This document shows, one piece after another, positions 1-64,000 of a stretch of 64,000 nt of DNA (positions within the stretch are counted from its first letter, which is position 1; the number at the start of each line of letters is the position of its first letter). The DNA is taken from contig JAYQQF010000009.1 of NCBI GenBank assembly GCA_038145705.1, positions 68,422 through 132,421 of the forward strand, in the 5' to 3' direction. The notes under the pieces are model-generated. The model was not told where the DNA came from, did no database searches, and worked only from the letters and a program-made list of their open reading frames with translations. The position numbers were made by a program, and so were the translations under genes. Source of the stretch: Alphaproteobacteria bacterium. Its GTDB lineage: Bacteria; Pseudomonadota; Alphaproteobacteria; SMXQ01.

Positions 1-732
1 GAAGGTGCCAAGCTGATCGGCTTTCCTGAAAACGTCGCTTTCATGGCCCCCGACGGCCAGGGCGTGCGCGAGGCGGCGCGCCCCGAAGCCACCCATCCCG
101 CGCTCGCGCGCTTCCGGGAGCTGGCGAAGGAACTCGACGCCTGGCTTTTGATCGGATCGCTTGGCATTGCCGGCGCCGACGATCAGGGCCGCGTCGCCAA
201 CCGCAGCTTCGTCATCGATGCGGGCGGCAATATTGTCACCCGCTATGACAAGATTCACATGTTCGACGTCGAACTGCCGGGCGGGGAAACTTACCGCGAA
301 TCGGCGACTTTCTGTCCCGGCGCCGAAGCCGTGACCGTGGCGACACCTTGGGCGAAATTGGGGCTGACCATCTGTTACGACGTCCGCTTTCCCTATCTCT
401 ACCGGGCGCTGGCCCATGGGGGCGCGGACATCATCGCGGTCCCGGCCGCCTTCACCCTGACAACGGGCCGTGCGCACTGGCATACCCTGTTGCGGGCGCG
501 CGCCATCGAAACCGGCGCTTTCGTCTTTGCCCCCGCCCAGTGCGGAACCCACCCGCGCGGCCGCAAGACCTTCGGCCATTCGCTGATCGTCGATCCGTGG
601 GGCGAGGTGCTTGCCGACGGCGGCGAGGAACCGGGCTTCGTCACTGCCGAGATCGATCTCGGCATGGTCGCCCGCGTACGTGCGCAGATCCCGTCGCTTC
701 GCCATGACCGGGGCTTTGCGTCACCCGCCTGA
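1..732 (+). CDS. carbon-nitrogen hydrolase (nitrilase superfamily) family protein, 5'-truncated by the window edge
   Basis: The reading frame is open from nt 1 (EGAKLIGFPENVAF...). The C-terminal part has the typical CN-hydrolase pattern (CYDVRFP...IIAVPAAF...). Stop at 730-732. Confidence 0.7.
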   Translation, partial: EGAKLIGFPENVAFMAPDGQGVREAARPEATHPALARFRELAKELDAWLLIGSLGIAGADDQGRVANRSFVIDAGGNIVTRYDKIHMFDVELPGGETYRESATFCPGAEAVTVATPWAKLGLTICYDVRFPYLYRALAHGGADIIAVPAAFTLTTGRAHWHTLLRARAIETGAFVFAPAQCGTHPRGRKTFGHSLIVDPWGEVLADGGEEPGFVTAEIDLGMVARVRAQIPSLRHDRGFASPA

Positions 733-740
733 CCTCTTGC

Positions 741-2015
741 TCATAGCCGATGCTCGATCATGCCTGCCGCGACCGTGGCGTTGGTGCGCGAATCGATGAT
801 GATGAAGGCGCCCGTCGCCCTGCAGGCGGCGTAAGCGTCATAGGCGATGTCGTCTTGCAGGCGGATGCGCGCCTCGCCGATGTCGTTGGTGCAAAGCGGC
901 TCGCCGCCCAGCCCGCGGGCGAGGGTATGGATGTCGAGGCGCGACTCGGGCAGGGCGACGCGGGCGGCAACCTCGCGGGTGCCGATGCGCATCAGGTAGG
1001 GCGCGCGCGGGTCCTGGGGCGCGGGGTCGAGCCAGCACAGCGCCGCCGTCACCTCGCGCGCTTCGGAGGGTGGTGATGCTGTGTCCGCCAGCATGAAGCC
1101 GCGTCCTGCGTCGATGTCGTCGGCGAGCGACACCGTCACCGACTGGCCCGCTGTCGCCGTCGCTGCCGGTCCATGGGGGGTAAGTATTTCCGTCACCGTG
1201 CTTTGACGCCCGCCCGGGGAAATGACGATGCGGTCGCCAACGGCGAGCCTGCCTTGCGCGATGCGGCCCATGTAGCCACGAAAATCGTGGGTGGATGCGC
1301 CCTGCGGCCGGTTGGCGATCTGCACGGCCATGCGGAAGGGGCCGGCGGCAGCGGTGACGCTCGCGGGGATGCCTTCCAGAACGTTCAGCAGCGGCGGACC
1401 CCCGTGCCAGTCCATGTGTTCCGAGCCGCGCACGACGTTGTCGCCACGCTTGGCCGAGAGCGGCACGTAATGGCGCGAGGCGAAGCGCAGTCTTTCGGTG
1501 AAGGAGTCGATTTCGCCGCGCAGGCGGAGGAAGGCCTCTTCGGACCAGTCGACGAGGTCCATCTTGTTCACGGCAAAGACTACGTCCTGAATACCCAGCA
1601 GCGCCGCGATGCAGATGTGGCGCCGGGTCTGGGCGGTCATGCCCGCACGCGCATCGACCAGCAGCAGCGCTGCCGTCGCCTTGGAAGCGCCCGTGACCAT
1701 GTTGCGCGTGTACTGCTCGTGTCCCGGCACGTCGGCAAGGATGAAGCTGCGTTTGGGCGTCGCGAAATAGCGATAGGCGACGTCGATGGTGATGCCCTGT
1801 TCGCGCTCCGCCGTCAGGCCGTCGGTAATGCGGGCAAGGTCGATCTGCTCCTGACCGTCGCGCACGGCCTGTGCGGCGAGCGCGCTCAACTGGTCTTCGG
1901 TCAGGGCGCCGGCGTCGGCAAGAATGCGGCCGATCAGCGTCGACTTGCCATCGTCGACGCTGCCCGCGGTTGTCAGGCGCAAAAGATCGCGCCCTTCGCT
2001 TCCGTATTCGGACAT
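741..2015 (-). CDS. cysN: sulfate adenylyltransferase subunit 1 (GTPase)
   Basis: GTP-binding motifs (DDGKST, DVPGH, NKMD) and EF-Tu-like fold. The ATG at 2013-2015 (MSEYGSEG) is preferred over the longer upstream ORF extension. It lies immediately downstream of cysD. Confidence 0.9.
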   Translation of the reverse strand: MSEYGSEGRDLLRLTTAGSVDDGKSTLIGRILADAGALTEDQLSALAAQAVRDGQEQIDLARITDGLTAEREQGITIDVAYRYFATPKRSFILADVPGHEQYTRNMVTGASKATAALLLVDARAGMTAQTRRHICIAALLGIQDVVFAVNKMDLVDWSEEAFLRLRGEIDSFTERLRFASRHYVPLSAKRGDNVVRGSEHMDWHGGPPLLNVLEGIPASVTAAAGPFRMAVQIANRPQGASTHDFRGYMGRIAQGRLAVGDRIVISPGGRQSTVTEILTPHGPAATATAGQSVTVSLADDIDAGRGFMLADTASPPSEAREVTAALCWLDPAPQDPRAPYLMRIGTREVAARVALPESRLDIHTLARGLGGEPLCTNDIGEARIRLQDDIAYDAYAACRATGAFIIIDSRTNATVAAGMIEHRL

Positions 2016-2025
2016 GTTGAAAACC

Positions 2026-2955
2026 TCAGAAATAACCGGCGAGCTTGCGCCGTTCCATCGCCGCCTCGGAAACGGCATCGTCGAGCCGCGTGGCCCCGCG
2101 TTCGGACGTTTCGGCGGCAAGGGTCTCGATCAGGATGTCTGCCGCCGTGCTGGCCGTGGACGGCACCGGGCAGGTGCAGGTGATGTCGCCCACGGTGCGG
2201 AAGCGCACGCTGCGCCGGACCGGCGTTTCGTTCGCACGCAGCGGCACCAGCGGATGCACGGGGATCAGGCGGTTGCCGCGCTCGACCACCTCGCGCTCAT
2301 GGGCGAAATAGAGCGAGGGGAGCGCGATCTCCTCGCGGGCGATGTAGCGCCAGACGTCGGCTTCGGTCCAGTCGCTGATGGGAAAGACCCGCATGTTCTC
2401 GCCCGGCGCGATGCGTCCGCAATAGAGATCCCACAGCTCCGGACGCTGGCGGCGCGGGTCCCAGCCGCCGAAGGCATCGCGGAAGGAAAACACGCGTTCC
2501 TTGGCGCGGGCCTTTTCCTCGTCGCGGCGGGCCCCGCCGATGCAGGCGTCGAACTGGAATTCCTCGATCGCATCGAGAAGCGTGATCGACTGGTGGGCAT
2601 TGCGGCTTTCGTTCGGATCGCGCAGCACGACGCGGCCCTGGCGGATCGAGTCCTCGACCGAGCGCACGACCAGCCGCGCACCCGCGGCCGCCGCGGCCTC
2701 GTCGCGGTAGGCGATCACTTCGGGATAATTGTGGCCGGTATCGACATGCATCAGCGTGAAGGGCATGCGGCCGGGCCGGAAGGCCTTCACCGCCAGGTGC
2801 AGCACGACGGCGGAATCCTTGCCGCCCGAAAACAGCAGCGCCGGTCGTTCGAACTGGGCGGCGGCTTCGCGCAGGATGTAGATGCCTTCGCTCTCGAGCA
2901 GGTCGAGGTGCCCGGGCGCGGGCCCGGATGCGGAAAGTATGTCGGATGCGGTCAT
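2026..2955 (-). CDS. cysD: sulfate adenylyltransferase subunit 2
   Basis: PAPS-reductase-like ATP pyrophosphatase fold (LFSGGKDSAVVLHL). Start MTASDIL at 2953-2955. Its stop is 10 nt before the cysN start. Confidence 0.9.
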   Translation of the reverse strand: MTASDILSASGPAPGHLDLLESEGIYILREAAAQFERPALLFSGGKDSAVVLHLAVKAFRPGRMPFTLMHVDTGHNYPEVIAYRDEAAAAAGARLVVRSVEDSIRQGRVVLRDPNESRNAHQSITLLDAIEEFQFDACIGGARRDEEKARAKERVFSFRDAFGGWDPRRQRPELWDLYCGRIAPGENMRVFPISDWTEADVWRYIAREEIALPSLYFAHEREVVERGNRLIPVHPLVPLRANETPVRRSVRFRTVGDITCTCPVPSTASTAADILIETLAAETSERGATRLDDAVSEAAMERRKLAGYF

Positions 2956-3005
2956 GGTTTCGGTAAACGGAACTGAAGTCGTTCGTGGGGATTGGGGCCG
3001 GGCGT

Positions 3006-3710
3006 TCACGGGCGCTTGGCGTCGAAGTAACCCGGGTGCAGGCCGCATTCGCGGCTGTCGGCGTTTTCCCACCACCAGCGCCCGGCGCGTTCGTCCTCGC
3101 CGGGCTTGAGCGCGCGCGTACAGGGCGCGCAGCCGATCGAGGCGTAGCCGCGGTCGTGCAGCGCGTTGTAGGGAACCTCGCGGGCGCGGATATAGGCCCA
3201 GACGTCTTCCGACGACCACGCGGCGAGCGGGTTGAACTTGAACAACCCGTGCTCGCCGTCCCAGCTTTTCTCCGGCACTGCCGTGCGGGTGGCCGACTGG
3301 TTCCGGCGCAGGCCGGTGATCCAGCTGCCCCGCCCCGAAAGGGCGCGCTTGAGCGGCACCACCTTGCGCGCATTGCAGCAGGCCTTGCGGGCCGTCACCG
3401 ATTCGAAGATCTGCGCATCGGTCCAGGACTGGCGGAAATCGCGCAGCGCTTCGTCATCGGGCTGATAGACGTCGATGGCGAGCCGGTAGCGCTTGCGCGC
3501 GCGCGCCAGCAGTTCGAGGGTTTCATCGTGCAGGCAGCCGGTATCGAGCATGAAAGCGCCGACCGCGAGCCGGCTGCGAGCGATCAGGTCGAGCAGCACC
3601 ATGTCCTCGGCGCCGAGCGAGCAAGCGAACACGGCCGGCGCGAAGTCGTTGGCGGCTTCGGCGAGAACGGCGCGGGCGGATTCGATGCGGGCGGCAAGTT
3701 CCGGGGTCAT
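3006..3710 (-). CDS. cysH: phosphoadenosine phosphosulfate / adenylylsulfate reductase (thioredoxin-dependent)
   Basis: PAPS-reductase family with a C-terminal ECGLH motif and a Cys pair (KACC...C) typical of the Fe-S APS-reductase subtype. Start MTPELAARIE at 3708-3710. It is the first gene of the cysH-cysD-cysN operon. Confidence 0.88.
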   Translation of the reverse strand: MTPELAARIESARAVLAEAANDFAPAVFACSLGAEDMVLLDLIARSRLAVGAFMLDTGCLHDETLELLARARKRYRLAIDVYQPDDEALRDFRQSWTDAQIFESVTARKACCNARKVVPLKRALSGRGSWITGLRRNQSATRTAVPEKSWDGEHGLFKFNPLAAWSSEDVWAYIRAREVPYNALHDRGYASIGCAPCTRALKPGEDERAGRWWWENADSRECGLHPGYFDAKRP

Positions 3711-3914
3711 TGGAAAACCAAATAATGTTTGTAATTTCTTATATAAGAACGAAACAAAAATGTAAAACAAATTAAACAACAATAATATTTGGTAATTTTG
3801 GCAAGAGGGCCGGCGGGATGTTTGCCTAACCCCCTGGAAAATCGTCAAAGCCCGCCCATTTTTAGTTTCGGTGGCGCTTGCGCCCTGCTGAATTCCCCGC
3901 TATCGGTGGCACCC
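3711..3914. promoter_or_regulatory. AT-rich divergent intergenic region (cysH-cysD-cysN promoter / DUF1178 promoter) with AAACAA-type repeats
   Basis: The first roughly 90 bp (3715-3800) are well below 40% GC and lie between divergent genes in a genome that is otherwise about 65% GC. They contain a degenerate AAACAA repeat array (gaaacaaaaatgtaaaacaaattaaacaacaataat). Confidence 0.35.
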
Positions 3915-4343
3915 ATGATCGTTTTCAACCTCTCCTGTTCGCAGGGACACGCCTTCGAGGGCTGGTTCAAGGACGCCCGCGCCTTTGGCGCGCAGCGCAA
4001 GGCGCGCAAGGTGTCCTGTCCGTCCTGTGGCGATACCGATGTGACGAAGGTGCCCGCGGGGGCGCGCATCTCCCGTGGCCGCGCCCGCGCCGTCGATGAG
4101 GCCGCCGCCGCCGGGGCCCGCGCCCAGGCGCTGCGCGAGGCGGTCGCCGAACTGCATGCCAAGGTGGCGGCGAGCTGCGAGGACGTTGGCCCGCGTTTCG
4201 CCGAAGAGGCCCGCAAGATTCATTACGGCGAAGCCAAGGAGCGCGGCATCTTCGGCGAGGCCACGCTGTCGGATGCCAAGGAACTGGTGGAGGAGGGCGT
4301 ACCGGTTCTGCCGCTCCCCAAACTGCCGGAAACGGATGCGTGA
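3915..4343 (+). CDS. DUF1178 family zinc-ribbon protein
   Basis: N-terminus MIVFNLSCSQGHAFEGWF plus CPSCG is typical of alphaproteobacterial DUF1178. The ATG at 3915 is preferred over the upstream ORF extension. Confidence 0.7.
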   Translation: MIVFNLSCSQGHAFEGWFKDARAFGAQRKARKVSCPSCGDTDVTKVPAGARISRGRARAVDEAAAAGARAQALREAVAELHAKVAASCEDVGPRFAEEARKIHYGEAKERGIFGEATLSDAKELVEEGVPVLPLPKLPETDA

Positions 4344-4901
4344 ATGTTTCTTGTCGGGTCCTACCTTTTTTCCGGTGACAATCTCGAAGCCTATCTCGCC
4401 GGCCGCCGCGACGCGGCGCTGAAGGCGCTGTCGGAAATCCCGCCCGACGACATCAGGGCGAAGGGCCGTAACGCCGTCCTGCGCGAATTGCGCGACCGGT
4501 TCGCCGTTCCCCAGACAACCCTGCATGTGGATGATGCGTATTTCCAGGCCGAGCGCGCGCTCAAGCCCGACGAGCTCGAAGCCATCGGCGCCCGTCCCGA
4601 GGACGCGGAAAAATTCAAGGCGCTCGCCATCGTCATCCCGTTTTCGGGCGACGAGCATCTGCTGACCTGCACGCCGAACATCTATTCGGCGAACCAGCCC
4701 CAGGCGGATGTGGCGGACGGCAAGGTGACGGTCACCTATTTCCTCAACGAGATCGAGGAAATGCAGCTCGAGAACAATTTCAAGCGCCTTGTCGCGCTGG
4801 TCGAGCGCACCCTGGAAGTGACCCAGTGGCAGGCCATGGGCCATAACGAAAAGCTGGTCGACGCGTTGTCTGCGGCGCTCGCCGAGCGCCTGGGCGCCTA
4901 G
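4344..4901 (+). CDS. hypothetical protein (translationally coupled to the DUF1178 gene)
   Basis: Its start sits directly against the upstream stop (TGAATG). It has coding-like codon usage and no recognisable family signature. Confidence 0.5.
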   Translation: MFLVGSYLFSGDNLEAYLAGRRDAALKALSEIPPDDIRAKGRNAVLRELRDRFAVPQTTLHVDDAYFQAERALKPDELEAIGARPEDAEKFKALAIVIPFSGDEHLLTCTPNIYSANQPQADVADGKVTVTYFLNEIEEMQLENNFKRLVALVERTLEVTQWQAMGHNEKLVDALSAALAERLGA

Positions 4902-5677
4902 GGCTTTTCCGCCGCGATCAGGTAATTCACCCCGGTATCCGTGCCAAGCCGCCAGCGCCCGCTGAGCGGATTGTAGATCATGCCCGCCGTGCCCGCAGGG
5001 ATAAGCCCGCGCGCGGCAAGTTGCCCGGAGAGCTCTTCGGGCGGGATGAACTTGTTCCAGTCGTGGGTTCCTACCGGCAGCCAGCGCATGACGTACTCTG
5101 CGCCTATGATGGCGAGTGCGTAGGAGCGGAGCGTCCGGTTGAGCGTCGCCAGCACCACGAGGCCACCCGGCTTCGCCAGCGCTGCGATGGCATCGAGGAA
5201 TACGCCGACGTCGGCGACATGCTCGACAACTTCCATCGCCAGCACGATGTCGAAGCGTGCGCCATCCGCGGCCAGCGCTTCCGCCGTCGTCGCCCGGTAG
5301 TCGATATCCAGTCCCATCTGGCCCGCATGGGTGCGGGCGATGCCGATGTTCTTTTCCGACGGATCAATGCCGGTAACGGCGGCGCCGAGCCGCGCCATGG
5401 GTTCTGCCATCAGTCCGCCGCCGGTTCCGATGTCGACCAGGCTGAGGCCCGAAAGCGGCTGCGCCTGCGCGCCGTCGCGGGAGAATCGGGCAAGGGCATG
5501 GTCGCGCACGAAGCGGACCCGTTCGGGGTTGAACCGGTGGAGCGGCCGGAAACGGCCGTCGGGATCCCACCATTCGGCGGCCATCGCCTCGAAGCGGGCG
5601 ATCTCGGCGGCGTCGACGGTGCTGGCGGGGCCCCGGCCGGGGGCGGGATTGCTCGGATTCTGGGAAGAAGGTGCCAT
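4898..5677 (-). CDS. ubiG: bifunctional 3-demethylubiquinone 3-O-methyltransferase / 2-polyprenyl-6-hydroxyphenol methylase
   Basis: Class I SAM methyltransferase motif (LVDIGTGGG) and a UbiG-like C-terminus. Start MAPSSQ at 5675-5677. Confidence 0.85.
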   Translation of the reverse strand: MAPSSQNPSNPAPGRGPASTVDAAEIARFEAMAAEWWDPDGRFRPLHRFNPERVRFVRDHALARFSRDGAQAQPLSGLSLVDIGTGGGLMAEPMARLGAAVTGIDPSEKNIGIARTHAGQMGLDIDYRATTAEALAADGARFDIVLAMEVVEHVADVGVFLDAIAALAKPGGLVVLATLNRTLRSYALAIIGAEYVMRWLPVGTHDWNKFIPPEELSGQLAARGLIPAGTAGMIYNPLSGRWRLGTDTGVNYLIAAEKP

Positions 5678-5839
5678 TTCAATAACATGATACGCGTTTT
5701 CAGGGCCTTTGGCTTGCCTGGACCCCGGTTCCAGAGTATGAATTGGCGCCTTTTCGGGGGCAAGCCGCGCTTTTCCGCGCTTTTTCTGCGCGTTCGGCCG
5801 GTGCTGGACGCCCCCCCGGAGATCGCGGGAAAGCAGCAC

Positions 5840-7060
5840 ATGGCCCTTATAGTTCAGAAATTCGGCGGCACATCGGTCGCGGACCTCAATCGCATTCGCG
5901 CGGTGGCGGACCGCGTCGCGGCAACCGTGCGTGCCGGCAACCAGGTCGCCGTCGTCGTGTCCGCCATGGCCGGCGTCACCAACCAGCTCGTCGCCTGGGT
6001 GCGCGAGGCGCATGCCGATTTTGATCCGCGCGAATACGATACCGTCGTGTCCACCGGCGAACAGGTGACGACGGGGCTGCTCGCGCTCGCGCTCAACAAC
6101 ATCGGAATTCCCGCGCGCTCGTGGCTCGGCTGGCAGTTGCCGATCCGGACCGACGGTTCGCACGGCCGCGCGCGTATCGACGAGATCGCCACCGACGAGC
6201 TGATGAAGGGCCTGTCGAAGGGCGAGGTCCAGGTCATCGCCGGTTTCCAGGGCCTGGCGCCGGGCAATCGCGTCTCGACGCTGGGGCGCGGCGGCTCAGA
6301 TACTTCCGCCGTAGCGGTCGCGGCGGCGCTCAAGGCGGAACGCTGCGACATCTACACGGACGTCGATGGCGTCTATACGTCGGACCCGCGCATCGTTGCC
6401 AAGGCCCGCAAGCTGGATAAAATCACCTACGAAGAGATGCTCGAGATGGCGTCGCTCGGCGCCAAGGTCCTGCACACCCGCTCGGTCGAACTGGCAATGA
6501 AGTACAATGTGCGCCTGCAGGTGCTCTCCAGCTTCAGTAACGAGCCGGGCACTCTTTGCGTCAACGAGGATGAGATCGTGGAACAGGAACTGGTCAGCGG
6601 CATTACCTATTCGCGTGACGAAGCCAAGATCACGCTGGTGCGCGTGCCCGACAAGCCGGGCATCGCGGCCAAGCTTTTCGGGCCGCTGTCGGACGCCGAA
6701 GTCAACGTGGACATGATCGTTCAGAACGTGTCCGAGGACGGCAAGGCCACCGACATCACCTTTACGGTGACCAAGGGCGATCTCAAGGCGGCCTTGAAGG
6801 TCGTCGAATCGCTCAAGGGCGAGCTCGGCTACGCCGCGCTCGTGCCCGACTCCAACGTGGTCAAGGTTTCGGTCATCGGCGTCGGCATGCGCAGCCATGC
6901 GGGCGTCGCCAAGACCATGTTCGAAACCATGGCCGCCAAGGGCATCAACATCCAGGTGATCTCGACCTCCGAGATCAAGATTTCCGTTCTTATCGCCGAG
7001 GAATACACGGAGCTGGCGCTGCGCGCGCTGCACTCGGCCTACGGGCTCGACTCGGCCTAA
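5840..7060 (+). CDS. lysC: aspartate kinase
   Basis: N-terminus MALIVQKFGGTSV, an amino-acid kinase domain and two C-terminal ACT domains. The long upstream ORF extension (5021-5839) overlaps ubiG on the opposite strand and is rejected. Confidence 0.92.
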   Translation: MALIVQKFGGTSVADLNRIRAVADRVAATVRAGNQVAVVVSAMAGVTNQLVAWVREAHADFDPREYDTVVSTGEQVTTGLLALALNNIGIPARSWLGWQLPIRTDGSHGRARIDEIATDELMKGLSKGEVQVIAGFQGLAPGNRVSTLGRGGSDTSAVAVAAALKAERCDIYTDVDGVYTSDPRIVAKARKLDKITYEEMLEMASLGAKVLHTRSVELAMKYNVRLQVLSSFSNEPGTLCVNEDEIVEQELVSGITYSRDEAKITLVRVPDKPGIAAKLFGPLSDAEVNVDMIVQNVSEDGKATDITFTVTKGDLKAALKVVESLKGELGYAALVPDSNVVKVSVIGVGMRSHAGVAKTMFETMAAKGINIQVISTSEIKISVLIAEEYTELALRALHSAYGLDSA

Positions 7061-7064
7061 CGCC

Positions 7065-8102
7065 ATGGACAGGGCGTCGGCGAAAGCGAGACTGGACCGG
7101 CTCTGGCAACGGGGCAGGGACTTTCTCGGTGTCGAATACGCCATCATGGGCGGCGCCATGTCCTGGGTGTCCGAGCACAACCTCGTCGCCGCCATTTCCA
7201 ACGGCGGCGGTTTCGGCGTCATCGCCTGCGGTTCCATGTCGCCCGACCTGCTGGGGAAGGAAATCGCCGCGACCCGCGCGCTGACGAAGAAGCCCTTCGG
7301 CGTCAACCTGATCACCATGCATCCGGAACTGGTGAAGCTGTCCGACGTCTGCATCGAGGCGGGCATCGGACATGTCGTGCTGGCGGGCGGCCTGCCGGCC
7401 TCCGCAACCATCTCGCGCCTCAAGGATGCGGGCTTGAAGGTGCTGTGCTTTTCGCCGGCTCTGCCCTTCGCCAAGCGCCTTGCGCGCATGGGCGTCGATG
7501 CCATCATCATCGAAGGCAACGAGGCGGGCGGGCATATCGGGCCGGTTTCGACATCCGTGCTGGCGCAGGAAATCCTGCCGGCCCTTCCGGAAGTACCGGT
7601 TTTCGTTGCCGGCGGCATCGGCCGCGGCGAGGCGGTGGTGAGCTATCTTGAAATGGGCGCGTCCGGCGTGCAGATGGGTACGCGCTTCGTCTGTGCCACC
7701 GAATCGATCGCGCACCCCAACTTTAAGCAGGCCTTCATCCGCGCCAATGCGCGCGATGCGGTTCCTTCGGTGCAACTCGATCCGCGTTTCCCGGTCATTC
7801 CTGTGCGCGCGCTCGCCAACAAGGCGACGGAGCGTTTCCTCGAACGCCAGCAGGAAGTGATTTCCCGTTACCGCGACGGCAAGATGGACCAGAAAACCGC
7901 CCAGCTCGAGATCGAGCATTTCTGGGCCGGTGCGTTGCGCCGCGCGGTCATCGACGGCGACGTCGAAAACGGCTCGGTGATGGCGGGCCAGAGCGTCGGC
8001 ATGGTGACCCGCGAACAGCCCTGCGCGGAAATCATTTCTGAAATCGTCGACCAGGCACTGGCCGCGCTGATGGTTCGACACCGATCAGAGGCAGCCGAAT
8101 AA
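7065..8102 (+). CDS. nitronate monooxygenase / NAD(P)H-dependent flavin oxidoreductase (NMO, FabK-like) family protein
   Basis: FMN-binding TIM-barrel signatures (GVEYAIMGGAMSWVS, IIIEGNEAGGH, VFVAGGIG). Confidence 0.8.
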   Translation: MDRASAKARLDRLWQRGRDFLGVEYAIMGGAMSWVSEHNLVAAISNGGGFGVIACGSMSPDLLGKEIAATRALTKKPFGVNLITMHPELVKLSDVCIEAGIGHVVLAGGLPASATISRLKDAGLKVLCFSPALPFAKRLARMGVDAIIIEGNEAGGHIGPVSTSVLAQEILPALPEVPVFVAGGIGRGEAVVSYLEMGASGVQMGTRFVCATESIAHPNFKQAFIRANARDAVPSVQLDPRFPVIPVRALANKATERFLERQQEVISRYRDGKMDQKTAQLEIEHFWAGALRRAVIDGDVENGSVMAGQSVGMVTREQPCAEIISEIVDQALAALMVRHRSEAAE

Positions 8103-10369
8103 TGCAGCCCGTCCCATCCGTTGTGGGGCCCCGGCGGCTGCTGCGACGAATTCGGGACGTCATGGCAAGCGAAGCGGAGGCCCAGTCCAAGCTGGACCAG
8201 GTCGTGCGCGTCATCGCTTCCGATATGGTGGCCGAGGTCTGCTCGATCTACGTTCAGCGCGCGGGCGAAGTGCTCGAACTGTTCGCTACCGAAGGCCTGA
8301 ATCCGGAAGCCGTGCACAACACGCGCCTGCGCGTCGGCGAAGGTCTCGTCGGCGAGGTCGCGGCCCGCGCCCAGCCCCTGGCGCTGGCCGATGCGCAATC
8401 CCACCCGGCCTTCGTCTATCGCCCGGAAACGGGCGAAGACCCGTATCATTCCTTCATGGGCGTTCCGATGCTGCGCCAGGGCCATGTGGTCGGCGTCGTC
8501 GTCGTGCAGAACCGCACCCAGCGCACCTACGACGAGGAAGAGATCGAGGCGATGGAAACCGTCGCCATGGTGCTGGCGGAACTGGTCGGCGGCAGCGGTC
8601 TCGTCAGTCCTGAAGAAACCGCGCCCGCCGAAGGCAATGCGGTTCTGCCGGTGCGCCTCGACGGCGTTCAGGCCAATGGCGGCATCGCGCTCGGCAAGGC
8701 GATCATCCACCGTTCCGACGTCGCCATCCGCCAGCTCGTCGCCGAAGATCCGGAAACCGAGCTGCGCCGTCTCGACGAGGCGCTGGCCGAAGTGCACCGC
8801 AACCTCGACCGCTTGTTCGGTGCGCGCGAACTGGCCCAGCAGGGCGAGCACCGCGACGTTCTCGAAACCTATCGCATGTTTGCCGCCGACGCGGGCTGGC
8901 TCAACCGCATCAGGGATGCGATCACCTCGGGCTTGACCGCCGAAGCGGGCGTCCAGCAGGTGCGCGAAAACACGCGCCTGCGCATGGCCCAGATCACGGA
9001 TCCTTACCTGCGCGAGAGGCTGGCCGACCTCGAAGACCTTGCAGTGCGTGTTCTTCTGCAGCTGACCGGCGCGGAAGCAGGGGCGCGGGCCGATCTGCCC
9101 GACGACGCCATTCTTGTCTGCCGTGTCATGGGGCCGGCGGAACTTCTCGACTACGACCCGAAGAAACTGCGGGCGCTGGTGATGGAGGAAGGCTCGGCCA
9201 CGGCGCATGTTTCCATTGTCGCCCGCGCCCTCGACATTCCCGTGATTGCGCAGGTCAAGGGCCTGCTCACGCGGCTTCGCAACGGCGACACGGTGATCGT
9301 GGACGGCGACAACGCCCAGATTTTCGTGCGTCCGTCCGACGATGCGGTGCAGTCCTTCCACGACAATCTGCGCGTGCGTGCCGCCCGCCGCGAGGTCTTT
9401 GCCCAGTTGCGCGATGCGCCTTCGGTGACCGAGGACGGCGCCGCCGTGTCGCTCAACATCAATGCCGGCCTGGAACTCGACGTGCCGCAGCTGCATGCGA
9501 CGGGGGCCGATGGCATCGGCCTGTTCCGCACCGAAATCCCGTTCATGGTGCGCGCGACCTATCCCGATGTGGGCGCGCAGACGGCCCTTTACCGCAACAT
9601 CCTCGATCAGGCCGAGGGCAAGCCGGTTATCTTCCGTACCCTCGATGTCGGCGGCGACAAGGCCTTGCCCTATTTCGCGAGCGAACCGGGAGAGAACCCG
9701 GCGCTCGGCTGGCGCGCCATGCGCATGACGCTGGACCGTCCCGCGATGCTGCGCCAGCAGATGCGCGCGCTCGTGCGTGCCGCCAACGGCCGCCCGCTCG
9801 CGGTGATGTTTCCGATGATCGCCGAGGTCGCGGAATTTTCCCGCGCCCGCGCCATCCTCGATCTCGAACTTGCGCGTGAGGAAAAATCGGGCGGCAAGCT
9901 GCCGCGCGAACTCAAGGTCGGCGCCATGGTCGAAGTGCCGTCCCTCCTCTGGCAATTGCCCGCGCTGCTGGCCCACGCCGATTTCCTGTCGGTCGGGTCC
10001 AACGACCTGATCCAGTTTCTTTTTGCGTCCGACCGTGGCAACCCGCGGCTCGCCGATCGTTACGATTCGCTCTCCCCCGTCGTACTGCGGGTCGTCCGCG
10101 ATCTCGTTCGCGACGCCGACAAGGCGGGTGTGCCCGTGTCGGTGTGCGGGGAAATGGCGGGCCGGCCGCTCGAGGCCATGGCCCTGATCGGCCTCGGCGT
10201 GCGTACGCTGTCGATGACGGCAAGCTCCATCGGCCCGGTCAAGGCGATGGTCCGGGCGTTGCGTCTGCGGCCGCTGGCCGATTACCTCAAGACCGTCCTC
10301 GACAGTTCGGATCACAGCCTGCGCGACCGGCTCCGGGCCTTTGCCCGGGACCACGAAATACCGGTCTGA
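8102..10369 (+). CDS. ptsP: phosphoenolpyruvate-protein phosphotransferase EI-Ntr (N-terminal GAF domain plus PEP-utilizing enzyme)
   Basis: A GAF domain followed by EI domains. The lysC-ptsP neighbourhood is typical of alphaproteobacteria. The N-terminus LLRRIRDVMASEAE resembles that of E. coli PtsP. Confidence 0.9.
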   Translation: MQPVPSVVGPRRLLRRIRDVMASEAEAQSKLDQVVRVIASDMVAEVCSIYVQRAGEVLELFATEGLNPEAVHNTRLRVGEGLVGEVAARAQPLALADAQSHPAFVYRPETGEDPYHSFMGVPMLRQGHVVGVVVVQNRTQRTYDEEEIEAMETVAMVLAELVGGSGLVSPEETAPAEGNAVLPVRLDGVQANGGIALGKAIIHRSDVAIRQLVAEDPETELRRLDEALAEVHRNLDRLFGARELAQQGEHRDVLETYRMFAADAGWLNRIRDAITSGLTAEAGVQQVRENTRLRMAQITDPYLRERLADLEDLAVRVLLQLTGAEAGARADLPDDAILVCRVMGPAELLDYDPKKLRALVMEEGSATAHVSIVARALDIPVIAQVKGLLTRLRNGDTVIVDGDNAQIFVRPSDDAVQSFHDNLRVRAARREVFAQLRDAPSVTEDGAAVSLNINAGLELDVPQLHATGADGIGLFRTEIPFMVRATYPDVGAQTALYRNILDQAEGKPVIFRTLDVGGDKALPYFASEPGENPALGWRAMRMTLDRPAMLRQQMRALVRAANGRPLAVMFPMIAEVAEFSRARAILDLELAREEKSGGKLPRELKVGAMVEVPSLLWQLPALLAHADFLSVGSNDLIQFLFASDRGNPRLADRYDSLSPVVLRVVRDLVRDADKAGVPVSVCGEMAGRPLEAMALIGLGVRTLSMTASSIGPVKAMVRALRLRPLADYLKTVLDSSDHSLRDRLRAFARDHEIPV

Positions 10370-10500
10370 AGCCGCGGAAACCTGCGGTTTCGGCACTTGG
10401 CGATTGCGCCCGGGCCCTGATATGCGATAACAAATCCCTGTTTTTGTGTAGGAAATTCCGTGTTGCCTGCCCCCGTGGGGAAGGCGCGGCGCGGAGCTGA

Positions 10501-11709
10501 ATGGGGATGGCAATGGCCGACGAACCCTCCAAGCGCAAGGTTTTGCCCGACAGCCAGAACGGCGATGGCGGCGATTTCGCTGCCGTTGTCCAGGGCGAGG
10601 CCCGGGTTGGCGATGTGCTGGCGCATATGCGCGCGGCGCGCGGCATTGAGCTTGGCGAGATCGCGTCGCACCTGCGCATTCGCGAACAGTACCTGGTGGC
10701 CATCGAATCGGGTGATCTCAGCCATCTGCCGGGTCCCACCTATGCCATTGGCTTCGTGCGCAGCTACGCCAATTTCCTTGGCCTCGACGGCGACGAAGCC
10801 GTCCGCCTGTTCAAGGGCGAGCGCGAAGGCGATGCCCAGAAGGCCGCTCTCAATTTCCCCGAACCGGTCTCCGAAAGCCGCATCCCGCGCGGCGCGCTCC
10901 TGTTCGTGTCGCTGGTGCTGGCGCTGGTTGCCTACGGCGGCTGGTATTACCTGTCGTCCCGCGACATGCAATTGGCAGATCTGGTGCCGCAGGTTCCCCA
11001 GAGCATGAATCCCGGCACGCCCGCAGGCGAAACCGCCAAGCCCGATGCCGCCGCGCCCGCGCAGCCGGCTCCGGCCGCTTCCGCGCCTGCCGCTCCGTCG
11101 TCCGAGCCCGCGACGCCTGCTCCCGTGACGGCAGAAGCCGACAAGAAGGCGAAGGAGGCAATGCCCGCGCCCGTTCAGTCCTCTGCGCCGACGCCGACGC
11201 CGGCCCCGGCCGCGGCCACGCAACCGGCACCTGCCGCCGCACCTGCACAGCCTGCCCCCGTCGCGGCGGCTCCTGTTGCGCCCGCGCCCGCGCCTGCGCC
11301 CACACCTGCTCCGGCGGCCCCGGCTCCGGCCGCGTCTGCCCCCGCCCCGACGCCTGCACCTGCGCCTACGCCGGCACCCGCGGCTCCGGCCCCGGTCGCG
11401 AGCGCGCCCCAGGCCGCACCCCAGACCGCTGCCGTGTCGGCTGCCATCGAAATTCGCGCCAAGGGCGACAGCTGGGTGCAGATTCGCGGGCAGGGCGGGC
11501 GCGTTGTCGTCATGCGCATCTTCCGCACCGGCGACACCTACAAGGTTCCCGACGAAAAGGGCCTGACGCTGATGACCGGCAATGCCGGCGCCATCGAGAT
11601 CGCGGTCGACGGCAAGGTCGTGCCTGCGATCGGCCCCTTTGGCGCGGTGCGTCGCGACGTGGCGCTCGACCCCGAACGCCTGAAGGCGGGCACAGCGGCC
11701 GGCCGCTAG
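10501..11709 (+). CDS. rodZ: RodZ-like cytoskeleton protein (HTH_XRE N-terminus, one TM helix, Pro/Ala-rich linker, C-terminal DUF4115)
   Basis: N-terminal HTH ([21 protein letters not shown]), a TM segment ([19 protein letters not shown]), a long PAPAPT linker and a C-terminal DUF4115-like domain. The start could be 10501 or 10513. Confidence 0.7.
11011..11440 (+). repeat. low-complexity GC-rich coding repeat (degenerate GCN-CCN units) encoding the Pro/Ala/Thr-rich RodZ linker
   Basis: Tandem degenerate repeats encoding [19 protein letters not shown]... are visible directly in both the DNA and the translation. Confidence 0.6.
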
Positions 11710-11809
11710 CCCTGCCGGGGCTTGGAATCGCCGCGAATTTGTTGATTTTCAGGGACCGAGCGCGCAGGAATACCGCTCACCGCGCGCCGTTCGCCAACCG
11801 GGACCAAGC

Positions 11810-12958
11810 ATGAGCCAGCGCCCTTATCGCGAGATCATCCGCCGCAAGAGCCGACAGATCCATGTCGGGTCCGTTGCCGTGGGCGGCGATGCGCCGATTT
11901 CGGTGCAGTCGATGACCAATACGCTGACCACCGACGTCAAGGCGACTATCGATCAGGTCCACCGGCTGGAAGCGGCCGGCGCGGATATCGTCCGCATATC
12001 GTGCCCCGACGAAGAGTCGAGCCGCGCGCTCAAGGACATCATCCGTGAGGTCCATGTCCCCATCGTCGCCGACATCCATTTCCATTACCGCCGTGCCATC
12101 GAGGCGGCGGAAGCGGGGGCCGCGTGCCTGCGCATCAATCCGGGCAACATCGGCTCGGCCGAGCGCGTGCGCGAGGTGATCAAGGCCGCGCGCGATCACG
12201 GCTGCTCGATCCGCATCGGCGTCAATGCCGGCTCGCTCGAGAAGCACCTGCAGGAAAAATACGGCGAACCCTGCCCGGAAGCGCTGGTTGAAAGCGCTCA
12301 GGCGCACATGCACATCCTTGAAGACAACGACTTTTTCGAATTCAAGGTGTCGGTCAAGGCGTCCGACGTCTTTCTTGCCGTCGCCGCCTACCAGCAGCTT
12401 GCCGACGTCTGCGACTATCCCCTGCACCTCGGCATCACCGAGGCGGGTGGCCTGCGCACCGGCACGGTGAAATCGGCCATCGGCATGGGATCGCTTCTAT
12501 GGGCCGGAATCGGCGATACCATTCGCGTTTCGCTTTCCGCCGACCCGGTCGAAGAGGTTCATGCGGGATTTGAAATCCTCAAGGCTCTCAACCTGCGTCA
12601 CCGCGGCGTCAATATCATCGCCTGCCCGTCCTGTGCCCGTCAGCAGTTCCAGGTCATCGACACGGTGGCGAAGCTGGAAGAACGGCTCGCCCATATCACC
12701 ACGCCGATCACGCTGTCGATCATCGGCTGCGTCGTCAACGGCCCGGGCGAGGCGAAGGAAACCGACATCGGCATCACCGGTGGCGGCAACCGCAACCACA
12801 TGGTCTACATGGCGGGCGCGCCCGACCATAAAGTGGGCGAGGAGCAGATGATCGAACATATCGTCGAGCTTGTCGAAAAACGCGCCGCGGCCATCGAAGT
12901 CGCGGCAAAAGACCAAGAGGCCGACGCCGGTGCCAAGCGCCCGGCAGGCGCCCATTAG
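11810..12958 (+). CDS. ispG: 4-hydroxy-3-methylbut-2-en-1-yl diphosphate synthase (flavodoxin)
   Basis: GcpE family with cysteines CPSC...C. Full-length protein of 382 aa. Confidence 0.92.
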
Positions 12959-12975
12959 TCCGGGGGAAAGTTCCA

Positions 12976-14220
12976 GTGGCATCGCTTCAGCCGGTTCGCG
13001 GCACCCATGACCTTCTGCCCGATGAAGGGCGCAAGCACCGTCACATCGCCGACACGGCGCGCGGGCTCGCCGCGCACTATGGCTATGAAGAAGTGGCGAC
13101 GCCGATCTTCGAATTTACCGAGGTCTTCAAGCGTACCCTTGGCGACACCTCCGACGTCGTCACCAAGGAGATGTACACTTTCGAGGACCGCTCGGGCGAC
13201 ATGATCACGCTCCGCCCGGAGGGCACCGCGGGCATCGCGCGCGCCGTGATTTCCGGCGGGCTCAGCCAGAACCTGCCGCTCAAGTTCTTCTACTACGGCC
13301 CGATGTTCCGCCATGAACGTCCGCAGAAGGGCCGCCTGCGCCAATTTCATCAGATCGGCGTGGAGCTGCTGGGCGTCCCTGCACCGCTTGGCGATATCGA
13401 GGTGATCGCGCTCGGCGCGCATATCCTCGACGAGCTCGGCATCCTTTCCCGCTGCAGGCTGGAACTGAACACGCTCGGCGATTCCGAAAGCCGCATTGCC
13501 TACCGTGATGTCCTTGTGAAGTATCTGAGCGGCCATATCGACAGCCTGTCCGAAGACAGCCGCGAGCGGCTCAACCGCAATCCGCTGCGCGTCCTCGATT
13601 CCAAGGACGAAGGCGACAAGCGCGTCGTCGCCGATGCGCCGGCCTTCGGCGATTACCTGACGGAAGCCGCCCGCGATTTCTTCGCCCGCGTGACCGACGG
13701 GCTCGATGCGCTCGGCATCCGTTACGAGCTCAATCCGCGTCTTGTGCGCGGTCTCGATTACTACTGCCATACCGCTTTCGAATTCACGACCGACGCGCTC
13801 GGCGCGCAGGGCACGGTGCTGGCGGGTGGTCGCTACGACGGGTTGATCGAAACCATGGGCGGTCCGGCGACGGCGGGCGTCGGCTGGGCGGCGGGCGTCG
13901 AGCGGCTGGCGATGCTGGCCGAGGGTTCGGCTGCCCCGGCGCGGCCCATCGCCGTCATCCCCATCGGCGCCGCGGCGGAAGCGGCGGCATTGAAGATCAC
14001 TTTCGACCTGCGCCGGGCGGGTTTTTCCGTCGACCTCGGCTTTTCCGGCAACCTGTCGCGCCGCATGAAGCGGGCCAACAAGCTCGATGCCGTCTGTGCC
14101 GTGATCCTGGGCGACGACGAGATCGCCAAGGGCGTCGCCACGCTGCGCGACATGGGCTCCGGCGAACAGACTACCGCACCGCTCGGCGAGATCGCCGCCC
14201 GTCTCGCCCGCTACCGTTAG
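12976..14220 (+). CDS. hisS: histidine--tRNA ligase
   Basis: Class II aaRS motifs (GTHDLLP, FRHERPQKGR, GGRYDGL). The start is GTG. Confidence 0.9.
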   Translation: MASLQPVRGTHDLLPDEGRKHRHIADTARGLAAHYGYEEVATPIFEFTEVFKRTLGDTSDVVTKEMYTFEDRSGDMITLRPEGTAGIARAVISGGLSQNLPLKFFYYGPMFRHERPQKGRLRQFHQIGVELLGVPAPLGDIEVIALGAHILDELGILSRCRLELNTLGDSESRIAYRDVLVKYLSGHIDSLSEDSRERLNRNPLRVLDSKDEGDKRVVADAPAFGDYLTEAARDFFARVTDGLDALGIRYELNPRLVRGLDYYCHTAFEFTTDALGAQGTVLAGGRYDGLIETMGGPATAGVGWAAGVERLAMLAEGSAAPARPIAVIPIGAAAEAAALKITFDLRRAGFSVDLGFSGNLSRRMKRANKLDAVCAVILGDDEIAKGVATLRDMGSGEQTTAPLGEIAARLARYR

Positions 14221-14241
14221 CGGCCGGGAAGGGAAGGGCCG

Positions 14242-15567
14242 ATGTCGCCGGATCGCATATCCGAAACGCCGCGGCCCGCCGCGCCGCTGGAAGCGCGCAT
14301 CTTTCTCACCGGTGCCAATCACCGCACGGCCGGACAGGAACTGCGGGACACGCTGTTCGTCGAGGACAAGGCGCTGCCCGCCTTCTACGACCGCCTGCGC
14401 GCGGCAGGGGCCGGGGAATCCATGGTGCTGTGCACCTGCGACCGGGTCATGGTCGCGGCACTTGCCGATGACGCGGACGCGGTTGCCGCGCGTGTACGCG
14501 GCCTGCTTGCCGAAAGCGCCGGCATCAACGATGCCCGCATCGAGGGTGCGTTCCTGACCCTCAAGGGTGTCGATGCGCTCCAGCATCTGTTCGCCATCGC
14601 CGCTTCGCTGGAAAGCCAGGTGGTGGGCGAGCCGGAAGTGCTGGGCCAGGTCAAGGAAGCACACCGCCGCGCGGCGGAACTTGGCGCCATCGGTCCGGGG
14701 CTTCACCGCGTGCTCGATGCGGCCTTTGCCGCGGCCAAGCGGGCGCGCAGCGAAACGGCGATCGGCGAAAGCGCCGTTTCGATCGTTTCCGCCGCGGCGC
14801 AGGTGGCGCGCGAGGTTCTCGGCCGCTTCGATACCGCTCACGCGCTGATGATCGGCGGTGCCGAAATCGGCGTCACCGTGATCGAGCGCCTCAAGGCCGA
14901 GGGGCTGACGCATATTACCGTCGCCGATCCGCTGGCCCCGCGCGGCGACGCGCTGGCGGCCAGGTTCGGTGCCCATCGTCTGGCCATGGACGGGGTCGCG
15001 GCGGGCCTTGGCGAATTCGATATCGTGCTGACCGGCCTTGGTGCGAGCCGCCCTGCGGTTCTTGCCGCAGATGTCGCCGTCGCCTTGAAGGCGCGGCGCT
15101 TCCGGCCCATGTTCCTGCTCGATGCGGCGGTGCCGCCCGACGTGGAAAAGGGCGTGCGCGATCTCGATGACGCCTACCTGTTCGATCTTCACGATCTGGA
15201 GCGCATCGCCCTGACCGGGCAGGAGAAACGCGGCCAGGCCGCGGCCGAGGCGCGCGCCATCGTTGAAGAAGAGGTGGGCCGGTTCGTTGCCGCCGACAGC
15301 GGCCGGCAGGCGGCACCCGTGGTCGCCGAATTACGCCGCCATTTCGAAGACGTGCGCGAGCAGCTCCTGCGCGAACAGCCGGGCATCACTGCCGACGAAG
15401 CGACGCGGCTTCTCGTCAACCGGCTGCTGCATGCGCCTTCGCGGGCGCTGCGTGAAATCGTGGCGGAAGCGCCGTCCGCCGAAAAGGCCGGGCGCCCGGC
15501 CGAGGCGGGACTGATACAGCGCCTGTTCGGGCTTGGCCGCAAGGCGGGCCGGGACGGCGAAAAATGA
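14242..15567 (+). CDS. hemA: glutamyl-tRNA reductase
   Basis: The N-terminus [10 protein letters not shown] with the catalytic Cys (CTCDRV) and an NADPH-binding Rossmann fold (GGAEIG). Confidence 0.88.
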
Positions 15568-15589
15568 TTCCAACCCTGGAGAACGTGAC

Positions 15590-16702
15590 GTGAGTACGGA
15601 ACAGCGTGGCAATGGCGGGTCGCTCGAGGCGATTCGCGAAAAGCTCGATCAGGTCGTGGCGCGCTACGCGACGGTGGGCGATCGCCTGGTGTCGGCGGGC
15701 GATCTCGGGAACGACGAGCGGCGCAAGTTGCAGAAGGAGTATTCCGACCTTTCCGACATCGTCGCGGCGATCCAGGAATGGAGCAAGTCCTGCGCGGAAA
15801 TCGCTTCTCTCAGGGCGATGATCGACAGCCCGTCGGAAGATGCCGACGTCAAGGCCATGGCGGAAGAAGACCTCGAATCCCTGGAGACGCGACTGCCCGA
15901 TCTCGAAAACGCCATCCGGGTCGGCCTTCTGCCCAAGGACGAGGCGGATGAAAAGAACGCGATCCTCGAGGTGCGCGCCGGTACCGGCGGCGAGGAAGCG
16001 GCCCTTTTCGCAGCCGATCTGTTTCGCATGTACCAGCGCTATGCCGAGTTGCATCGTTGGCGCTTCGAGGTGATGGAACTCTCCCACGCCGACAAGGGCG
16101 GCTACAAGGAAGCGACGGCCAATATTTCCGGCGCCGGGGTGTTCGCCCGGCTCAAGTTCGAATCGGGCGTCCATCGCGTGCAGCGCGTGCCCGAAACCGA
16201 AGCCCAGGGCCGCATCCATACTTCGGCTGCGACCGTGGCCGTGCTGCCGGAAGCGGAAGAAGTAGATATCGAGATCAACGAAAAGGACCTGCGCATCGAC
16301 GTCTTTCGCGCTTCCGGCCCGGGCGGCCAGTCGGTGAATACGACCGACTCGGCGGTGCGCATCACCCATATCCCGACCGGCGTCGTCGTGTCCCAGCAGG
16401 ATGAAAAGTCCCAGCACAAGAACAAGGCCAAGGCGATGAAGATCCTGCGCGCGCGCCTCTACGAAAAAAAGCGCGAGGAGCAGGACGCGGCCCGCGCCGC
16501 GAACCGGCGTTCGCAGGTCGGCTCCGGCGACCGTTCGGAGCGCATCCGTACCTACAACTTCCCGCAGGGCCGCGTGACCGATCACCGCATCGGCCTGACC
16601 CTGCATAAGATCGACCGCGTGATGGAAGGAGAGGCCCTCGACGAGGTCATCGACGCGCTGATTTCCCAGGACCAGGCGGCGCGGCTTGCCGCCATCGACT
16701 AG
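15590..16702 (+). CDS. prfA: peptide chain release factor 1
   Basis: GGQ motif (SGPGGQSVN) and PxT-class RF1 features. A GTG start at 15590 preceded by GGAGAA is preferred over the in-frame ATG at 15533, which overlaps hemA. Confidence 0.9.
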
Positions 16703-16706
16703 GCCG

Positions 16707-17630
16707 ATGATGGGCGCCGCTTCCGTTGCCCTTGCCGCGCTGATCAATGACGCCGCACGCCTGATCGGCGGCGCCGGGATCGCGGGCGCGCGGGCCGAGG
16801 CGACGGCCCTTGCCTGTGCCGTGCTCGGGCTCGGTCGCGAGCGTCTGGTGGCGGCGCCGGACATGGCGATCGCTGCCACGGACGCCGCGCGTTTGCTTGA
16901 CGCGGCAAGGCGCCGCGCCGCCCATGAACCCTTTGCCCGTATCGTCGGACGGCGGGAATTCTGGAGCCTCGACTTCGTGCTGTCCCCCGATACGCTGGTA
17001 CCGCGCCCGGAAACGGAAACCCTGGTCGAGGTCGTGCTCGAAGCGGTTGCCGATCGGGCGGCGGAAATTTCGATCCTCGATCTTGGTACCGGTTCGGGGT
17101 GCATCCTGCTGGCGCTCCTGTCGGAACTGCCCAATGCCCACGGCATCGGCATCGACGCGGCGCCCGGCGCCGTCGCGACGGCGCAGGAAAACGCCCGGCG
17201 TCTCGGGCTTGCGGCCCGCGCCGAATTCCGGGTCGGCGACTGGGGGCTGGGTGTCGTCGGCCCCTTCGATGTCGTCGTGTCGAATCCGCCCTATATCGCC
17301 GAAGGCGATCGCAAGACCCTCGATATCGAGGTGCGTGAGCATGATCCGGCGCTTGCGTTGTTTGCCGGCGATGACGGGCTCGCGGCTTATCGCGCGATCA
17401 TGCCGCAGCTCGACGGACTGCTCGCCTGGGGTGGCCTCGCGGCCTTCGAATGCGGGGCCGGGCAGGCCGGAAAAATCCGGCAATTTATTGATCTCGCGGG
17501 CCTCGCCGAGACCGGTTCGCGGCACGATCTGGCGGGCCACGAGCGCGTCGTCTGGGGCCGCCGGGAAGGCTTTAACCGGGCTTTAAGACAAGTGAAAAAA
17601 ACTGTTGGAAAAGGCGACATTCCCGTCTAG
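16707..17630 (+). CDS. prmC: release factor glutamine N5-methyltransferase
   Basis: NPPY motif (VVSNPPYI) and SAM-binding motif (ILDLGTGSG). It lies directly downstream of prfA, the conserved arrangement. Confidence 0.85.
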   Translation: MMGAASVALAALINDAARLIGGAGIAGARAEATALACAVLGLGRERLVAAPDMAIAATDAARLLDAARRRAAHEPFARIVGRREFWSLDFVLSPDTLVPRPETETLVEVVLEAVADRAAEISILDLGTGSGCILLALLSELPNAHGIGIDAAPGAVATAQENARRLGLAARAEFRVGDWGLGVVGPFDVVVSNPPYIAEGDRKTLDIEVREHDPALALFAGDDGLAAYRAIMPQLDGLLAWGGLAAFECGAGQAGKIRQFIDLAGLAETGSRHDLAGHERVVWGRREGFNRALRQVKKTVGKGDIPV

Positions 17631-17780
17631 TTTGCCTTTGCAGAGCGTGCACGGGGGTGCACTGCTCTTATCCCTCAAGGATACTCCCTTCACCGGCGGG
17701 CAGCGATTTAAGGCTGCTGCACCGGCTTCATCGAAGGCGTACCTGGGGCCCGACTCCGACATAACTGCGACAGAAAACGC

Positions 17781-18359
17781 ATGAGACAGGTACCGAACGG
17801 TAAGCGATCGCGTAATCGCCCTGGCCGCAATAACAACCGGCCACAGTACAACAACAGAAACCAGACGTTTGATTCCAGCGGTCCCGAAGGCAAGGTCCGC
17901 GGCACTGCGAATCAGGTCTATGAAAAGTATCTTGCGCTGGCTCGCGATGCGTCCTCTTCGGGCGACCGCGTGACGGCGGAGAACTTCTTCCAGCACGCCG
18001 AACATTATTTCCGAATCATGCTTGCCAGCGGCCAGCAGATGCGGCCCCGTCCGATGGACGGCTTCGGCGCGGACGGTTTCGAGGGCGAAGGCGCCGAAGG
18101 ACAGGACGGCCAGCCGTTCCCGGCCGAACAGCCCCAGCCCCAGCCCCAGGCACAGACTCAGCCCCAGCCGGTTGTGCACGCCGGGGGCAACGGCAACGGT
18201 GCGGCGGTCGAGCCGCAGGAAGCGGCGCCCCAGCCCGCCGCCGAGCGTCGGCCCGAAACGCCGGCGGAGCTTGCCCAGGCGGCGGCGGCCAATGCCGACG
18301 AACGCAGTCGCGAACGCGGACGCCGTCCCCGTCGCGGCAGCGCTCCGGTCGAGGCCTGA
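17781..18359 (+). CDS. DUF4167 domain protein (Arg/Asn-rich N-terminus, Gln/Pro-rich repeats)
   Basis: The motif GTANQVYEKYLALARDA...AENFFQHAEHYFRI typifies alphaproteobacterial DUF4167. The gene sits downstream of prmC, as is common. Confidence 0.7.
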   Translation: MRQVPNGKRSRNRPGRNNNRPQYNNRNQTFDSSGPEGKVRGTANQVYEKYLALARDASSSGDRVTAENFFQHAEHYFRIMLASGQQMRPRPMDGFGADGFEGEGAEGQDGQPFPAEQPQPQPQAQTQPQPVVHAGGNGNGAAVEPQEAAPQPAAERRPETPAELAQAAAANADERSRERGRRPRRGSAPVEA

Positions 18360-18399
18360 CGTCGGGGTTATTCTCGTGGCCAAGGTGCGGGTATAGACC

Positions 18400-19020
18400 A
18401 TGACGTTTCCCGACAAGCGCTACGAGGACATCGCCGGATTTGCCGGTGATTATTTCGCGCATTACGGTCAGGCCGCGGCAAGCGTCCCGCGCGAGGCTCT
18501 CGCCCGGGCGGCCGATGTTCTGAAGGCTGCTTACGCCGGCGGCGCCAATGTCTATGCCTGCGGCAACGGCGGCTCGGCGGCGATTTCCAACCACCTGCTG
18601 TGCGATCATGCAAAATGCGTGCGCACCGATACCGGCTTGATGCCGCGCGTGGTCAGCCTGTCCGCCAACCTCGAACTCATTACGGCCATCGCCAACGACA
18701 TCGCCTATGACGATGTGTTCGTCTACCAGCTCCAGAGCCTGGGGCGCAAAGGCGATGTTTTGGTCACCATCAGTTCCTCGGGCGATTCGGAAAATGTCGT
18801 GCGTGCGATCCAGTGGGCGCGTGACAACGGGCTTCATACCATCGCGATGACCGGCTTTTCCGGCGGGCGCACGGCCAAGCTGGCCGACGTCAGCCTGCAC
18901 GTGGATGGAGACAACTACGGCGTGATCGAGGACGTGCACCAGTCGCTCATGCATATCCTTGCCCAGTACGTCCGTCTGTCCCATATGCCCGACGGTCTGA
19001 TCCGCGAGCGCAAATTCTAG
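18400..19020 (+). CDS. gmhA: SIS-domain sedoheptulose-7-phosphate isomerase (phosphoheptose isomerase)
   Basis: SIS fold with GNGGSAAISNH and TISSSGDSENV motifs, about 200 aa. Confidence 0.65.
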   Translation: MTFPDKRYEDIAGFAGDYFAHYGQAAASVPREALARAADVLKAAYAGGANVYACGNGGSAAISNHLLCDHAKCVRTDTGLMPRVVSLSANLELITAIANDIAYDDVFVYQLQSLGRKGDVLVTISSSGDSENVVRAIQWARDNGLHTIAMTGFSGGRTAKLADVSLHVDGDNYGVIEDVHQSLMHILAQYVRLSHMPDGLIRERKF

Positions 19021-19040
19021 CGCCCGCCCGCCCGCGCCCC

Positions 19041-19069
19041 CTTGCCGCGGCGAAATTTCGACCCATATA
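19041..19069 (+). promoter_or_regulatory. putative RpoH (sigma-32) heat-shock promoter for clpB
   Basis: CTTGCCG, a 14-nt spacer, then aCCCATAT, compared with the sigma-32 consensus CTTGAA-N13-15-CCCCATnT. It lies about 120 bp upstream of the clpB start. Confidence 0.35.
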
Positions 19070-19075
19070 GCTAAT

Positions 19076-19100
19076 AGCCCTTGAAATCCGAGGGCTTTTT
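19076..19100 (+). terminator. hairpin followed by a T-tract (possible terminator of the gmhA-like gene, or an attenuator in the clpB leader)
   Basis: A 6-bp stem (AGCCCT ... AGGGCT), a 9-nt loop and then TTTTT. Confidence 0.3.
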
Positions 19101-19186
19101 AACGGTTCCACAACCCCGGGCCGCGAAGATCGCGGCCGAGCGCTGCCCGATCGGGGGCGCGAGGGGCCGGAGACTGAGGAAGACAT

Positions 19187-21772
19187 ATGGATTTCGAAAA
19201 ACTGTCCGAGCGCGTGCGCGGTTTCGTCCAGGCGGCCCAGACCAAGGCCGCCGGGCTCAAGCACCAGGAACTTTCCCCCGAACATCTGCTCAAGGTCCTG
19301 CTCGAGGACGAGGAAGGACTTTGCGCCAACCTGATGCAGGCTGCGGGTGCCGATCCCAAGGCAGCGCAGAAGGCTGTCGATGCCGAGCTTGCCCGCCGTC
19401 CCAAGGTTGAAGGCCCGGGTGCGTCGCAGGTCTATCTGGGCCGAGCCCTTGCCGCCGTTTTTGAGAGCGCCGCCGAAATCGCCAAGAAGTCCGGCGACAG
19501 TTTCGTTACCGTCGAGCGCATCCTGCTGGCGCTCGCCATGGCCGCCGGTACGCCCGCGGCGAAGATCCTCAAGGATGCGGGCCTTACGCCGCAGGCATTG
19601 AATTCCGCCATCAACGACCTGCGCAAGGGGCGCACCGCCGACACGGCTAGCGCCGAGCAGGGTTATGACGCGCTCAAGAAATACGCGCGCGACCTGACTG
19701 CCGTCGCCCGCGAAGGAAAGCTCGACCCCGTCATCGGGCGCGACGACGAAATCCGCCGCACCATCCAGGTGTTGTCGCGGCGCACCAAGAACAACCCGGT
19801 GCTGATCGGCGAACCCGGCGTCGGCAAGACAGCCATCGCCGAGGGCCTGGCACTGCGCATCGTCAACGGCGACGTGCCAGAGGGCCTCAAGCGCAAGCGA
19901 CTCCTGTCCCTCGACCTCGGCGCGCTGATCGCGGGTGCCAAGTTCCGCGGCGAATTCGAAGAACGCCTCAAGGCCGTGCTGCAGGAAATCTCGGCCGCGG
20001 GCGGCGAGGTAATCGTGTTCATCGACGAGTTGCACACGCTGGTCGGGGCGGGCGCGGCCGAAGGCGCGATGGATGCGTCCAACATGCTGAAGCCCGCGCT
20101 TGCGCGCGGCGAGCTGCATTGCGTCGGCGCCACGACCCTCGATGAATACCGCAAGCACATCGAAAAGGATGCGGCCCTTGCACGGCGCTTCCAGCCGCTT
20201 CTGGTCAGCGAGCCGACGGTGGAAGACACCATTTCGATCCTGCGCGGGATCAAGGAAAAATACGAGCTGCACCACGGCGTGCGGATTTCCGATTCGGCCC
20301 TTGTCGCTGCCGCGACCCTGTCCAACCGCTATATCGCCGACCGATTCCTGCCCGACAAGGCCATCGACCTGATGGACGAGGCGGCGAGCCGGCTGCGCAT
20401 GGAAGTCGATTCGAAGCCTGAAGACATTGACGAACTGGACCGGCGCATCATCCAGCTCAAAATCGAACGCGAGGCCCTGCGCAAGGAAGACGATGCCGCG
20501 TCCCGCGACCGGCTGGTGGCGCTTGAAAAGGACCTTACCGATCTCGAAGCGAAGTCGAAGGACCTGACGGCCGCGTGGCAGGCGGGCAAGGAGAAACTTG
20601 CCTCCGCCCAGAAGATCAAGGAGGAGCTGGACAAGGCCCGCTCCGAGCTCGAGATCGCGAGCCGCGAGGGCAACCTCGCGCGCGCGGGCGAGCTGACCTA
20701 TGGCGTCATTCCCGATCTGGAAAAGAAGCTCAAGTCGGCCGAAAGCGAAGGCAGCGCAGTGAAGGAGGAAGTCTCGCCCGAGAACATCGCCTCTGTCGTC
20801 TCGCGCTGGACGGGCATCCCCGTCGACAAGATGCTGGAAGGCGAGCGCGAGAAGCTCCTGCACATGGAGGAAAAGCTCGGCGAGCGGGTGATCGGACAGA
20901 AACAGGCGATCGAGGCCGTGTCCAACGCCGTGCGCCGCGCGCGCGCGGGCCTGCAGGATCCGAACCGGCCCATCGGCTCGTTCATGTTCCTGGGCCCGAC
21001 CGGCGTCGGCAAGACGGAACTGACCAAGGCCCTTGCCGAATTCCTGTTCGATGACGACACGGCCATGGTGCGCATCGACATGTCGGAATACATGGAAAAG
21101 CACGCGGTGGCGCGTCTGATCGGCGCACCTCCGGGCTATGTCGGCTACGAAGAAGGCGGCGCGCTGACCGAGGCCATCCGCCGCCGTCCCTATCAGGTCG
21201 TGCTGTTCGACGAGATCGAGAAGGCGCACCCGGACGTGTTCAACGTGCTGTTGCAGGTGCTCGACGATGGCCGCCTGACCGACGGCCAGGGCCGCACGGT
21301 CGATTTCACCAATACCCTGATCGTGATGACGTCGAACCTCGGTTCCGAACTGCTGGCGGCGGACGCCGGCGCGAAGGAGGTCGATGCCATGCGCGACACT
21401 GTGATGGAAGTCGTGCGCAGCCACTTCCGGCCCGAGTTCCTCAACCGCCTAGACGAGATCCTGCTGTTCCACCGCCTGACCCGCGACGAGATGGGGGCGA
21501 TCGTTTCCATCCAGTTGAAGCACCTCGAAAAGCTGCTGGCCGACCGCAAGATCACCCTCAAGCTCGACCAGGGTGCCAAGGACTGGCTGGCGAACGCGGG
21601 CTTCGATCCCGTCTATGGCGCGCGGCCCTTGAAGCGCGTCATCCAGCGCGCACTCCAGAACCCGCTCGCGACCCTGCTGCTCGAAGGGGCGGTCGTGGAC
21701 GGCGAAACGGTCAAGGTCAGCGCCGGGGCGGACGGCCTTTCCATCAACGGCAAGGTGGCCCGCGCGGCCTGA
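19187..21772 (+). CDS. clpB: ATP-dependent chaperone ClpB
   Basis: Two AAA+ modules with Walker A motifs ([16 protein letters not shown]), a middle coiled-coil and a Clp N-domain. 861 aa. Confidence 0.95.
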
Positions 21773-21824
21773 CGAAGCCTACGGGCGCGATTACAAGTCC
21801 GGGCCTTTGTGGTAGAAGGCTTGC

Positions 21825-22784
21825 ATGACTGCGCCTCTGACCAAGAGCGATAAAATCTACGTGGCGGGCCACGGCGGCCTTGTCGGCGGCGCCGTGGTGC
21901 GCGCCCTCAAGGCGCGCGGCTACGGCAATGTCCTGACGGCACGCCATCGCGATCTTGAGCTTACCGATCAGCAGGCGGTGCGCGCCTTCTTCGCGCGCGA
22001 GAAGCCTGCCGCCATCATCATGTGCGCGGCGCGCGTCGGCGGTATCGTTGCCAACGACAGCTACCCTGCCGATTTCATCGCCGACAACCTGATGATCCAG
22101 ACCAACACCATCGATGCCGCCTGGCGCGAGGGGGCGAAGAAATTCGTCTTCATGGGCACGTCCTGCATCTATCCGCGCGAGCCCGCGCGCATGCCGATCA
22201 CCGAGGACCTGCTGCTGACCGGCCCGCTGGAGCAGACAAACCAGTGGTACGCGGTGGCCAAGATCGCCGGCATCAAGATGTGCGAGGCCTATCGTCGCCA
22301 GCATGGTTTCGATGCGGTCAGCGTCATGCCCGCCAATCTCTATGGCCCGGGCGATTATTTCGATCTGGAAAAGGCCCATGTCATCCCGGCGCTGATGCGC
22401 AAGTTTCACGAAGCGAAACTGGCAGGGGCGAAATCGGTAACGGTCTGGGGCACCGGCAAGCCGCGGCGCGAATTTCTTTATGTCGACGACCTGGCGGAGG
22501 CGACGGTTTTCGTCATGGAAAACTACAGCGCGCCGGAACTGGTCAACATCGGCACCGGCGAGGACATCGCCATCGGTGATCTCGCCCGCCTGATCGCAGA
22601 CATCGTCGGTTTTGAAGGCAAACTGGAATTCGATACCTCGCGCCCGGATGGCGTTGCCCGCCGTATCCTCGATTCATCGAAGCTGGACAGGCTTGGCTGG
22701 CGGGCCAGCACTTCGCTGGAAGACGGGCTGCGGCGGACCTATGCCTGGTTCGCGGAAAATTTCGAAACCGCCCGCCTGGGCTGA
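21825..22784 (+). CDS. fcl: GDP-L-fucose synthase (GDP-4-keto-6-deoxy-D-mannose 3,5-epimerase-4-reductase)
   Basis: Near-collinear with E. coli Fcl (GGIVANDSYPADFI...SCIYP...GPGDYF...VIPALMRKFHEA). Confidence 0.85.
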   Translation: MTAPLTKSDKIYVAGHGGLVGGAVVRALKARGYGNVLTARHRDLELTDQQAVRAFFAREKPAAIIMCAARVGGIVANDSYPADFIADNLMIQTNTIDAAWREGAKKFVFMGTSCIYPREPARMPITEDLLLTGPLEQTNQWYAVAKIAGIKMCEAYRRQHGFDAVSVMPANLYGPGDYFDLEKAHVIPALMRKFHEAKLAGAKSVTVWGTGKPRREFLYVDDLAEATVFVMENYSAPELVNIGTGEDIAIGDLARLIADIVGFEGKLEFDTSRPDGVARRILDSSKLDRLGWRASTSLEDGLRRTYAWFAENFETARLG

Positions 22785-22800
22785 GTCCCGCAGACAGGTT

Positions 22801-23787
22801 TTACTTTGCCTGCCGCTGGGCCTGGTGCCAGCGCCAGGCATCGCCGATGATTTTCTCGATACCTGAGCGTTTTGCTTCCCACGCCAGAATTTCGCGGGCG
22901 CGCGCAGGGTCGGCGACAAGGGCCGGGGGGTCGCCGGGCCGCCGCGGCGCCTGGATGGTCGGGATTTTCCGGCCGGTGACTTTTTCCGCCGCTGCGATGA
23001 CGTTCCTGACCGAATGGCCGGCCCCCGTGCCGAGGTTGAGGCTTTCGCCCGGGTCGCCCGCCAGCAGGCTGCGCAGGGCGGCCACATGGGCATCGGCCAG
23101 GTCGCAGACATGGATGTAGTCGCGAATGCAGGTGCCGTCGGGTGTCGGGTAGTCGTTGCCGAACACCGATATGTTCGACCGCAGCCCGGCTGCCGCATCG
23201 AGGACGAGCGGAATGAGATGGGTTTCCGGGTCGTGGCATTCGCCGATCTCGCCGTCGGGGTCGGCGCCGGCGGCATTGAAATAACGCAGCGCATAGGAAC
23301 GGAACCCATAAGCCTGCCGGTAGTCGTCGAGGATCTGTTCGATCATCAGCTTGCTGCGGCCGTAAGGGTTGATCGGCCGACAGGGCTCCGATTCGGGGAT
23401 AGGCACGGACTCGGGAACGCCATAAAGCGCACTGGTGCTGGAAAACACCAGGCAGTCGACGCCCGCGTCCCTCAGCGCATCGAGCAGCGACATCGTGCCG
23501 CCGACGTTGTTGCGATAGTAGAGATCGGGTTTTTCGACGGATTCGCCGACACAGATGTAAGCTGCGAAGTGAATCACCCCGGCGGGACGATGCTTTTTGA
23601 TAACGGCATCGAGGCGGGTCCGGTCGTGGAGGTCCCCCTGTTCAAGTGGACCCCATTTCACGGCGGAAGCATGGCCGCGCGCGAGGTTGTCATAAGTGAC
23701 GGGGACGAATCCGGCATGGGCCAGCGTCTTGCAGGTATGGCTGCCGATATAGCCGGCGCCACCGGTGACGAGGATGGTCTGGGTCAT
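22801..23787 (-). CDS. galE: UDP-glucose 4-epimerase
   Basis: Motifs GGAGYIGSH and YGRSK plus GalE-like length. The ATG at 23785-23787, preceded by GGAGGA, is preferred over the upstream TTG. Confidence 0.85.
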   Translation of the reverse strand: MTQTILVTGGAGYIGSHTCKTLAHAGFVPVTYDNLARGHASAVKWGPLEQGDLHDRTRLDAVIKKHRPAGVIHFAAYICVGESVEKPDLYYRNNVGGTMSLLDALRDAGVDCLVFSSTSALYGVPESVPIPESEPCRPINPYGRSKLMIEQILDDYRQAYGFRSYALRYFNAAGADPDGEIGECHDPETHLIPLVLDAAAGLRSNISVFGNDYPTPDGTCIRDYIHVCDLADAHVAALRSLLAGDPGESLNLGTGAGHSVRNVIAAAEKVTGRKIPTIQAPRRPGDPPALVADPARAREILAWEAKRSGIEKIIGDAWRWHQAQRQAK

Positions 23788-23827
23788 GTCCTGCCCGTCC
23801 TCCAATGGCTGCCGGGTGTGGCCGGTA

Positions 23828-25300
23828 TCAGGGCCCGCCCACGCCGAGTTGCTGTTCTGCCCTGGCGCGGGCGGCCCGGGTTTTCTTCGGCGCGCCGGCG
23901 CGGCGCCCGTCGGCAGGCACCGCCGGCAGGGCTGCGAAGGTGCTGTCTATTTCCTGGCGCGCCGAGAGGAAGCGGTTGCGCTCGGCGCCGTGCAGGGTGC
24001 GCCCGGTCGGCAGCTTGATCGACAGCGGATTCATGTGCCGGTTGTTGTAGAGCACTTCGTAGTGCAGGTGCGGGCCGGTCGAGCGCCCGGTGGTGCCGAC
24101 ATAGCCGATGATCTGGCCCTGGCTCACGCGTGCGCCGCGGTTGATGCCCTTGGCGAAGCGGCTCATGTGGGCGTAGGCAGTCGAATAGGTCGTGTTGTGA
24201 CGGATGCGGACGTAGCGGCCATAGGCGCCGTTCCAGCGCGCATCGACCACCACGCCGCGGCCTGCCGCCATGATCGGAGTGCCGGTCGGAGCGGCGAAGT
24301 CGATGCCCTTGTGCACCTTGGTATAGCCGAGGATGGGATGGCGCCGCTTGCCGAAGCGAGACGACAGGCGGGCGCCGTCGATGGGCGTGCGCATCAGCGC
24401 CTTGCGGGTGCTTTCGCCCTTGCCGTTGAAGTAGTCCCAGGTACCGTCGTCGCCGCGGAAGCGGTAAATCTCGAGCTTCTTGCCCGAAAGTGTCAGCGCC
24501 GCGTAGATGACGTCGCCGGAACCGACGACGTTTCCTTCGGTATCCTTGATGCGGTCGAACAGCAGGTCGAAACGGTCCTGGGGCTGGATATCGCGCTGGA
24601 AATCGACGTCATAGGAAAAGGCGCGGATCATCTCGACGATTACGGGCGGCGGCACGCCGGCATTCACCGAATCGACGTAAAGGCTGTTTTCGATACTGGC
24701 CGAGGCGCGGGTCTGTTCGTGAGTCAGCTTGGTTTTCGACAGATAGGCCTCGAATGCATTGTCCCAGGTGCGGGCGACGCCGACGGTTTCACGGATGGAC
24801 GGCATGAATTCGAAGCCGCGGAAGGATTCGCCCGCCTTGTTGTCGGGACCAAGGGGCTGGAAGCTCAGTTCCAGCTCGGTCCCGGCCACCAGTTCGCGCG
24901 GGTTGAACACCTTGCGCAGGGCGGAGACGGCCGCATGGGCATCATCGGAACGTACCCGCGCGCGGGCGAGTACCGTCGTCAGGGTGTCGCCGCTGCGCAC
25001 TTTCACGACCCGGGTGACGCTCCTTTGGCGATTTTCAAGAGCGCTATCGGGGGTGGTCAGGGACAGGACCGCCTGCCGGGCGTCGATGCGTGCCTCGTGG
25101 TCGGCGGGCGCCAGCGCGTCCCCGCGCGGCGCCGGCGCGATCCATGGTGCGACCCAGATCGCGACGCCCCAGGTCAGGGCGCCGATGGCGGCGGCGGTGA
25201 CGAGGCCCGGCTTCGGCAGGTACTGCGGCAGGCGCTGCCACCAGCGTCGTTCGACGGGCGGGGGGGAAGTCTGGTCGGATAAGGGGGTCTGGGAAGTCAT
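23828..25300 (-). CDS. M23 family metallopeptidase with an N-terminal membrane anchor
   Basis: C-terminal LytM/M23 domain (HKGIDFAAPTGTPI...GTTGRSTGPHLHYEV) and an N-terminal TM helix. The start MTSQTPL at 25298-25300 is chosen over the 899-aa ORF extension. Confidence 0.8.
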   Translation of the reverse strand: MTSQTPLSDQTSPPPVERRWWQRLPQYLPKPGLVTAAAIGALTWGVAIWVAPWIAPAPRGDALAPADHEARIDARQAVLSLTTPDSALENRQRSVTRVVKVRSGDTLTTVLARARVRSDDAHAAVSALRKVFNPRELVAGTELELSFQPLGPDNKAGESFRGFEFMPSIRETVGVARTWDNAFEAYLSKTKLTHEQTRASASIENSLYVDSVNAGVPPPVIVEMIRAFSYDVDFQRDIQPQDRFDLLFDRIKDTEGNVVGSGDVIYAALTLSGKKLEIYRFRGDDGTWDYFNGKGESTRKALMRTPIDGARLSSRFGKRRHPILGYTKVHKGIDFAAPTGTPIMAAGRGVVVDARWNGAYGRYVRIRHNTTYSTAYAHMSRFAKGINRGARVSQGQIIGYVGTTGRSTGPHLHYEVLYNNRHMNPLSIKLPTGRTLHGAERNRFLSARQEIDSTFAALPAVPADGRRAGAPKKTRAARARAEQQLGVGGP

Positions 25301-25579
25301 CGAATTCCGGTGACGTTGATATGCGCCTCTGTCCGTTTGCGGTCCTTTTCGCCCGGCGACCGCGAACAGGGGTGAAATTCCGGCCTCCCGAGCCGTGCCT
25401 GCCATCGGCAAACCGTTTACCGGTCTTAAGGCTGGCCGCAGCAGAATGGAGTCAAGCCCCCGCGCTGTCAACAAGGGGCCGGAGGATTTCCGGGGTTTTC
25501 GCTCGCATATGAAAATGATATCGCTACCGCGCGAACGTCGGGCCGGCACAGGCAAGCCGGTTTGGGGATACGGGAAAAA

Positions 25580-26560
25580 ATGGGCGAGAACACGGGTTTT
25601 TCGACACGACAACTCGCGATCATCGAGAGGATTTTCGGTGTCGCGGGGCGGCCCGAGGGCGACGCCATCGTCATCGGCGACAGAAAAATCCCGGTTCGCG
25701 ACGGCGTCATTCTGCTGGATGAGGCGGTCGCCGCGGGCGAGGCGCTCAAGAGCGACGTCATTCGCTCCTTCGGCAACGAATGGCAGGCCTTTGCCGACCT
25801 CAAGCCCGAACATCAGCTCGAATTCGATTGCTATTTCGACGTCGTCGAGGTTGCCGGGCTTGCGGGCAAGTCGGTGATCGACCTCGGCTGCGGCATGGGG
25901 CGCTGGTCGCGTATCCTGATGGACCGCACCACGCCGGACTTCCTCGTTTGCGTGGATCTGTCCGATGCCATTTTCGTTGCCCGCGAAAACCTCAAGGGTT
26001 GCGACAACGTCGTGTTCATCAAGGCGGACCTCGAACACCTCGACTTTCCGGGATTCCGGTTCGACTTCGCCTTTTCGCTGGGTGTTCTGCATCATATTCC
26101 CGCCGGTATCGAGACGGCGGTGGGAAATATCCACGGCTATGCTGCCCGCTTTCTTTGCTATCTTTATTACAGCCTTGAAAACCGGGGCCTCGGCTTTCGC
26201 CTGCTGTTCGGCGCGGCGACCTTGGTGCGCAAGGTTCTGTCGTCGATCGGACATGAGGGCACGCGCCGCTTCCTGTCCTGGCTGATCGCGGTCTTCGTCT
26301 ACAAGCCGCTGACGCTGATCGCTGATCTCGCGGGCGCGCTTGGCATGAACAAGGAGCGCGTGCCGCTCAACGCCTATTGCGGGTTTTCGATCGGCCGTAT
26401 CCAGCAGGATGCCTATGATCGCTTCTTCACCAAGGTCGAGCATAGGTTTTCGCGCGCCGACATCCAGCGCATCTTTTCGCCTTACTGGGAGCGGATAACG
26501 ATCTCGGACATTCAGCCGTTCTGGCATTTCTTTTGCGAGGGACGGCGGGAGAGACGATGA
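25580..26560 (+). CDS. class I SAM-dependent methyltransferase
   Basis: SAM-binding motif VIDLGCGMGRWS. ATG at 25580. Confidence 0.7.
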   Translation: MGENTGFSTRQLAIIERIFGVAGRPEGDAIVIGDRKIPVRDGVILLDEAVAAGEALKSDVIRSFGNEWQAFADLKPEHQLEFDCYFDVVEVAGLAGKSVIDLGCGMGRWSRILMDRTTPDFLVCVDLSDAIFVARENLKGCDNVVFIKADLEHLDFPGFRFDFAFSLGVLHHIPAGIETAVGNIHGYAARFLCYLYYSLENRGLGFRLLFGAATLVRKVLSSIGHEGTRRFLSWLIAVFVYKPLTLIADLAGALGMNKERVPLNAYCGFSIGRIQQDAYDRFFTKVEHRFSRADIQRIFSPYWERITISDIQPFWHFFCEGRRERR

Positions 26561-27438
26561 CCTGGATTTCGTCCGTCGCCGGCAAACTGCCCTGGTGGGC
26601 GAAGATCGCGGGAAAGGTCGTCCTTTCCAGGCTGCCGGTCAGCGGCAAGGTGTGGCAGAAGATCGGCCTGTTTTCGCCGGGCCTGATGTGGCGGCCCGAT
26701 TACGCCATCGGCGTGTTCGATTTCCATTACCGCGCGGCGGGATCGCCCGCGGCGGGCTTTTCCTACCTGGAACTCGGCCCGGGGGATTCCGTGGCCTCGG
26801 CTGTCGTCGGCAAGGCCTATGGCGCGGCGCGAGCGTGGCTGGTCGATTCGGGGTCCTATGCCAGCCGGGACATGGATCTGTACCGGGAAGTGGTGCGGCG
26901 CCTCGCGGCGGAACGGCCGGGCACAGACCTCTCCGTCTTGCGCGATGCGCCGGGCCTCGACGCACTGCTGCAGGCCTGCGCGACGACCTTCCTTGAACAG
27001 GGCCTAGCCAGCCTCAAGCAGGTGCCGGCCGAAAGCTGCGATTTCATCTTTTCCGAAGCGGTGCTGGAGCACGTGCCCCTTGGCGAATTCGATGCCGTCA
27101 TGGGCGAACTGCACCGCATCCTGAAGCCGGGCGGGGTCGCCACGCACCGGGTCGATTTCCGCGATCACCTGGGCGGCGGCTGGAATAACCTGAGGTTTTC
27201 CGCCGATCTCTGGGAGTCGCCGTGGTTCGCCCTGCGGTCGGGGTTCTACACCAATCGGCTGCGTCTTTCGGTAATGACCGCGAGGCTGCAGGCAGCCGGT
27301 TTCGCTGTTGAGGTGTCGCAGCGGTCGTCCTGGCCCGCCCCGCCGATTGCGCGGGGCCTGCTGGATGGCGGCTTCCAGGGTCTTTCCGAGGAAGACCTGA
27401 TGACCGATCAGGCCCATATCCTTGCCAGAAAACCCTAG
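26557..27438 (+). CDS. class I SAM-dependent methyltransferase (Methyltransf_11-like)
   Basis: ATGA overlap with the upstream gene. Motifs LELGPGDS and HRILKPGGV. Confidence 0.7.
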   Translation: MTWISSVAGKLPWWAKIAGKVVLSRLPVSGKVWQKIGLFSPGLMWRPDYAIGVFDFHYRAAGSPAAGFSYLELGPGDSVASAVVGKAYGAARAWLVDSGSYASRDMDLYREVVRRLAAERPGTDLSVLRDAPGLDALLQACATTFLEQGLASLKQVPAESCDFIFSEAVLEHVPLGEFDAVMGELHRILKPGGVATHRVDFRDHLGGGWNNLRFSADLWESPWFALRSGFYTNRLRLSVMTARLQAAGFAVEVSQRSSWPAPPIARGLLDGGFQGLSEEDLMTDQAHILARKP

Positions 27439-27458
27439 GGTTTCGCCCCCGAACCTAT

Positions 27459-27535
27459 ATTCACGCGATGAATCACCGGTTCATTTTTAATTAACTATCT
27501 GATAATATTGAAATATTAATATTCATGGCGTGAAT
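27459..27535. promoter_or_regulatory. cluster of dyad-symmetric ATTCAY/RTGAAT motifs (candidate operator) in an AT-rich intergenic region
   Basis: ATTCACgcgATGAAT at 27459-27473, ATGAATcaccggTTCAT at 27468-27484 and ATTCATggcGTGAAT at 27521-27535. The last is the near reverse complement of the first, with a 47-bp AT-rich spacer between them. Confidence 0.4.
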
Positions 27536-27544
27536 AATCGCGCC

Positions 27545-27573
27545 TTGACGGGGCGGTCGTTAAGCTTATAAAT
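27545..27573 (+). promoter_or_regulatory. sigma-70-like promoter (TTGACG - 17 nt - ATAAAT) for the regulator / rfaH-like operon
   Basis: A near-consensus -35 and -10 with a 17-nt spacer, 25 bp upstream of the GTG start at 27598. An RBS-like AAGGGGA precedes that start. Confidence 0.45.
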
Positions 27574-27597
27574 TGCGCAGATTCAAGGGGATAATCC

Positions 27598-28239
27598 GTG
27601 TTTTCGACGAAGCCGCGCGCCAAGACCGAACTGGATTTCCTTGCCGCCCTCGAGCGCGGCGAGGTCGTAACCCAGGCAACCCTGTCGCGCCGGATCGGCA
27701 TCGCCATCGGGCTGGTCAACGCGCTTCTCAAGCGCGCGACGCTGAAGGGCTTCGTCAAGGTTCGCACCGCCCCCTACAAGCGTTACGCCTATTACCTCAC
27801 GCCCCGCGGCTTCGCCGAGAAGAGCCGTCTGGTGGCCGAATACCTCGAAGTTTCCCTCGAATTCTTCCGCGAGGCGCGGCGCCAGTACCAGGACCTGCTC
27901 TGGCGTGCCGAACAGTCGGGCCGCAAGCGTCTTGTCTTGGTCGGCGGCGGCGAACTTGCGGAAATCGCGGTCCTTGCGTCGCGCGATCTCGGCGTCGAAC
28001 TGGTCGCCGTCGTCGATGCCGAAACCAACAGGAGCAGCCTGTTCGGCCTTCCCGTCGTGAGGAACATTGATCAGGCCGCAGATTGGGACGCCGTCATCAT
28101 TACCGACAGCAAGCGGCCGCAGGCTGTATATGACGAGATTAAGGGCATTGTGGATCCCGCACGCTTGCTGGCCCCCGAACTGCTCAAGATTACCCTTGCA
28201 CCGTCCGAGGGGCTCGAAGAGGGGGAGAGCGCCGCATGA
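27598..28239 (+). CDS. transcriptional regulator with an N-terminal winged helix-turn-helix and a C-terminal CoA-binding-type Rossmann domain (Rex-like architecture)
   Basis: wHTH (TQATLSRRIGIAIGLVNALLKRATLKGFVKV) followed by a Rossmann-like module (RLVLVGGGELAEIAVLASRDLGVELVAVVD...GLPVV...DAVII). GTG start. Its stop overlaps the next gene's start (ATGA). Confidence 0.55.
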   Translation: MFSTKPRAKTELDFLAALERGEVVTQATLSRRIGIAIGLVNALLKRATLKGFVKVRTAPYKRYAYYLTPRGFAEKSRLVAEYLEVSLEFFREARRQYQDLLWRAEQSGRKRLVLVGGGELAEIAVLASRDLGVELVAVVDAETNRSSLFGLPVVRNIDQAADWDAVIITDSKRPQAVYDEIKGIVDPARLLAPELLKITLAPSEGLEEGESAA

Positions 28240-28733
28240 AGGGCTGGTACGTCGTCTGTACCCATCCGAATCAGGAAAGGCGCGCCGAGGAAAACCTCCG
28301 TCGCCAGGGATTCCGCCCTTGGGTGCCGAGTTTCGCGCGCCTGCGCCGGCATGCGCGTCGCGTCGAGCGGGTGCGCGCGCCGCTTTTCCCGGGCTATCTG
28401 TTCGTCGAACTTGACCCCGTGCGCGAACCCTGGTCTGCGATCAATTCGACCTTTGGCGTGAAGCGGCTGATTTGCCGCAAGGATGTTCCGGCCAGGCTGC
28501 CCGAGGGGTTCGCCGAAGATCTGCGCGCCAGCGTCGAATCGCCCGATTTCATTGCCCCCGAAGACCGGCTCGATGCCGGAGATCGGGTACGCATTACCGA
28601 TGGCCCGTTTGCCGATGCGGTCGGCTTTATCAGCTCGATCGATCCGCAGCAGAGGGTGTCGCTGCTTTTGAGTCTGCTCGGACGCGAAGTATCCGTCGTC
28701 GTGCCGCGCGACTTGGTCGTCCTCGCTTCCTGA
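28236..28733 (+). CDS. rfaH: RfaH-like specialised NusG paralog (operon-specific transcription antiterminator)
   Basis: NGN domain (MKGWYVVCTHPNQERRAEENLRRQG...PLFPGYLFVELDP) is collinear with E. coli RfaH (MQSWYLLYC...PLFPNYLFVEFDP). It has a KOW-like C-terminus and is 165 aa. There is no secE/rplK context. It lies immediately upstream of an exact ops element. Confidence 0.7.
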   Translation: MKGWYVVCTHPNQERRAEENLRRQGFRPWVPSFARLRRHARRVERVRAPLFPGYLFVELDPVREPWSAINSTFGVKRLICRKDVPARLPEGFAEDLRASVESPDFIAPEDRLDAGDRVRITDGPFADAVGFISSIDPQQRVSLLLSLLGREVSVVVPRDLVVLAS

Positions 28734-28761
28734 GCGGGGCGTGTTTTCAGTCCTGGTCGAT

Positions 28762-28782
28762 GGGTGAAAGCCGTTTTCACCC
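28762..28782 (+). other. perfect 8-bp hairpin (GGGTGAAA-gccgt-TTTCACCC) in the operon leader, 4 nt upstream of ops
   Basis: Read directly from the sequence. No downstream U-tract, so it is not an intrinsic terminator. Confidence 0.5.
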
Positions 28783-28786
28783 AAAC

Positions 28787-28798
28787 GGCGGTAGCGTG
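28787..28798 (+). promoter_or_regulatory. ops (operon polarity suppressor) element GGCGGTAGCGTG, the RfaH recruitment/pause site
   Basis: Exact 12/12 match to the canonical E. coli ops sequence on the non-template (coding) strand. It lies 53 nt after the rfaH-like stop and 36 nt before the first biosynthetic gene. Confidence 0.75.
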
Positions 28799-28833
28799 CC
28801 GAAAGCCGGCCGCAGTCATATGGGAAGGTTCGC

Positions 28834-29772
28834 ATGAAGATTTTCGTTACCGGGGGATGCGGGTACAAGGGCACGGTGCTGGTGCCGAAGCTCCTGCGCG
28901 ACGGTCATGAGGTCGAGGTCCTCGACACCCAGTGGTTCGGCAATTTCCTTCCGAAGCATGCGGCGCTGAAGGTGCGCAAGGGCAGCGTCCTCGATATCGA
29001 GCGCATCAACCTTGAAGGCTTTGATGCCATCATCCACCTGTCGTCGGTTGCCAACGATCCTTGCGGCGATCTCGACCCGAAACTCACGTGGGAGATCAGC
29101 GCGCTCGCGACCATGCAAATCGCCGACAAGGCGGTTCGCCAAGGGGTGAAGCAGTTCATCTATGCGTCGTCGGGCAGCGTTTACGGCGTCAAGGAGGAAG
29201 AGCAGGTCACCGAGGATCTCGAACTGCTCCCCATCTCCGAATACAACAAGACCAAGATGGTGGCGGAACGGGTGCTGCTGTCCTACGAGCCGCAGATGGC
29301 CATTCAAATCGTTCGACCGGCGACGGTCTGCGGGCTGTCGCCGCGCATGCGCCTCGATGTTTCGGTCAACATGCTGACCATGCAGGCGCTCGAGCGGGGG
29401 CAAATCACCGTGTTCGGCGGTGACCAGACGCGCCCCAACATCCACATGGACGACATCACCGACGTTTACCTGCATCTCCTCGGCAACCCGGAAATCCGCG
29501 GGGTTTACAACGCCGGCTTCGAAAATCTCTCGATCATGGAAATTGCCGAGATGGTGACGTCCTTCGTTCCGGCGAAGATCGTCAAGCAGGGATCGAACGA
29601 TCCGCGCTCCTATCGCGTCAATTCGGACAAGCTTCTTGCGACCGGTTTCACGCCGCGCAAGACGGTGCGCGACGCCATCGCCGAGATCGTCGCGGCCTAC
29701 AAGGCGGGCGATCTCAAGAACGAACCGCATTTCCACAATCTGAAGTGGATGCAGGAAAAGGTTTTGGGTTAG
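28834..29772 (+). CDS. NAD-dependent epimerase/dehydratase (extended SDR) family protein
   Basis: Motifs VTGGCGYKG and the catalytic YNKTK. RBS GGGAAGG. Confidence 0.75.
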   Translation: MKIFVTGGCGYKGTVLVPKLLRDGHEVEVLDTQWFGNFLPKHAALKVRKGSVLDIERINLEGFDAIIHLSSVANDPCGDLDPKLTWEISALATMQIADKAVRQGVKQFIYASSGSVYGVKEEEQVTEDLELLPISEYNKTKMVAERVLLSYEPQMAIQIVRPATVCGLSPRMRLDVSVNMLTMQALERGQITVFGGDQTRPNIHMDDITDVYLHLLGNPEIRGVYNAGFENLSIMEIAEMVTSFVPAKIVKQGSNDPRSYRVNSDKLLATGFTPRKTVRDAIAEIVAAYKAGDLKNEPHFHNLKWMQEKVLG

Positions 29773-29786
29773 GTGGAGTTGTAAAC

Positions 29787-30791
29787 TTGACGCAAGGAGC
29801 GCCGAAGGTTCTGGTTTTGGGCAGCAACTCGTTCTCCGGGGCGAGTTTCGTTGCCCACGCGCTCGCACGCGGCGCGGACGTGATCGGCGTCAGCCGTTCC
29901 CCGGAACCCAACGCTGTCTTCCTGCCTTACCGCTGGGGCGGGGGGCTCGACCGCTTCCGTTTCCGCGCCCTCGACATCAATCGGGACCTTGATGCGATCA
30001 TTTCCCTGACGACCGCGGAAAAGCCCGATTACTTCGTAAATTTTGCCGCCCAGAGCATGGTCGGCGAAAGCTGGGACCGGCCCGAGGACTGGTTTCGTAC
30101 CAATGCGGTTTCCACCGTCATGCTGCACAACAGGCTGCGCAAGGAATGCGGCTTCCTCAGGAAGTTCGTGCATGTGACGACGCCCGAGGTCTATGGCAGT
30201 ACCCAGGGTTTCATCGACGAGACCACGCCCTTCAACCCGAGCACGCCCTACGCAGCGTCGCGCGCGGCGGGCGACATGAGCCTCAAGACTTTCGTCGAGG
30301 CCTACGGGTTCCCGGCCGTTTCCACCCGCGCCGCCAATGTTTACGGGCCGGGCCAGCAGCTTTACCGGATCATTCCGCGCACGATCCTGTTCATCCGCAT
30401 CGGCCGGAAGCTGCAGTTGCAGGGTGGCGGTCTGTCGGAGCGTTCATTCATCCATATAGACGATGTCAGCGACGCGACCTGGCGCGTCATGGAGGATGGC
30501 CCGGCCGGCGAGGTCTATCACATCTCCACCAACGAGATCGTGACCATCCGCGCGCTGGTCGAGCGCATCTGCGCGTTGATGAAGGTTTCCTTCGACGAGG
30601 TGGTCGAGGTCGTCGGCGACCGTCTGGGCAAGGATTCGGCCTACAAGCTCGACAGCACGAAAATCCGCAAATCTCTGGGTTGGACCGACCGCATCGGTCT
30701 GGACGAAGGCCTCGGGCAATGCATCGACTGGGTCGACCGCAACCTCGATGTCCTCAAGACCCAGGAAATGAATTACATCCACAAGCCGTGA
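29787..30791 (+). CDS. NAD-dependent epimerase/dehydratase (sugar-nucleotide 4,6-dehydratase-like) family protein
   Basis: Extended SDR fold (LVLGSNSFSGASF...TPYAASRAAGD). The start is uncertain: TTG at 29787 with a GGTGGAG RBS, or GTG at 29745, which overlaps the upstream gene. Confidence 0.65.
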   Translation: MTQGAPKVLVLGSNSFSGASFVAHALARGADVIGVSRSPEPNAVFLPYRWGGGLDRFRFRALDINRDLDAIISLTTAEKPDYFVNFAAQSMVGESWDRPEDWFRTNAVSTVMLHNRLRKECGFLRKFVHVTTPEVYGSTQGFIDETTPFNPSTPYAASRAAGDMSLKTFVEAYGFPAVSTRAANVYGPGQQLYRIIPRTILFIRIGRKLQLQGGGLSERSFIHIDDVSDATWRVMEDGPAGEVYHISTNEIVTIRALVERICALMKVSFDEVVEVVGDRLGKDSAYKLDSTKIRKSLGWTDRIGLDEGLGQCIDWVDRNLDVLKTQEMNYIHKP

Positions 30792-30813
30792 ACCGTTAGG
30801 GCACATAAAAACG

Positions 30814-32385
30814 ATGGCTGAACAAAAACCTTTCGATCGCCGTAGCCAGCCGCGCATGGCGCGCAACAAGATCCGCTCCATTGCGGAACTCGGCGAGATA
30901 TCTGCGCGCGCCAAGGCCGAGGGCCGCAAGGTCGTTCTCTGCCATGGCGTTTTCGACCTGTTGCACATGGGCCATGTCCGTCACCTTGAGGCCGCGCGCC
31001 GCGAAGGCCATGTCCTGTTCGTGACGCTGACCGCGGACAAGCATGTCAACAAGGGGCCCGGCCGGCCCGTCTTCACGGAACAGCTGCGCGCCGAGATGAT
31101 CGGATCGGTCGAATATGTCGATTGGGTCGGCATCAACGAAGCGCCCAGCGCGGAGCCCGTTCTTCAGGCCATCAAGCCCGATATCTACGTCAAGGGCAGC
31201 GACTACAAGAACCCGGGCGAGGACGTCACGGGCCGCATCGTTTCCGAACAGGAGGTTGTGGAGGCCCACGGCGGAAAGATCGTTTTCACCGACGACATCG
31301 TTTTTTCCTCGTCGGCGCTGATCAACCAGCATCTGGGGATTTACGAGCCGACGCTTCAGGCCTATCTCGGGCGGCTGCGCGACGAAGGCCGCCAGCAGCA
31401 GCTTCTCGATGCGATTGAGCGGCTCAGAGATCTCAAGGTCGTGGTCATCGGCGATGCCATTATCGACGAGTACCAGTACGTCCAGCCGATGGGCCGTTCG
31501 GCCAAGGAAAACATGATCGCGACCCTGTTCCAGGAACGCGAGGTCTTTGCCGGGGGCGTCTTCGCCGCGGCCAACCATGTCGCCGATTTCTGCGAGAACG
31601 TCACGGTCATCACCGGTTTCGGCGGCTACGACACCTACGAGGAAATGGCGCGCGGCAGCCTCAAGCCGAACATCTCGCTTCGGGCCGTATACCGGAAGGA
31701 AGCGCCGACCACGCGGAAGTGCCGCTTCATCGACCATGGCTATTCGATGCGCAAGATGTTCGAGGTCTACTTCATGGACGACAGGCCGTTGTCTGAAGAA
31801 AGCAGGCTGTCTCTAAACCGAGAGATTGAAAAAGCAATCACGGACGCCGATGTAGTCATTGTCACCGATTTCGGTCATGGCCTGCTTAGTGGCGACAGCA
31901 TCGCGCTTCTGGAGCAGAAATCGAAATTCCTCGCGGTGAATTCGCAGTCGAACGCCGGCAATCACGGCTACAACCTGGTCAGCAAATACAGGCGGGCGGA
32001 TTACGTGTGCGTCGACGGAACCGAGGCGCGGCTGGCGGTCCATGACAAATTTTCCGACATGGAAGATGTCGTAACAAAGCTTTTGCCCGGCCTGATTGAC
32101 TGCAACAACATCGTCGTCACGTTGGGCAAAAACGGCTGCTTCGCGTTCGACCGCAAGGCCGGCCTTTGCAAGGTTCCGGCCTTGACCAGTTCCATTGTCG
32201 ATACGGTCGGCGCGGGCGATGCGTTTTTCGCGCTCAGCGCGCCGATGGTAGCCGTCGGCCTGCCGATGGAACTGGTCGGCTTCTTCGGCAATGCGGCGGG
32301 CGCCATGAAGGTCGGCATCGTCGGCCACCGTTCCTCGGTCGAGAAAGTCCCGATGATCAAGTTCCTGACGGCGCTGCTGAAATAG
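30814..32385 (+). CDS. bifunctional heptose-1-phosphate nucleotidyltransferase / heptose-7-phosphate kinase-like protein (HldE-like, domains in reversed order)
   Basis: The N-terminus is an HxGH cytidylyltransferase-like domain (LCHGVFDLLHMGHVRHL...VTLTADKHVNKGPGRPV), as in HldE domain II. The C-terminus is a PfkB/ribokinase-family kinase (DTVGAGDAFF), as in HldE domain I. Confidence 0.65.
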   Translation: MAEQKPFDRRSQPRMARNKIRSIAELGEISARAKAEGRKVVLCHGVFDLLHMGHVRHLEAARREGHVLFVTLTADKHVNKGPGRPVFTEQLRAEMIGSVEYVDWVGINEAPSAEPVLQAIKPDIYVKGSDYKNPGEDVTGRIVSEQEVVEAHGGKIVFTDDIVFSSSALINQHLGIYEPTLQAYLGRLRDEGRQQQLLDAIERLRDLKVVVIGDAIIDEYQYVQPMGRSAKENMIATLFQEREVFAGGVFAAANHVADFCENVTVITGFGGYDTYEEMARGSLKPNISLRAVYRKEAPTTRKCRFIDHGYSMRKMFEVYFMDDRPLSEESRLSLNREIEKAITDADVVIVTDFGHGLLSGDSIALLEQKSKFLAVNSQSNAGNHGYNLVSKYRRADYVCVDGTEARLAVHDKFSDMEDVVTKLLPGLIDCNNIVVTLGKNGCFAFDRKAGLCKVPALTSSIVDTVGAGDAFFALSAPMVAVGLPMELVGFFGNAAGAMKVGIVGHRSSVEKVPMIKFLTALLK

Positions 32386-33357
32386 ATGATGGACGCAACC
32401 ACCCGCAAGGCGCTTTACCGTGCCATGAGCCGCATCCGCACCGTCGAGGAACGGATCGCGGACCTGTATCCCGAGCAGGAGATGCGCTGTCCGGTGCATC
32501 TGTGCATCGGGCAGGAGGCGGCGGAGGCCGGAACCGGTCTGGCGCTCGATCGGCGCGACTATGCGCTGTCGGGGCACCGGTCCCATGGCCATTACCTTGC
32601 CAAGGGCGGCGATCTCAAGGGCATGATGGCTGAAATCTACGGCAAGGCCACGGGATGCGCGGGCGGCAAGGGCGGCTCCATGCACCTTGTCGATCTCGAT
32701 GCCGGGTTCCTCGGCGCCGTGCCCATCGTCGGCAGCACCATTCCCATCGCCGTCGGCACCGCCTTCAGTTCGAAAATGAAGGGCGAGGACCGGGTGACCA
32801 TGGTCTTCTTCGGCGACGGCGCGACGGAGGCGGGCGTGTTTCACGAAAGCCTCAACTTCGCCGCCCTGCATGCTCTGCCCATCGTCTTCGTCTGCGAAAA
32901 CAACCTCTATTCCGTGTATTCGCCGATGGGCGTGCGCCAGCCTGACGGGCGTTCCATCGCCGGGATTGCCGCGGCCCATGGTGTCGCGACCCAAACGGGC
33001 GACGGCAATGATGCCGAGGCGGTCTTCACGCTCGCCAGCAAAGCAGTGGATGCTGCCCGGCGCGGACAGGGGCCGGTTTTCATCGAGCTTTCCACCTATC
33101 GCTGGCGCGAGCATTGCGGACCCAATTTCGACAATCACATCGGCTATCGCACCGAGGCCGAGTACGAGGAATGGCGGCAGCGAGATCCGCTGGCGCTCTA
33201 CCGCGCCCGGCTGATTGCCGACGGCGCCGCCACGGGCGCGGAACTCGCCGCCATCGATGCGGAACTCGCCGCCGAAATGGAGGACGCCGTAACGTTCGCG
33301 AAGTCCTCCCCGTTCCCGCCGCGCGAGAGCGCCGGCCAGCACATCTACGCTGAGTGA
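32386..33357 (+). CDS. thiamine-diphosphate-dependent dehydrogenase E1 component, alpha subunit (PDH/acetoin-DH E1-alpha-like)
   Basis: ThDP-binding motif GDGATEAG...NN and E1-alpha-like length and pattern. Confidence 0.8.
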   Translation: MMDATTRKALYRAMSRIRTVEERIADLYPEQEMRCPVHLCIGQEAAEAGTGLALDRRDYALSGHRSHGHYLAKGGDLKGMMAEIYGKATGCAGGKGGSMHLVDLDAGFLGAVPIVGSTIPIAVGTAFSSKMKGEDRVTMVFFGDGATEAGVFHESLNFAALHALPIVFVCENNLYSVYSPMGVRQPDGRSIAGIAAAHGVATQTGDGNDAEAVFTLASKAVDAARRGQGPVFIELSTYRWREHCGPNFDNHIGYRTEAEYEEWRQRDPLALYRARLIADGAATGAELAAIDAELAAEMEDAVTFAKSSPFPPRESAGQHIYAE

Positions 33358-33367
33358 GGGCCGCGCC

Positions 33368-34426
33368 GTGACCAGACAGATCAAGTTTTTCGAAGCGCTG
33401 CGCGAAGGCCTTGACCAGTGCATGGGGGCCGATGCCTCCGTCTACGTGATGGGCCTCGGCGTGCCCGATCCGGGCGGAATCTTCGGTTCGACCAAGGGGC
33501 TTGTGGAAAAATACGGGGCATCCCGGGTGCTCGACATGCCGCTCGCCGAAAACACCATGACAGGCGTTGCCATCGGTTCGGCGCTGACGGGACTGCGGCC
33601 GGTGCTGACCCACCAGCGCGTCGATTTTGCCATCCTGTCGATGGAGCAGCTCGTCAACCAGGCGGCCAAGTGGCACTACATGTTCGACGGGCGCATGCGC
33701 GTGCCGCTGGTCGTGCGCATGATCATCGGGCGCGGCTGGGGGCAGGGCCCGCAGCATTCCCAGAGCCTGCAGGCGATGTTCGCCCAGGTGCCGGGCCTCA
33801 AGGTGGTAATGCCGACCACGGCGTATGACGCCAAGGGTCTGCTGATCGCCGCCATCGAGGACGATAACCCGGTGGTCATGCTCGAGCACCGCTGGCTTTA
33901 CGGCATCGCCGACGATGTCCCCGAAGAGGCCTATCGGGTTCCGCTCGGCAAGGCCAAGATCATGCGCGAGGGCGGCGACGTCACCATCGTCGGGCTGTCC
34001 TACATGAGCCTGGAAAGCCTGCGCGCGGCAGATATTCTGAAGGGCTACGGCATTTCCGCCGAGGTCATCGACCTTCGTTCGCTGCGTCCCCTCGATGAAG
34101 CGACGATCCTGGCGTCGTTGCGCAAGACGGGCCGTCTTGTCGTCACCGATACGGCGCACGGGCCTTTCGGGGCGACGTCGGAGATCATGGCGCTCGCGGC
34201 GGAAAAGGCATTCGGCGCCCTCAAGGCGGCGCCGTCGCGGGTCTGCCTGCCCGATCATCCAGCACCGACCAGTCCGGCGCTTGCCGACGATTTCTATCCG
34301 CGCGCCGGCCACATCGCCGCCGCGGTGCTGCGCCAGTTGGGCCGCGAACCGGATGCCGCGCTGTTTGCGCCGCCCGCGGGCCGCCGCCTCGACCAGCCCG
34401 ATTCATCGTTTCAGGGGCCATTCTGA
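33368..34426 (+). CDS. E1 component beta subunit (transketolase-like pyrimidine-binding domain plus C-terminal domain)
   Basis: E1-beta pattern (MPLAENTMTGVAIG...RVPLVVR...VVMLEH...VTIVGLS). GTG start. Confidence 0.8.
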   Translation: MTRQIKFFEALREGLDQCMGADASVYVMGLGVPDPGGIFGSTKGLVEKYGASRVLDMPLAENTMTGVAIGSALTGLRPVLTHQRVDFAILSMEQLVNQAAKWHYMFDGRMRVPLVVRMIIGRGWGQGPQHSQSLQAMFAQVPGLKVVMPTTAYDAKGLLIAAIEDDNPVVMLEHRWLYGIADDVPEEAYRVPLGKAKIMREGGDVTIVGLSYMSLESLRAADILKGYGISAEVIDLRSLRPLDEATILASLRKTGRLVVTDTAHGPFGATSEIMALAAEKAFGALKAAPSRVCLPDHPAPTSPALADDFYPRAGHIAAAVLRQLGREPDAALFAPPAGRRLDQPDSSFQGPF

Positions 34427-35619
34427 TGAGTGAATTGCTTTCCAGCCTGTCGACGTCGCTCGGTACCGCTTGCGCAGTCTGTGGTGGGCCCACGGAGTCG
34501 ACCCTTGAACTGCCCGGGTTGCCTCTGACCGATACCTTCACGCGGACGCCGGTCGACAATCCCGTGAGCGGCATCGACCAGACGTTCAGGTTCTGCGAGG
34601 CCTGCGGGCACGGCCAGTTGGGGCATCAGGTCGCGCCCGAGGTGCTTTACGGCAGCAATTACTGTTTCCGCACATCGGCAAGCCCGACGGCGCGAAAGGG
34701 TACCGATTTCTTCATGTCGCTGCTGGACGAGGTAGCGGCAGGACGCCAGTTTCGCTCGGCCATCGATCTTGGCTGCAACGATCTTTTCCTTCTTGATCGT
34801 GTCGGCGACCGTGCCGCATTGCGCACAGGCGTCGATCCGATCTGGAAGGGGCGCGAGCATGAAATGGATGGCCAGCCCATCCGCGTGATCGGCGCCCCCA
34901 TCGAGGACGTGGATCTTTCCGTGCTGGACCAGAAGCCGGACCTCGTGATGTGCCGCCACACGCTCGAACACATCGCGCGTCCGCGCGATGTCGTTGCGGG
35001 ACTGCTGGCGGGCGCGGCTGACGATGCCATTTTCGTTTTCGAGGTTCCGGGCATCGAGGCTCTGGTCAACCGCTGTCGTTTCGACCAGGTGTTTCACCAG
35101 CATCTCCAGTATTTTTCGATGCGGTCGTTTCTGAAAATGCTGGAAGGCCTTGGCGCCAGGGCCATCGCGGTGAAGTCGCACTATCACGACTGGGGCGCCT
35201 TCGCGGTCGCGTTCGCCAAGGGTGGCGATGGTGGCGCGGCGCCCCTGCTGGATGCCCCGGACGGGGAGAAGATGTCTTCTCGGCTGAAGGTTTTCCGCTC
35301 GCAGATGGCTGCGAACGCGGAATTGATACGATTGATCGATGGACCGGCCTTCGGTTACGGCGCCGCGCAGATGTTGCCGGTGCTCGCCTATCACATGGGC
35401 ACGGATCTCGGGTTTCTCGACGCGGTGATCGATGACGATCCGGAAAAGGAAGGCGTATTCTACTGGAACCTGCCGGTCAGCATCCGGCCGCTCGCAGCGG
35501 TGGGAAGCCTCGATGCCGCGACGGTCCTGATTACGGCGGTCGACAGCGCGCAGCCCATTTTGCGCCGTCTTCTCGAAAGGCGGCCCCGTCACATCATTCA
35601 TCCCTTCAACATGATTTAA
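34426..35619 (+). CDS. C-methyltransferase-family protein (N-terminal zinc ribbon, SAM methyltransferase, C-terminal C-MT domain; TylC3/NDP-hexose C-methyltransferase-like)
   Basis: CAVCG...CEACGHG zinc-binding pairs, a methyltransferase core (IDLGCNDLF) and a long C-terminal domain, as in sugar C-methyltransferases. Confidence 0.6.
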   Translation: MSELLSSLSTSLGTACAVCGGPTESTLELPGLPLTDTFTRTPVDNPVSGIDQTFRFCEACGHGQLGHQVAPEVLYGSNYCFRTSASPTARKGTDFFMSLLDEVAAGRQFRSAIDLGCNDLFLLDRVGDRAALRTGVDPIWKGREHEMDGQPIRVIGAPIEDVDLSVLDQKPDLVMCRHTLEHIARPRDVVAGLLAGAADDAIFVFEVPGIEALVNRCRFDQVFHQHLQYFSMRSFLKMLEGLGARAIAVKSHYHDWGAFAVAFAKGGDGGAAPLLDAPDGEKMSSRLKVFRSQMAANAELIRLIDGPAFGYGAAQMLPVLAYHMGTDLGFLDAVIDDDPEKEGVFYWNLPVSIRPLAAVGSLDAATVLITAVDSAQPILRRLLERRPRHIIHPFNMI

Positions 35620-35640
35620 ATCGGAAGCAGGTCGCAACAG

Positions 35641-36330
35641 ATGTCAGACGGCAAAGCCAGGGAATTCCAGAACCAGAGCCAGATCGACGACTATGGGAGC
35701 CGTGGCGGCGTATCCTTCGGGCCGTGGACGAGCCACATCTGGCGCACCGACCCACGCCACCTCGCCTTTCTGATGTCGCGCTACAAGTTCATTTCGAAGA
35801 TGCTGGCCGGACGCGAAAAGGCCTTCGAGGTCGGCTGCGGCGATGCGGCGGGCACACCGGTCGTGCTGCAAACCGTGAAGCGCGTCTTCGCCATCGATTT
35901 CGAGCCGCTGGTTCTCGAGGATGCGCGCAGGCGCTATGCCGCGGAAGGAGACGACCGGGTGCGTTTCGCCGTTCACGATATCTGCAGCGCGCCGGTGGAT
36001 GAAAAAGGTTTCAACGGCGCCTATTGCCTGGACGTGATCGAGCACGTCCCCGCCGAGCGCGAAGCCCTTTTCATGCGCAACATCGTCGCATCCCTCGATC
36101 GCCACGGCGTGTTCATCATCGGCACGCCCAATGTGACGGCCCAGCAGTATTCCAGCCCGGCGAGCATGGAAGGGCATATCAACCTCAAGAGTGCCAAGAC
36201 GCTGCATGAACTGATGGCCGTTCATTTTCACAATGTTTTCGACTTTTCGATGAATGACGAAGTCGTGCACACGGGGTACTCGCCGATGGCGCATTACCTG
36301 TTCTGCATGGGCGTCGGGGTCAAGTCGTAG
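35641..36330 (+). CDS. class I SAM-dependent methyltransferase
   Basis: Motifs FEVGCGDAAG and CLDVIEHV. Confidence 0.65.
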   Translation: MSDGKAREFQNQSQIDDYGSRGGVSFGPWTSHIWRTDPRHLAFLMSRYKFISKMLAGREKAFEVGCGDAAGTPVVLQTVKRVFAIDFEPLVLEDARRRYAAEGDDRVRFAVHDICSAPVDEKGFNGAYCLDVIEHVPAEREALFMRNIVASLDRHGVFIIGTPNVTAQQYSSPASMEGHINLKSAKTLHELMAVHFHNVFDFSMNDEVVHTGYSPMAHYLFCMGVGVKS

Positions 36331-36353
36331 GAACTGGCGCGGGGTATCGAATC

Positions 36354-37133
36354 ATGGACCTTGGAATCAAAGGCAAGCTGGCGCTGGTGACGGGGGCGGG
36401 TCGCGGCCTTGGCCGCGCGATTGCGAAGTCCCTTGCCGACGAGGGCGCGCGGGTCGTCGCGACGTCGCGGACGGAAGCCGACCTCGATGAATTGATGGCC
36501 GAGATCGGCGGAACTGGCGCCGGGCATCTTTCGGTCCCGATGGACATCGTGCCCGAGGGCGGGCCGGCGGAGCTTTTGCGCAAGTCACGCGAAGGCGGTT
36601 TCGATCATTTCGACATCGCCGTCCATAACGTCGGCGGGACCCTCGACATAAAGGATCCTTTCTGCTCCGTCGAGGACTGGCGGCGCGTCTACCGCTTCAA
36701 CTTCGAGGTCGCGGTCGAGCTGAACGCCTTGATCGTGCCCGCCATGCAGAAGCGCAAATGGGGCCGTGTCGTGCATATTTCCTCGATTTCGGCGATGGAA
36801 AACCATGGTCCCGTCACCTATTGCGCGATGAAGGCGGCATTGACCGCCTATACCCGCAGTTTCGGCGGCGTTGTCGCGCCCGACGGCGTGGTGATCTCGG
36901 CTGTCCTGCCGGGCGCCGTATTCACCGAAGGCGGTTACTGGGATACCACATCGCGGGAAAACCCCGAGCATGTGCGCAAGTATCTGACGGAACGTCAGCG
37001 CATCGGCCGCTTCGGCCGGCCCGAGGAAATCGGTAACTACGTAGCCTACCTCTGTTCCGAACTCGCATCCTTCAGCACGGGCAGCATCGTGCCGGTGGAC
37101 GGCGGGCAGGGCAGGGGCTATTTCGGCCAGTAA
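36354..37133 (+). CDS. SDR family oxidoreductase
   Basis: TGAGRGLG with a YxxxK core (YCAMKAA). Confidence 0.8.
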   Translation: MDLGIKGKLALVTGAGRGLGRAIAKSLADEGARVVATSRTEADLDELMAEIGGTGAGHLSVPMDIVPEGGPAELLRKSREGGFDHFDIAVHNVGGTLDIKDPFCSVEDWRRVYRFNFEVAVELNALIVPAMQKRKWGRVVHISSISAMENHGPVTYCAMKAALTAYTRSFGGVVAPDGVVISAVLPGAVFTEGGYWDTTSRENPEHVRKYLTERQRIGRFGRPEEIGNYVAYLCSELASFSTGSIVPVDGGQGRGYFGQ

Positions 37134-37164
37134 TCAGGGCCAGTAATCAGGGCAGGAACCCAAT

Positions 37165-37953
37165 ATGACCGCCAACGTGCTCAACAAGGATTTGCGCCGG
37201 CTGATCGTCGACATGACTGTCGCCGGGCGCGACGGGCATATCCCGAGCGCCTTCTCGATCGTGGATATCATCACCTATCTTTACGACCATGTTCTTCGGA
37301 TCGATCCGAAGAAACCGGATGATCCCGCGCGCGATTATTTCGTCCTCAGCAAGGGGCATGGATGCCTGGCGCTTTACGTCAACCTGCGCCGGCATGGGTT
37401 CATTACCGATCACGATATCGACACCTTCTGCAAGAAGGGCGGGATCCTCGGCGAGCATCCCGATCTGTGCAAGGTGCCGGGCGCCGAAGCGTCGTCGGGC
37501 TCCCTCGGCCATGGGCTCAGTTTTGCGGTCGGCATCGCGATGGGGCACAAGATCAAGAAGATGAACAACCGCATGTTCGTCCTGATCGGCGATGGCGAAA
37601 GCCACGAAGGCACCGTCTGGGAAGCAGCCCATGTCGCGGCCAATCACCGGCTGAAGAACCTCTGCGTGATCGTCGACTGGAACCGCTCGGGCATGCAGCT
37701 TCTGCCGATGGACGACCTGCCGGCGAAGTGGCGGGCCTTCGGCTGGCACACCCAGGAAATCGACGGCCACGACGAGGCCCAGATCAAGGCTGCCTGCGAT
37801 GCGGTCGCGGCCAAGACGACGGACCAGCCGAGCGTGATCGTTGCTCATACGGTCAAAGGCAAGGGCGTGCCGATGATCGAAGGACACGGCATGTGGCATC
37901 ACCGCATTCCCAACAAGGACGAATACGCTCACATCATGGAAGTGTTGTCATGA
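37165..37953 (+). CDS. transketolase, N-terminal (ThDP-binding) subunit of a split transketolase
   Basis: HIPSAFSIVDI...LSKGHG...GSLGHGL...GDGESHEG, the transketolase N-section. Confidence 0.8.
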   Translation: MTANVLNKDLRRLIVDMTVAGRDGHIPSAFSIVDIITYLYDHVLRIDPKKPDDPARDYFVLSKGHGCLALYVNLRRHGFITDHDIDTFCKKGGILGEHPDLCKVPGAEASSGSLGHGLSFAVGIAMGHKIKKMNNRMFVLIGDGESHEGTVWEAAHVAANHRLKNLCVIVDWNRSGMQLLPMDDLPAKWRAFGWHTQEIDGHDEAQIKAACDAVAAKTTDQPSVIVAHTVKGKGVPMIEGHGMWHHRIPNKDEYAHIMEVLS

Positions 37954-38882
37954 CCCCGGAAAAAGCCCTGCGTCAGCAGTTCGCCGATACCATGCTGGCG
38001 GTCGGCCAGGAAGACAGAGACCTCGTCGTCATCGTCGGCGACATCAGTCACGGCATCCTCCAGCCCTTCGCCAAGGCCTGCCCGGAGCGTTATTTCAACA
38101 TCGGCATCCTTGAACCGACGACCATGAGCCTGACCGCCGGCATGGCCCGCGTCGGTTTGTATCCGGTGCTGCACACGATCGCCCCGTTCCTGATCGAGCG
38201 CTCGTTCGAGCAGATCAAGCTCGATTTCTGCTATCACAAGCTGCACGGCAACATCATCACCGTGGGCAGCGCCTTCGACTATTCGAACCTCGGCTGTACC
38301 CATCACTGTTACGGCGACTTCGCCTTGCTCAAGACCCTGCCGGGTGTCGAGATCACCTACCCGGGATCGGCCGTCGAGTTCGATGCGCTCTTCCGTCAGG
38401 CCTATCGCAACGACAAGGTGACCTATTACCGCCTGCCCGGTACGCCGCACGGGGTCGTGTTCAAGCCCGAGGACGTCGTGCTAGGCAGGGGCATCAAGGT
38501 GGCAGAGGGGTCCGATATCACCCTGATCGGGACCGGCCCGCACCTGCGCACCGCACTGGATGTGCGTGACCGCCTGGCGGCCGAAGGCAAGAGCGCCGAG
38601 GTGCTCTACATCCATACCATCCGCCCCCTCGATTGCGAGCTGGTGCGCGCGAGCATTGCCAAGACCCGGAGGGCCGTGGTGATCGAGGAACACATGCGAT
38701 CGGGCGGGCTCGGCGACGAGGTGCTGAGAGAAACGCGGGACATTCCCGATGTCAAGTTTGCCTCCGCTTCGATCCCGGACCGCTTTGTCACCGGCTACGG
38801 TACCTACGAGGACCTGCTCGAGAGCATCGGGCTGACGGTTGATGGGGTCCTGTCGCTGATCGCGGAAAAGCGTTTCTTCTGA
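37950..38882 (+). CDS. transketolase, C-terminal (pyrimidine-binding plus C-terminal domain) subunit
   Basis: ATGA overlap with the upstream subunit. Transketolase C-section motifs (YFNIGILEPTTMSLTAG...). Confidence 0.8.
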   Translation: MTPEKALRQQFADTMLAVGQEDRDLVVIVGDISHGILQPFAKACPERYFNIGILEPTTMSLTAGMARVGLYPVLHTIAPFLIERSFEQIKLDFCYHKLHGNIITVGSAFDYSNLGCTHHCYGDFALLKTLPGVEITYPGSAVEFDALFRQAYRNDKVTYYRLPGTPHGVVFKPEDVVLGRGIKVAEGSDITLIGTGPHLRTALDVRDRLAAEGKSAEVLYIHTIRPLDCELVRASIAKTRRAVVIEEHMRSGGLGDEVLRETRDIPDVKFASASIPDRFVTGYGTYEDLLESIGLTVDGVLSLIAEKRFF

Positions 38883-38893
38883 AAGTCAGGGAA

Positions 38894-39892
38894 ATGAGCA
38901 ACGAGCGCACGCGAGCCATTGTTCTGGAACAGGTCGCTGCCCTTTCGGGCAAGGCGGATACGGTGGTTTCCGTCTGGGACACGCAGATTTTCCCGCTGAC
39001 CGTCGGCGGGCTGCTCATCGGGTTGCAGGAAATCCTGATGCTGCGCGCGCTCGTGGGGGCGCGGCGCGGCGTTCTTTGCGTGATTTCCCCGAAGGATGCC
39101 GGAGGCGGCGTGGCATTCAGGGCCGGCGATGCCGTGCCGAACCCGCTCGTGGAATTTGCGATGGCGACGCAAGCCATCGAGGAGTTCCATTACCTGCCCG
39201 ACCACGCTGCGGTTGCCGGCGTTGTCGCCGGGCGCTCCGCCCTGCTCTGGCCGTCCGAAACGGTTGCGCGGGAGCGGGCCCATGTTTATGGCACCACGCT
39301 TTACCTTCAGGCCCTTTACGACAGGCTCGGCAGGTTGCCGATGCTCTCGGTAGCAGGTCCCGCAAAAGAGTGGGCTCGGCGGTTTCTGGCTGAAAAATTC
39401 GGCGCCCGCCCGGTCATCGCCCTGCACCTGAAGAACAAGCCTGGTGCGATCAACGAAAGCAACGCGAATTTCCCCGCCTGGGCGGAATTCCTCGCAGAGG
39501 CGCCGGTGCGCCACGAGTGCGGCTTCGTCCTCGTCGGCAACGAGCCGGTGCCTGATTCGGTTCGGTCCCTGCCGCATGTCGTGCTCGCAGCCGACCATGG
39601 CAGCGCCTTGTGCCGCGATCTCGCCCTGATCGACTGTGCCCAGGCGTTCATGGGCATGGCGAGCGGCCTTTGCCAGATGGCGATGTTCGGTTCGAAGCCC
39701 TACATCGTGTTCAAGAATCCCGGACACCATGCCCCGGAAATGCAGCTTGAGCTTGGCGATGCCGATGGCTTCAACTTTTCGGGCAGGGCGCAGAAACTGC
39801 TGCGCATCCTTGATTCCCAAGATGTCCTTTTCCGCGAGTTCGGCGACGTTCTCGATGCTCTCGAATGCGGGACCGAGGAGGCCAGAACATGA
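38894..39892 (+). CDS. hypothetical protein, glycosyltransferase family 9 (heptosyltransferase)-like
   Basis: A weak GT9-like pattern (RPVIALHLKNKPGA...FVLVGNEP...ALIDCAQAFMGMASGLCQMAMFGSKPYIVF). Confidence 0.4.
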   Translation: MSNERTRAIVLEQVAALSGKADTVVSVWDTQIFPLTVGGLLIGLQEILMLRALVGARRGVLCVISPKDAGGGVAFRAGDAVPNPLVEFAMATQAIEEFHYLPDHAAVAGVVAGRSALLWPSETVARERAHVYGTTLYLQALYDRLGRLPMLSVAGPAKEWARRFLAEKFGARPVIALHLKNKPGAINESNANFPAWAEFLAEAPVRHECGFVLVGNEPVPDSVRSLPHVVLAADHGSALCRDLALIDCAQAFMGMASGLCQMAMFGSKPYIVFKNPGHHAPEMQLELGDADGFNFSGRAQKLLRILDSQDVLFREFGDVLDALECGTEEART

Positions 39893-40695
39893 CCAGTGGA
39901 ATTTCCGGAAAGATTGCACTCGTGACCGGCGGGGGCAGCGGCATCGGGGCCAATATTTCGAAAAAGCTGGCGGCGCTTGGCGCCCATGTCTGGATGTTCG
40001 GCCTGCACGAGGAGAACCTTGTCCGGACCGCGGATGAAATCCGCCGTGACGGCGGGTCGGCGGAGTTCCGCGTGACGGATTTTGCAAAGCCCCATGCTCC
40101 CGAAGAGGCCGTGCGCCTTGTCGTTTCGCACGCCGGCCGCATCGATATTCTGGTCAACAATGCACGCAACCGGCAGCGGACGAATCTGCAGACGGAGACG
40201 CTTGAAAGCTGGAATGAATCGATTGCAGTGCTGCTGAGCCTGCCTTTTTTCGCCTCCCAAGAGGCCATGAAAAGCATGGAAGCCCGGAAATCCGGGTGCA
40301 TCGTCAACATCAGTTCGACCTCGGGCCTGTATTCGAGCCATGAGTCGCCCGCCTATCATGTGACCAAGGCGGCACTCATTCATCTGACCCGGTATCTTGC
40401 CAACCGGGGCGGCCCTTCGGGTATCCGGGTGAATACCGTCACCCCTGGTTTCATCATCAAGGATGAACATAGGGCGCGATACCAAGGCGACGGAAACGAG
40501 GCTTTTCGCGAAATGGTGGAATACATCCATCCGCTGCGGCGCCCCGGTTACCCGGATGATGTCGCCGAGGCGGTCGCCTTTCTCGCTTCGGATGAGGCGG
40601 CCTTCATCACCGGTCAGAATTTGACGGTTGATGGCGGCCTTGTCGACCAGGGGCCGTGGGAATTGTTGACGGGTTATCTCAAGGACAGGGAATAA
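39889..40695 (+). CDS. SDR family oxidoreductase
   Basis: TGGGSGIG with YHVTKAA. ATGA overlap with the upstream gene. Confidence 0.8.
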   Translation: MTSGISGKIALVTGGGSGIGANISKKLAALGAHVWMFGLHEENLVRTADEIRRDGGSAEFRVTDFAKPHAPEEAVRLVVSHAGRIDILVNNARNRQRTNLQTETLESWNESIAVLLSLPFFASQEAMKSMEARKSGCIVNISSTSGLYSSHESPAYHVTKAALIHLTRYLANRGGPSGIRVNTVTPGFIIKDEHRARYQGDGNEAFREMVEYIHPLRRPGYPDDVAEAVAFLASDEAAFITGQNLTVDGGLVDQGPWELLTGYLKDRE

Positions 40696-40784
40696 ATTCA
40701 GTCTTCATGTGATCAGGTAAGTACTGCCTTGCGAAAATCTTGCGGGGCCATCTGCAAAAGGGAAAAGTCCAAAAAGGATAGCCA

Positions 40785-41453
40785 ATGGGTCAGGAAATCA
40801 ATCTTCTCTCGGAATATCCGCGTTCCAAACGACCGATCGACGATCGCGCCAAGCTGATTACCGAAGAGCATCGCGCCGTCGCCCGCAAATTTGGCCCGGA
40901 ATTCTTCGATGGGGACCGGCTGACCGGGTATGGAGGGTTTAATTACCATCCGAGGTTCTGGACCGATACGGTGCGCCGGTTCCGCGATCATTACAATCTG
41001 GCATCCGACGCGCGGGTTCTCGATGTCGGCTGCGCCAAGGGCTTCATGATATATGACTTCAAGCTGCTGATGCCTGAAGCTGATGTGCGCGGTATCGATG
41101 TTTCCAGCTACGCGATAGAGCATGCGAAAGAAGAGGTTCGGGAGTTCGTGCAGGTTGCCGATGCAATGCAGCTGCCATATCCCGACAACTCCTTCGATCT
41201 TGTGATCTCGATAAACACTATCCATAACCTGCCTCTTGATCAGTGCAAGCAGGCTTTGCGGGAAATCCAGCGCGTATCGAAAAAAAACGCCTTCGTAACG
41301 ATGGACGCTTGGCGCAACGAAGCGGAAAAAAAGGCGATGCTCGCGTGGAATCTCACCGCGCTCACCTACATGCATGTGGATGACTGGAAAAAAGTTTTTG
41401 ATGAGGTCGGTTACACCGGTGACTACTATTGGTTCATTGCTGAATCGGCCTGA
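40785..41453 (+). CDS. class I SAM-dependent methyltransferase
   Basis: Motifs VLDVGCAKG and DLVISINTIHNL. Confidence 0.7.
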   Translation: MGQEINLLSEYPRSKRPIDDRAKLITEEHRAVARKFGPEFFDGDRLTGYGGFNYHPRFWTDTVRRFRDHYNLASDARVLDVGCAKGFMIYDFKLLMPEADVRGIDVSSYAIEHAKEEVREFVQVADAMQLPYPDNSFDLVISINTIHNLPLDQCKQALREIQRVSKKNAFVTMDAWRNEAEKKAMLAWNLTALTYMHVDDWKKVFDEVGYTGDYYWFIAESA

Positions 41454-41474
41454 TTCGACTGGGACCCTGCTCCG

Positions 41475-42470
41475 TTGTCATCCTTAAGACCGGATTTAGG
41501 AACGATCGCGAGGCTGTTGATCGGTTTCGCCCTGCTAGGGCTGCTTTATTACCAGGGGGCGCTGGATCCGGTATGGCTGTTGAACCTGTTCCAGAACAAG
41601 GCCCATGCCAGCCTGGCGATATTGCTGCTGTTTGCGACCGTTCCCCTGTCTGCCGTGCGGTGGCACATACTGCTTCGTGCCGCGGGCCATCGCCAGGCGT
41701 TCAGCAGCAAGATGCGGATGGCTTTCATCGCCAATTTTTTCAACGTCTTCCTGCCCGGATTATTCGGCAGCGATTTCGTGCGGGCGACACTGGCCGTGCG
41801 CGGCGCCCATGAGCGTTATACGGGACTCGCGCTTTCCGTCATCGCTGACCGGCTGATCGGTCTCGGCGGGTTGATCATTCTCGGCGCCATTGTCGTGTTA
41901 TGCGGTGGCGTACAGCCGATGGGCCAGATTGCCGTCCTGATTCTGCCTCTTTTGATTGGGTACGTAATGGGTATAGCGATCGTGGTTTCGCCGGCGCGCG
42001 CCTTGGTGACGAATTTGATGCGGCGGTTCATTCCATCGGGACAAAAAGTAAATGTCTTCATCGAAGAGGTAAGTACGACGCTGAGGTCTTGCAGCGACCG
42101 CTTCCTTGTGTTGTGCCTCGCTCTGGCGCTCTCGGTCATGCTCAGCGTAATGTCGGTCGCCGGTCTCGTGTTTATTGCTGCTGGACTGGGCAGCCTGAGC
42201 CTGCCGGTTCTGACCTTTGGTGCCATCGGCACGCTATCCCTCCTCGCCAACGCGATTCCGCTGACGCCTGTTGGAATCGGAGTTGGGGAGTTAGCCTTTA
42301 TCCACTTCGCCGAAGTGGCCAGCAATGAAGCCGTTGGTTCTATGGCGATGGTATTTCTCGGCTACAGGATGTTTTCCATAATGGTCGGGCTGACGAGACT
42401 GGTGCCCTTTATCCTCTCGCACTGCGCAAAAAATTCTGTCGAAGGACAGCAAAAGGAGCACGTGTCATGA
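41475..42470 (+). CDS. flippase-like domain (lysylphosphatidylglycerol synthase TM region / UPF0104) integral membrane protein
   Basis: About 8 predicted TM helices and the UPF0104-typical RW..LLRA motif near the N-terminus. Confidence 0.55.
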   Translation: MSSLRPDLGTIARLLIGFALLGLLYYQGALDPVWLLNLFQNKAHASLAILLLFATVPLSAVRWHILLRAAGHRQAFSSKMRMAFIANFFNVFLPGLFGSDFVRATLAVRGAHERYTGLALSVIADRLIGLGGLIILGAIVVLCGGVQPMGQIAVLILPLLIGYVMGIAIVVSPARALVTNLMRRFIPSGQKVNVFIEEVSTTLRSCSDRFLVLCLALALSVMLSVMSVAGLVFIAAGLGSLSLPVLTFGAIGTLSLLANAIPLTPVGIGVGELAFIHFAEVASNEAVGSMAMVFLGYRMFSIMVGLTRLVPFILSHCAKNSVEGQQKEHVS

Positions 42471-43522
42471 GTGCGCCAACCATTCAGGCACGCGCCGCGG
42501 TGTTGTCGCAGATCGGGTGTCCACTCGAACTGGTCGATCTCGAGATTCCGGAACTCAAGCCTGGACAGGTCCTGGTCGATATCGCCTGGAGCGGCGTCTG
42601 TCACAGCCAGCTCAACGAAGTCGAAGGCCTTCGCGGACCTGATCCATATATTCCGCATGCTTTGGGACATGAAGGCAGCGGCATCGTCAGGAGCATCGGC
42701 GGTGACGTCGCGAAGGTCCGTCAGGGCGATCGGGTCGTATTGACCTGGATCAAGGGTACCGGCGCCGATGTTCCCGGGACCGTCTATGGGAGCAAGCTTG
42801 GGGCGATCAATTCCGGCGCGGTCAGTACCTTCATGACGAGAGCGGTGGTCAGCGAAAACCGCATCGTACGTATTCCGGATGATTTCCCATTGCGTGAGGC
42901 GGCTTTGTTGGGTTGCGCCGTCCCGACGGGAGCGGGTATCGTCTTCAACACGCTATCGCCCAAGTCGGGCCAATCCATCGCGGTATTCGGTATCGGCGGG
43001 GTCGGCGTGAGCGCCGTCATGGCCGCGGCGATGTTGGGCGCCGGCCCCATCATCGCGGTGGATCTCAACGACGACCGCTTGGCAATTGCCAGGCGCTTCG
43101 GCGCCACACACCTCATCAATGCCGTGCGCGAAGACGTGCTTGCCGCGATCCGTGAAGCGACGGGAGGACAGGGCGTCGATTTCTCGATAGAGGCTGCCGG
43201 CCGCAGCCAGACGATGGAAAATGCCTTTGCCGCGGTCCGTGGCGCCGGAGGGCTGTGCGTGGTGGCCGGAAATCCGCCTCATGGCACGAAGGTAAGTATC
43301 GACCCCTATGATCTCATTCGCGGCAAGCGGCTGGCGGGGTCCTGGGGCGGCGATTCGCGCCCGGACCGCGATATCCCGGTTTACGCGGGCCTTTATCGAG
43401 ACGGCAAAATGCCCCTCGATCTTTTCTCCGGCAGGGAATACGGACTCGACGCAATCAATGCCGCATTGGATGACCTCAGGACAGGCCGCGTCCTGCGTCC
43501 GCTGATCAACATGTCGTCATGA
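42467..43522 (+). CDS. zinc-binding alcohol dehydrogenase family (MDR) oxidoreductase
   Basis: GHEGSG catalytic-zinc motif and the Rossmann motif GIGGVG. Confidence 0.8.
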   Translation: MSAPTIQARAAVLSQIGCPLELVDLEIPELKPGQVLVDIAWSGVCHSQLNEVEGLRGPDPYIPHALGHEGSGIVRSIGGDVAKVRQGDRVVLTWIKGTGADVPGTVYGSKLGAINSGAVSTFMTRAVVSENRIVRIPDDFPLREAALLGCAVPTGAGIVFNTLSPKSGQSIAVFGIGGVGVSAVMAAAMLGAGPIIAVDLNDDRLAIARRFGATHLINAVREDVLAAIREATGGQGVDFSIEAAGRSQTMENAFAAVRGAGGLCVVAGNPPHGTKVSIDPYDLIRGKRLAGSWGGDSRPDRDIPVYAGLYRDGKMPLDLFSGREYGLDAINAALDDLRTGRVLRPLINMSS

Positions 43523-43669
43523 TAGTGTTCGCTCACATCTACGGGGGTCGCTACTCGGTGCTATTCGGCTATTGCCTCGATGTATCCGACCTGTCGCTTG
43601 CCAAGGTGTCGGCGAAATTTCCCATCATGGATTCTCAAGAAAATTATTCCCCAACAAAATAGTTCAGGC

Positions 43670-44863
43670 ATGAAGAAGCGAATCCTTTTCATAACCGTTG
43701 ACTTGGACATCGGCGGAACACAGTGGCACTTGGTGCAGCTCTTGCCGGAACTTGTGAAGCGCGGCATCGAGCCAACGGTTTATACCATCAGACATAAGGG
43801 TAGGCTGGCGGATATCCTCGAAGGTGCCGGAATCGAGGTGATCGCGCCGCCGTTTGCCAAGGGTATGCGATTCATTCCCCAGCCGCTCAGACGCATCGTA
43901 GTCATTGTCGTCAGCGGAATCAGCCTGTATCTGCTGCTTTGGCGGCGGCGGCGGGATTACATACATTTCTTTCTACCGATGGCTTACCTGATGGGTGGCC
44001 TGTTGAGCTTGTTCGTTCCGGTCAAGATTCGAATCATGAGCCGGCGCAGCATGAATCTTTATCAACGTGCGCATCCCGTTCTCGTGCGTATCGAGCGCTG
44101 GCTCCACCAGTTTGTCGATGCCGCACTCGCCAACGCGAAATGCGTCGTTGCCGAGCTTCGGGAAGAAGGCGTAAGCGAGAGCAAGCTGGGATTGATCTAC
44201 AACGGGATCGACCTCAGGCGGTTCGAGGGACTCCCCAGCCGTCGCGAGACACGGGCGGAACTGGGAATCGACGAAAATGCTTACGTGATGACCATGGCGG
44301 CGAATTATCTGGCATCAAAGGGCCACGCCGACCTGTTGACGGCTCTGGCGTTGATCAGGGATGAACTGCCATCAGATTGGCACCTCCTGCTTGCGGGCGA
44401 GGACCACGGGTCCTTGCGCGCCCTCCAGGAGCAGACCGCGCGAAGCGGTCTTGGCCCGCACATCCACTTTCTCGGGGGTAGAAAAGATATTCCCGCGCTT
44501 TTGGGGGCTTCGGATATCGGAATACTCTCCTCTCATCAGGAGGGCTTCTCCAATAGTGTTCTCGAGGGAATGGCGGCGCGCCTGCCGATGATCGTCACGC
44601 GCACGGGCGGTAATCCCGAAGCAATCACGGATCGGCAAAACGGTATCGTGGTGCCGGTCAGTAGCCCGAAGGAACTGGGTGACGCCATACTCGTGCTGGC
44701 CGCAGATCGTGAACTTGGGCGCCGCTATGCGGAAAATGCGCGTGCCCGCGTTGAATCGGAATTCACCATCGACGCCTGTGCTGAACGGTATTGCCGCTTC
44801 TATGCCGGGCTCGGTAAAGGGGAAAAAGTCGACCTAAGGTCGATTCTCCCCAATGACGACTAA
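43670..44863 (+). CDS. glycosyltransferase family 4 (GT-B)
   Basis: C-terminal GT4 motif (SHQEGFSNSVLEGMAARLPMIVT). The start MKKRILFIT at 43670 is chosen over the upstream ORF extension. Confidence 0.8.
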   Translation: MKKRILFITVDLDIGGTQWHLVQLLPELVKRGIEPTVYTIRHKGRLADILEGAGIEVIAPPFAKGMRFIPQPLRRIVVIVVSGISLYLLLWRRRRDYIHFFLPMAYLMGGLLSLFVPVKIRIMSRRSMNLYQRAHPVLVRIERWLHQFVDAALANAKCVVAELREEGVSESKLGLIYNGIDLRRFEGLPSRRETRAELGIDENAYVMTMAANYLASKGHADLLTALALIRDELPSDWHLLLAGEDHGSLRALQEQTARSGLGPHIHFLGGRKDIPALLGASDIGILSSHQEGFSNSVLEGMAARLPMIVTRTGGNPEAITDRQNGIVVPVSSPKELGDAILVLAADRELGRRYAENARARVESEFTIDACAERYCRFYAGLGKGEKVDLRSILPNDD

Positions 44864-45065
44864 ATTGGCGACTTCCTGATATGTCTGGATGCATAAAATG
44901 TTTTGCCGCCCGCAAGGCGCCACTCGATGCAGCCGTTATTCCCGCGCGCTTGAACTTCAGGCAGCGGCAAGCAGGAATTTCCGCTTAGTGAGAACAGCGG
45001 CTTCGGCATTGTCCATTGTGACCGGTCCCGATGTTTCAGAACAGCGAAGTCAGCCGATGGGTGAA

Positions 45066-45668
45066 CTAGTCGCCGTGTCTGCTGGCGTGCTTCAGAATAT
45101 GGGCCGCCGCCGCGCTCAGGTCGGGGAAAATCGCCGTCGCCCGTGGCAGTCCTCGTTCTTTTTCATGTGCCAGCCGATCGATTTCCTTGGCGCCATGGCC
45201 ACTTCGCAGCAGGTAGGTGGTGCCGAGCCCTGCATTGATGCCGGCTTCGATGTCGGTAAGCGTGTCACCGATCATAATGCTGGACGAAAGCTCGATACAG
45301 AAATCGCGGGCGGCCTGCAGAAGGAGACCCGGGCCCGGTTTTCTGCAGTCGCTCGCGCGCCGATAGGCTTCAACAGAAGCTTCAGGATGGTAGGGCGAAA
45401 AATATATTGCGTCGATTTTTGCGCCCTCTATCGCAAGAAGAGTCAGAAGCCGTTCGTGTATTTTTTCGAGCCCCTCCTCACTGAGGTACCCACGGGCAAT
45501 CGCGGATTGATTTGTCACGACGATGACAAGCCATCCCGCAAGATTGAGCGATCGCACGGCTTCCGCCGCGCCAGACAGCAATGCGATCTGATCCGGATCC
45601 GTGATGTAACTTTGCTCACGGTTCAGAACGCCGTCGCGGTCCAGAAAAATTGCACTCCTTTTCCGCAT
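45066..45668 (-). CDS. gmhB: D-glycero-D-manno-heptose 1,7-bisphosphate phosphatase (HAD-IIIA)
   Basis: Motifs FLDRDGVLN, VVTNQS and KP..G. About 200 aa. It is the only minus-strand gene inside the locus. Confidence 0.8.
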   Translation of the reverse strand: MRKRSAIFLDRDGVLNREQSYITDPDQIALLSGAAEAVRSLNLAGWLVIVVTNQSAIARGYLSEEGLEKIHERLLTLLAIEGAKIDAIYFSPYHPEASVEAYRRASDCRKPGPGLLLQAARDFCIELSSSIMIGDTLTDIEAGINAGLGTTYLLRSGHGAKEIDRLAHEKERGLPRATAIFPDLSAAAAHILKHASRHGD

Positions 45669-45865
45669 CGTGTGATGACCTTGGCAAAACTCTCGCGTCT
45701 CAAGTCCGCCCATCCGCAGCGGGTAACGCCCAGAATCTTAGATTGTTTTCAACGAGTCAATTCTTGGTACGCAGGGCACCCATTCTCGGCGCCCCAGGGC
45801 ATGGACATTAAAAATATCCGGCAACAACGGCGATGTATCGAGCCTTATAAGGCGGAGTCAACGAC

Positions 45866-47029
45866 ATGAAAATCTCTCTCTCTCGCATCAAGGGGTTGAT
45901 CAATCACATCCGCAAGGATGGCATCGCCTGGTCGATCCGCAACAGCCTCGTTGTCAGTGGGCTTCGGCGGCATAAACCCAGGAAATCCCCTACGCCGGTG
46001 GGCGGGCAGTTAACAGGTGAGGATACACTATATGCGTTCTATGACATGAGTGTAGACCCCGCCACTTATGACGTCGCCTGGTTCTGCGTCTGCGCTGAAA
46101 TGGCCAGGCGCGAACGCGGTTTGGCGAATCTGGAAATTGTTATCGTTCCCGGGCCGCTCGAGGGATTGCGGGAGGAATCCACCGATTATGATTCATCCGT
46201 GGACCTTCGGGCCCGACATTGGCGGGTGAACAATCTCGTCATTCCGTGCATTTGCCTTTTGCGTCCCCAAGCGGCGCTCCGGATCCTGCGGCGGATTTCG
46301 GATCTCGAGTACGAAGACATCGATCCGAAGAACATATTCCCCCTTGGTTACAACCCGTATTTCTTCCCCGCGCCGATCACGCACGAGGATTTCGCGGCAT
46401 TGAACAAGAAGCTTTGCGAAACCGGGCTGGAGGATTTTTTTTCGGTAGGGCGCATAGGGCGACGCTATGTGGATCAATGGCGTGCATCGGCGCGAGCGGC
46501 GAAAAGGTTGGTTGTCATCACCTTGCGCTACTACAGCTACCATACCGAACGAAACAGTAATCTCGAAGCATGGCTCGAATTCGCAAGGAGTCTCGATAAG
46601 GACTTGTATACGGTTGTTTTCATCCCGGACACGGAGACGGCATTTTCGGAGGCGATGCTCGCAATCGAGAGAGAGTTCATCTTGTTGCGCGAGGCATCGT
46701 TCCTGCTTCACTTGAGGCTCGCGTTTTACGAGGCTGCGTACGTCAACATGGCAGCTCTCACCGGCCCGACGGCGTTATTCACGCTGAATAAGTCATCTCG
46801 TTATATTCTCTTGAAAATGATCGTACCGTCGGCTCCTCTTAATACAGATGCCGCAATGCGAAACCTAGGGTATACGCCCGGTACGGCGCCATCTTATGCA
46901 TCTGAACTACAAAGGTGGGTGTGGGAAACCGACGATGTCGAAGTCATAAAGCGCGAGTTTGTCAAGTTTCAGGCCCTCGCTGAAAAGCAGGGAGTTCCGG
47001 ATGCTCCGCCGGTCGATATCCTCGATTAG
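45866..47029 (+). CDS. hypothetical protein (387 aa, no recognisable family)
   Basis: A long ORF in lower-GC DNA with coding-like periodicity. No motif was recognised. Confidence 0.45.
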   Translation: MKISLSRIKGLINHIRKDGIAWSIRNSLVVSGLRRHKPRKSPTPVGGQLTGEDTLYAFYDMSVDPATYDVAWFCVCAEMARRERGLANLEIVIVPGPLEGLREESTDYDSSVDLRARHWRVNNLVIPCICLLRPQAALRILRRISDLEYEDIDPKNIFPLGYNPYFFPAPITHEDFAALNKKLCETGLEDFFSVGRIGRRYVDQWRASARAAKRLVVITLRYYSYHTERNSNLEAWLEFARSLDKDLYTVVFIPDTETAFSEAMLAIEREFILLREASFLLHLRLAFYEAAYVNMAALTGPTALFTLNKSSRYILLKMIVPSAPLNTDAAMRNLGYTPGTAPSYASELQRWVWETDDVEVIKREFVKFQALAEKQGVPDAPPVDILD

Positions 47030-47082
47030 TCCGGCTACTGCGATGGCTGGTTTGCCGCCTCTGTATGGCGGAATTTTTGCGC

Positions 47083-48501
47083 ATGGGCGAACGAGCGCGC
47101 CGGAAACCCTATTTACCGTTCCATGTCCAATGGCAGGAAAAGCCAGTTTTGTCGTTACCCAATAGGTTAAGCGCGCTTTGGCTGACGCTTCGTTCGAAGG
47201 TCACCAACAACGGCACGTATTTCAATGGCATCCTAGCCGCTTACGTTTCCCAAGCGTTGCAGATGGTCGCGCAAATCATTCTCATCCCGCTTTATGTAAA
47301 TCATCTTGGCGAACAATACTTCGGTGTTCTGATGATCGTCATGACGACGATGGCCGCGACGAACATCATCGCCACATGGTCTATCGGCGGCATCACCCGG
47401 CGCTTTGGTGATTGTTTCAGCCGTGACGATATTGCAGCGCTTCGTGTGCGCTATGCGGCCGCGAAGTACGTTTTTCTGGGTTTCGGCGGGTCGATGATAC
47501 TCATCGAGACCCTCATCGGCCTGGCGATCTGCGGCTACGTTTATTCCAAGCCTGGCGCACATGTTGACTATGACGTCGTGCTGACCATCATTTTTGCAGC
47601 CGTTAATGTGTTCCTGACTGTCGACAACATGGTCGAGGTGGCGGCACTCACGGCAAAGAATCGCTTGTCTGCCGCATACGCCCTGCAAATCGAGAGCCTT
47701 ATTGTTTTTTTCTTTTGCGTCGTCATGTGGTTCGAATTGGGGGGCGGTCTGGCCGGTGTGTTCCCTTCCATGATTGCCGGTGCGATTTGTTCGCGAATTA
47801 CGGTTTGGTTCTATTGGCGCCGCCAGGGCTTGCAACTGCGATGGAGGTGCCTACGCGATGAGGTTCGCGTCGAGGCGGCACAGCTCTTCGATACGTTGAA
47901 GCGTGGGTATCCAATGTATAGTCTGATTTTCGCCGGTCTTCAGATGGATACGGTTGTGCTCGGGATTCTCGGCAACCCGGTGGTTGTCGGAAAATATGTG
48001 CTCATCTGGAAAATCGCCGAGGTCGGCATTTTTCTTATTTGGCGCTTTTCGGAGAATCTGCAGCCGGAAATTTTTCGAGCTTTCGATACAGGAGATCGAG
48101 AGCGGGTGATTCGAATTTATCGCCTTGGGATCAGGTCAATAGCGGCGATATCGGCTCTGGCCGCGATCGTTTATGCGTTGTTCGGAAATTGGCTGGTAAG
48201 AATTTGGATCGGGAGCGGAGCGGTGCCGGAGGATTGGCTCGCTTATGCGCTTGCCGGGGCGGCGATATTCTGGTTGGGAACGGCGCGGCTATCTCAAATT
48301 GTTGCATTCTCGAGTTCCAATCTCAAGGGACTGATACGGGTATCCGCTGTCGAATTGGTCGCTCGTCTTGCGATTTTCGCGGTCTTGGCGCCTTTCGTCG
48401 GATACCTAGCTCCGTTGATAGCGATCAATGCCGTTCACGCTCTCGGCTGCGCCTATGCCTACGTCAAGATTGCCAGGGCGGGTGTCGCGGGTCGCCGATG
48501 A
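47083..48501 (+). CDS. MOP-superfamily polysaccharide flippase (Wzx-like)
   Basis: About 12 TM helices and an N-terminal Polysacc_synt-like pattern (LRSKVTNNG...YVSQALQ...PLYVNHLGEQYFGV). The start is uncertain: ATG at 47083, or TTG at 47149. Confidence 0.6.
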   Translation: MGERARRKPYLPFHVQWQEKPVLSLPNRLSALWLTLRSKVTNNGTYFNGILAAYVSQALQMVAQIILIPLYVNHLGEQYFGVLMIVMTTMAATNIIATWSIGGITRRFGDCFSRDDIAALRVRYAAAKYVFLGFGGSMILIETLIGLAICGYVYSKPGAHVDYDVVLTIIFAAVNVFLTVDNMVEVAALTAKNRLSAAYALQIESLIVFFFCVVMWFELGGGLAGVFPSMIAGAICSRITVWFYWRRQGLQLRWRCLRDEVRVEAAQLFDTLKRGYPMYSLIFAGLQMDTVVLGILGNPVVVGKYVLIWKIAEVGIFLIWRFSENLQPEIFRAFDTGDRERVIRIYRLGIRSIAAISALAAIVYALFGNWLVRIWIGSGAVPEDWLAYALAGAAIFWLGTARLSQIVAFSSSNLKGLIRVSAVELVARLAIFAVLAPFVGYLAPLIAINAVHALGCAYAYVKIARAGVAGRR

Positions 48502-48550
48502 TTCATTTGCCCCGAATTAACGATTTTTCTCGCAGGCCGAGTGCCGATGA

Positions 48551-50437
48551 ATGATTAAGCACTTCCGGATCTTTTTGGCTTATTTCGGGCTCGGCTATGG
48601 CCGAGCCATGATCCTGATCGTTTTGGGCAGCGTTGTCGTTGCTATCTTTGAAGCGATGGGGGTTCTGCTCATATTTCCTTTGATGGCTCTTGTCGTGAAT
48701 CCCGCAGAGGCAATCAGCAGTGGCATGATCGGGCGCCTCTATGATTTTGTCGGAAGTCCGCCCATCAAGGTTTTTACTGCTTTATTCAGTGTAATCGTCG
48801 GGGCCGTTTATCTTGGGAGAGCACTGTTCCAGATCGGCTTCACGCGTTGGCAATACCGCCTTATCGCGCGGTGGAAAATTGCGATCTGCTATCGCTTCTT
48901 CTGCAAGTTTCTTGATGCCGATTACGGCTACCACGTACAGAGAAATTCAACGCGGATCATATCGCTGATTACTACTACCGTAGAGTTGGTGTTGAACAAC
49001 TTTATGTATCACATCATTTCCTTGACGGCCCAAATCATCACTGCAACGCTTTTGTGCCTATCGATGATTATTTTCCACCCTCTCGTCACTGTCGTGGTGG
49101 GTATTTTCTTTTTCGTTTTGTTTCAGTTTCAGAATACGTACATCAAGAAACGCATCCGCGATGTCGGTGGTCATGTTGCCCAGTTCAAGGCGGAAAACGC
49201 ATTCGCCATTCAGCAGGCGCTCGGGGCATACAAGGAGACGAAGGTCAATCTCAAGGAAAAGTACTTCCGGACCATGTTCATGAGTGCAAACAAGAGGCTC
49301 ATGGATGCGGAAGGCAGGCTTCTATTTTTCCAGAGCATCCCAGTAACGACGACCGAAATTATTGTTTTGTCTGTCGTTATTATTGCGTTCAACATGATCA
49401 CGGTGGCAGGCGAGACCAGTCAGGCGGTCATGCAGAGCCTCGCCGTCATTGTCGTGACGATGTTCCGTCTGATTCCCACCGTCAATCGCAGTCTAACGTC
49501 GATTACATTCATCAATAGCGCCATCTATCCGCTCGATATGCTGGTCAAGGAAGCCGATGCGGTCGGTTTCCGCGCCGGTGCGACCGACGCCGTCGACGAG
49601 GCAGAACCGCCTGCGATGGTGTTAGAGCAGGCTCTCAGCCTGCGCGGCGTAGGTTATACCTATCCGGGCGCCGCACAGCCGGCCTTGCGCGACATCAACT
49701 TAACCATTCGCAGGGGCGAATTCGTCGGCATCATCGGGCCTTCCGGAGCGGGCAAGACCACTTTGATCGCTGTCTTGCTTGGGTTTCTTCGGGCTGAAAC
49801 CGGCGATTACGACGTTGACGGCAAGCGGATCGACGATCAGCGTATCAGGTCCCTGCGCCACAGCATCGGTTACGTCGATCAACAGCCGTTTATCTTCGAT
49901 GCGACCGTGATGGAAAACGTCGCCTTCGGTGTCGAGAAGGCGGATATCGACCGCAATCGGGTCGAGCAAGCACTCCATCAGGCCCAATTGTGGGATGTGG
50001 TCAGCGGCCTTGAGAGCGGCATCGATAGCTTTGTCGGTGAAAACGGCAAGTGCTTTTCCGGCGGCCAGAGGCAGCGCTTGGCGATCGCGCGCGCCCTTTA
50101 TAAACAGCCGTCATTGCTCATTCTGGACGAAGCGACGTCGGCGTTGGACGTGGATACCGAACAGCGATTGTCCGAAACGATCCGTCACCTCAAGGGCTCC
50201 CTGACCATCATCGTTATCGCTCACCGGCTTTCGACGCTGCAGGCCTGCGACCGCCTTATCATGATGAAGGACGCACGTATTGTTGACGACGGCGCTTATG
50301 AAGAACTGCTGCAGCGCAACGAGACTTTCCGTCACTTGGTATATGCGTCGCAGGTGCGGGGTACAGACGACAGGGACCGCCGCGAGACGCCGATCGATGC
50401 CGTGTTGGGCTGTGACGACAGCCCGGAGGGGCAATAG
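48551..50437 (+). CDS. ABC transporter, fused permease/ATP-binding protein (type I exporter, MsbA-like)
   Basis: A 6-TM domain followed by an NBD with Walker A (GPSGAGKTT), the ABC signature (LSGGQRQRLAIARAL) and Walker B (ILDEATSALD). Confidence 0.85.
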   Translation: MIKHFRIFLAYFGLGYGRAMILIVLGSVVVAIFEAMGVLLIFPLMALVVNPAEAISSGMIGRLYDFVGSPPIKVFTALFSVIVGAVYLGRALFQIGFTRWQYRLIARWKIAICYRFFCKFLDADYGYHVQRNSTRIISLITTTVELVLNNFMYHIISLTAQIITATLLCLSMIIFHPLVTVVVGIFFFVLFQFQNTYIKKRIRDVGGHVAQFKAENAFAIQQALGAYKETKVNLKEKYFRTMFMSANKRLMDAEGRLLFFQSIPVTTTEIIVLSVVIIAFNMITVAGETSQAVMQSLAVIVVTMFRLIPTVNRSLTSITFINSAIYPLDMLVKEADAVGFRAGATDAVDEAEPPAMVLEQALSLRGVGYTYPGAAQPALRDINLTIRRGEFVGIIGPSGAGKTTLIAVLLGFLRAETGDYDVDGKRIDDQRIRSLRHSIGYVDQQPFIFDATVMENVAFGVEKADIDRNRVEQALHQAQLWDVVSGLESGIDSFVGENGKCFSGGQRQRLAIARALYKQPSLLILDEATSALDVDTEQRLSETIRHLKGSLTIIVIAHRLSTLQACDRLIMMKDARIVDDGAYEELLQRNETFRHLVYASQVRGTDDRDRRETPIDAVLGCDDSPEGQ

Positions 50438-51438
50438 TGGCATCGCTCAGGGGAAGCGATTCGGACGAGTTTACCATCGTCGGCGGATTTAAATCCGATG
50501 TGCCGCTACGGCTGTCAGTCGCTATCATCACCTATAACCAACGCGATCGAATTGCAGCTCTTCTCGATGATCTGGTTTCCGAACTGGGGACAATGACCGG
50601 CGTCGAGGTCATCGTCAGCGACGATGGGTCGCAAGACGGAACACAGGATCTGCTGCGGGACTATGCGGCGCGTTGGCCGCATCTAATTTGGGCGATTCTT
50701 GGCAACAGGAACGTCGGCATCTGGGCTAACGCCAACCGGGTTCGGAACGCCTCGAGGGGCGCGTATGTGGCCCCGATGGCCGGCGACGACCGCATTTTGT
50801 CAGGTAAATTCCGTCGTCAGATGGATTTTCTTGATCACCATCCGGATGTCGGAGTGTGCTACCACGATGTCGAAGTTATCTATGATCCGCCCCTGCGGCG
50901 ACCTTGGCTCTTCAGCAGCCGGCATTGCCAGCGGCGGGGAGATGCCGCGACGGTGATTCGCTATGGAGCATTCTTTCCGTGTCAGTCAGTCATGGGGCGC
51001 CGCGCTGTGTTTCAGGCGGCCGCGACGCGGCCAGAGGTCGGAATTTCCGGGGACTCGCTGTTCTATGCCGAGGCTCTGGCGAATACGGGGAGCAAAATCG
51101 ACTTTATCCCTGGGGTATACATGCAATACATCCGCCATGATTCGAACGTTACGACGATGTGGGCTTCGGAGATCGCCGAGGAAAAAAGCGCGGAACTCGG
51201 CATTTTGAGCACCCAGTTTCCGCAATACGAACGGGAACTGCGGTTGCGGCGCTCAGACCATGAATTTATCCTCGCTATTCGCAGTTTGTTTGATGGCCGG
51301 TTGTGGACGGTACTCCGCCACCTAGGCCGGAGTCTGGTATTGGGCCGCTGGACCTGGCCGGCGCTCGGCATCGCATTTGTGGAGGCACGTTTTTTTGTGA
51401 GCCATAGATTAAAGGAAATTCTGCGTGTTGCTGCTTAG
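50437..51438 (+). CDS. glycosyltransferase family 2
   Basis: SVAIITYNQ...SDDGSQDGT...GDD GT-A motifs. GTG start overlapping the upstream stop. Confidence 0.8.
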   Translation: MASLRGSDSDEFTIVGGFKSDVPLRLSVAIITYNQRDRIAALLDDLVSELGTMTGVEVIVSDDGSQDGTQDLLRDYAARWPHLIWAILGNRNVGIWANANRVRNASRGAYVAPMAGDDRILSGKFRRQMDFLDHHPDVGVCYHDVEVIYDPPLRRPWLFSSRHCQRRGDAATVIRYGAFFPCQSVMGRRAVFQAAATRPEVGISGDSLFYAEALANTGSKIDFIPGVYMQYIRHDSNVTTMWASEIAEEKSAELGILSTQFPQYERELRLRRSDHEFILAIRSLFDGRLWTVLRHLGRSLVLGRWTWPALGIAFVEARFFVSHRLKEILRVAA

Positions 51439-52435
51439 CGGTGCGGCTGGCTTCATCGGAAGCCAGATGGTGCGTACGGCAATCGGCCTGGGGCACCGTG
51501 TTGTCGGCCTGGACAAGCTGACCTATGCTGGGTCGACTGATAATGTTGCCGGTTTGCCGGGGGATCGTTTTGAACTGGTGGTGGGCGACATATGTGACGC
51601 GGACTTGGTGCGGGACCTGTTGCACAGGTGTCGGCCGACGGCGGTACTGAATTTTGCGGCGGAAACCCATGTCGACAGGTCCATCGTCTCTTCCGATGCG
51701 TTCGTCCAGACAAATATCATCGGAACCTTGACGCTGCTGAAAAGCTGTCTCTCCTACTACGAAACTTTGTCCGGTCAGACGCGGGCGGATTTCCGCTACG
51801 TGCAGATTTCTACAGATGAGGTTTACGGCTCTCTGGGCGACGAGGGTGTCTTCGATGAAGGAAGTCACTATCGACCGCGTTCTCCCTATGCGGCATCCAA
51901 GGCCGCCGCCGATCATCTGGTCGATTCGTGGCACCACACATACGGCCTGCCGACGATCGTGACGCATTGCTCGAACAATTATGGCCCCCGGCAATTTGCG
52001 GAGAAGCTGATTCCGCATATGATCACCCAAGCGTTGTCAGGCGCCCAGTTGCCGGTTTACGGCAATGGTCGGAACGTCCGCGACTGGATTCATGTCAATG
52101 ATCATTGCGCCGGCGTCATCGCGGCCCTCAGCCGCGGCATACCGGGACAACACTATTGTTTCGGCGGAAATTGCGAATGGCGCAATATCGATCTGGTTAA
52201 CCGTGTTTGCGACATACTCGACGAGATCTGCCCGCGGGGCGACGGGGCATCCTATCGGTCGCAAATCACCTTCGTGACGGATCGCCTTGGGCACGATTTC
52301 CGCTACGCGATCGATTTCGCGCGTGCCCGTGACGAACTGGGATTTTCACCGAGTGTTGATTTCGCGGCCGGGTTGAGGAATACCGTGTCCTGGTACAGCG
52401 AACGCTACAAGAAAGCCGGGAGCGGGACATCATGA
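51425..52435 (+). CDS. rfbB: dTDP-glucose 4,6-dehydratase
   Basis: Motifs GAAGFIGS, YAASKAAAD and THCSNNYGP. GTG start. Confidence 0.9.
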   Translation: MLLLSGAAGFIGSQMVRTAIGLGHRVVGLDKLTYAGSTDNVAGLPGDRFELVVGDICDADLVRDLLHRCRPTAVLNFAAETHVDRSIVSSDAFVQTNIIGTLTLLKSCLSYYETLSGQTRADFRYVQISTDEVYGSLGDEGVFDEGSHYRPRSPYAASKAAADHLVDSWHHTYGLPTIVTHCSNNYGPRQFAEKLIPHMITQALSGAQLPVYGNGRNVRDWIHVNDHCAGVIAALSRGIPGQHYCFGGNCEWRNIDLVNRVCDILDEICPRGDGASYRSQITFVTDRLGHDFRYAIDFARARDELGFSPSVDFAAGLRNTVSWYSERYKKAGSGTS

Positions 52436-53295
52436 AGGGCATATTGCTGGCTGGCGGGAGTGGCACCCGGCTCGCGCCGCTGACATGGAGCATTTCGAAG
52501 CAGCTTCTTCCTATATACAATAAGCCTTTGATTTATTACCCGCTGACGATGCTCATGTATGCGGGTGTGCGTGACATTCTCGTCATTTCGACGCCGCGCG
52601 ATACGCCTATGATCGAACAACTCATGGGCGATGGAAACCAGTTCGGATTGCAACTGAGCTACGCCGTTCAGGAGCATCCTAGGGGAATCGCCGAAGCATT
52701 TTTGATCGCTGAGGAAAGATGCGGCGGTGAACCCGTCTGTCTGGTGCTAGGCGACAATATTTTCCACGGCCATGAATTGCCCGCACTTCTGGATCGGGCC
52801 GCGCGAAATAATGATGGGGCGACTGTTTTCGCCTGCCATGTCTCCAATCCCACGGCCTATGGCGTGGTGACGCTGGATCATGCGGGGCGACCGATCGAAA
52901 TCGAAGAAAAACCCGTTCATCCAAAGTCCGATTTGGCAGTCGCCGGATTGTATTTCTACGATTCTTCGATCTACGATGTAGCCAGAGGATTGCGCCCCTC
53001 GGCGCGCGGAGAACTGGAGATAACAGACGTCAACCGTCATTATCTTACCGAGGGTCGTTTGAGCGTCCAGAAGATGGGCCGTGGCACTGCGTGGTTTGAT
53101 GCGGGTACGTTCGATAGCATGCTGTCGGCCAGTCAATTCGTGCAAATGCTTGAAGCAAAACAGGGCTTGATGATCGGCCTGCCCGAGGAAGTCGCATTCC
53201 GAAAAGGTTTTATTTCCGTTGAAGAGATCACCGAACAGGCCGAGCTGATGAAGAACAGTCCGCTCGGTGATTACTTGAGGAGGTTGCTGGCATAA
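52432..53295 (+). CDS. rfbA: glucose-1-phosphate thymidylyltransferase
   Basis: GGSGTRLAPLT...YDKPMIYYP-like N-terminus. 287 aa. Confidence 0.9.
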   Translation: MKGILLAGGSGTRLAPLTWSISKQLLPIYNKPLIYYPLTMLMYAGVRDILVISTPRDTPMIEQLMGDGNQFGLQLSYAVQEHPRGIAEAFLIAEERCGGEPVCLVLGDNIFHGHELPALLDRAARNNDGATVFACHVSNPTAYGVVTLDHAGRPIEIEEKPVHPKSDLAVAGLYFYDSSIYDVARGLRPSARGELEITDVNRHYLTEGRLSVQKMGRGTAWFDAGTFDSMLSASQFVQMLEAKQGLMIGLPEEVAFRKGFISVEEITEQAELMKNSPLGDYLRRLLA

Positions 53296-53744
53296 TGGCC
53301 TCTCCTGGTTTGGCTCGGCGCGCGTATTTGGTGCCGGTGACGACGATTCAGGACGCAACCGGTACCATCGGCGTCGCGGAAATCGCCGACTTGGCCGGAT
53401 TCGCCGCCAAACGTTTCTATTTTCTCTACGGTGTTAAAGGGCGACGGGGCGGCCACGCGCATAAGCAGTTGCACCAACTGCTGATTGCCCTGACCGGAAC
53501 TGTCGAAATCAAGGTCGAAGCCGGGCCGGAATCGGCGACATTTGTACTGTCCTCGCCGCGTGAAGCCCTGGTCATAAAGCCGATGGTCTGGCGGGATATC
53601 ACGATGAGCCAAGGCGCGGTGTTAGGGGTGCTGGCATCCGAATCTTTCGATGAAGAGGATTACATCCGTGACCACGCTGCCTTTCGCGCCTTGTCGGCGC
53701 CCTCGGAGACCGGCGGCAAAGTACCGTGGACCACGGAACGTTGA
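53295..53744 (+). CDS. dTDP-4-dehydro-6-deoxyglucose 3,4-ketoisomerase (FdtA/QdtA/WxcM cupin family)
   Basis: Cupin core with RGGHAHK..HQ and VWRD, about 149 aa. It sits between rmlA and a DegT-type aminotransferase. Confidence 0.7.
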   Translation: MASPGLARRAYLVPVTTIQDATGTIGVAEIADLAGFAAKRFYFLYGVKGRRGGHAHKQLHQLLIALTGTVEIKVEAGPESATFVLSSPREALVIKPMVWRDITMSQGAVLGVLASESFDEEDYIRDHAAFRALSAPSETGGKVPWTTER

Positions 53745-53745
53745 A

Positions 53746-54846
53746 ATGACCAACACGCCCATCCCCTTCGTCGATCTTCGGGCCCAGTATGCGGCGATCG
53801 GGAGTGAAATTCAGCAAGCGATTTCCGCCGTTCTTGAAGGCTGTGACTATATCCTCGGGCCTGAAGTGGAGCGTTTCGAGCGCGAATTTGCCGATTATTG
53901 TGGCGTGCCGTATGCCGTTGGCGTCGGCAATGGCGTCGATGCCTTGACTTTGTCGGCCCGTGCTTTGGGAATCGGTCCGGGTGACGAAGTGATCGTGCCG
54001 GCGATGACTTTTGTTGCTACGGCGCTGGCGTTCAGCCTGGTGGGTGCAAAACCGGTCCTGGTGGATGTTGAGGCCGATACGGCGCTGATCGATCCGGCCC
54101 GGATAGAGGGCGCGATCACTAGCCGCACAAAGGCGATCTGTCCCGTGCACCTGTTCGGTCAATGTGCCGACATGGACGCGGTCAAAGCCGTTGCCGCGCG
54201 CCACGGCCTATCAGTAATTGAAGACGCGGCGCAGGCCCACGGCGCCACATTCAACGGTGTCAGGGCCGGCGCCCTGGGGCACACCGGGTGTTTCAGTTTC
54301 TATCCGGCAAAGAACCTCGGGGCCTATGGCGACGGTGGACTGGTTTCGGTAGCTGATCCAGCGGCTTATGAGCGCCTGTTGGCGCTGCGAAATTACGGCT
54401 CCAAGGTGAAGTATCATCACGATATCCAGGGTACCAACAGCCGCCTTGATGTCATCCAGGCAGCCGCCCTGCGCGTCAAGTTGCGCCATCTTGAAGGCTG
54501 GAATGCGGCCCGCCGAGGCCATGCCCGGCGTTATGATGACGTTCTGGCTGATGTCCCGAATGTCCGCCGCACCCGTTATAGAGACGGCAGCGTTTATCAT
54601 CTCTACGTGGTCAGGGTGCCCGATCGCGATGCCGTTCTGGCGCGACTGCATACGGCTGGAATCGGTGCCGCCATCCATTATCCCTTCGCTGTTCATCAGT
54701 CCGCCTGCTACGCCGATCTGGAATATGGCGAAGGTTCGTTCCCTATGGCCGAAAACTGGGCGGCGAATTGTTTGTCGTTGCCGCTCTACCCGGAATTGCC
54801 GTCGGACGCACCGGAACGGGTCGCAGAGGTTCTCAGGCGCGCATGA
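53746..54846 (+). CDS. dTDP-3-keto-6-deoxyhexose 3-aminotransferase (DegT/DnrJ/EryC1/StrS family, FdtB/QdtB-like)
   Basis: PLP-dependent sugar aminotransferase pattern (DALTLS...IVPAMTF...PVHLFGQ...FSFYPAKNLGAYGDGG). ATG at 53746. Confidence 0.8.
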   Translation: MTNTPIPFVDLRAQYAAIGSEIQQAISAVLEGCDYILGPEVERFEREFADYCGVPYAVGVGNGVDALTLSARALGIGPGDEVIVPAMTFVATALAFSLVGAKPVLVDVEADTALIDPARIEGAITSRTKAICPVHLFGQCADMDAVKAVAARHGLSVIEDAAQAHGATFNGVRAGALGHTGCFSFYPAKNLGAYGDGGLVSVADPAAYERLLALRNYGSKVKYHHDIQGTNSRLDVIQAAALRVKLRHLEGWNAARRGHARRYDDVLADVPNVRRTRYRDGSVYHLYVVRVPDRDAVLARLHTAGIGAAIHYPFAVHQSACYADLEYGEGSFPMAENWAANCLSLPLYPELPSDAPERVAEVLRRA

Positions 54847-55013
54847 AACAAAGCGCATCTGTTTCGTTGCGGATGTCATTGACCGCTGGCGATGTAGTTG
54901 GCAAAAGGCTATTCAATTGACTCGCAGCCTGCGACAATGCGTGCACGGAATGATCGGGGCCGTGCCGGGCCACGCGGTTACTGCCTTGGGTAACAATCCG
55001 TAAGGCACTATTC

Positions 55014-56396
55014 GTGACGCCGTTTTACAAGAATATTAATCGCCATCCGATGAATGCGCGATATGTCACGTGGCTTCAGGCGTTATATCTGAAGTACTTT
55101 TGCCGTTACGCCGTATTCAGGTGGTGCAAGCCCTGCGTTGTCGGGGCTATAACCTGGGCGACTTACAAGTTTCGCCAGTTGCTGCCCTATTCCGTACATC
55201 TCTTCAGCGGGCAGGGGTGGTGGCTGCTGCTTCCGAAGCAGCTTACGACGATCAGCACATTGACTGTTGCGCGACGGCAAACACTTGAATCCGACGACTT
55301 CATCGAAGTGCTCGGGCCGCGCTCCTTCAACGGGTTCCCATCGGGTGTATCGATCCTGGATCGCTACAAAATACATTCCCCGTTTGTCGGCGCATATGAA
55401 ATCCAGTCGGCCATTGTGATGGGGAACACCAATTTTGTGATCGGCGACTGGGGGATAGCTTACCCCGATATTTTCGATATCGAAAACCATGCCTGTCCCG
55501 CCGAAATACTCAAGGTGATCACCATAAATTTGGAGAAACACACCGGGCGCATCTTGCCAGCATACAAAACGCGGAATCTTCCTTACAAACGCGCCATTTC
55601 CATCCTTAACCAGTGCAGCAGCAATTACATCCATTGGCTGCTGGAAACGCTGCCACAACTGACGCTCATCGACCAAATTCCGGAGTATGACGGCTTGCCC
55701 ATTCTGGTCGATGGTGAGGTTCATCCGAATATCATGGAGTCGCTGCGGCTTTTAAATTCGACTGGCCGGGAAATCATCCCGGTTGCGGCCTATGAGCCTG
55801 TAATGGTCGAGTCCTTGATCGTTATTTCACCGCCAGGGTATGTGCCTTATGAACCGCGCTCGATCGTCACGGGCAAAGTGGGCGAAGTGCGTTATGATGA
55901 ACTTCATTTTTCTCCTATGGCTCTCTGCGCGCTCAGGCAGGCGGCCTGGCGCGCTGTCTCCGCGGCGCCGGGGCCAGACAGGATATACCTGCGCAGGCAG
56001 GGCCTGCACCGTCCCCTGATCAATTCGGGTGAAATAGAAGCCTTGGTGCGGAACTATGGGTTCGAAGTCGTTGTGCCGGATGTGCTCAGTTTTCGGGAAC
56101 AGGTTTCGCTGTTCAGAAACGCAAAGTGCATTATTTCGCCGGTCGGGGCGGGCCTGGGGAACATGATATTTGCACCCAGTGGGTGTAGGGTCGTGTCCAT
56201 GGGCTTTTTCACCACCGTCCCGAATTTCTACTTTTTCGACGGCATCGCGAAAGTTCTGGGACACAGGCACGAATACGTACTGGGTCCCTATATCGACCGC
56301 CCCGGTGACTCCGTGAACCACAGGAGCTACAGCATTGACGTCGATGTCATGAGACGATTATTGGACGAAATTGTCAGTGAAATCGGACGGTCATAA
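55014..56396 (+). CDS. glycosyltransferase family 61 (DUF563) protein
   Basis: NYIHWLLETLP and IYLRRQG motifs typical of DUF563/GT61. GTG start; an alternative ATG at 55050. Confidence 0.55.
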   Translation: MTPFYKNINRHPMNARYVTWLQALYLKYFCRYAVFRWCKPCVVGAITWATYKFRQLLPYSVHLFSGQGWWLLLPKQLTTISTLTVARRQTLESDDFIEVLGPRSFNGFPSGVSILDRYKIHSPFVGAYEIQSAIVMGNTNFVIGDWGIAYPDIFDIENHACPAEILKVITINLEKHTGRILPAYKTRNLPYKRAISILNQCSSNYIHWLLETLPQLTLIDQIPEYDGLPILVDGEVHPNIMESLRLLNSTGREIIPVAAYEPVMVESLIVISPPGYVPYEPRSIVTGKVGEVRYDELHFSPMALCALRQAAWRAVSAAPGPDRIYLRRQGLHRPLINSGEIEALVRNYGFEVVVPDVLSFREQVSLFRNAKCIISPVGAGLGNMIFAPSGCRVVSMGFFTTVPNFYFFDGIAKVLGHRHEYVLGPYIDRPGDSVNHRSYSIDVDVMRRLLDEIVSEIGRS

Positions 56397-56416
56397 ATGC
56401 AAGAGACATCAATACA

Positions 56417-57592
56417 GTGAAAACACTTCTTGTCGGCACCAGCTTCAGTGCGGCGCCCGTTTACGCAGCCCTCAAGAGAAAAGGGCATCATGTTGCCGTT
56501 TGTGGCGGCATCCCGGGTGATCCCTGCCATCAGTACGCGGACGCATCCATCCACATCGATTATTCCTCACGCGAGGATCTTTTGGCGGCAGTAAAGAGCG
56601 GGGGGTACGACTTCATCGTGCCGACCTGCAATGATACATCGTACATGTCGACCGCGTGGGTCGCGGCCCAACTCGGCTATCCCGGATTCGATTCATTTCG
56701 AACGACCGAAATCCTGCATAACAAACCGCTGTTTCGCGAATTCGCGCTGGGAGTGGGGCTTCCGGTTCCCGCCGCGTATAGGGTTGTCTCCGCCAGCACG
56801 GATGTGGCGGGCAAAGTTCGCTTCCCCGTCCTGGTAAAGCCGTCCGACAGTTTCAGCGGCCGGGGCGTGACCAAGGTCGGGCGACCAGATGAACTAGCGC
56901 TAGCCATCGACGCGGCTTTGGCGGTATCGCACGATGGCAATGCCGTTGTTGAGGACTTTATCGAAGGAACCTTGCACAGCCACTCGGCCTTCATCGTCGA
57001 TCAAAAGATCATTCTCGATTTTTTTGTCGATGAATACTGTACGGTTTACCCCTACCAGGTGAATTGCTCCAATCACCCGTCCGGGCTGGCTGACGACCTG
57101 CGGCGCCAGACTCGCGACGTTATAACGAAGATGATTGTTGCCCTCGGACTATCCGATGGCCTGCTCCATACCCAGTTCATCGCGCAGGACGACAGGATCC
57201 AGATCATTGAGTGTATGCGCCGCGCGCCAGGCGACCTCTACGGACAATTTGTCGGCGCTTCGACCGGGATTGATTACGCCGATTTATATGTGCGCCCCTT
57301 CGTGGGCGAGAAAATTCCGACGGATATTGTCGTCCAGAGCCCAAAACCGATGGCGCGCCACACCATCAGTGTCGATACACCCCAAATCGTCGCAGATTTC
57401 ACCGTTACCGGACCAGCGAAGTCTGTACGCATCATTCCCCTCAAGGAAAGCGGCGAATTATTGGGCGTTGCTCCCTTCGACAAGCTGGCAATCGTTTTTG
57501 CCGAATTCGAAACGATGGATGATATGCTGAACTTGGCGCCCTTTTTCGATCGCTACATTGTCATCGAGCCACTGGACATCCAATGCCGATAA
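56417..57592 (+). CDS. ATP-grasp domain protein (carboxylate-amine ligase)
   Basis: ATP-grasp core (FPVLVKPSDSFSGRGV...VVEDFIEG). GTG start. Confidence 0.7.
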   Translation: MKTLLVGTSFSAAPVYAALKRKGHHVAVCGGIPGDPCHQYADASIHIDYSSREDLLAAVKSGGYDFIVPTCNDTSYMSTAWVAAQLGYPGFDSFRTTEILHNKPLFREFALGVGLPVPAAYRVVSASTDVAGKVRFPVLVKPSDSFSGRGVTKVGRPDELALAIDAALAVSHDGNAVVEDFIEGTLHSHSAFIVDQKIILDFFVDEYCTVYPYQVNCSNHPSGLADDLRRQTRDVITKMIVALGLSDGLLHTQFIAQDDRIQIIECMRRAPGDLYGQFVGASTGIDYADLYVRPFVGEKIPTDIVVQSPKPMARHTISVDTPQIVADFTVTGPAKSVRIIPLKESGELLGVAPFDKLAIVFAEFETMDDMLNLAPFFDRYIVIEPLDIQCR

Positions 57593-58767
57593 TACAGCCC
57601 CCGACACCATTATCGCTCGCGGTCAAGGGCGGACCACGCAAGCTGCGGGTTGCGTTTCTGGGCGGGGGTATAGATTCCGCAGTCGGACAGGTTCATCAGA
57701 TCGCGATCGGCATGGATCAAAGATTCGACTTGGTCGCGGGCTGTTTCAGCCGCGAGATGGAAATCAATCAGTCGAGCGGCGTTGCCTATGGCGTTGATCC
57801 GGATCATGTATACCCTTCGCTCGAAGACCTGATTGCTGCCGAGGCCAAATCAATTGATGCGTTCGTGGTCGTCACGCCGACCGATCAGCATCTGGACCAT
57901 GTGCTCCGCTGCGTAACGGCGGGCATTCCTGTGATCTGCGAAAAGGCCTTGGCACTGGACGATGCCGAAGCGATGAAAATCAAAGAAGCGCTGGATCGCC
58001 ACAACGGCTACTTGGCGGTGACATACAATTATCTTGGATATCCGATGTTGCGCGAACTGAAGGATATCATCGCACGGGGCCAGCTTGGGGCGATCCATCA
58101 GGTGCATGTTGAAATGCCGCAGGAGGGCTTCAGCAAGGTCCGGATTCAAGACGGGAACCCTATCGTTCCGCAGGACTGGAGATTGCATGACGGAAACGTC
58201 CCGACGGTATCGCTCGATCTCGGTGTTCATTTGCACATTATCACCAAATTCCTGACCGATGCCGTTCCATTGGAAACGGTCGCTACGGCGAGTAGCTTTG
58301 GTAACTTTGACAATATCGTCGATAACGTAATTGCGACGGTTCGCTACAGCGGCGACATGGTTACCAGCATCTGGTACGGAAAGGTCGCGTTGGGGTGCCG
58401 AAATGGCTTGAAAGTCAGAGTCTTCGGTGAAGCGGGTGCGGCAGAGTGGTGCCAGGAATATCCCGAAGACCTCCTACTCAGTGACCGTTACGGTCGGCGC
58501 TTCCGGCTGGACCGTGGGCATCCGGATGTGCGCGTGTCTAACGCTGCTCGTTATACTCGTTTCAAGGCGGGGCATCCCACGGGGTTCATTGAGGCGTTCG
58601 CGAACCTTTATGTCGATATAGCCGACCACCTTCTGCGCTTTCATGAAAGCAGGCAATGTGGCGAAACCGAATACGTTTACGGGATCGATGGCGCCATCGA
58701 GGGGTTGCGGCTACTGAGCGCGATTGCCCATTCTGCACGGGAAAAGCGCTGGGTACGCGTGTCCTGA
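57583..58767 (+). CDS. Gfo/Idh/MocA family oxidoreductase
   Basis: N-terminal NAD(P) Rossmann domain (RVAFLGGG) with EKA and a C-terminal alpha/beta domain. Confidence 0.8.
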   Translation: MPIIQPPTPLSLAVKGGPRKLRVAFLGGGIDSAVGQVHQIAIGMDQRFDLVAGCFSREMEINQSSGVAYGVDPDHVYPSLEDLIAAEAKSIDAFVVVTPTDQHLDHVLRCVTAGIPVICEKALALDDAEAMKIKEALDRHNGYLAVTYNYLGYPMLRELKDIIARGQLGAIHQVHVEMPQEGFSKVRIQDGNPIVPQDWRLHDGNVPTVSLDLGVHLHIITKFLTDAVPLETVATASSFGNFDNIVDNVIATVRYSGDMVTSIWYGKVALGCRNGLKVRVFGEAGAAEWCQEYPEDLLLSDRYGRRFRLDRGHPDVRVSNAARYTRFKAGHPTGFIEAFANLYVDIADHLLRFHESRQCGETEYVYGIDGAIEGLRLLSAIAHSAREKRWVRVS

Positions 58768-58921
58768 CCGGCTGCGGCCGATGCTGGAACGAGCGTGCAG
58801 GCCGGCCTTCGGCGCTTGACAGGCTGCCGCCAATATTCTCCACAGGGTCTCGTCGTAGAGATGGGGAACGACGCATCTCGTGCGGCGGCGATTCATAAAT
58901 CAACTTATGCGGTACGGTGTA

Positions 58922-60082
58922 ATGAACAATTTCTATAGCTATAATCCCACCAAGATTCTTTTCGGTAAGGGCATGATTGCGCGAATCGGTGCCGAGCTTC
59001 GCGACGTTTCCAAGATACTGCTGGTCTACGGCGGCGGATCGATCAAGCGGAACGGGGTTTATGATCAGGTTCGGTCCGCGTTGAAGGACTGGAAGGTCGT
59101 CGAATTCGGCGGCGTGGAACCCAACCCTGAATACGAGACCTGCGTCTCGGCCATAAAATTCTCTCGTGCGGAAGGGGTCGACTTCGTTCTAGCCGCCGGC
59201 GGAGGTTCGACGATTGATGCGGCGAAGTTCATCGCCTTGGCCTATGCCGCCGACATCGAAGATTCGTGGCGAATCGTCACCGGCGAGGCGGCGGTGCCTG
59301 CCAAAGTGCTGCCGGTCGGTTGCATCCAGACGCTGCCCGCCAGCGGGGCGGAAATCAACAATGCGTTGGTTCTGAGCCGCAGGTCGATCCGGCGCAAGCT
59401 TTCGTTCAATACCATCGCCCTGTATCCTCGCTTCAGCGTGCTCGATCCCGAGGCAACCATGACCCTGTCGCGTCACCAGACGGCCTTGGGCATGGCCGAT
59501 ATTTTCATGCATGTGCTGGAACAATACATGACCTATCCGGCGGGCGCGCTGCTGCAGGACCGTCAGTCGGAGGCGATACTGTCAACGCTTGTCGAAGTCG
59601 CTCAGCCCCTGCTAGAAAGACTCGATGATTACGATCTGCGCGCGACGGTAGCGTGGTGCGCTGCGCAAACCTCGAATGGCACCATCAATCGTGGCGTGCC
59701 CACCGATTGGGCGACGCATGCAATCGGTCACGAGTTGACGGCGCTTTACGATATTCCCCATGCCCAGACACTCGTCTTGGTCGTCGGCGGAATGTATCTG
59801 CATCAAATCGAACGGAAAAAAGCCAAGCTGGCCCAGTATGGCCGCCGGGTCTGGGGTCTTTCCGGTTCAGATGGCGAAGTTGCCCGTGCGGCAATCGACT
59901 GCACCGTGGCGTTTTTCGATGCGATGGGATTGCCGACGCGATTCTCCGCTTTGGGCATGGATATCGCTGAGGTGGCGCCGGCGGTCCGGCGCCAGTTCGA
60001 GCAAAGCGGATTCCAGCCTATCGGCGAGCACAAGGATATCGACCTGAACGCCATAGATTCAATTCTGGCACTCTGCGCCTAG
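58922..60082 (+). CDS. iron-containing (group III) alcohol dehydrogenase
   Basis: Fe-ADH motifs (GGGS.ID.AK, GHELTALYDIPH). ATG at 58922. Confidence 0.8.
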   Translation: MNNFYSYNPTKILFGKGMIARIGAELRDVSKILLVYGGGSIKRNGVYDQVRSALKDWKVVEFGGVEPNPEYETCVSAIKFSRAEGVDFVLAAGGGSTIDAAKFIALAYAADIEDSWRIVTGEAAVPAKVLPVGCIQTLPASGAEINNALVLSRRSIRRKLSFNTIALYPRFSVLDPEATMTLSRHQTALGMADIFMHVLEQYMTYPAGALLQDRQSEAILSTLVEVAQPLLERLDDYDLRATVAWCAAQTSNGTINRGVPTDWATHAIGHELTALYDIPHAQTLVLVVGGMYLHQIERKKAKLAQYGRRVWGLSGSDGEVARAAIDCTVAFFDAMGLPTRFSALGMDIAEVAPAVRRQFEQSGFQPIGEHKDIDLNAIDSILALCA

Positions 60083-60092
60083 CGGGTCGATC

Positions 60093-61355
60093 GTGGTTCC
60101 ACTTGTTACGCGACAGGGCTTGCCGATTTCGGACCTCAGGTCACTGGTCGGCGAACGCAGAGTCCTGGTCTGGGGAGTCGGCGATATGGCGCTTGATGTC
60201 GTCACCAGCCTGACGAAGGCGGGGTTGCGACCGCGGGCGTTGTTGCACAGCGATATGTCGGTGGTCGGCAGTGACCGCCATGGATTGCCCGTATGGTCGG
60301 CGTCCAGTGTCCTGTCCCCGGCGCAGTCCGATAGAAATTTCATTGTTCTGGCCGCGCCAGCCTATCGGCGAGAGGGTGAGGCTGCCTGCGTCGAAGCCGG
60401 GCTGCGCAAGAGCGCGGACTTTCTTTCGTTCCTGTCCATCCCGCGTCCGCAGGCGATCGTCGAAGTGGCCAACGATTGTTCGTTGCAGTGTCTTGGATGT
60501 CTGCAATCCACCGTCGGTGGTCCGTCTGCGTCCCAGCGGATGTCCGCCGATACGTTTTCGAAGGTGGCAGCCAAATTGGATGCGGACTTGCCCTTGCTCA
60601 GTCATATCGAATTGGCGCTTTGGGGCGAACCGACGCGAAATCCGGATTTGCCTGCAATCATCCGCTTGGCGCAGGCTGTCGCGCCCTGCACGGTGGCGAC
60701 CGGACTGCCGGCCGATGTGTCCTTGGAGTCCGTGGTCAGGGCTGAGCCCGCGCGGCTCGACATCACGGCAATGGGCTTCGGCGAAACCTACGAGGCGCGG
60801 GTGCCCGGCGGGAGCTGGCCTGCCTTCACCCGACAGCTTGCCGTCCTCCGCGAATTGATCGACGATAGCCGACCGTCCACGAGGTTTCAGGTCCGACTTT
60901 ACCGGTGGCGCAACGACCCCTCGGACCTGGTGGAGAAGTGGCGCGGTCTGCTCGGCGACTCGGGCATCCTGCTATCTCCGCAAACGCCCTATGTCATGCC
61001 CTATGACCAGACCCTGGCATATTGTGAAAGCGGGGCGTGGTCGGAGAAGGCTCTGAAGGCTGCGGAAATGCTGCCATGGCACCTGCAGCGCACACTGGAC
61101 GCCTGCCGGGTGGAGCGGGACCGTCCCTGCCTCTCGCAGCGGATTTTCCCGGTCATCAACGTCGATCTCTCGGTCGGGCTGTGCCACCTTTATGCTCAGC
61201 CGCAGGTGGCTGCAAATTTCCTATCAATATCCTGGGATAATTTGCTTCAAGCTCGGCATAAATCGGATTTTTGCCAGCGTTGCCAAAGGTTTGGATTGCA
61301 TAGGCTTGATCTGGATGTTATTAAAAATCAGTATGGTAATCTCCTTGATGTCTAA
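60093..61355 (+). CDS. radical SAM protein with an N-terminal NeuD/PglD-like Rossmann domain and a C-terminal Cys-rich tail (paralog 1)
   Basis: CSLQCLGC (CX3CX2C) about 125 aa from the N-terminus. N-terminal VLVWGVGDMALDV...NFIVLA. C-terminal CQRCQRFGLH. GTG start. Confidence 0.6.
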   Translation: MVPLVTRQGLPISDLRSLVGERRVLVWGVGDMALDVVTSLTKAGLRPRALLHSDMSVVGSDRHGLPVWSASSVLSPAQSDRNFIVLAAPAYRREGEAACVEAGLRKSADFLSFLSIPRPQAIVEVANDCSLQCLGCLQSTVGGPSASQRMSADTFSKVAAKLDADLPLLSHIELALWGEPTRNPDLPAIIRLAQAVAPCTVATGLPADVSLESVVRAEPARLDITAMGFGETYEARVPGGSWPAFTRQLAVLRELIDDSRPSTRFQVRLYRWRNDPSDLVEKWRGLLGDSGILLSPQTPYVMPYDQTLAYCESGAWSEKALKAAEMLPWHLQRTLDACRVERDRPCLSQRIFPVINVDLSVGLCHLYAQPQVAANFLSISWDNLLQARHKSDFCQRCQRFGLHRLDLDVIKNQYGNLLDV

Positions 61356-61375
61356 TTCTTTTCGGGAAGTGCGCG

Positions 61376-62674
61376 ATGAGTCCTGACAGCCGGGTCCTGA
61401 CCCGACCAGACGCGATGTCGACGATGGGGCGGGAGCAATTCAAGGCTCTCGTGGGCAATCGGAAGATCTTCATTTTCTCGGTGAATCTCGAAGGTGTCGG
61501 TTTCCTGCGCCGCTTTACCCGCATGGGGTTGGACGTCGGTGGCTTCATCGATTCCCGCCCGTTCAAGGACGGCAAGCAGCGCGGCAAGCCGGTGATCTCG
61601 CCGGACGAATTTTTTGCCGGCGAAAACCGCGATGTCTTCGTATTGATCACCGCGAAGCATCGGCAGACGCGGAAATGGGCGATCGACCTTTGCGAGTCCG
61701 CTGGGCTCGCAAAGGGGACCGGGTACATGTATTCGACCATGTTGTGCGATTACTTCCCGACCATCGAAGTCGCGGGCGTGTGCAATCTGCGCTGCATTTC
61801 CTGCAACATGGGGCAGCCCGATGCCAACAGGGGCAAGGGCGTAATGTCGGCGGAAAGATACCGCCAAGTCCTTGAGAAAATGAGTCAGGAAATACCCTTC
61901 CTGAATTCGGTTTATCTCTATTTGTGGGGTGAGCCCTTGCTGAACAAGGAGCTGCCCGAAATCGTTCGCATCACCCGCGAACTGGGCGCCGCATCCGAGA
62001 TTTCGTCCAATCTCGTCGATGGCGCCAGGCTCGAAGCTTTGATCGAAGCACAACCCGATGTGCTCGTGGCGCCCTGTTCGGGTGTCGGCGAAAATTTCGG
62101 CCTTGCCCGCACTGGCGGAACTTGGGACGAATACCGGGACAACCTTTACAAGCTGCGCGAATACCTGGATCGCCACAATGCGGAAACGGTGGTCCGCATC
62201 ACTTATCATATGTACAAGCACAATCTCGAGAAGGACTACGATACGGTCGAAAAGATCGCTAAGGAGCTGGGATACCAGTTCCTCCCCGTTCTGGCCCAGA
62301 TTTTCCCGGAAAAGGTGCTGCGCAACGTCATCAACGGGGAGGCCATTCCGGAAGAGATGCTGCGCGCCAACGAGATGTTGTATTTCCCGATCCATGAGCA
62401 GCTCGCCTATGCGCAGAGCGTCAAGGACAGAAACTGCTTCATGATGAAGGTCTTCCCCAGCATTCGTTGGGACGGTTCCGTCGTGCATTGCAGCAATCTG
62501 ATGAATCCGGTGCTGACGCGAAACTATCTGGACATCTCGCTCGACGACCTTCTCGACCAGCGCGGCGCCAATGGCTTCTGCAACTCGTGCATGGATCACG
62601 GAATGCATCGTTTCTTCGATGTGTCGGCTTCCGTGACGGTGAAAAACGGCCGCCGGGTGCCGCAACGCTCCTGA
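61376..62674 (+). CDS. radical SAM protein with an N-terminal NeuD/PglD-like Rossmann domain and a C-terminal Cys-rich tail (paralog 2)
   Basis: CNLRCISC (CX3CX2C), N-terminal KIFIFSVNLEGVGF...VFVLI and C-terminal CNSCMDHGMH. It is collinear with paralog 1 (LYLWGEPLLNKELPEI versus ELALWGEPTRNPDLPAI). Confidence 0.6.
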   Translation: MSPDSRVLTRPDAMSTMGREQFKALVGNRKIFIFSVNLEGVGFLRRFTRMGLDVGGFIDSRPFKDGKQRGKPVISPDEFFAGENRDVFVLITAKHRQTRKWAIDLCESAGLAKGTGYMYSTMLCDYFPTIEVAGVCNLRCISCNMGQPDANRGKGVMSAERYRQVLEKMSQEIPFLNSVYLYLWGEPLLNKELPEIVRITRELGAASEISSNLVDGARLEALIEAQPDVLVAPCSGVGENFGLARTGGTWDEYRDNLYKLREYLDRHNAETVVRITYHMYKHNLEKDYDTVEKIAKELGYQFLPVLAQIFPEKVLRNVINGEAIPEEMLRANEMLYFPIHEQLAYAQSVKDRNCFMMKVFPSIRWDGSVVHCSNLMNPVLTRNYLDISLDDLLDQRGANGFCNSCMDHGMHRFFDVSASVTVKNGRRVPQRS

Positions 62675-62759
62675 CGCGAAGGGCGCGCCAAGCTTCGGCG
62701 CCCCGGCGTTTGCCGGGGTATCATCAAGTTTTCGGCCGACACTGACCGCTGTTTCCGAT

Positions 62760-63869
62760 ATGAGCACAGATACCCTCAAATCCGTCCTGGCAAGTTTCGA
62801 CCAATGGCAGGCGTCTCCGTTGGAGGTGCGTTCGCATCTGGACGATGTGCTTCGCGGTAAACGCCGTTGCTACGTCCTTGGTCGGAATCACAACAGCGCT
62901 TTCATGGCCGAACGCTTGCCGGTCGCCGGGTTTCTGGACGACTTCGTGGAACCGGGCACCGTCTGGCACGGGTTGCCCGTGCTGCCTTGCAGCGACCTCC
63001 CCACCGGATCGGTCGTTATCAATGCCGTCCTCCTGCGCCGGCCCCATCAGGCTCTGGCGCGGCTGGCTTCCTTGCCGCAGCCTCCCATCGTCGTTCACTA
63101 CGCGGATTTCATGCGTCTGGATCCGGTTAAATTTGTGCCGCCGATCTTCGTGCAGGAGGCGCGGTCCGTCGTCGCCGACCGCGCCGATGCCTTCGCTGCG
63201 TTGGGAGACCGACTGGAAGACGAAGAGTCGCGCGAGGTCATGAAGGATGTCCTTTTGTATCGCCTGACCGGTGATCCCGCCTTTACCAGGGGATATCAGA
63301 TCCGGGACGAGGACGAATATTTTGACCTGCCGTTCGTCCTGCCTCAGGGACCGGTTTTCGTTGACGGCGGTGCCTATCGCGGTGAAACGACCGAATTGTT
63401 CTGCCGGCATTATCCCGATTACAGCTGTGTCCACCTGTTCGAGCCGAATGCCGGCTCTCTGGCGAAGGCAAAGTCGAGGCTCGGCAGCCTGGAACACATC
63501 CACTATTACAACAATGCCGTTGGCGATGTTCGTGCTCATGTTGCGTTCGACGACAGCGCGGAGAATGCATCGCGAATCACCGGAGAAGGCGGTGAGGGTA
63601 TCGAAGCAATGCCCATTGATGAATTGTCCGGCAAAGTCGATTTTATCAAGCTGGATGTCGAAGGCTATGAGACCAAAGCCCTGGTTGGTGCTCGGAGATC
63701 GATCTCTGACTTTCATCCGTCGCTTGCGATCTGCATCTACCATCGCATCACGGACTTTATCGACGTTCCAGGCGTGGTTCTCGCTATCCGTGACGATTAC
63801 CGCTTGTATATTCGCCACTACACCGAGGGTCTGGAAGAGACGGTCATGTATTTCGTGCCGCGGAATTGA
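62760..63869 (+). CDS. FkbM family methyltransferase
   Basis: Methyltransf_21 pattern (FVDGGAYRGETT...VDFIKLDVEGYE). Confidence 0.75.
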   Translation: MSTDTLKSVLASFDQWQASPLEVRSHLDDVLRGKRRCYVLGRNHNSAFMAERLPVAGFLDDFVEPGTVWHGLPVLPCSDLPTGSVVINAVLLRRPHQALARLASLPQPPIVVHYADFMRLDPVKFVPPIFVQEARSVVADRADAFAALGDRLEDEESREVMKDVLLYRLTGDPAFTRGYQIRDEDEYFDLPFVLPQGPVFVDGGAYRGETTELFCRHYPDYSCVHLFEPNAGSLAKAKSRLGSLEHIHYYNNAVGDVRAHVAFDDSAENASRITGEGGEGIEAMPIDELSGKVDFIKLDVEGYETKALVGARRSISDFHPSLAICIYHRITDFIDVPGVVLAIRDDYRLYIRHYTEGLEETVMYFVPRN

Positions 63870-64000
63870 CGGCGTCTTGTCATCGGATCGGCATTCTTCC
63901 AAACAGATCGACAGAGTACGGCGGCCGCAGGGAAGTAAAACTTGCCGTTCAAGGCATCTTACAACGAGCAGACGGTGACGGGGCGCGATGAAGGTCGGGA

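Follow-up and report, generated by a model that had tools for sequence, protein, structure and literature searches.

The E1α- and E1β-type subunits encoded side by side in this glycan locus probably work on their own as a ThDP carboligase, of the αKADH2 class that branches sugars, and not as the E1 of a dehydrogenase complex. From sequence and context we are fairly confident that the pair acts as a sugar-directed carboligase, and for its acceptor a derivation from heptose would be about an even call. More tentatively, and with somewhat less than an even chance, the whole clade that is marked by a conserved E1β tail may branch an HldE-activated heptose nucleotide, giving the surface glycans of many phyla undescribed C-branched higher sugars (C9 or more elaborate). 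As a C-methyltransferase and a non-canonical split transketolase lie next to the pair here, a single operon could then install as many as three kinds of carbon branch.

Results

Operon structure and neighbouring genes

Both subunits are intact and adjacent, exactly as the original prediction had described them (Table 1), and their GC3 (0.81 for E1α, 0.82 for E1β) is usual for genes of this 65% GC genome. The stop codon of the upstream HldE-like fusion gene abuts the E1α start (TAG, ATG), a gap of 10 nt with a GAGG-like site precedes the GTG of E1β, and the E1β stop overlaps the C-methyltransferase start (TGATG). Judging by these junctions, the HldE-like gene, E1α, E1β and the C-methyltransferase gene are translationally coupled in a plus-strand glycan operon. 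The predicted setting among sugar enzymes and a C-methyltransferase-like gene was found as well, the latter being of the Methyltransf_13/14 type.

Orthologues of this 397 aa protein occur in loci L009 and L014, and the methyltransferase and SDR genes that follow it keep their synteny with the E1 pairs of L009, L011 and L014. Farther downstream, the methyltransferase MT222 has orthologues of 45-74% identity in 9-10 heptose-class loci and co-travels with the E1 module, while orthologues of the Zn-dependent alcohol dehydrogenase are present in 6 heptose-class loci. With its GT4, GT2 and GT61 genes, an ABC exporter and a NusG paralogue the locus looks like a surface-glycan operon. At the operon head, the MarR_2 and HTH_24 matches are weak and below cut-off. 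The sole sigma-70-like site lies at 27545-27574; because the promoter and terminator scan from 26.4 to 45 kb returned no more sites than shuffled sequence, it does not delimit the operon. Rfam and tRNA scans of the window (the whole 64-kb stretch of DNA analysed) gave no matches.

Biotin_lipoyl, 2-oxoacid_dh, E3_binding and Pyr_redox domains were absent from the 59 Pfam-scanned ORFs of the window, and a six-frame tblastn of the window with 20 genuine E2/E3 probes, drawn from related acetoin operons, reached a best E-value of only 0.14. The lack of a lipoyl-E2 or E3 beside the pair, claimed at the outset, therefore extends to the whole window.

Table 1 Features of the glycan locus, with positions in the 64-kb window
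Feature	Position	Strand	Details
GmhA-like SIS isomerase	18400..19020	+	TIGR00441 gmhA 126 bits, cut-off 209
MarR-like HTH protein and NusG paralogue, operon head	27598..28733	+	NusG 1e-19 and KOW (Pfam)
GalE/HldD-like SDR (epimerase or oxidoreductase)	28834..29772	+	312 aa; Pfam Epimerase 9e-32
RmlB-like extended SDR, special subfamily	29787..30791	+	dTDP-glucose 4,6-dehydratase model 204.8 bits, cut-off 365
HldE-like fusion	30814..32385	+	523 aa; CTP_transf_like 43-134, PfkB 208-510 (Pfam)
E1α-type ThDP subunit, probable sugar-branching αKADH2 class	32386..33357	+	ATG start, 323 aa
E1β-type subunit	33368..34426	+	GTG start, 352 aa
E1β C-terminal extension	34340..34423	+	residues ~325-352; ends D342-x-P344-x3-F348-x-G350-P351-F352
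Sugar C-methyltransferase-like protein	34426..35619	+	397 aa; Methyltransf_13 zinc domain, Methyltransf_23, Methyltransf_14
Methyltransferase and SDR	35641..37133	+	229 aa and 259 aa; Pfam
Split transketolase, non-canonical	37165..38882	+	N half 37165-37953, C half 37950-38882, ATGA overlap
Methyltransferase MT222	40785..41453	+	222 aa; Pfam
Zn-dependent alcohol dehydrogenase, candidate acetyl-branch reductase	42467..43522	+	351 aa; ADH_N, ADH_zinc_N
GT4 glycosyltransferase	43580..44863	+	Pfam Glycos_transf_1 4.1e-33
RmlB	51425-52435
RmlA	52432-53295
FdtA	53295-53744
DegT	53650-54846

Catalytic core and C-terminal tail of the E1 pair

The pair has the E1 domains, the ThDP motif and the catalytic Glu and His residues: E1α matches Pfam E1_dh over residues 13-312 (E=5.6e-70) and keeps the GDG...NN ThDP motif and the catalytic His243, and E1β matches Transket_pyr (3e-33) and Transketolase_C (6e-32) and has E61 and H130, which are invariant. 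PDH E1s are the nearest solved structures (human PDHA1, 4.5e-56; Geobacillus stearothermophilus E1β, 1.4e-67). All scores against the NCBIfam models stay below the curated cut-offs, with 306.3 bits for E1α against TIGR03182 (cut-off 393.85), and 303.8 and 298.3 bits for E1β against NF006667 (321) and NF008854 (454), respectively. The match to NF008854 covers positions 143-458 only, and by this comparison the lipoyl domain at the N-terminus of alphaproteobacterial PdhB has no counterpart in E1β. Residues specific for the class are R34, C35, Q43, C91, E148, E242 and D249 in E1α and G31, M57, Q83, R84, R122, G127 and R175 in E1β. These changes lie near the catalytic His and Glu in the sequence and include the new arginines α-R34, β-R84 and β-R122.

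Beyond the last core helix of its C-terminal domain E1β carries a conserved extension of 28 residues, on the domain that we take to be the E2 (PSBD) docking region of canonical enzymes. The tail signature D-x-P-x3-F-x-G-P-F is present in all of the 120 closest database homologues and in 21/21 heptose-class E1β proteins, but is missing in 12 of 13 E2-linked ones. An AlphaFold2 model of the E1β monomer has a confident core, while the low pLDDT of the tail (47-60) makes it uninformative on where the tail docks.

Distribution and clade separation

Homologues number in the hundreds and come from many phyla. We surveyed 80 genome loci of homologous E1 pairs, of which 28 hold close pairs (at least 51% identity). 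E2 (13 loci) and E3 (7 loci) adjoin only pairs that are at most 46% identical, often together with AcoR and AcoX; for the close pairs the count of E2 is 0/28, and neither E2 nor E3 is near any of them. Instead, the close pairs are accompanied by the HldE-like fusion (16/28, versus 1/53 loci of distant pairs), by SIS genes (12/28) and by SDRs of the Dh type (13/28) and the Epi type (15/28). Co-occurrence of the module genes has p values from 1e-6 to 1e-8, with related loci counted as independent. Neighbour counts from greedy ORF calling are lower bounds, because antisense shadow ORFs were chosen in some high-GC loci; counts based on tblastn are unaffected. A distance-based neighbour-joining tree, built without bootstrap from 75 E1α sequences that were labelled by gene context, places the sugar clade apart from the acetoin clade, so that the pair is separate from E2-linked E1 pairs. 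Within a module-carrying clade from many phyla, the pair of the window is sister to that of L005.

Genes related to heptose activation

The HldE-like fusion has its domains in swapped order, with the nucleotidyltransferase at the N-terminus and the PfkB kinase at the C-terminus. Its best NCBIfam matches are rfaE domains II and I, both below the cut-offs (105.5 against 345 and 110.1 against 181.5). The RmlB-like extended SDR is the probable generator of the keto sugar. Its motifs GSNSFSG, [ST][ST]PEVYG and PYAxS[RK] are kept in 15 loci, and where the RmlB type has T-D-E and YxxxK, it shows TPE, with Pro in the place of Asp between the retained Thr and Glu, and YAASR. Orthologues of the GalE/HldD-like SDR occur in 15 heptose-class loci, often directly upstream of E1α. 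The GmhA-like gene is not part of the operon, which begins 9 kb downstream of it; in 12 related loci a SIS gene is found inside the module. A GmhB phosphatase is not encoded in the 64-kb window; related loci contain a GmhB-like HAD phosphatase together with transaldolase, as well as genes of the GT9 heptosyltransferase family, all of which would fit a heptose route.

These components resemble those of the ADP-heptose pathway (GmhA, HldE, GmhB, HldD) and of 6-deoxyheptose formation by DmhA-type enzymes in comprising a SIS protein, a PfkB kinase, a nucleotidyltransferase and extended SDRs. They differ from the pathway in the swapped fusion domains, in scores that are all below the equivalog cut-offs and in the missing GmhB, and from the DmhA-type 4,6-dehydratase in the TPE in place of TDE and in the YxxxR frequent in this SDR subfamily. 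Because the HldE-, GmhA- and RmlB-like proteins score below the cut-offs, the heptose assignment draws on distant similarity and co-occurrence. A likely heptose rather than hexose origin of the acceptor was not part of the original prediction.

A second ThDP enzyme

The original prediction had also overlooked a second ThDP enzyme 2.7 kb downstream, a split transketolase whose best PDB matches are the split transketolases 6YAK and 6YAJ. According to the alignment with 6YAJ the canonical sugar-phosphate-binding residues are replaced, the phosphate-binding His and Arg and the C2-OH-binding Asp having become Gly, Gly and Leu; the L009 orthologue has identical changes. These positions presumably correspond to H469, R528 and D477 of yeast transketolase. 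A role as supplier of sedoheptulose-7-P, suggested by the transaldolase present in L007 and L024, was judged less likely, because His, Arg and Asp are replaced in both the window and L009. Split-gene transketolases were proposed for the hydroxyacetyl branch of miharamycin and amipurimycin (PMC12247030), and the enzyme of the window resembles them in being encoded by two genes in a sugar cluster. The 13 reported candidates, all from Streptomyces and none of them characterised (PMC12247030), differ from it: the enzyme of the window is alphaproteobacterial, its orthologue is found in a MAG of Chloroflexota, and the canonical residues for phosphate binding are missing.

Discussion

Relation to known sugar-branching enzymes

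E1-type αKADH2 enzymes are established or proposed to attach C2 branches to keto sugars, with pyruvate as the donor, and they make the acetyl-branched sugars of aldgamycin, paulomycin, avilamycin and kibdelomycin (PMC12247030, PMC4802897). The members from actinomycete antibiotic pathways comprise KbDH-α/β of kibdelomycin, AlmDI/DII of aldgamycin, AviB1/B2 of avilamycin, Plm8/Plm9 of paulomycin (PMC4802897) and the kosinostatin and trioxacarcin homologues. As in these systems, a two-subunit E1α/E1β ThDP enzyme is found in the window without E2 and E3 in a nucleotide-sugar cluster, here beside SDRs of the keto-sugar-forming kind; the comparison with KbDH, AlmDI/DII, AviB1/B2 and Plm8/9 is based on their descriptions in the literature. 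The presumed reaction is also shared: a keto sugar gains a two-carbon branch derived from pyruvate and is afterwards reduced, methylated or transaminated (PMC12247030, PMC4802897). Unlike the antibiotic enzymes, the pair belongs to an uncultured alphaproteobacterium and to a surface-glycan-like operon instead of an antibiotic BGC, and its partner genes indicate a nucleotide-activated heptose of the HldE/GmhA type instead of a dTDP-deoxyhexose.

The original proposal that a lone pair would take a C2 unit from pyruvate and attach it to a keto sugar gains support from context, clade and literature. Its description of such pathways as rare and poorly characterised was overstated, because αKADH2 enzymes are used in eight or more natural-product families, predictions list about 120 BGCs and KbDH-α/β has been characterised in vitro (PMC12247030), apart from the hundreds of homologues seen here.

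For surface glycans, ThDP-dependent acyl branching of a nucleotide keto sugar is otherwise known from YerE, ErwE and MyGE (PMC9306805). YerE-type enzymes belong to an unrelated ThDP superfamily and are single chains of about 600 aa of the AHAS/decarboxylase type. Branched sugars of LPS have been ascribed to this type and those of secondary metabolites to αKADH2 (PMC12247030), and some relatives of the locus carry both. A link to caryophyllose or caryose was dropped, because caryophyllose, erwiniose and gastriose are built by YerE-type enzymes (PMC9306805). A beta- or gammaproteobacterial origin of the locus was likewise discarded, since the relatives of its HisS indicate Alphaproteobacteria.

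Proposed pathway

We infer donor, acceptor, branch position and all downstream steps from sequence and context. As an α2β2 enzyme the pair would decarboxylate pyruvate to hydroxyethylidene-ThDP and transfer the acetyl-anion equivalent to the carbonyl of a nucleotide-activated keto sugar, not to a lipoyl-E2, which would yield a C-acetyl branch (a tertiary α-hydroxy ketone). The acceptor is most likely made within the same operon: sedoheptulose-7-P could be isomerised by the GmhA-like enzyme, phosphorylated and nucleotidylated by the swapped-domain HldE-like fusion, and then oxidised or dehydrated by one of the two SDRs, either the RmlB-like TPE type or the GalE/HldD-like type. The branch would probably be reduced afterwards by the Zn-dependent alcohol dehydrogenase or an SDR; conversion of an acetyl to a hydroxyethyl branch by reduction is a known later step (PMC4753412). 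Methylation of the sugar by MT222 and others probably precedes its addition to the surface glycan by a glycosyltransferase.

Alternative explanations

The same carboligase might instead act on dTDP-4-keto-6-deoxyhexose (or its 3,4-isomer) from RmlA, RmlB and FdtA, giving a yersiniose- or paulomycose-like product while the heptose genes serve another residue. Genes for RmlB, RmlA, FdtA and DegT are indeed present at 51425-54846, and RmlA/RmlB (51425-53295) would supply the classical type of acceptor; DegT aminotransferases adjoin several E1 pairs, and the characterised αKADH2 systems all use deoxyhexose- or pentose-type nucleotide sugars (PMC12247030, PMC4802897). We nevertheless consider this unlikely: a distance of 17 kb separates the pair from the Rml genes, which are downstream in a segment of lower GC, translational coupling joins the pair to the HldE-like gene, and its companions across genomes are the special SDR, SIS and HldE-like genes and not those of the RmlA/RmlB type, an RmlB-like SDR occurring in only 4 loci.

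αKADH2 enzymes seem to be dedicated to placing pyruvate-derived C2 branches on ketones (PMC12247030), and the SDRs that flank the pair belong to the kind that forms keto sugars, which makes it very unlikely that a sugar-directed ThDP enzyme at this place performs other chemistry, such as a DXS-like acyloin condensation at a sugar aldehyde, use of a donor other than pyruvate, or ketol cleavage. In favour of such chemistry one may cite the class-specific changes of the active site and the αKADH2 member Ao:DCPIP oxidoreductase, which can cleave acetoin and accepts aldehydes as well (PMC12247030). Related loci moreover hold YerE/AHAS-like enzymes, HMGL-like aldolases, transaldolase, and B12- and SPASM-type radical SAM proteins, and this abundance of C-C bond enzymes suggests elaborate higher-carbon sugars.

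The pair agrees with AcoA/AcoB (Ao:DCPIP oxidoreductase) and PdhA/PdhB in its fold, the order of its domains, the ThDP motif and the catalytic Glu/His, but it differs from them by the absence of E2, E3, AcoR and AcoX, an identity of 41-46%, its separate clade, scores below the cut-offs, the extra conserved tail and substitutions in the active-site loop. The housekeeping PDH of Alphaproteobacteria uses an α/β-type E1, and paralogy is therefore excluded by clade and score only. Although its nearest structures are PDH E1s, both catalytic His residues for reductive acetylation are kept and α/β-type PDH E1 is usual in the alphaproteobacterial host group, we consider it very unlikely that the two subunits serve as an ordinary E1 in a complex for pyruvate, acetoin or branched-chain 2-oxoacids, with E2/E3 elsewhere and an incidental position in the glycan locus, given the scores under the PDH-E1 cut-offs, the 0/28 close homologues near E2/E3 with the acetoin operons in another clade, the missing PdhB-type lipoyl domain, the 28-residue tail on the domain that docks E2 in canonical enzymes and the translational coupling to sugar genes.

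Implications

E1-type sugar branching as a concept is already known. The apparent novelty lies in the connection with a heptose pathway, in the presence of such pairs in surface-glycan loci of many phyla, and in the company of a C-methyltransferase and a non-canonical split transketolase. If the sugar-branching function holds true, this chemistry would not be confined to actinomycete antibiotic pathways but would be widely used to build branched higher sugars for the envelopes of environmental bacteria, among them Alphaproteobacteria, Verrucomicrobiota, Planctomycetota, Chloroflexota, Nitrospirota and Thermodesulfobacteriota. Hundreds of proteins annotated as "pyruvate/acetoin dehydrogenase E1" would have to be re-annotated, with the E1β C-terminal tail as a marker, and unknown monosaccharides would be predicted, for which Tistlia consotensis, with its pair on FZNU01000014.1, is a cultured carrier. 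The enzymes would also represent new ThDP catalysts that form tertiary alcohols for biocatalysis.

Homologues from Streptomyces are 48-51% identical to the pair. Two of them, L036 and L039, fall within the wider sugar-context clade and share the E1β tail in a similar form, which ends in GF-x-G-P-Y. The neighbours of the pair in L039 are a carbamoyltransferase, an LCM methyltransferase and DegT, which gives this locus the appearance of secondary metabolism.

The E1 pair and its operon

As the original prediction held, E1α and E1β are intact and adjacent, two reading frames with the expected Pfam domains and a GC3 (0.81 and 0.82, respectively) that is usual for true genes of the same genome; the identical E1α also occurs in several metagenome assemblies. 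Both proteins align over their full length to solved PDH and BCKDH E1 structures and retain the GDG...NN ThDP motif, the cofactor-activating β-E61 and the catalytic residues α-H243 and β-H130. They miss the curated NCBIfam thresholds for PDH E1 (306 vs 394 bits for E1α, 304 vs 321 bits for E1β), and the N-terminal lipoyl domain that alphaproteobacterial PdhB carries is missing from E1β. The claim that no E2 or E3 accompanies the pair was confirmed within the window: Pfam detected no lipoyl, 2-oxoacid acyltransferase, E3-binding or pyridine-nucleotide-disulphide oxidoreductase domain in 59 ORFs, and a six-frame search with 20 genuine E2/E3 proteins from related acetoin operons gave a best E of 0.14.

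The pair is embedded in a long, closely packed operon (see table). The E1α start abuts the stop of the upstream gene, the E1β start follows the E1α stop by 10 nt, and the start codon of the C-methyltransferase gene overlaps the E1β stop. The Pfam and NCBIfam assignments of the operon bear out the predicted sugar-enzyme neighbours, including the C-methyltransferase-like gene. The operon starts at ∼27.6 kb, where the only sigma-70-like site of the scanned 26.4-45 kb lies just 5' of the MarR-like gene. This gene and the NusG paralogue at the operon head are reminiscent of operon-specific antitermination of the RfaH or UpxY type.

Features of the glycan locus and its surroundings (window positions)
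Feature	Position	Strand	Remarks
M23 peptidase ORF	23828-26527	-	mechanical ORF, 899 aa
Annotated methyltransferase gene	25562-26560		opposite strand of M23 ORF
Sigma-70-like site	27545-27574		
Operon genes 1-2: MarR-like HTH gene, NusG paralogue	27598-28733	+	NusG N-terminal domain + KOW; 4-nt overlap
Operon gene 3: GalE/HldD-like SDR		+	
Operon gene 4: RmlB-like SDR	29787-30791	+	
Operon gene 5: HldE-like fusion	30814-32385	+	523 aa; cytidylyltransferase-like + PfkB kinase; best family matches HldE (RfaE) domains
E1α	32386-33357	+	323 aa; Pfam E1_dh 5.6e-70
E1β	33368-34426	+	352 aa; Pfam Transket_pyr + Transketolase_C
Then C-methyltransferase, methyltransferase, SDR		+	
Split transketolase, two halves	37165-37953; 37950-38882	+	ATGA overlap
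Then unknown protein, SDR, methyltransferase		+	
Then LPG-synthase-like membrane protein, Zn-ADH, GT4		+	
Four ORFs of the glycan operon	38894-39892; 44889-45869; 45866-47029; 47065-48501	+	326-478 aa; no Pfam match at E = 0.01
RmlB, RmlA, FdtA 3,4-ketoisomerase, DegT	51425-54846	+	

Two kinds of E1 locus

Screening one genome per species for E1α relatives gave 80 loci (L-numbers below), whose neighbouring ORFs were clustered and annotated by cluster representatives. Genuine E2 was found in 13 loci and E3 in 7, in both cases only beside pairs at most 46% identical to the query, often together with a sigma-54 activator of the AcoR type and an AcoX-like kinase. None of the 28 loci with pairs at least 51% identical had E2 or E3 nearby; these contained the HldE-like fusion (16), a SIS isomerase (12), an RmlB-like SDR (13) and a GalE/HldD-like SDR (15), each found once among the 53 other loci. 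The resulting p values of 1e-6 to 1e-8 overstate independence, the loci being mutually related.

In a neighbour-joining tree the E1α of the window falls inside the clade carrying this module, its sister being a metagenome contig whose genes run in the same order, at 71-77% identity. The clade members are from Thermodesulfobacteriota, Holosporales, Planctomycetota, Chloroflexota, Verrucomicrobiota, Nitrospirota, Omnitrophota, Elusimicrobia and Pelagibacteraceae, and the module has therefore moved between phyla. Since the alphaproteobacterium Tistlia consotensis is a cultured carrier (L086, GCA_900188055.1, FZNU01000014.1, 115232-136332), the prediction is testable. Its locus has the order SDR-E1α-E1β-SDR, with an SDR/FkbM fusion, two GT2 genes and an ABC-2 permease, and the E1β of this species shares 67% identity with the query and has a complete tail; within ±10 kb there is no HldE-like gene.

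This tail is a ∼28-residue C-terminal extension of the clade E1β, ending D342-x-P344-x3-F348-x-G350-P351-F352. All 21 class members and all of the 120 closest database homologues have it; 12 of the 13 E2-linked E1β lack it and terminate directly behind the last core helix. Two Streptomyces homologues have a similar ending, GF-x-G-P-Y. In the G. stearothermophilus E1-PSBD structure the canonical β C-terminus is reportedly part of the E2-docking surface; if so, the tail would be expected to alter that surface or to extend to another part of the complex. An AlphaFold2 monomer predicts the core of E1β confidently and the tail not, which fits docking onto a partner or ligand and proves nothing.

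Further residues specific to the class lie near the catalytic ones in sequence: in E1α, R34 and C35 by H38, E242 just before H243 and an inserted D249; in E1β, M57 by E61, Q83 and R84, and R122 and G127 in the loop preceding H130. The three new arginines are plausible candidate ligands of a nucleotide diphosphate.

Several related loci encode additional enzymes. A YerE/AHAS-like ThDP enzyme (∼600 aa) stands beside the pair in L010, L014, L015 and L016, an HMGL-like aldolase occurs in L006 and L014, HAD and transaldolase genes in L007 and L024, and B12- and SPASM-type radical SAM enzymes in some of the related loci. These extra C-C enzymes suggest sugars carrying several C-C modifications. Two further clades (L028-L031; L032, L033, L037, L043 and L045), one locus being from a Nitrososphaerales archaeon, have neither E2/E3 nearby nor the E1β tail; one has B12-/SPASM-type radical SAM and GT9 genes, the other DegT aminotransferases. 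Each may represent a separate further class of sugar-directed E1.

Proposed reaction and acceptor

E1-type enzymes termed αKADH2 use pyruvate to attach an acetyl (C2) branch to keto sugars (PMC12247030). Described examples belong to the aldgamycin, kosinostatin, kibdelomycin, paulomycin, trioxacarcin, avilamycin and everninomicin pathways (PMC12247030; Plm8/Plm9 in PMC4802897), KbDH-α/β has been characterised in vitro, and ∼120 further gene clusters are predicted (PMC12247030). The branch is later reduced, methylated, oxidised or transaminated (PMC12247030; PMC4802897; PMC4753412); branched LPS sugars are ascribed to unrelated YerE-type enzymes (PMC12247030; PMC9306805). Since the pair in the window matches the αKADH2 pattern, we propose the same chemistry: the pair would convert pyruvate to hydroxyethylidene-ThDP, and this intermediate would attack the carbonyl group of a nucleotide keto sugar that one or other of the two flanking SDRs would provide. 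The co-travelling Zn-ADH is a candidate branch reductase and the 222-aa methyltransferase a candidate for O-methylation. This kind of enzyme is already known, and the suggested C2 transfer from pyruvate by a stand-alone pair is thus supported; the presumed rarity of such pathways was overstated.

The partner genes point to a heptose-derived acceptor: GmhA-like and HldE-like genes within the module, a GmhB-like HAD phosphatase with transaldolase in L007 and L024, and GT9 heptosyltransferase-family genes in six survey loci, three of them heptose-class, all heptose-pathway assignments coming from sub-threshold similarity. A serious alternative is a hexose acceptor supplied by the RmlA and RmlB that this locus also encodes; against it stand their distance of 17 kb, their location in a lower-GC segment and the co-occurrence pattern across genomes. 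Different chemistry of the pair, e.g. chain extension or another donor, is possible. A conventional E1 with E2/E3 elsewhere in the genome is unlikely in view of the clade, the sub-threshold scores, the E1β tail and the operon coupling, and the host, being an alphaproteobacterium, is expected to encode its own α/β PDH E1 somewhere.

Our literature search found no description of an E1-pair link to an HldE-type heptose module, of a broad spread outside actinomycetes in surface-glycan loci, of the invariant E1β tail or of co-occurrence with a non-canonical split transketolase; part of this may be catalogued in the genome mining of Krug et al. 2024.

Unusual partner enzymes and the distal locus

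The HldE-like fusion, kept beside E1 pairs in 16 genomes of several phyla, scores under the curated HldE cut-offs and has a reversed domain order, with the nucleotidyltransferase N-terminal and the PfkB kinase C-terminal. The RmlB-like SDR belongs to a subfamily conserved in 15 related loci (motifs GSNSFSG, [ST][ST]PEVYG and PYAxS[RK]) in which the Asp of TDE is replaced by Pro and the Lys of YxxxK is often Arg; the window protein itself has TPE and YAASR at these sites. Compared with the genuine split transketolase 6YAJ, the window enzyme retains the catalytic His, while the phosphate-binding His and Arg and the Asp reading the acceptor C2-OH are replaced, as they identically are in the orthologue of L009 (Chloroflexota MAG). 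A possible function is hydroxyacetyl branching, which until now has only been a proposal for split transketolases of Streptomyces (PMC12247030).

From ∼40 kb to 64 kb GC drops from ∼0.65 to 0.53-0.59 and GC3 from ∼0.80 to ∼0.65, and this distal half of the locus could be a separate acquisition. It codes for unknown proteins, GT4, an ABC exporter, GT2, RmlB/RmlA/FdtA/DegT, GT61, an ATP-grasp enzyme, a GFO oxidoreductase, Fe-ADH, two radical-SAM-like proteins and an FkbM methyltransferase. The RmlB/RmlA/FdtA/DegT set looks like a complete dTDP-3-amino-3,6-dideoxyhexose pathway; GT61 and the ATP-grasp enzyme lie 3' of it, and the latter might N-acylate the amino sugar. In L005 a 366-aa ORF with no Pfam match directly follows E1β.

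The operon is preceded by ordinary chromosomal genes (cysHDN, lysC, ptsP, ispG, hisS, hemA, prfA, prmC, a GmhA-like SIS gene and clpB), the nearest named HisS relatives being from Alphaproteobacteria MAGs. The M23 peptidase ORF, annotated with only 490 aa in the metagenome, is probably over-extended in high-GC DNA.

What the first reader, a model, noticed from the sequence alone, without database searches (positions are those of the whole stretch)
37165..38882. Split transketolase (N- and C-terminal subunits, ATGA-coupled) embedded in the glycan locus
A second ThDP-dependent C2-transfer system sits in the same operon as the E1-like pair. The simplest hypothesis is a dedicated supply of sedoheptulose 7-phosphate (the GmhA substrate) for the heptose branch. 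Alternatively it may make a higher-carbon (octose/nonose) sugar. Split transketolases in surface-polysaccharide loci are uncommon, so this one merits attention.
Basis: inference. Interest (0 to 1): 0.55.

Follow-up and report, generated by a model that had tools for sequence, protein, structure and literature searches.

The report
Sugar-tailoring split transketolase in glycan operon
The two overlapping genes do encode a two-piece transketolase, but it belongs to a large, unstudied branch of the family that has lost the usual sugar-phosphate binding site, so it most likely adds a two-carbon piece to an unusual cell-surface sugar and is not part of central metabolism.

Summary
TK-N (37165-37953) and TK-C (37950-38882) overlap in ATGA, carry the transketolase domains and sit in a long + strand glycan operon next to a stand-alone E1alpha/beta pair.

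- The pair belongs to a conserved family (46-83% identity; 298 matching genome stretches across many phyla).
- The family keeps every cofactor and catalytic residue of transketolase.
- It has replaced three of the four sugar-phosphate ligands (S385, H461, R520, E. coli numbering) and the acceptor-recognising D469.
- Protein engineers mutated three of these positions (S385, D469, R520) to make E. coli transketolase accept non-phosphorylated aldehydes.

Gene neighbourhoods show an accessory module (methyltransferase, short-chain dehydrogenase, TK-N, TK-C). It sits in a variable slot of a commoner cassette: GmhA/HldE/GmhB-like enzymes, a 4,6-dehydratase-like enzyme, E1alpha/beta, a methyltransferase and a Zn-ADH. 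That cassette usually lacks the transketolase.

Best reading (inferred): a ThDP carboligase transfers a C2 ketol unit onto a carbonyl of a non-phosphorylated, probably nucleotide-linked, heptose-derived intermediate. This resembles the still unproven role proposed for split transketolases in miharamycin and amipurimycin biosynthesis. Verdict: a new variant of a known kind, of moderate to good interest.

The parts
37165..37953 (+). TK-N: N-terminal (ThDP diphosphate-binding) subunit of the split transketolase-family enzyme, 262 aa
   Evidence: PF00456, 139 bits. 6yak, 189 bits. Residues H26, H66, H100, D155, N185 and H261 (E. coli numbering) are conserved in 79/79 family pairs.
37950..38882 (+). 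TK-C: pyrimidine-binding plus C-terminal domain subunit, 310 aa. Its start overlaps the TK-N stop (ATGA).
   Evidence: PF02779 and PF02780. 6yaj, 152 bits. E411, H473 and R358 are kept. S385 is replaced by G/F/Y, H461 by G, D469 by L, and R520 is not Arg.
36354..37133 (+). Classical short-chain dehydrogenase (FabG/acetoin-reductase-like), the most constant neighbour of the TK pair
   Evidence: PF13561/PF00106. Present next to the TK in 68 of 82 loci. Co-varies with the TK in E1beta-seeded loci.
34426..35619 (+). C-methyltransferase-type enzyme (Zn-binding Methyltransf_13, Methyltransf_23 and C-MT C-terminal domain), part of the TK module
   Evidence: Found in 58 of 82 TK loci, directly upstream of the SDR or downstream of TK-C.
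35641..36330 (+). Class I SAM methyltransferase (MT1)
   Evidence: Found in 29 of 82 loci.
32386..33357 (+). Stand-alone E1 alpha (ThDP) subunit, core cassette
   Evidence: PF00676, 236 bits. TIGR03182 scores 306 bits, below its cut-off of 394. No E2 or E3 in the operon.
33368..34426 (+). Stand-alone E1 beta subunit, core cassette
   Evidence: PF02779 and PF02780. Found in 62 of 82 TK loci.
30814..32385 (+). Bifunctional nucleotidyltransferase-kinase: HldE-like domains in reversed order (CTP_transf_like then PfkB)
   Evidence: rfaE_dom_II 110 bits, rfaE_dom_I 105 bits, both below cut-off. Found in 49 of 82 loci.
29745..30791 (+). NDP-sugar 4,6-dehydratase-like extended SDR (start codon uncertain)
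   Evidence: PF16363, 157 bits. TIGR01181 scores 205 bits, below its cut-off of 365.
28834..29772 (+). NDP-sugar epimerase/reductase-like extended SDR
   Evidence: PF01370.
38894..39892 (+). GT-B fold protein, distantly GT9 (heptosyltransferase)-like, with no Pfam match
   Evidence: AF2 pLDDT 76, pTM 0.79. Foldseek: 3tov E 1e-6, TM 0.50; WaaF 1psw TM 0.50. Found in 24 of 82 loci.
39889..40695 (+). Second classical SDR (acetoin/butanediol-dehydrogenase-like)
   Evidence: Start taken from the gene called on the identical metagenome contig.
40785..41453 (+). Class I methyltransferase MT2, core cassette, usually paired with the Zn-ADH
   Evidence: Found in 58 of 82 TK loci, and in TK-less cassettes.
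42467..43522 (+). Zn-dependent alcohol dehydrogenase, core cassette
   Evidence: Found in 57 of 82 loci.
45066..45713 (-). GmhB-like heptose 1,7-bisphosphate phosphatase
   Evidence: NF006506 scores 168.7 bits (cut-off 178); TIGR00213 scores 141.5 bits (cut-off 149.6). Motif found.
28236..28733 (+). RfaH-like NusG paralogue at the head of the operon
   Evidence: TIGR01955, 119 bits (cut-off 144.5); PF02357.
28787..28798 (+). ops-like element GGCGGTAGCGTG in the operon leader
   Evidence: The only match to GGCGGTAGNNTG in the window; 0.08 expected by chance.

Best explanation
The two genes encode the halves of a heteromeric, thiamine-diphosphate-dependent enzyme of the transketolase superfamily. 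It belongs to a large non-canonical clade.

Shown:
- The cofactor site and the catalytic histidines that handle the dihydroxyethyl-ThDP intermediate are intact.
- The pocket that holds the phosphate and the 2-hydroxyl of normal sugar-phosphate substrates has been rebuilt.
- The pair travels with a short-chain dehydrogenase and a methyltransferase as an accessory module. The module sits in a variable slot of a more widespread cassette of HldE/GmhA/GmhB-like enzymes, a 4,6-dehydratase-like enzyme, an epimerase/reductase, a stand-alone E1alpha/beta, a methyltransferase and a Zn-ADH.

Inferred:
- The enzyme takes a two-carbon ketol (glycolaldehyde/hydroxyacetyl) unit from a ketose or hydroxypyruvate donor.
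- It adds that unit to a carbonyl of a non-phosphorylated, most likely nucleotide-linked, heptose-derived intermediate.
- The neighbouring SDR either creates that carbonyl or reduces the resulting alpha-hydroxyketone.
- The result is a C-branched (ketone acceptor) or chain-extended (aldehyde acceptor) higher sugar, which the glycosyltransferases and exporter of the same RfaH/ops-controlled operon put on the cell surface.

It is neither the housekeeping transketolase nor a supplier of sedoheptulose 7-phosphate.
For: Identity and split architecture.

Active site, 79 family pairs aligned to E. coli TktA:
- H26, H66, H100, D155, N185, H261, E411 and H473 are invariant; R358 is kept in 78/79.
- H461 is G in 79/79 and D469 is L in 78/79.
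- S385 is F/G/Y, and R520 is G/A/E/K/D.
- The same signature appears in nearly all of the best 150 cluster representatives; the canonical H..D..HQ..R pattern appears in only 2-3.
- The engineered E. coli TK S385Y/D469T/R520Q moves acceptor preference from phosphorylated aldehydes to non-phosphorylated and non-polar ones (PMC5073344 abstract).

Context: of 82 loci seeded with TK-C, TK-N is present in 81, the SDR in 68, E1beta in 62, the C-MT in 58, MT2 in 58, the Zn-ADH in 57, the HldE-like gene in 49 and the GmhA-like gene in 28.

Accessory nature:
- Only 3 of 80 loci seeded with the cassette's E1beta carry the TK, and 0 of 24 loci with at least 5 kb on both sides.
- L090 has the window's gene order at 56-77% identity, but different genes lie between E1beta and MT2.
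- In a distant clade (L170) the TK pair occupies the place of E1alpha/beta, between the HldE-like gene plus epimerase and the Zn-ADH.
- Another distant clade sits between a PglF-like dehydratase, a PglC-like transferase and a DegT aminotransferase.

Precedent: split-gene TKs have been proposed, though not shown, to add a hydroxyacetyl branch to a keto sugar in miharamycin and amipurimycin biosynthesis. E1alpha/beta enzymes (alphaKADH2 type) add acetyl branches to keto sugars (PMC12247030).
Against: - There is no biochemical or structural datum for any member of this clade. The reaction, the donor and the acceptor are all inferred.
- R358 is retained and new invariant histidines appear (DISH, THH, H167 of TK-C). 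An anionic group, whether a phosphate or a nucleotide diphosphate, may therefore still be bound, and a phosphorylated substrate is not excluded.
- The adjacent SDR is of the classical type, not the extended type usual for nucleotide-sugar enzymes.
- No donor-supplying gene (for example for hydroxypyruvate) was seen in the cassette.
- The neighbourhood comparison is correlative, and many metagenome contigs are short.
- Relatedness to the miharamycin and amipurimycin TKs was not tested.
Confidence: 0.55

Rival explanations
1. Chain extension, not branching. The enzyme adds the C2 ketol unit to a terminal aldehyde (for example a C6 or C7 aldehyde of a nucleotide-linked hexose or heptose). The product would be an octulose- or nonulose-type side chain, that is a linear higher-carbon sugar.
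For: Aldehydes are the native acceptor class of transketolases. The catalytic histidines are all kept. An SDR and a Zn-ADH that could make an aldehyde are in the cassette. Some loci carry two TK pairs (L028, L056), which would suit stepwise extension.
Against: D469, which reads the 2-hydroxyl of aldose acceptors, is replaced by Leu throughout the family. In L170 the TK occupies the position that the ketone-branching E1alpha/beta has elsewhere, just after the dehydratase/epimerase-type enzymes. The C-methyltransferase partner is of the type that acts next to a ring ketone. None of this is decisive.
Confidence: 0.2
2. Dedicated or housekeeping transketolase that supplies sedoheptulose 7-phosphate to GmhA for the heptose branch.
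For: The locus really has a heptose-type branch: HldE-like, GmhB-like, and GmhA-like nearby. R358 and all cofactor and catalytic residues are present. No other TK is in the 64-kb window.
Against: Three of the four phosphate ligands and D469 are replaced in the family: H461 in 79/79 and D469 in 78/79 pairs, while S385 and R520 are non-canonical in the family. The same heptose/E1 cassette usually lacks the TK. The TK clusters with an SDR and methyltransferases, not with GmhA/HldE. TK modules also occur in loci with no heptose genes (L087). The pair is only 24% identical to E. coli TktA and 36% to a genuine split TK, against 46-73% within the family.
Confidence: 0.07
3. A DXS- or E1-like acyloin synthase that decarboxylates an alpha-keto acid (pyruvate or a longer one) and transfers an acyl-anion equivalent. 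It would be functionally parallel to the E1alpha/beta pair, not a ketol transferase.
For: TK-C scores almost as well against DXS models as against TK models: 113 versus 141 bits in NCBIfam and about 75 bits against DXS structures. The family has lost the TK phosphate site. In L170 the TK replaces E1alpha/beta.
Against: TK-N is clearly TK-like: PF00456 scores 139 bits and DXP_synthase_N 34 bits. H26, H261, H66, H100 and H473, which in TK bind the hydroxyls of the ketose donor and of dihydroxyethyl-ThDP, are all invariant. Where both are present, a second acetyl-transferring enzyme next to E1alpha/beta would be redundant.
Confidence: 0.1
4. The enzyme acts on a free small metabolite, not on the sugar nucleotide. 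For example, it might build a short hydroxyketone that is later attached to the glycan or used as a donor by another enzyme.
For: The substrate pocket lost its sugar-phosphate features. The partner SDRs resemble acetoin/butanediol dehydrogenases, which act on small acyloins.
Against: The pair is consistently embedded among nucleotide-sugar enzymes in three independent clades. No transferase for such a small unit is evident.
Confidence: 0.08

Closest known systems
Split-chain transketolase of Carboxydothermus hydrogenoformans (PDB 6YAK/6YAJ), a canonical EC 2.2.1.1 enzyme encoded by two genes
   Same: The same two-gene architecture (TK_N, then Pyr plus C domain). It is the best solved match (189 and 152 bits). 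The GDG...N ThDP/Mg motif, the activating Glu and all catalytic His are shared.
   Different: Only about 36% identity. The canonical enzyme has S385, H461, D469 and R520. The window's family has G/F/Y, G, L and a non-Arg residue at these positions, plus 39 family-invariant residues that differ from both canonical references (E. coli TktA and this split transketolase), many of them near the active site. The genomic context is a glycan operon, not central metabolism.
Split-gene transketolases proposed for hydroxyacetyl branching of a keto sugar in miharamycin and amipurimycin biosynthesis, plus 13 predicted Streptomyces BGC TKs (PMC12247030)
   Same: A split TK placed among sugar-tailoring genes next to an oxidoreductase. 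The same inferred chemistry applies: C2 ketol transfer to a sugar carbonyl.
   Different: Those are actinomycete antibiotic clusters, reported as 'all from Streptomycetes', and their function is itself unproven. This one is in an RfaH/ops-type surface-glycan operon of a proteobacterium, and its family spans many phyla. Sequence relatedness could not be tested.
alphaKADH2-type E1alpha/beta sugar-branching enzymes (aldgamycin, kibdelomycin KbDH, avilamycin) and YerE-type lyases
   Same: ThDP carboligases that add a C2 or longer unit to a nucleotide-linked keto sugar. An E1alpha/beta of this stand-alone kind lies 2.7 kb upstream in the same operon. In a distant clade the TK pair takes its place in the gene order.
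   Different: A different ThDP superfamily branch and a different donor: pyruvate gives an acetyl unit, whereas the TK catalytic set points to a hydroxylated C2 unit.
Engineered E. coli transketolase S385Y/D469T/R520Q (PMC5073344)
   Same: The natural family differs from canonical TK at these three positions, and at H461. In the engineered enzyme the three changes shift acceptor use from phosphorylated to non-phosphorylated and non-polar aldehydes.
   Different: It is a laboratory variant of a fused housekeeping enzyme, and the residues chosen by nature differ (G/F/Y, L, various).

Membership tests
Canonical transketolase EC 2.2.1.1 (including split-chain forms) | Domain set Transketolase_N + Transket_pyr + Transketolase_C, here spread over two adjacent genes | tested here: met
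   Pfam E-values 1.9e-40, 1.4e-16 and 2.9e-22. Best PDB hits are 6yak and 6yaj.
Canonical transketolase EC 2.2.1.1 (including split-chain forms) | ThDP/Mg2+ motif (D155...N185) and cofactor-activating Glu411 | tested here: met
   Invariant in 79/79 family pairs, including the window.
Canonical transketolase EC 2.2.1.1 (including split-chain forms) | Catalytic histidines H26, H66, H100, H261, H473 (E. coli numbering) | tested here: met
   Invariant in 79/79.
Canonical transketolase EC 2.2.1.1 (including split-chain forms) | Sugar-phosphate binding residues R358, S385, H461, R520 | tested here: not met
   Only R358 is kept. S385 is G/F/Y, H461 is G (79/79) and R520 is G/A/E/K/D.
Canonical transketolase EC 2.2.1.1 (including split-chain forms) | Asp469, which binds the 2-hydroxyl of the aldose acceptor | tested here: not met
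   Leu in 78/79 family pairs and in the window.
Canonical transketolase EC 2.2.1.1 (including split-chain forms) | Score above the curated NCBIfam equivalog cut-off | tested here: inconclusive
   NF004559 gives 240 bits for TK-N and 141 bits for TK-C against a cut-off of 488. The model is for a fused protein, so neither half could reach the cut-off alone.
Canonical transketolase EC 2.2.1.1 (including split-chain forms) | Catalyses Xu5P + R5P <-> S7P + G3P | not testable with these tools
   Needs an enzyme assay.
TK-type sugar C-branching carboligases (proposed for miharamycin/amipurimycin) | Split TK genes embedded among sugar-nucleotide tailoring genes, with an adjacent oxidoreductase | tested here: met
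   The operon map. An SDR lies next to the TK in 68 of 82 loci. Distant clades also lie in glycan or NDP-sugar loci.
TK-type sugar C-branching carboligases (proposed for miharamycin/amipurimycin) | Sequence relatedness to the miharamycin and amipurimycin TK subunits | not tested
   Those sequences were not obtainable. The primary papers are not held.
TK-type sugar C-branching carboligases (proposed for miharamycin/amipurimycin) | [quoted passage not shown] | not testable with these tools
   This is unproven even for the reference enzymes (PMC12247030).
TK-type sugar C-branching carboligases (proposed for miharamycin/amipurimycin) | Location in an actinomycete secondary-metabolite gene cluster | tested here: not met
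   The window is a surface-glycan operon with an RfaH-like gene, an ops element, glycosyltransferases, a flippase-like gene and an ABC exporter. The closest genomes are Rhodospirillales and other Gram-negatives.
1-deoxy-D-xylulose-5-phosphate synthase (DXS) | Single chain of about 620 aa with a DXP_synthase_N-type N-terminal domain | tested here: not met
   There are two chains. DXP_synthase_N scores 34 bits against 139 bits for Transketolase_N. DXS NCBIfam scores of 110-113 bits fall far below cut-offs of 395-466.

The most novel reading that the evidence does not exclude
The non-canonical split-transketolase clade is a general, so far unrecognised family of sugar-nucleotide C2-branching or C2-extending enzymes of surface-glycan loci across bacteria and some archaea. 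The clade has 471 cluster representatives (at the 50%-identity level) with E <= 1e-30, and almost all of the best 150 share the G461/L469/HH signature. In this operon it would cooperate with the E1alpha/beta pair and a C-methyltransferase to build a previously undescribed heptose-derived sugar of 11 carbons or more with several C-branches.
Probability: 0.35. Interest if true: 0.75.

Novelty: new variant of a known kind. Interest (0 to 1): 0.6.

Why it matters
- Transketolase-type C2 transfer onto sugars outside central metabolism has only been proposed for two nucleoside antibiotics, and it has never been demonstrated.
- If this family does that chemistry, it would give a natural, widespread source of enzymes that make hydroxyacetyl-bearing tertiary alcohols or extended sugars. 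Biocatalysis groups are currently trying to engineer this activity.
- It would also point to a class of complex, multiply branched heptose-derived sugars on the surfaces of many environmental bacteria whose structures are unknown.
- The natural substitutions at positions S385, H461, D469 and R520 overlap those found by directed evolution (S385, D469, R520). That gives a direct structure-function test.
- For genome annotation, these genes should not be counted as pentose-phosphate-pathway transketolase.

Tried and rejected
- Housekeeping or S7P-supply reading: rejected on active-site and neighbourhood evidence.
- Looking up the exact TK-C protein to find the source contig returned nothing. The neighbour P0121 only led to short JGI/Logan metagenome contigs, so the organism is known only as close to Rhodospirillales MAGs.
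- A second transketolase was sought in the window and none found.
- Literature searches linked transketolase with heptose, C-methyltransferase, O-antigen, E1 component, bradyrhizose and caryophyllose. They found no description of this cassette. Only the 2025 review (PMC12247030) was relevant.
- Krug et al. 2024 and Romo et al. 2019 are not held.
- I considered that the product might be a known higher sugar (caryophyllose, caryose or bradyrhizose). Nothing links the locus to them, so this stays speculation.
- A GmhB motif search in the related loci found it in only 2 of them, so the phosphatase is usually encoded elsewhere.
- The promoter/terminator scan of 26.5-41.5 kb gave nothing above shuffled expectation.
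- I did not model the TK heteromer. The tool returns no coordinates, so pocket geometry could not be examined.
Full report
OBSERVATION

The window carries two + strand ORFs at the stated coordinates.
- ORF 37165-37953 (262 aa) matches Transketolase_N (PF00456, E 1.9e-40).
- The ORF starting at the ATG of the ATGA at 37950-37953 and ending at 38882 (310 aa) matches Transket_pyr and Transketolase_C.
- A GGAAG lies 8 nt before the second start.
- The best solved relatives are the two chains of the split transketolase of Carboxydothermus hydrogenoformans (6yak 189 bits, 6yaj 152 bits).

The split is not a sequencing artefact. In 81 related loci the two halves are separate adjacent ORFs. Their start and stop overlap by four bases in most of them: ATGA in 46, GTGA in 8 and TTGA in 8.

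THE OPERON

From 28236 to about 53300, nearly all genes are on the + strand with gaps of 0-100 nt. In order they are:
- an RfaH-like NusG paralogue (28236-28733);
- an exact ops consensus GGCGGTAGCGTG in the 100-nt leader (28787-28798), the only match in the window, with 0.08 expected by chance;
- an epimerase/reductase-like SDR;
- a dTDP-glucose-4,6-dehydratase-like SDR;
- a fused nucleotidyltransferase-PfkB kinase related to the two HldE domains, but in reversed order;
- E1alpha and E1beta, with no E2 or E3 anywhere in the operon;
- a C-methyltransferase-type protein and a methyltransferase;
- a classical SDR;
- TK-N and TK-C;
- a protein without Pfam match;
- a second SDR and a methyltransferase;
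- a flippase-like membrane protein;
- a Zn-ADH and a GT4;
- further unknown genes, an ABC exporter and a GT2;
- a second sugar-nucleotide set (RmlB-like, RmlA-like, DegT, and others).

A GmhB-like phosphatase lies on the minus strand at 45066-45713 (168.7 bits, cut-off 178). A GmhA-like gene lies 10 kb upstream at 18400-19020. The protein without Pfam match (38894-39892) models as a GT-B fold closest to GT9 heptosyltransferases (pLDDT 76; 3tov E 1e-6, TM 0.50).

THE FAMILY

TK-C has a deep, well conserved family.
- The best 120 clusters are 63-100% identical to it.
- A scan of one genome per species found 298 matching stretches. The 80 best (46-81% identity) come from Alpha-, Beta-, Gamma- and Deltaproteobacteria, Planctomycetes, Omnitrophota, Chlamydiae, Chloroflexota, Nitrospirae, Bacillota, Verrucomicrobia and a few archaeal MAGs.
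- The window pair is 34.5-73% identical to the family pairs (median 55%), 36% to the Carboxydothermus split enzyme and 24% to E. coli TktA.

ACTIVE SITE

I aligned 79 family pairs with E. coli TktA and the Carboxydothermus enzyme.
- All residues for cofactor binding and catalysis are invariant: H26, H66, H100, D155, N185, H261, E411 and H473.
- R358 is kept in 78/79.
- The residues that in canonical transketolases bind the substrate phosphate are replaced: S385 is F/G/Y, H461 is G in 79/79, and R520 is G/A/E/K/D.
- D469, which binds the acceptor's 2-hydroxyl, is Leu in 78/79.
- Thirty-nine positions are invariant in the family and differ from both references. Many lie around these sites, for example DISH, HTI, FDY and THHCY.

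That these residues bind the phosphate and the 2-hydroxyl is established knowledge from the yeast and E. coli structures and mutants. The review-level statement that the S385Y/D469T/R520Q variant moves acceptor use from phosphorylated to non-phosphorylated and non-polar aldehydes is in PMC5073344.

An exhaustive HMMER search found 471 cluster representatives (at the 50%-identity level) with E <= 1e-30. Nearly all of the best 150 show G at 461, a non-Asp residue (mostly Leu) at 469 and HH at 473/474. The canonical pattern appears only two or three times. The window's enzyme is therefore one member of a large non-canonical clade.

NEIGHBOURHOOD

Among 82 loci seeded with TK-C, the window's genes recur as follows:
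- TK-N 81, upstream SDR 68, E1beta 62;
- C-methyltransferase 58, MT2 58, Zn-ADH 57, E1alpha 52;
- HldE-like 49, dehydratase-like 47, epimerase-like 40;
- a GmhA-like SIS protein 28, MT1 29, the GT-B protein 24, a further NTP_transferase 17.

The usual order is HldE-like, GmhA-like, two extended SDRs, (MT2), E1alpha, E1beta, C-MT, SDR, TK-N, TK-C..., MT2, Zn-ADH. Variable extras include radical-SAM enzymes, a DegT aminotransferase, a PhyH-like protein, aldo-keto reductases and glycosyltransferases. The TK's constant partners are an SDR and a methyltransferase, not GmhA/HldE.

THE REVERSE TEST

I seeded a metagenome scan with the cassette's E1beta (53-70% identity to the window's).
- Only 3 of 80 loci carry TK-N/TK-C.
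- None of the 24 loci with at least 5 kb on both sides carries it.
- Many of these loci do contain the HldE-like, GmhA-like, dehydratase-like, epimerase-like, E1alpha, MT2 and Zn-ADH genes.
- The C-MT and the SDR appear in the loci that have the TK (L110, L152).
- L090 has the window's gene order at 56-77% identity, but a different SDR, an unknown gene and an FkbM-type methyltransferase lie between E1beta and MT2.

The methyltransferase-SDR-TK set is thus an accessory module in a variable slot of a commoner cassette that works without it. Two more distant TK clades show the same habit.
- One sits between a PglF-like dehydratase, a PglC-like transferase and a DegT aminotransferase in a Wzx-type polysaccharide locus.
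- The other sits exactly where E1alpha/beta sits elsewhere, between the HldE-like gene plus epimerase and a Zn-ADH.

INTERPRETATION

Shown:
- This is a ThDP enzyme of the transketolase superfamily with intact catalytic machinery.
- Its sugar-phosphate pocket has been rebuilt.
- It is an optional tailoring module of a nucleotide-heptose-type branched-sugar pathway.

Inferred:
- It still forms dihydroxyethyl-ThDP, because the histidines that hold the donor hydroxyls are invariant.
- It transfers this C2 ketol unit to a carbonyl of a non-phosphorylated, probably nucleotide-linked, intermediate.
- The neighbouring SDR makes that carbonyl or reduces the alpha-hydroxyketone product. Both SDRs resemble acetoin/butanediol dehydrogenases.
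- Whether the acceptor is a ring or branch ketone (giving a hydroxyacetyl branch) or an aldehyde (chain extension) is open. I lean towards a ketone because of the D469L change, the C-methyltransferase partner and the E1-equivalent position in L170.

This matches the role proposed, but never demonstrated, for split-gene transketolases in miharamycin and amipurimycin biosynthesis. A 2025 review states that the 13 further predicted cases are all from Streptomycetes and that none has been characterised (PMC12247030).

The sedoheptulose-7-P supply idea conflicts with three findings: the lost phosphate ligands, the TK-less cassettes and the gene order. I give it about 7%. It cannot be fully excluded without the genome-wide tkt check and an assay. 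R358 and the new histidines could in principle still bind an anion. The 'higher-carbon sugar' alternative is compatible with everything seen.

NOVELTY AND LIMITS

My literature searches found no paper that describes this cassette or clade. The library does not hold most subscription papers, and I could not compare with the antibiotic-pathway TKs. All functional statements rest on homology and gene context. I rate it a new variant of a known kind, with interest 0.6.

Noticed in passing
window 28236-28733 and 28787-28798 (+): An RfaH-like NusG paralogue is followed, in the 100-nt leader before the first cassette gene, by an exact ops consensus GGCGGTAGCGTG. It is the only match to GGCGGTAGNNTG in 64 kb, with 0.08 expected by chance. 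The whole roughly 25-kb glycan operon is probably under RfaH-type antitermination.
   Followed up: partly
window 45066-45713 (-), overlapping + ORF 44889-45869: A GmhB-like heptose-1,7-bisphosphate phosphatase (NF006506 168.7 bits, cut-off 178) is encoded on the minus strand inside the otherwise + strand locus. The 326-aa + strand ORF that covers it has no family match and is probably spurious.
   Followed up: partly
window 38894-39892 (+): The gene just after TK-C has no Pfam or NCBIfam match and few sequence relatives. It models as a GT-B fold closest to GT9 ADP-heptose heptosyltransferases (TM about 0.5). In 24 related loci it forms a unit with two SDR genes.
   Followed up: partly
window 30814-32385 (+): The HldE-like bifunctional enzyme has its two domains in the reverse order of E. 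coli HldE: nucleotidyltransferase first, PfkB kinase second. It scores well below both rfaE domain cut-offs. In 17 related loci a separate NTP_transferase gene sits next to it, so which domain activates the sugar is unclear.
   Followed up: no
L090 4857-16339 compared with window 28834-43522: A close relative of the window's locus (56-77% identity, same gene order) has a different SDR, an unknown 1.8-kb stretch and an FkbM-type methyltransferase between E1beta and MT2. The window has C-MT, MT, SDR, TK-N, TK-C, the GT-B protein and an SDR there. This stretch is a variable tailoring slot.
   Followed up: partly
L028 and L056 (Omnitrophota and Planctomycetales MAGs): These loci each carry two TK-N/TK-C pairs within 20 kb, which suggests two successive C2 additions or two alternative sugars.
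   Followed up: no
L087-L089 and L170: More distant members of the non-canonical TK clade (34-35% identity) lie in other glycan or sugar-nucleotide loci. One is between a PglF-like dehydratase, a PglC-like transferase and a DegT aminotransferase. The other takes the place of E1alpha/beta next to an HldE-like gene and a Zn-ADH.
   Followed up: partly
window 50437-63869 (+): A second sugar-modification block follows the ABC exporter: GT2, RmlB-like dehydratase, RmlA-like nucleotidyltransferase, DegT aminotransferase, GT61, ATP-grasp, GFO/IDH/MocA oxidoreductase, Fe-ADH, an unknown gene, a radical-SAM enzyme and an FkbM methyltransferase.
   Followed up: no
window 1-64000: GC content falls from 0.64-0.68 in the housekeeping part (1-24 kb; ClpB, M23 peptidase) to 0.60-0.64 in the TK/E1 cassette and 0.53-0.59 from 40 kb onward. 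This is typical of horizontally acquired surface-glycan loci.
   Followed up: no
window 18400-19020 (+): The GmhA-like SIS gene lies outside the operon, between a DUF4167 gene and clpB. It scores below the GmhA equivalog cut-off (126 versus 209 bits) and also matches DiaA. It is 40% identical to the in-cassette GmhA-like genes of related loci, and its role for this operon is uncertain.
   Followed up: no

Follow-up and report, generated by a model that had tools for sequence, protein, structure and literature searches.

A predicted ATP-grasp ligase in a recurrent cassette beside amino-deoxyhexose genes, and its possible role in N-acylation of the amino sugar

Within a 64,000-nucleotide stretch of alphaproteobacterial DNA (the window), the ORF at 56417-57592 is, as judged from its sequence and its structure model, a real and intact ATP-grasp carboxylate-amine ligase whose catalytic residues are kept. 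Its position beside amino-sugar genes is no local accident and recurs across species. Dozens of bacteria have members of its large family next to genes for amino sugars, and it is therefore proposed that this enzyme, and not the usual acetyltransferase, acts on the sugar's amine and adds an unusual acyl group. On the basis of synteny and fold, the ligase may N-acylate a dTDP-amino sugar in an ATP-dependent, CoA-independent manner, a reading on which our confidence is evenly balanced.

The operon and its ATP-grasp protein

The genes from rmlB through the FkbM gene are closely spaced in one operon on the + strand; the operon span was taken as 28.8-64 kb of the window. The genes around the ATP-grasp gene are the following.

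51425-52435, +, RmlB, dTDP-glucose 4,6-dehydratase (Pfam GDP_Man_Dehyd, 257 bits; Epimerase, 204 bits)
52432-53295, +, RmlA, glucose-1-phosphate thymidylyltransferase (Pfam NTP_transferase, 228 bits)
53295-53744, +, FdtA/QdtA-type dTDP-4-keto-6-deoxyhexose 3,4-ketoisomerase (Pfam FdtA, 113.9 bits against a cut-off of 23)
~53746-54846, +, PLP-dependent sugar 3-aminotransferase, FdtB/QdtB/DesV-like (Pfam DegT, 391 bits)
55014-56396, +, GT61-family glycosyltransferase (Pfam Glyco_transf_61, 75.8 bits)
56417-57592, +, predicted ATP-grasp carboxylate-amine ligase (GTG start, 391 aa, Pfam ATP-grasp_4)
57583-58767, +, Gfo/Idh/MocA NAD(P) oxidoreductase, GFO (Pfam GFO_IDH_MocA plus C-terminal domains)
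58880-60082, +, iron-dependent alcohol dehydrogenase, Fe-ADH, YqhD-like (Pfam Fe-ADH, 133 bits)
60093-61355, +, divergent radical-SAM protein 1, rSAM1 (CX3CX2C motif CSLQCLGC, read from the translation)
61376-62674, +, radical-SAM protein 2, rSAM2 (Pfam Radical_SAM, 40.9 bits; CX3CX2C motif CNLRCISC)
62760-63869, +, FkbM-family SAM methyltransferase (Pfam Methyltransf_21, 38.9 bits)

RmlA, RmlB, the 3,4-ketoisomerase and the 3-aminotransferase of the Fdt/Qdt pathway set were all found in the window, and homology shows them as the predicted route to a dTDP-3-amino-3,6-dideoxyhexose. These genes had been named for this sugar in a first-pass annotation of the same DNA, which the Pfam and PDB matches bear out. 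Among solved structures, the isomerase matched QdtA (E 2e-18) and FdtA (E 6e-17), with a galacto or gluco product. The aminotransferase, for which the 366-aa start was taken from the gene call in a related locus (L002), matched 7b0d (E 1e-107), DesV (2oga, E 2e-107) and QdtB (3frk, E 4e-97); DesV and QdtB, its best solved relatives, are 3-aminotransferases. The same annotation had placed the ATP-grasp gene two genes downstream, followed by oxidoreductases, and was correct in this because the mapped gene order is DegT-GT61-ATP-grasp-GFO-Fe-ADH. The GT61 protein may be the enzyme that transfers the sugar once modified.

The start of the GFO gene overlaps the 3' end of the ATP-grasp gene by 10 nt, and from this arrangement both genes are possibly translationally coupled. 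The structures nearest to GFO were 3v5n and 3dty, whose clade includes a scyllo-inositol/L-glucose dehydrogenase (PMC5969746). In the window, the Fe-ADH, rSAM1 and rSAM2 genes are inserted between those of GFO and FkbM. Fe-ADH scored 398.6 bits with NCBIfam PRK15138, under the cut-off of 645, and its true start is probably at 58922. That of rSAM1, for which Pfam Radical_SAM gave 19.2 bits, below threshold, and NCBIfam gave weak radical-SAM/SPASM matches, is probably at 60186. The FkbM methyltransferase was detected by NCBIfam fkbM_fam (53.5 bits against 37.7) and matched PDB 2py6 (E 6e-21). A PglD/NeuD-like N-terminal domain common to FkbM, rSAM1 and rSAM2 was considered: the FkbM match was marginal (0.03) and that to PglD not significant; among the N-terminal extensions, rSAM1 against rSAM2 was the only significant pair (E 9e-6). 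The class I methyltransferase at 40785-41453 was rejected as a TylM1/DesVI-type amine N,N-dimethylase, since its PDB matches were generic and included neither TylM1 nor DesVI. Four operon ORFs (38894-39892, 44889-45869, 45866-47029 and 47065-48501) were left without family assignment.

The ATP-grasp protein matched PF13535 (ATP-grasp_4; 33.4 bits against a cut-off of 27) and also PF07478 (30.7 bits against 24). A sequence record identical to the 391-aa protein exists, its homologues number more than 1000, of which the best 120 reach down to ~427 bits, and the best match among species-representative genomes has 55% identity. The protein is a member of a large family without characterised function, and it stands alone, with no fusion to a glycosyltransferase. 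Its AlphaFold2 model (mean pLDDT 91, pTM 0.89) was matched by Foldseek to PurT, L-amino-acid ligases and biotin carboxylase with TM 0.74-0.82 and probability 1.00, the architecture being the three-domain ATP-grasp fold. In a PDB profile search with the family, the matches were 4dim (1e-28), the L-amino-acid ligase 3vot (1e-19; TM 0.79-0.82 and 16-17% identity to the L-amino-acid ligases) and, lower, carbamoyl-phosphate synthetase (2e-17) and PurT (3e-12). 4dim is a structure without known function.

Residues K141 (in LVKP), E179, Q253, E265 and R269 were invariant across 26 family members. By alignment, K141 would be the ATP-binding Lys, E179 the hinge Glu, Q253 and E265 the metal ligands and R269 the acyl-phosphate Arg; Q253 aligns with the 'Q' in MNVQF of carbamoyl-phosphate synthetase. 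A patch of C29, C37-H38 and C71-N72-D73 is conserved as well, and with D273 it would be a candidate for the lining of a nucleotide-sugar site.

The first-pass annotation had also stated that the window has no FdtC/QdtC-type left-handed beta-helix (LbH) acyltransferase, in agreement with both searches made here. Among the 56 window ORFs scanned with Pfam, none matched Hexapep, GNAT or Formyl_trans, and phmmer --max of the six-frame ORFs with the LbH seeds LpxA, LacA, CysE and PglD gave no hit in the window, while the same test found a positive control in the related locus L031 (E 2.5e-16). For a small number of housekeeping ORFs within the first 16 kb, phmmer was the one test applied. A home-made hexapeptide-repeat regex was dropped, as a true LbH ORF scored no higher than noise; with the regex uncalibrated, the phmmer and Pfam scans were therefore used instead. 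A search for LbH genes outside the window, which the annotation had suggested, was made on contigs that match the window exactly (L001, with 10158 bases compared and 0 mismatches; also L061 and L062) and that extend ~7.3 kb further rightward. Past the right end of the window this ~7.3 kb carries an IF-2B-family gene, an aldolase_II/SDR fusion, an SDR, a small FkbM, TauE and DmsC, and no LbH gene. An LbH gene was found near the ATP-grasp gene in just 1 of 55 related loci, 8 kb away.

The cassette in other genomes

The synteny sample consisted of 55 species-level loci with a gene of the ATP-grasp family. GFO lay directly downstream of it in 45 of them, and within 6 kb were found FkbM (42/55), a DegT aminotransferase (43/55; 31 of the 36 loci having at least 6 kb of flank on both sides), FdtA (33/55) and a GT61 gene (18/55). 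FkbM is counted, besides ATP-grasp and GFO, as the third constant member of the cassette. In N. europaea the order is Wzm/Wzt - ATP-grasp - GFO - FkbM - FdtA - DegT - GT61 - GT61, with no gene left over, and many other cassettes directly follow Wzm/Wzt or a fused ABC exporter. Pseudomonas mosselii likewise has the minimal cassette.

In an enterobacterial branch (Enterobacter, Kosakonia and Pantoea) the order is DegT - ATP-grasp - GFO - FkbM, without FdtA. This cassette, carried for example by Enterobacter pasteurii, sits between fliC and fliA, inside a flagellin glycosylation island, and its DegT protein is DesI-like, that is, a 4-aminotransferase (E 3e-69). Since the ATP-grasp family pairs with 3- or with 4-aminotransferases, it therefore tracks sugar amines and not a single ring position. 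Pairing with a 4-aminotransferase in flagellin islands is expected if the sugar amine is the acceptor of the ATP-grasp enzyme.

The accessory module of Fe-ADH and two radical-SAM genes is optional and occurs in few loci only. Fe-ADH adjoins the cassette in L017, L034 and L042, a homologue of rSAM1 is found in L021, and homologues of rSAM2 lie beside the cassette in L017, L021, L034 and L042; L010 and L031 have other radical-SAM genes. The rmlA and rmlB genes are often elsewhere in the genome in related loci. In about five loci with long flanks (L015, L016, L018, L037 and L042), ATP-grasp and GFO occur without an aminotransferase within 6 kb; L015 has one ~9 kb away, and the other four have none within their flanks of ~6-10 kb.

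When 841 neighbour ORFs without assignment were clustered de novo, no recurrent acid-making gene emerged, the clusters being glycosyltransferases, Wzm, RmlC/D and enterobacterial flagellar flanks only. Single inserts in the cassettes were radical-SAM proteins, GT2 and GT41, and in Sulfurimonas a kinase, a 6PGD and a cyclase. A literature search on ATP-grasp enzymes with dTDP amino sugars, O-antigen clusters or FkbM turned up no account of the cassette.

Proposed reaction and alternatives

In the proposed pathway, the ATP-grasp enzyme would turn a free carboxylic acid into an acyl phosphate, and the acyl group would then be moved onto the 3-amino group. The N-acyl sugar would thereby form with neither acyl-CoA nor an LbH transferase. 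Small hydroxy or keto acids, amino acids and one-carbon acids are candidate acyl donors. GFO would then oxidise or reduce, and FkbM O-methylate, either the acyl group or the sugar ring; both would be tailoring partners of the ligase. Fe-ADH and the two radical-SAM enzymes would provide optional extra tailoring, and GT61 would transfer the completed sugar. Extended to the other genomes, and held only tentatively, the proposal is that the ATP-grasp/GFO/FkbM trio may be a widespread portable cassette that N-acylates NDP-amino-6-deoxyhexoses (3- or 4-amino) in place of LbH acyltransferases, its product being an undescribed N-acyl, O-methyl amino-deoxyhexose of Proteobacteria O-polysaccharides and flagellins. 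A bolder form of the proposal would have GFO make an aldonic acid and the ligase couple it to the amine, because the nearest structural clade of GFO includes the C1-oxidising L-glucose/scyllo-inositol dehydrogenase; in the window, the radical-SAM and Fe-ADH enzymes would then deoxygenate the aldonic acid.

Several observations go against the N-acylation reading. Simple N-acylation does not explain the near-constant GFO partner, the minimal cassette has no obvious acid-making enzyme, and the loci without a nearby aminotransferase number about five. As rmlA and rmlB are often unlinked in related loci, an acyltransferase could therefore be unlinked too, and the four operon ORFs without family could hide a novel transferase. 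The first-pass annotation had the acid built in situ by the oxidoreductases that follow the ATP-grasp gene, which stands in part: GFO is a near-constant partner, but Fe-ADH and the radical-SAM genes are optional and the minimal cassette lacks an acid-making enzyme.

As a particular form of N-acylation, in which the donor is specific, the ligase could carry out one-carbon chemistry like that of PurT/PurK: N-formylation with formate and ATP, or N-carboxylation with bicarbonate followed by conversion to a methyl carbamate by FkbM. In its favour, PurT ranks with the top structural matches (TM 0.77-0.79), sugars of the 3-formamido-3,6-dideoxyhexose type are known, and no scanned window ORF encodes an N10-formyl-THF transferase; an E-x3-R-x3-D stretch in the active site also resembles, on our reading, the PurT/PurK motif. 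We nevertheless consider this chemistry improbable. In NCBIfam, the PurT equivalog NF006766 gave 46.9 bits against a cut-off of 339 and TIGR01142 gave 44 against 502, and as the cut-off was so widely missed the protein is therefore not PurT; L-amino-acid ligase and carbamoyl-phosphate synthetase both outscored PurT in the profile search. One-carbon chemistry also leaves the GFO partner unexplained, and we know of no methyl-carbamate sugar in polysaccharides. It is likewise doubtful, and quite unlikely in our view, that the trio does something unrelated, for example a modification that terminates the chain or has a regulatory role when glycans are exported by ABC transporters, with the amine left free or given its acetyl group by a housekeeping enzyme encoded elsewhere. 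Glycans with free amino sugars are known, and the position of many cassettes directly after an exporter would suit such a role, but the same trio is present in flagellin glycosylation islands without a polysaccharide exporter and is physically interleaved with fdtA and degT.

That ATP-grasp, GFO and FkbM build a small molecule (a dipeptide or modified acid), which another, unrecognised transferase attaches or which is used elsewhere, would fit with L-amino-acid ligases, enzymes that link one free amino acid to another, as the closest functionally named relatives, with the four unassigned operon ORFs and with the FemAB-like protein proposed as the amine-acylating candidate in C. difficile (PMC5207245). 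However, minimal cassettes, as in N. europaea and numerous further species, leave no gene over that could encode such a transferase, and the unassigned window ORFs have no counterparts across the 55 related loci, which makes this route unlikely. We regard as very unlikely a reaction of reversed polarity, in which a glycan carboxyl (of a uronic or ulosonic acid) is amidated with a small amine and the amino sugar is handled independently. Its model is C. jejuni Cj1438, likewise an ATP-grasp enzyme forming an amide on a surface glycan, whose ATP-grasp domain amidates GlcA in the HS:2 capsule, so that the sugar gives the carboxyl (PMC11800379). The few related loci without a nearby aminotransferase would agree with it, and the first-pass annotation had named a uronic acid as an alternative. 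This option was not borne out: no UDP-sugar 6-dehydrogenase (UDPG_MGDP_dh) or other uronic-acid gene was found in the scanned ORFs of the operon, the family tracks DegT aminotransferases (43/55 loci) and switches between 3- and 4-aminotransferases, minimal cassettes are without acid-sugar genes, and the window protein is not fused to a glycosyltransferase.

Relation to known systems

In N-acylation of the amino sugar, the ATP-grasp enzyme would take the pathway slot of the LbH enzymes FdtC/QdtC, which act on the amine made by FdtB/QdtB, and the upstream genes rmlA, rmlB, fdtA/qdtA and fdtB/qdtB of those systems are the same as in the window. The two types of enzyme have unrelated folds (left-handed beta-helix and ATP-grasp) and differ in energy source, a thioester in one and ATP in the other, and the FdtC/QdtC type is absent from the window, the ~7.3 kb beyond it and 54 of the 55 related loci. 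The chemistry proposed for the window protein, in which an amine attacks an acyl-phosphate intermediate, is that of PurT and the L-amino-acid ligases (BL00235, RizA). With these and 4dim it has in common the three-domain architecture and conserved ATP/metal residues; identity is 15-19%, and its genomic context is glycan biosynthesis whereas PurT and the L-amino-acid ligases serve purine or dipeptide synthesis.

The modified-viosamine flagellin pathway of Pseudomonas syringae (vioA, vioB, vioR, vioS and vioM), which leads to an N-(hydroxyacyl), O-methyl amino-6-deoxyhexose on flagellin, has a set of functions analogous to the cassette: an aminotransferase, an acylating enzyme, an oxidoreductase and a methyltransferase. 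It differs by its ACP/CoA-type acyl building and LbH transferase, and its proteins are not homologous to ATP-grasp, GFO or FkbM. By analogy, this resemblance may serve as a lead and not as a test.

Serotype, phage recognition and immune recognition are determined in large part by the N-acyl groups that amino-deoxyhexoses carry. To our knowledge, the N-acylations of NDP-amino sugars that have been characterised biochemically all rely on acyl-CoA or formyl-THF transferases. If the N-acylation reading is true, the conserved ATP-grasp cassette would be a second, thioester-independent acylation route, and a function would be given to the more than 1000 proteins whose present label is 'ATP-grasp domain protein' or, wrongly, PurT or biotin carboxylase. 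New sugar structures would also be predicted in nitrifiers, rhizobia, pseudomonads and enterobacterial flagellins.

The closest precedent, by analogy and of a genetic kind only, appears to be the type B flagellin locus of C. difficile, where Fuc3N is acylated at N-3 by taurinyl-Ala-Gly. The locus CDR20291_0244-0247 includes an ATP-grasp_4 gene (CDR20291_0245) as well as a homologue of FdtB, and the capped sugar is missing from the mutant in the ATP-grasp gene (PMC5207245, PMC5207246). Both loci, likened by family and locus content, have an ATP-grasp_4 (PF13535) gene beside an FdtB-type 3-aminotransferase in a glycan locus (PMC5207246) and no FdtC-type acetyltransferase; the C. difficile sugar is a 3-amino-3,6-dideoxyhexose with a non-acetyl amide, and a 3-amino-3,6-dideoxyhexose is predicted for the window. 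Unlike the window, the C. difficile locus is Gram-positive, has FemAB-like and ornithine-cyclodeaminase partners, families absent from the scanned window and cassettes, and is without FdtA, GFO and FkbM. Its authors considered the FemAB-like protein the candidate amine acylator and left the ATP-grasp protein without an assigned role (PMC5207245), toward which the N-acylation reading, if true, would help.

The ATP-grasp gene and its product

The ORF flagged by the first-pass annotation beside amino-sugar genes proved to be real and intact, coding for 391 aa within an rmlB/rmlA/FdtA/DegT operon in which the genes are tightly packed and all lie on the + strand.

Genes around the ATP-grasp gene (window coordinates, strand, product)
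50437-51438, +, GT2
51425-52435, +, RmlB
52432-53295, +, RmlA
53295-53744, +, FdtA-family isomerase
~53746-54846, +, DegT aminotransferase
55014-56396, +, GT61
56417-57592, +, ATP-grasp protein (GTG start, 391 aa)
57583-58767, +, Gfo/Idh/MocA oxidoreductase (GFO; 10-nt overlap with the ATP-grasp gene)
58880-60082, +, Fe-ADH (YqhD-like, 398 bits, under the equivalog cut-off)
60093-61355, +, radical-SAM protein 1 (rSAM1)
61376-62674, +, radical-SAM protein 2 (rSAM2)
62760-63869, +, FkbM methyltransferase

The best solved relatives of the DegT aminotransferase were DesV and QdtB, both 3-aminotransferases, and the isomerase matched QdtA and FdtA about equally; together, these similarities point to dTDP-Fuc3N or dTDP-Qui3N as the amino-sugar product predicted from sequence.

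The ATP-grasp protein matched ATP-grasp_4 and the D-Ala-D-Ala ligase C-terminal family above Pfam thresholds. An identical entry was already on record, with more than 1000 homologues, the best 120 all above 427 bits; its nearest relatives showed 80% identity and the next 60%. The AlphaFold2 model was confident (pLDDT 91), and its Foldseek neighbours (TM 0.74-0.82, identity 15-19%) were 4dim, of unknown function, PurT, the L-amino-acid ligases BL00235 and RizA, biotin carboxylase and PurK. With the family profile, 4dim (1e-28) scored better than BL00235 (1e-19), which in turn did better than carbamoyl-phosphate synthetase (2e-17) and PurT (3e-12). Identity as PurT itself was discarded, since the score of 46.9 bits fell far short of the equivalog cut-off of 339. 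Residues K141, E179, Q253, E265 and R269 were invariant in 26 family members and lined up with the positions that handle ATP, metal and acyl phosphate in the reference enzymes. With a confident fold and invariant active-site residues, the protein is predicted to be an intact carboxylate-amine ligase.

A cassette shared by related loci

Scanning species-representative genomes with the family alignment yielded 55 loci (37-55% identity), the neighbours of which were scored by searching the window proteins against six-frame ORFs. These loci belong to beta-, gamma-, alpha- and epsilon-proteobacteria, an Omnitrophota MAG and Candidatus Adiutrix. An orthologous GFO gene lay directly downstream of the ATP-grasp gene on the same strand in 45 of the 55, and within 6 kb of it were found FkbM (42/55), DegT (43/55; 31 of 36 among loci with long flanks) and FdtA (33/55), all five genes occurring together in 22/55. 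In Nitrosomonas europaea, Wzm and Wzt are followed by ATP-grasp, GFO, FkbM, FdtA, DegT and two GT61 genes, with no further gene in the run. The same core is carried on a Rhizobium plasmid, and Rhodobacterales variants have a divergent GFO in place of the missing orthologue. A distant ATP-grasp protein (25% identity) is encoded in a glycan cluster of the Brachyspira hyodysenteriae plasmid pBhyoB78 (locus L065, 891-15970), together with DegT, an acetyltransferase, a methyltransferase, a radical-SAM/SPASM protein and three more 'ATP-grasp fold amidoligase' genes beside rfbACD.

The cassettes of Kosakonia, Pantoea, Enterobacter and Pectobacterium (37-39% identity) contain DegT, ATP-grasp, GFO and FkbM without FdtA. 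In Enterobacter pasteurii (locus L058, 2938-13419) the cassette lies between fliC and fliA, preceded by a 1116-aa protein that combines methyltransferase, TPR and GT41 domains, an arrangement that is a flagellin glycosylation island. This island also encodes a 278-aa flagellin and a 468-aa unknown protein; enterobacterial cassette homologues lie in fliC-fliA islands in loci L047-L060 as well, and several Kosakonia and Enterobacter loci have two such ~1200-aa multidomain proteins each. The E. pasteurii DegT was closest to DesI, a dTDP-4-keto-6-deoxyglucose 4-aminotransferase (E 3e-69). The ligase family therefore accompanies either 3-amino or 4-amino 6-deoxyhexose routes. This fits a sugar amine as its acceptor and speaks against a function bound to a single ring position or to the export of polysaccharide.

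Proposed N-acylation and the partner enzymes

Pfam scans of 56 ORFs in the window gave no match to Hexapep, GNAT or Formyl_trans, and phmmer (including --max) seeded with LpxA, LacA, CysE and PglD detected no left-handed beta-helix (LbH) acyltransferase anywhere in the window; as a control, the same search recovered a LacA-like protein in the Sulfurimonas locus L031 (E 2.5e-16). Metagenomic contigs identical to the window (L001, 0 mismatches in 10158 bases) run ~7.3 kb beyond its right end, where an IF-2B-family gene, an aldolase_II/SDR fusion, an SDR, a small FkbM, TauE and DmsC are encoded and no LbH gene was present. The reported lack of an FdtC/QdtC homologue thus held across the scanned ORFs and this extension, and an LbH gene was present in only 1 of the 55 related loci. 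The IF-2B/MtnA-like isomerase and the 699-aa class II aldolase/SDR fusion directly follow FkbM (11229-14415 of the identical contig L061; window 63988 to ~67170 and beyond). This pair resembles a 5-deoxyribose/'DHAP shunt' salvage route for 5'-deoxyadenosine released by the two neighbouring radical-SAM enzymes; alternatively, it may be a rhamnulose-1-P aldolase/lactaldehyde dehydrogenase, which would yield lactate.

FkbM-family enzymes are typically O-methyltransferases. The nearest structures to the GFO were 3v5n and 3dty, both uncharacterised. Their clade includes the Paracoccus scyllo-inositol/L-glucose dehydrogenase, an enzyme that oxidises both ring alcohols and C1 hemiacetals (PMC5969746). 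The GFO may act on the acyl group or the ring, in the oxidising or the reducing direction, or it may produce an aldonic acid. In Sulfurimonas (L031, 12278-17184), a four-gene insert between GFO and DegT encodes a GT2-radical-SAM fusion, a shikimate/gluconate-kinase-family protein, 6-phosphogluconate dehydrogenase and a putative cyclase, possibly a hint that the GFO handles an aldose or aldonate, or possibly a coincidence. The Fe-ADH and radical-SAM genes, located between GFO and FkbM in the window, would form an optional tailoring module, homologues of which adjoin the cassette in four loci (L017, L021, L034, L042); other radical-SAM genes occur in L010 and L031. rSAM1, which is under the Pfam threshold and keeps the CX3CX2C motif, is paralogous to rSAM2. 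Both share a ~120-aa N-terminal extension (E 9e-6) that faintly resembles the N-terminal part of the FkbM protein (E 0.03) and shows no significant similarity to the N-terminal domain of PglD.

Glycan decoration by ATP-grasp amide ligases is already known. In Clostridium difficile RT027 flagellin, a terminal Fuc3N is N-3 acylated by taurinyl-Ala-Gly (PMC5207245); the locus encodes an FdtB homologue, ATP-grasp_4, a FemAB-like protein and ornithine cyclodeaminase, and in the ATP-grasp mutant the glycan ends at a trisaccharide (PMC5207246). SfmE of Shewanella, an ATP-grasp_4 protein, is required for full flagellin modification (PMC3765264), and Cj1438 of Campylobacter jejuni amidates GlcA (PMC11800379). 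The literature search found no published work on the ATP-grasp/GFO/FkbM cassette, a gene set both well defined and widespread. The reading we favour, at about an even chance, is that the ATP-grasp enzyme N-acylates the amino sugar. The earlier interpretation is supported in part: its alternative, amidation of a uronic acid, was unsupported, and its proposal that the oxidoreductases build the acid is partly right at most.

Other features of the operon

A NusG paralogue (28236-28733) opens a single + strand glycan operon (28.8 kb to beyond the window end). Four of its ORFs (38894-39892, 44889-45869, 45866-47029 and 47065-48501; 326-478 aa) had no Pfam match, even with the cut-off relaxed to E = 1, and no counterparts across the 55 related loci. 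The first part of the operon (28236-40700) holds a second unusual sugar pathway, which includes two epimerase/dehydratases, SDRs and methyltransferases besides the genes listed here.

Genes of the second sugar pathway (window coordinates, strand, product)
30814-32385, +, cytidylyltransferase-like and PfkB kinase fusion
32386-34426, +, TPP-dependent E1 alpha/beta subunits
34426-35619, +, Zn-finger C-methyltransferase
37165-38882, +, split transketolase N/C genes

These genes suggest a branched-chain or C-methylated sugar. GC content drops at about 40 kb, from 0.60-0.69 (1-40000) to 0.53-0.59 (~40000-64000), and the operon part with the ATP-grasp cassette looks horizontally acquired.
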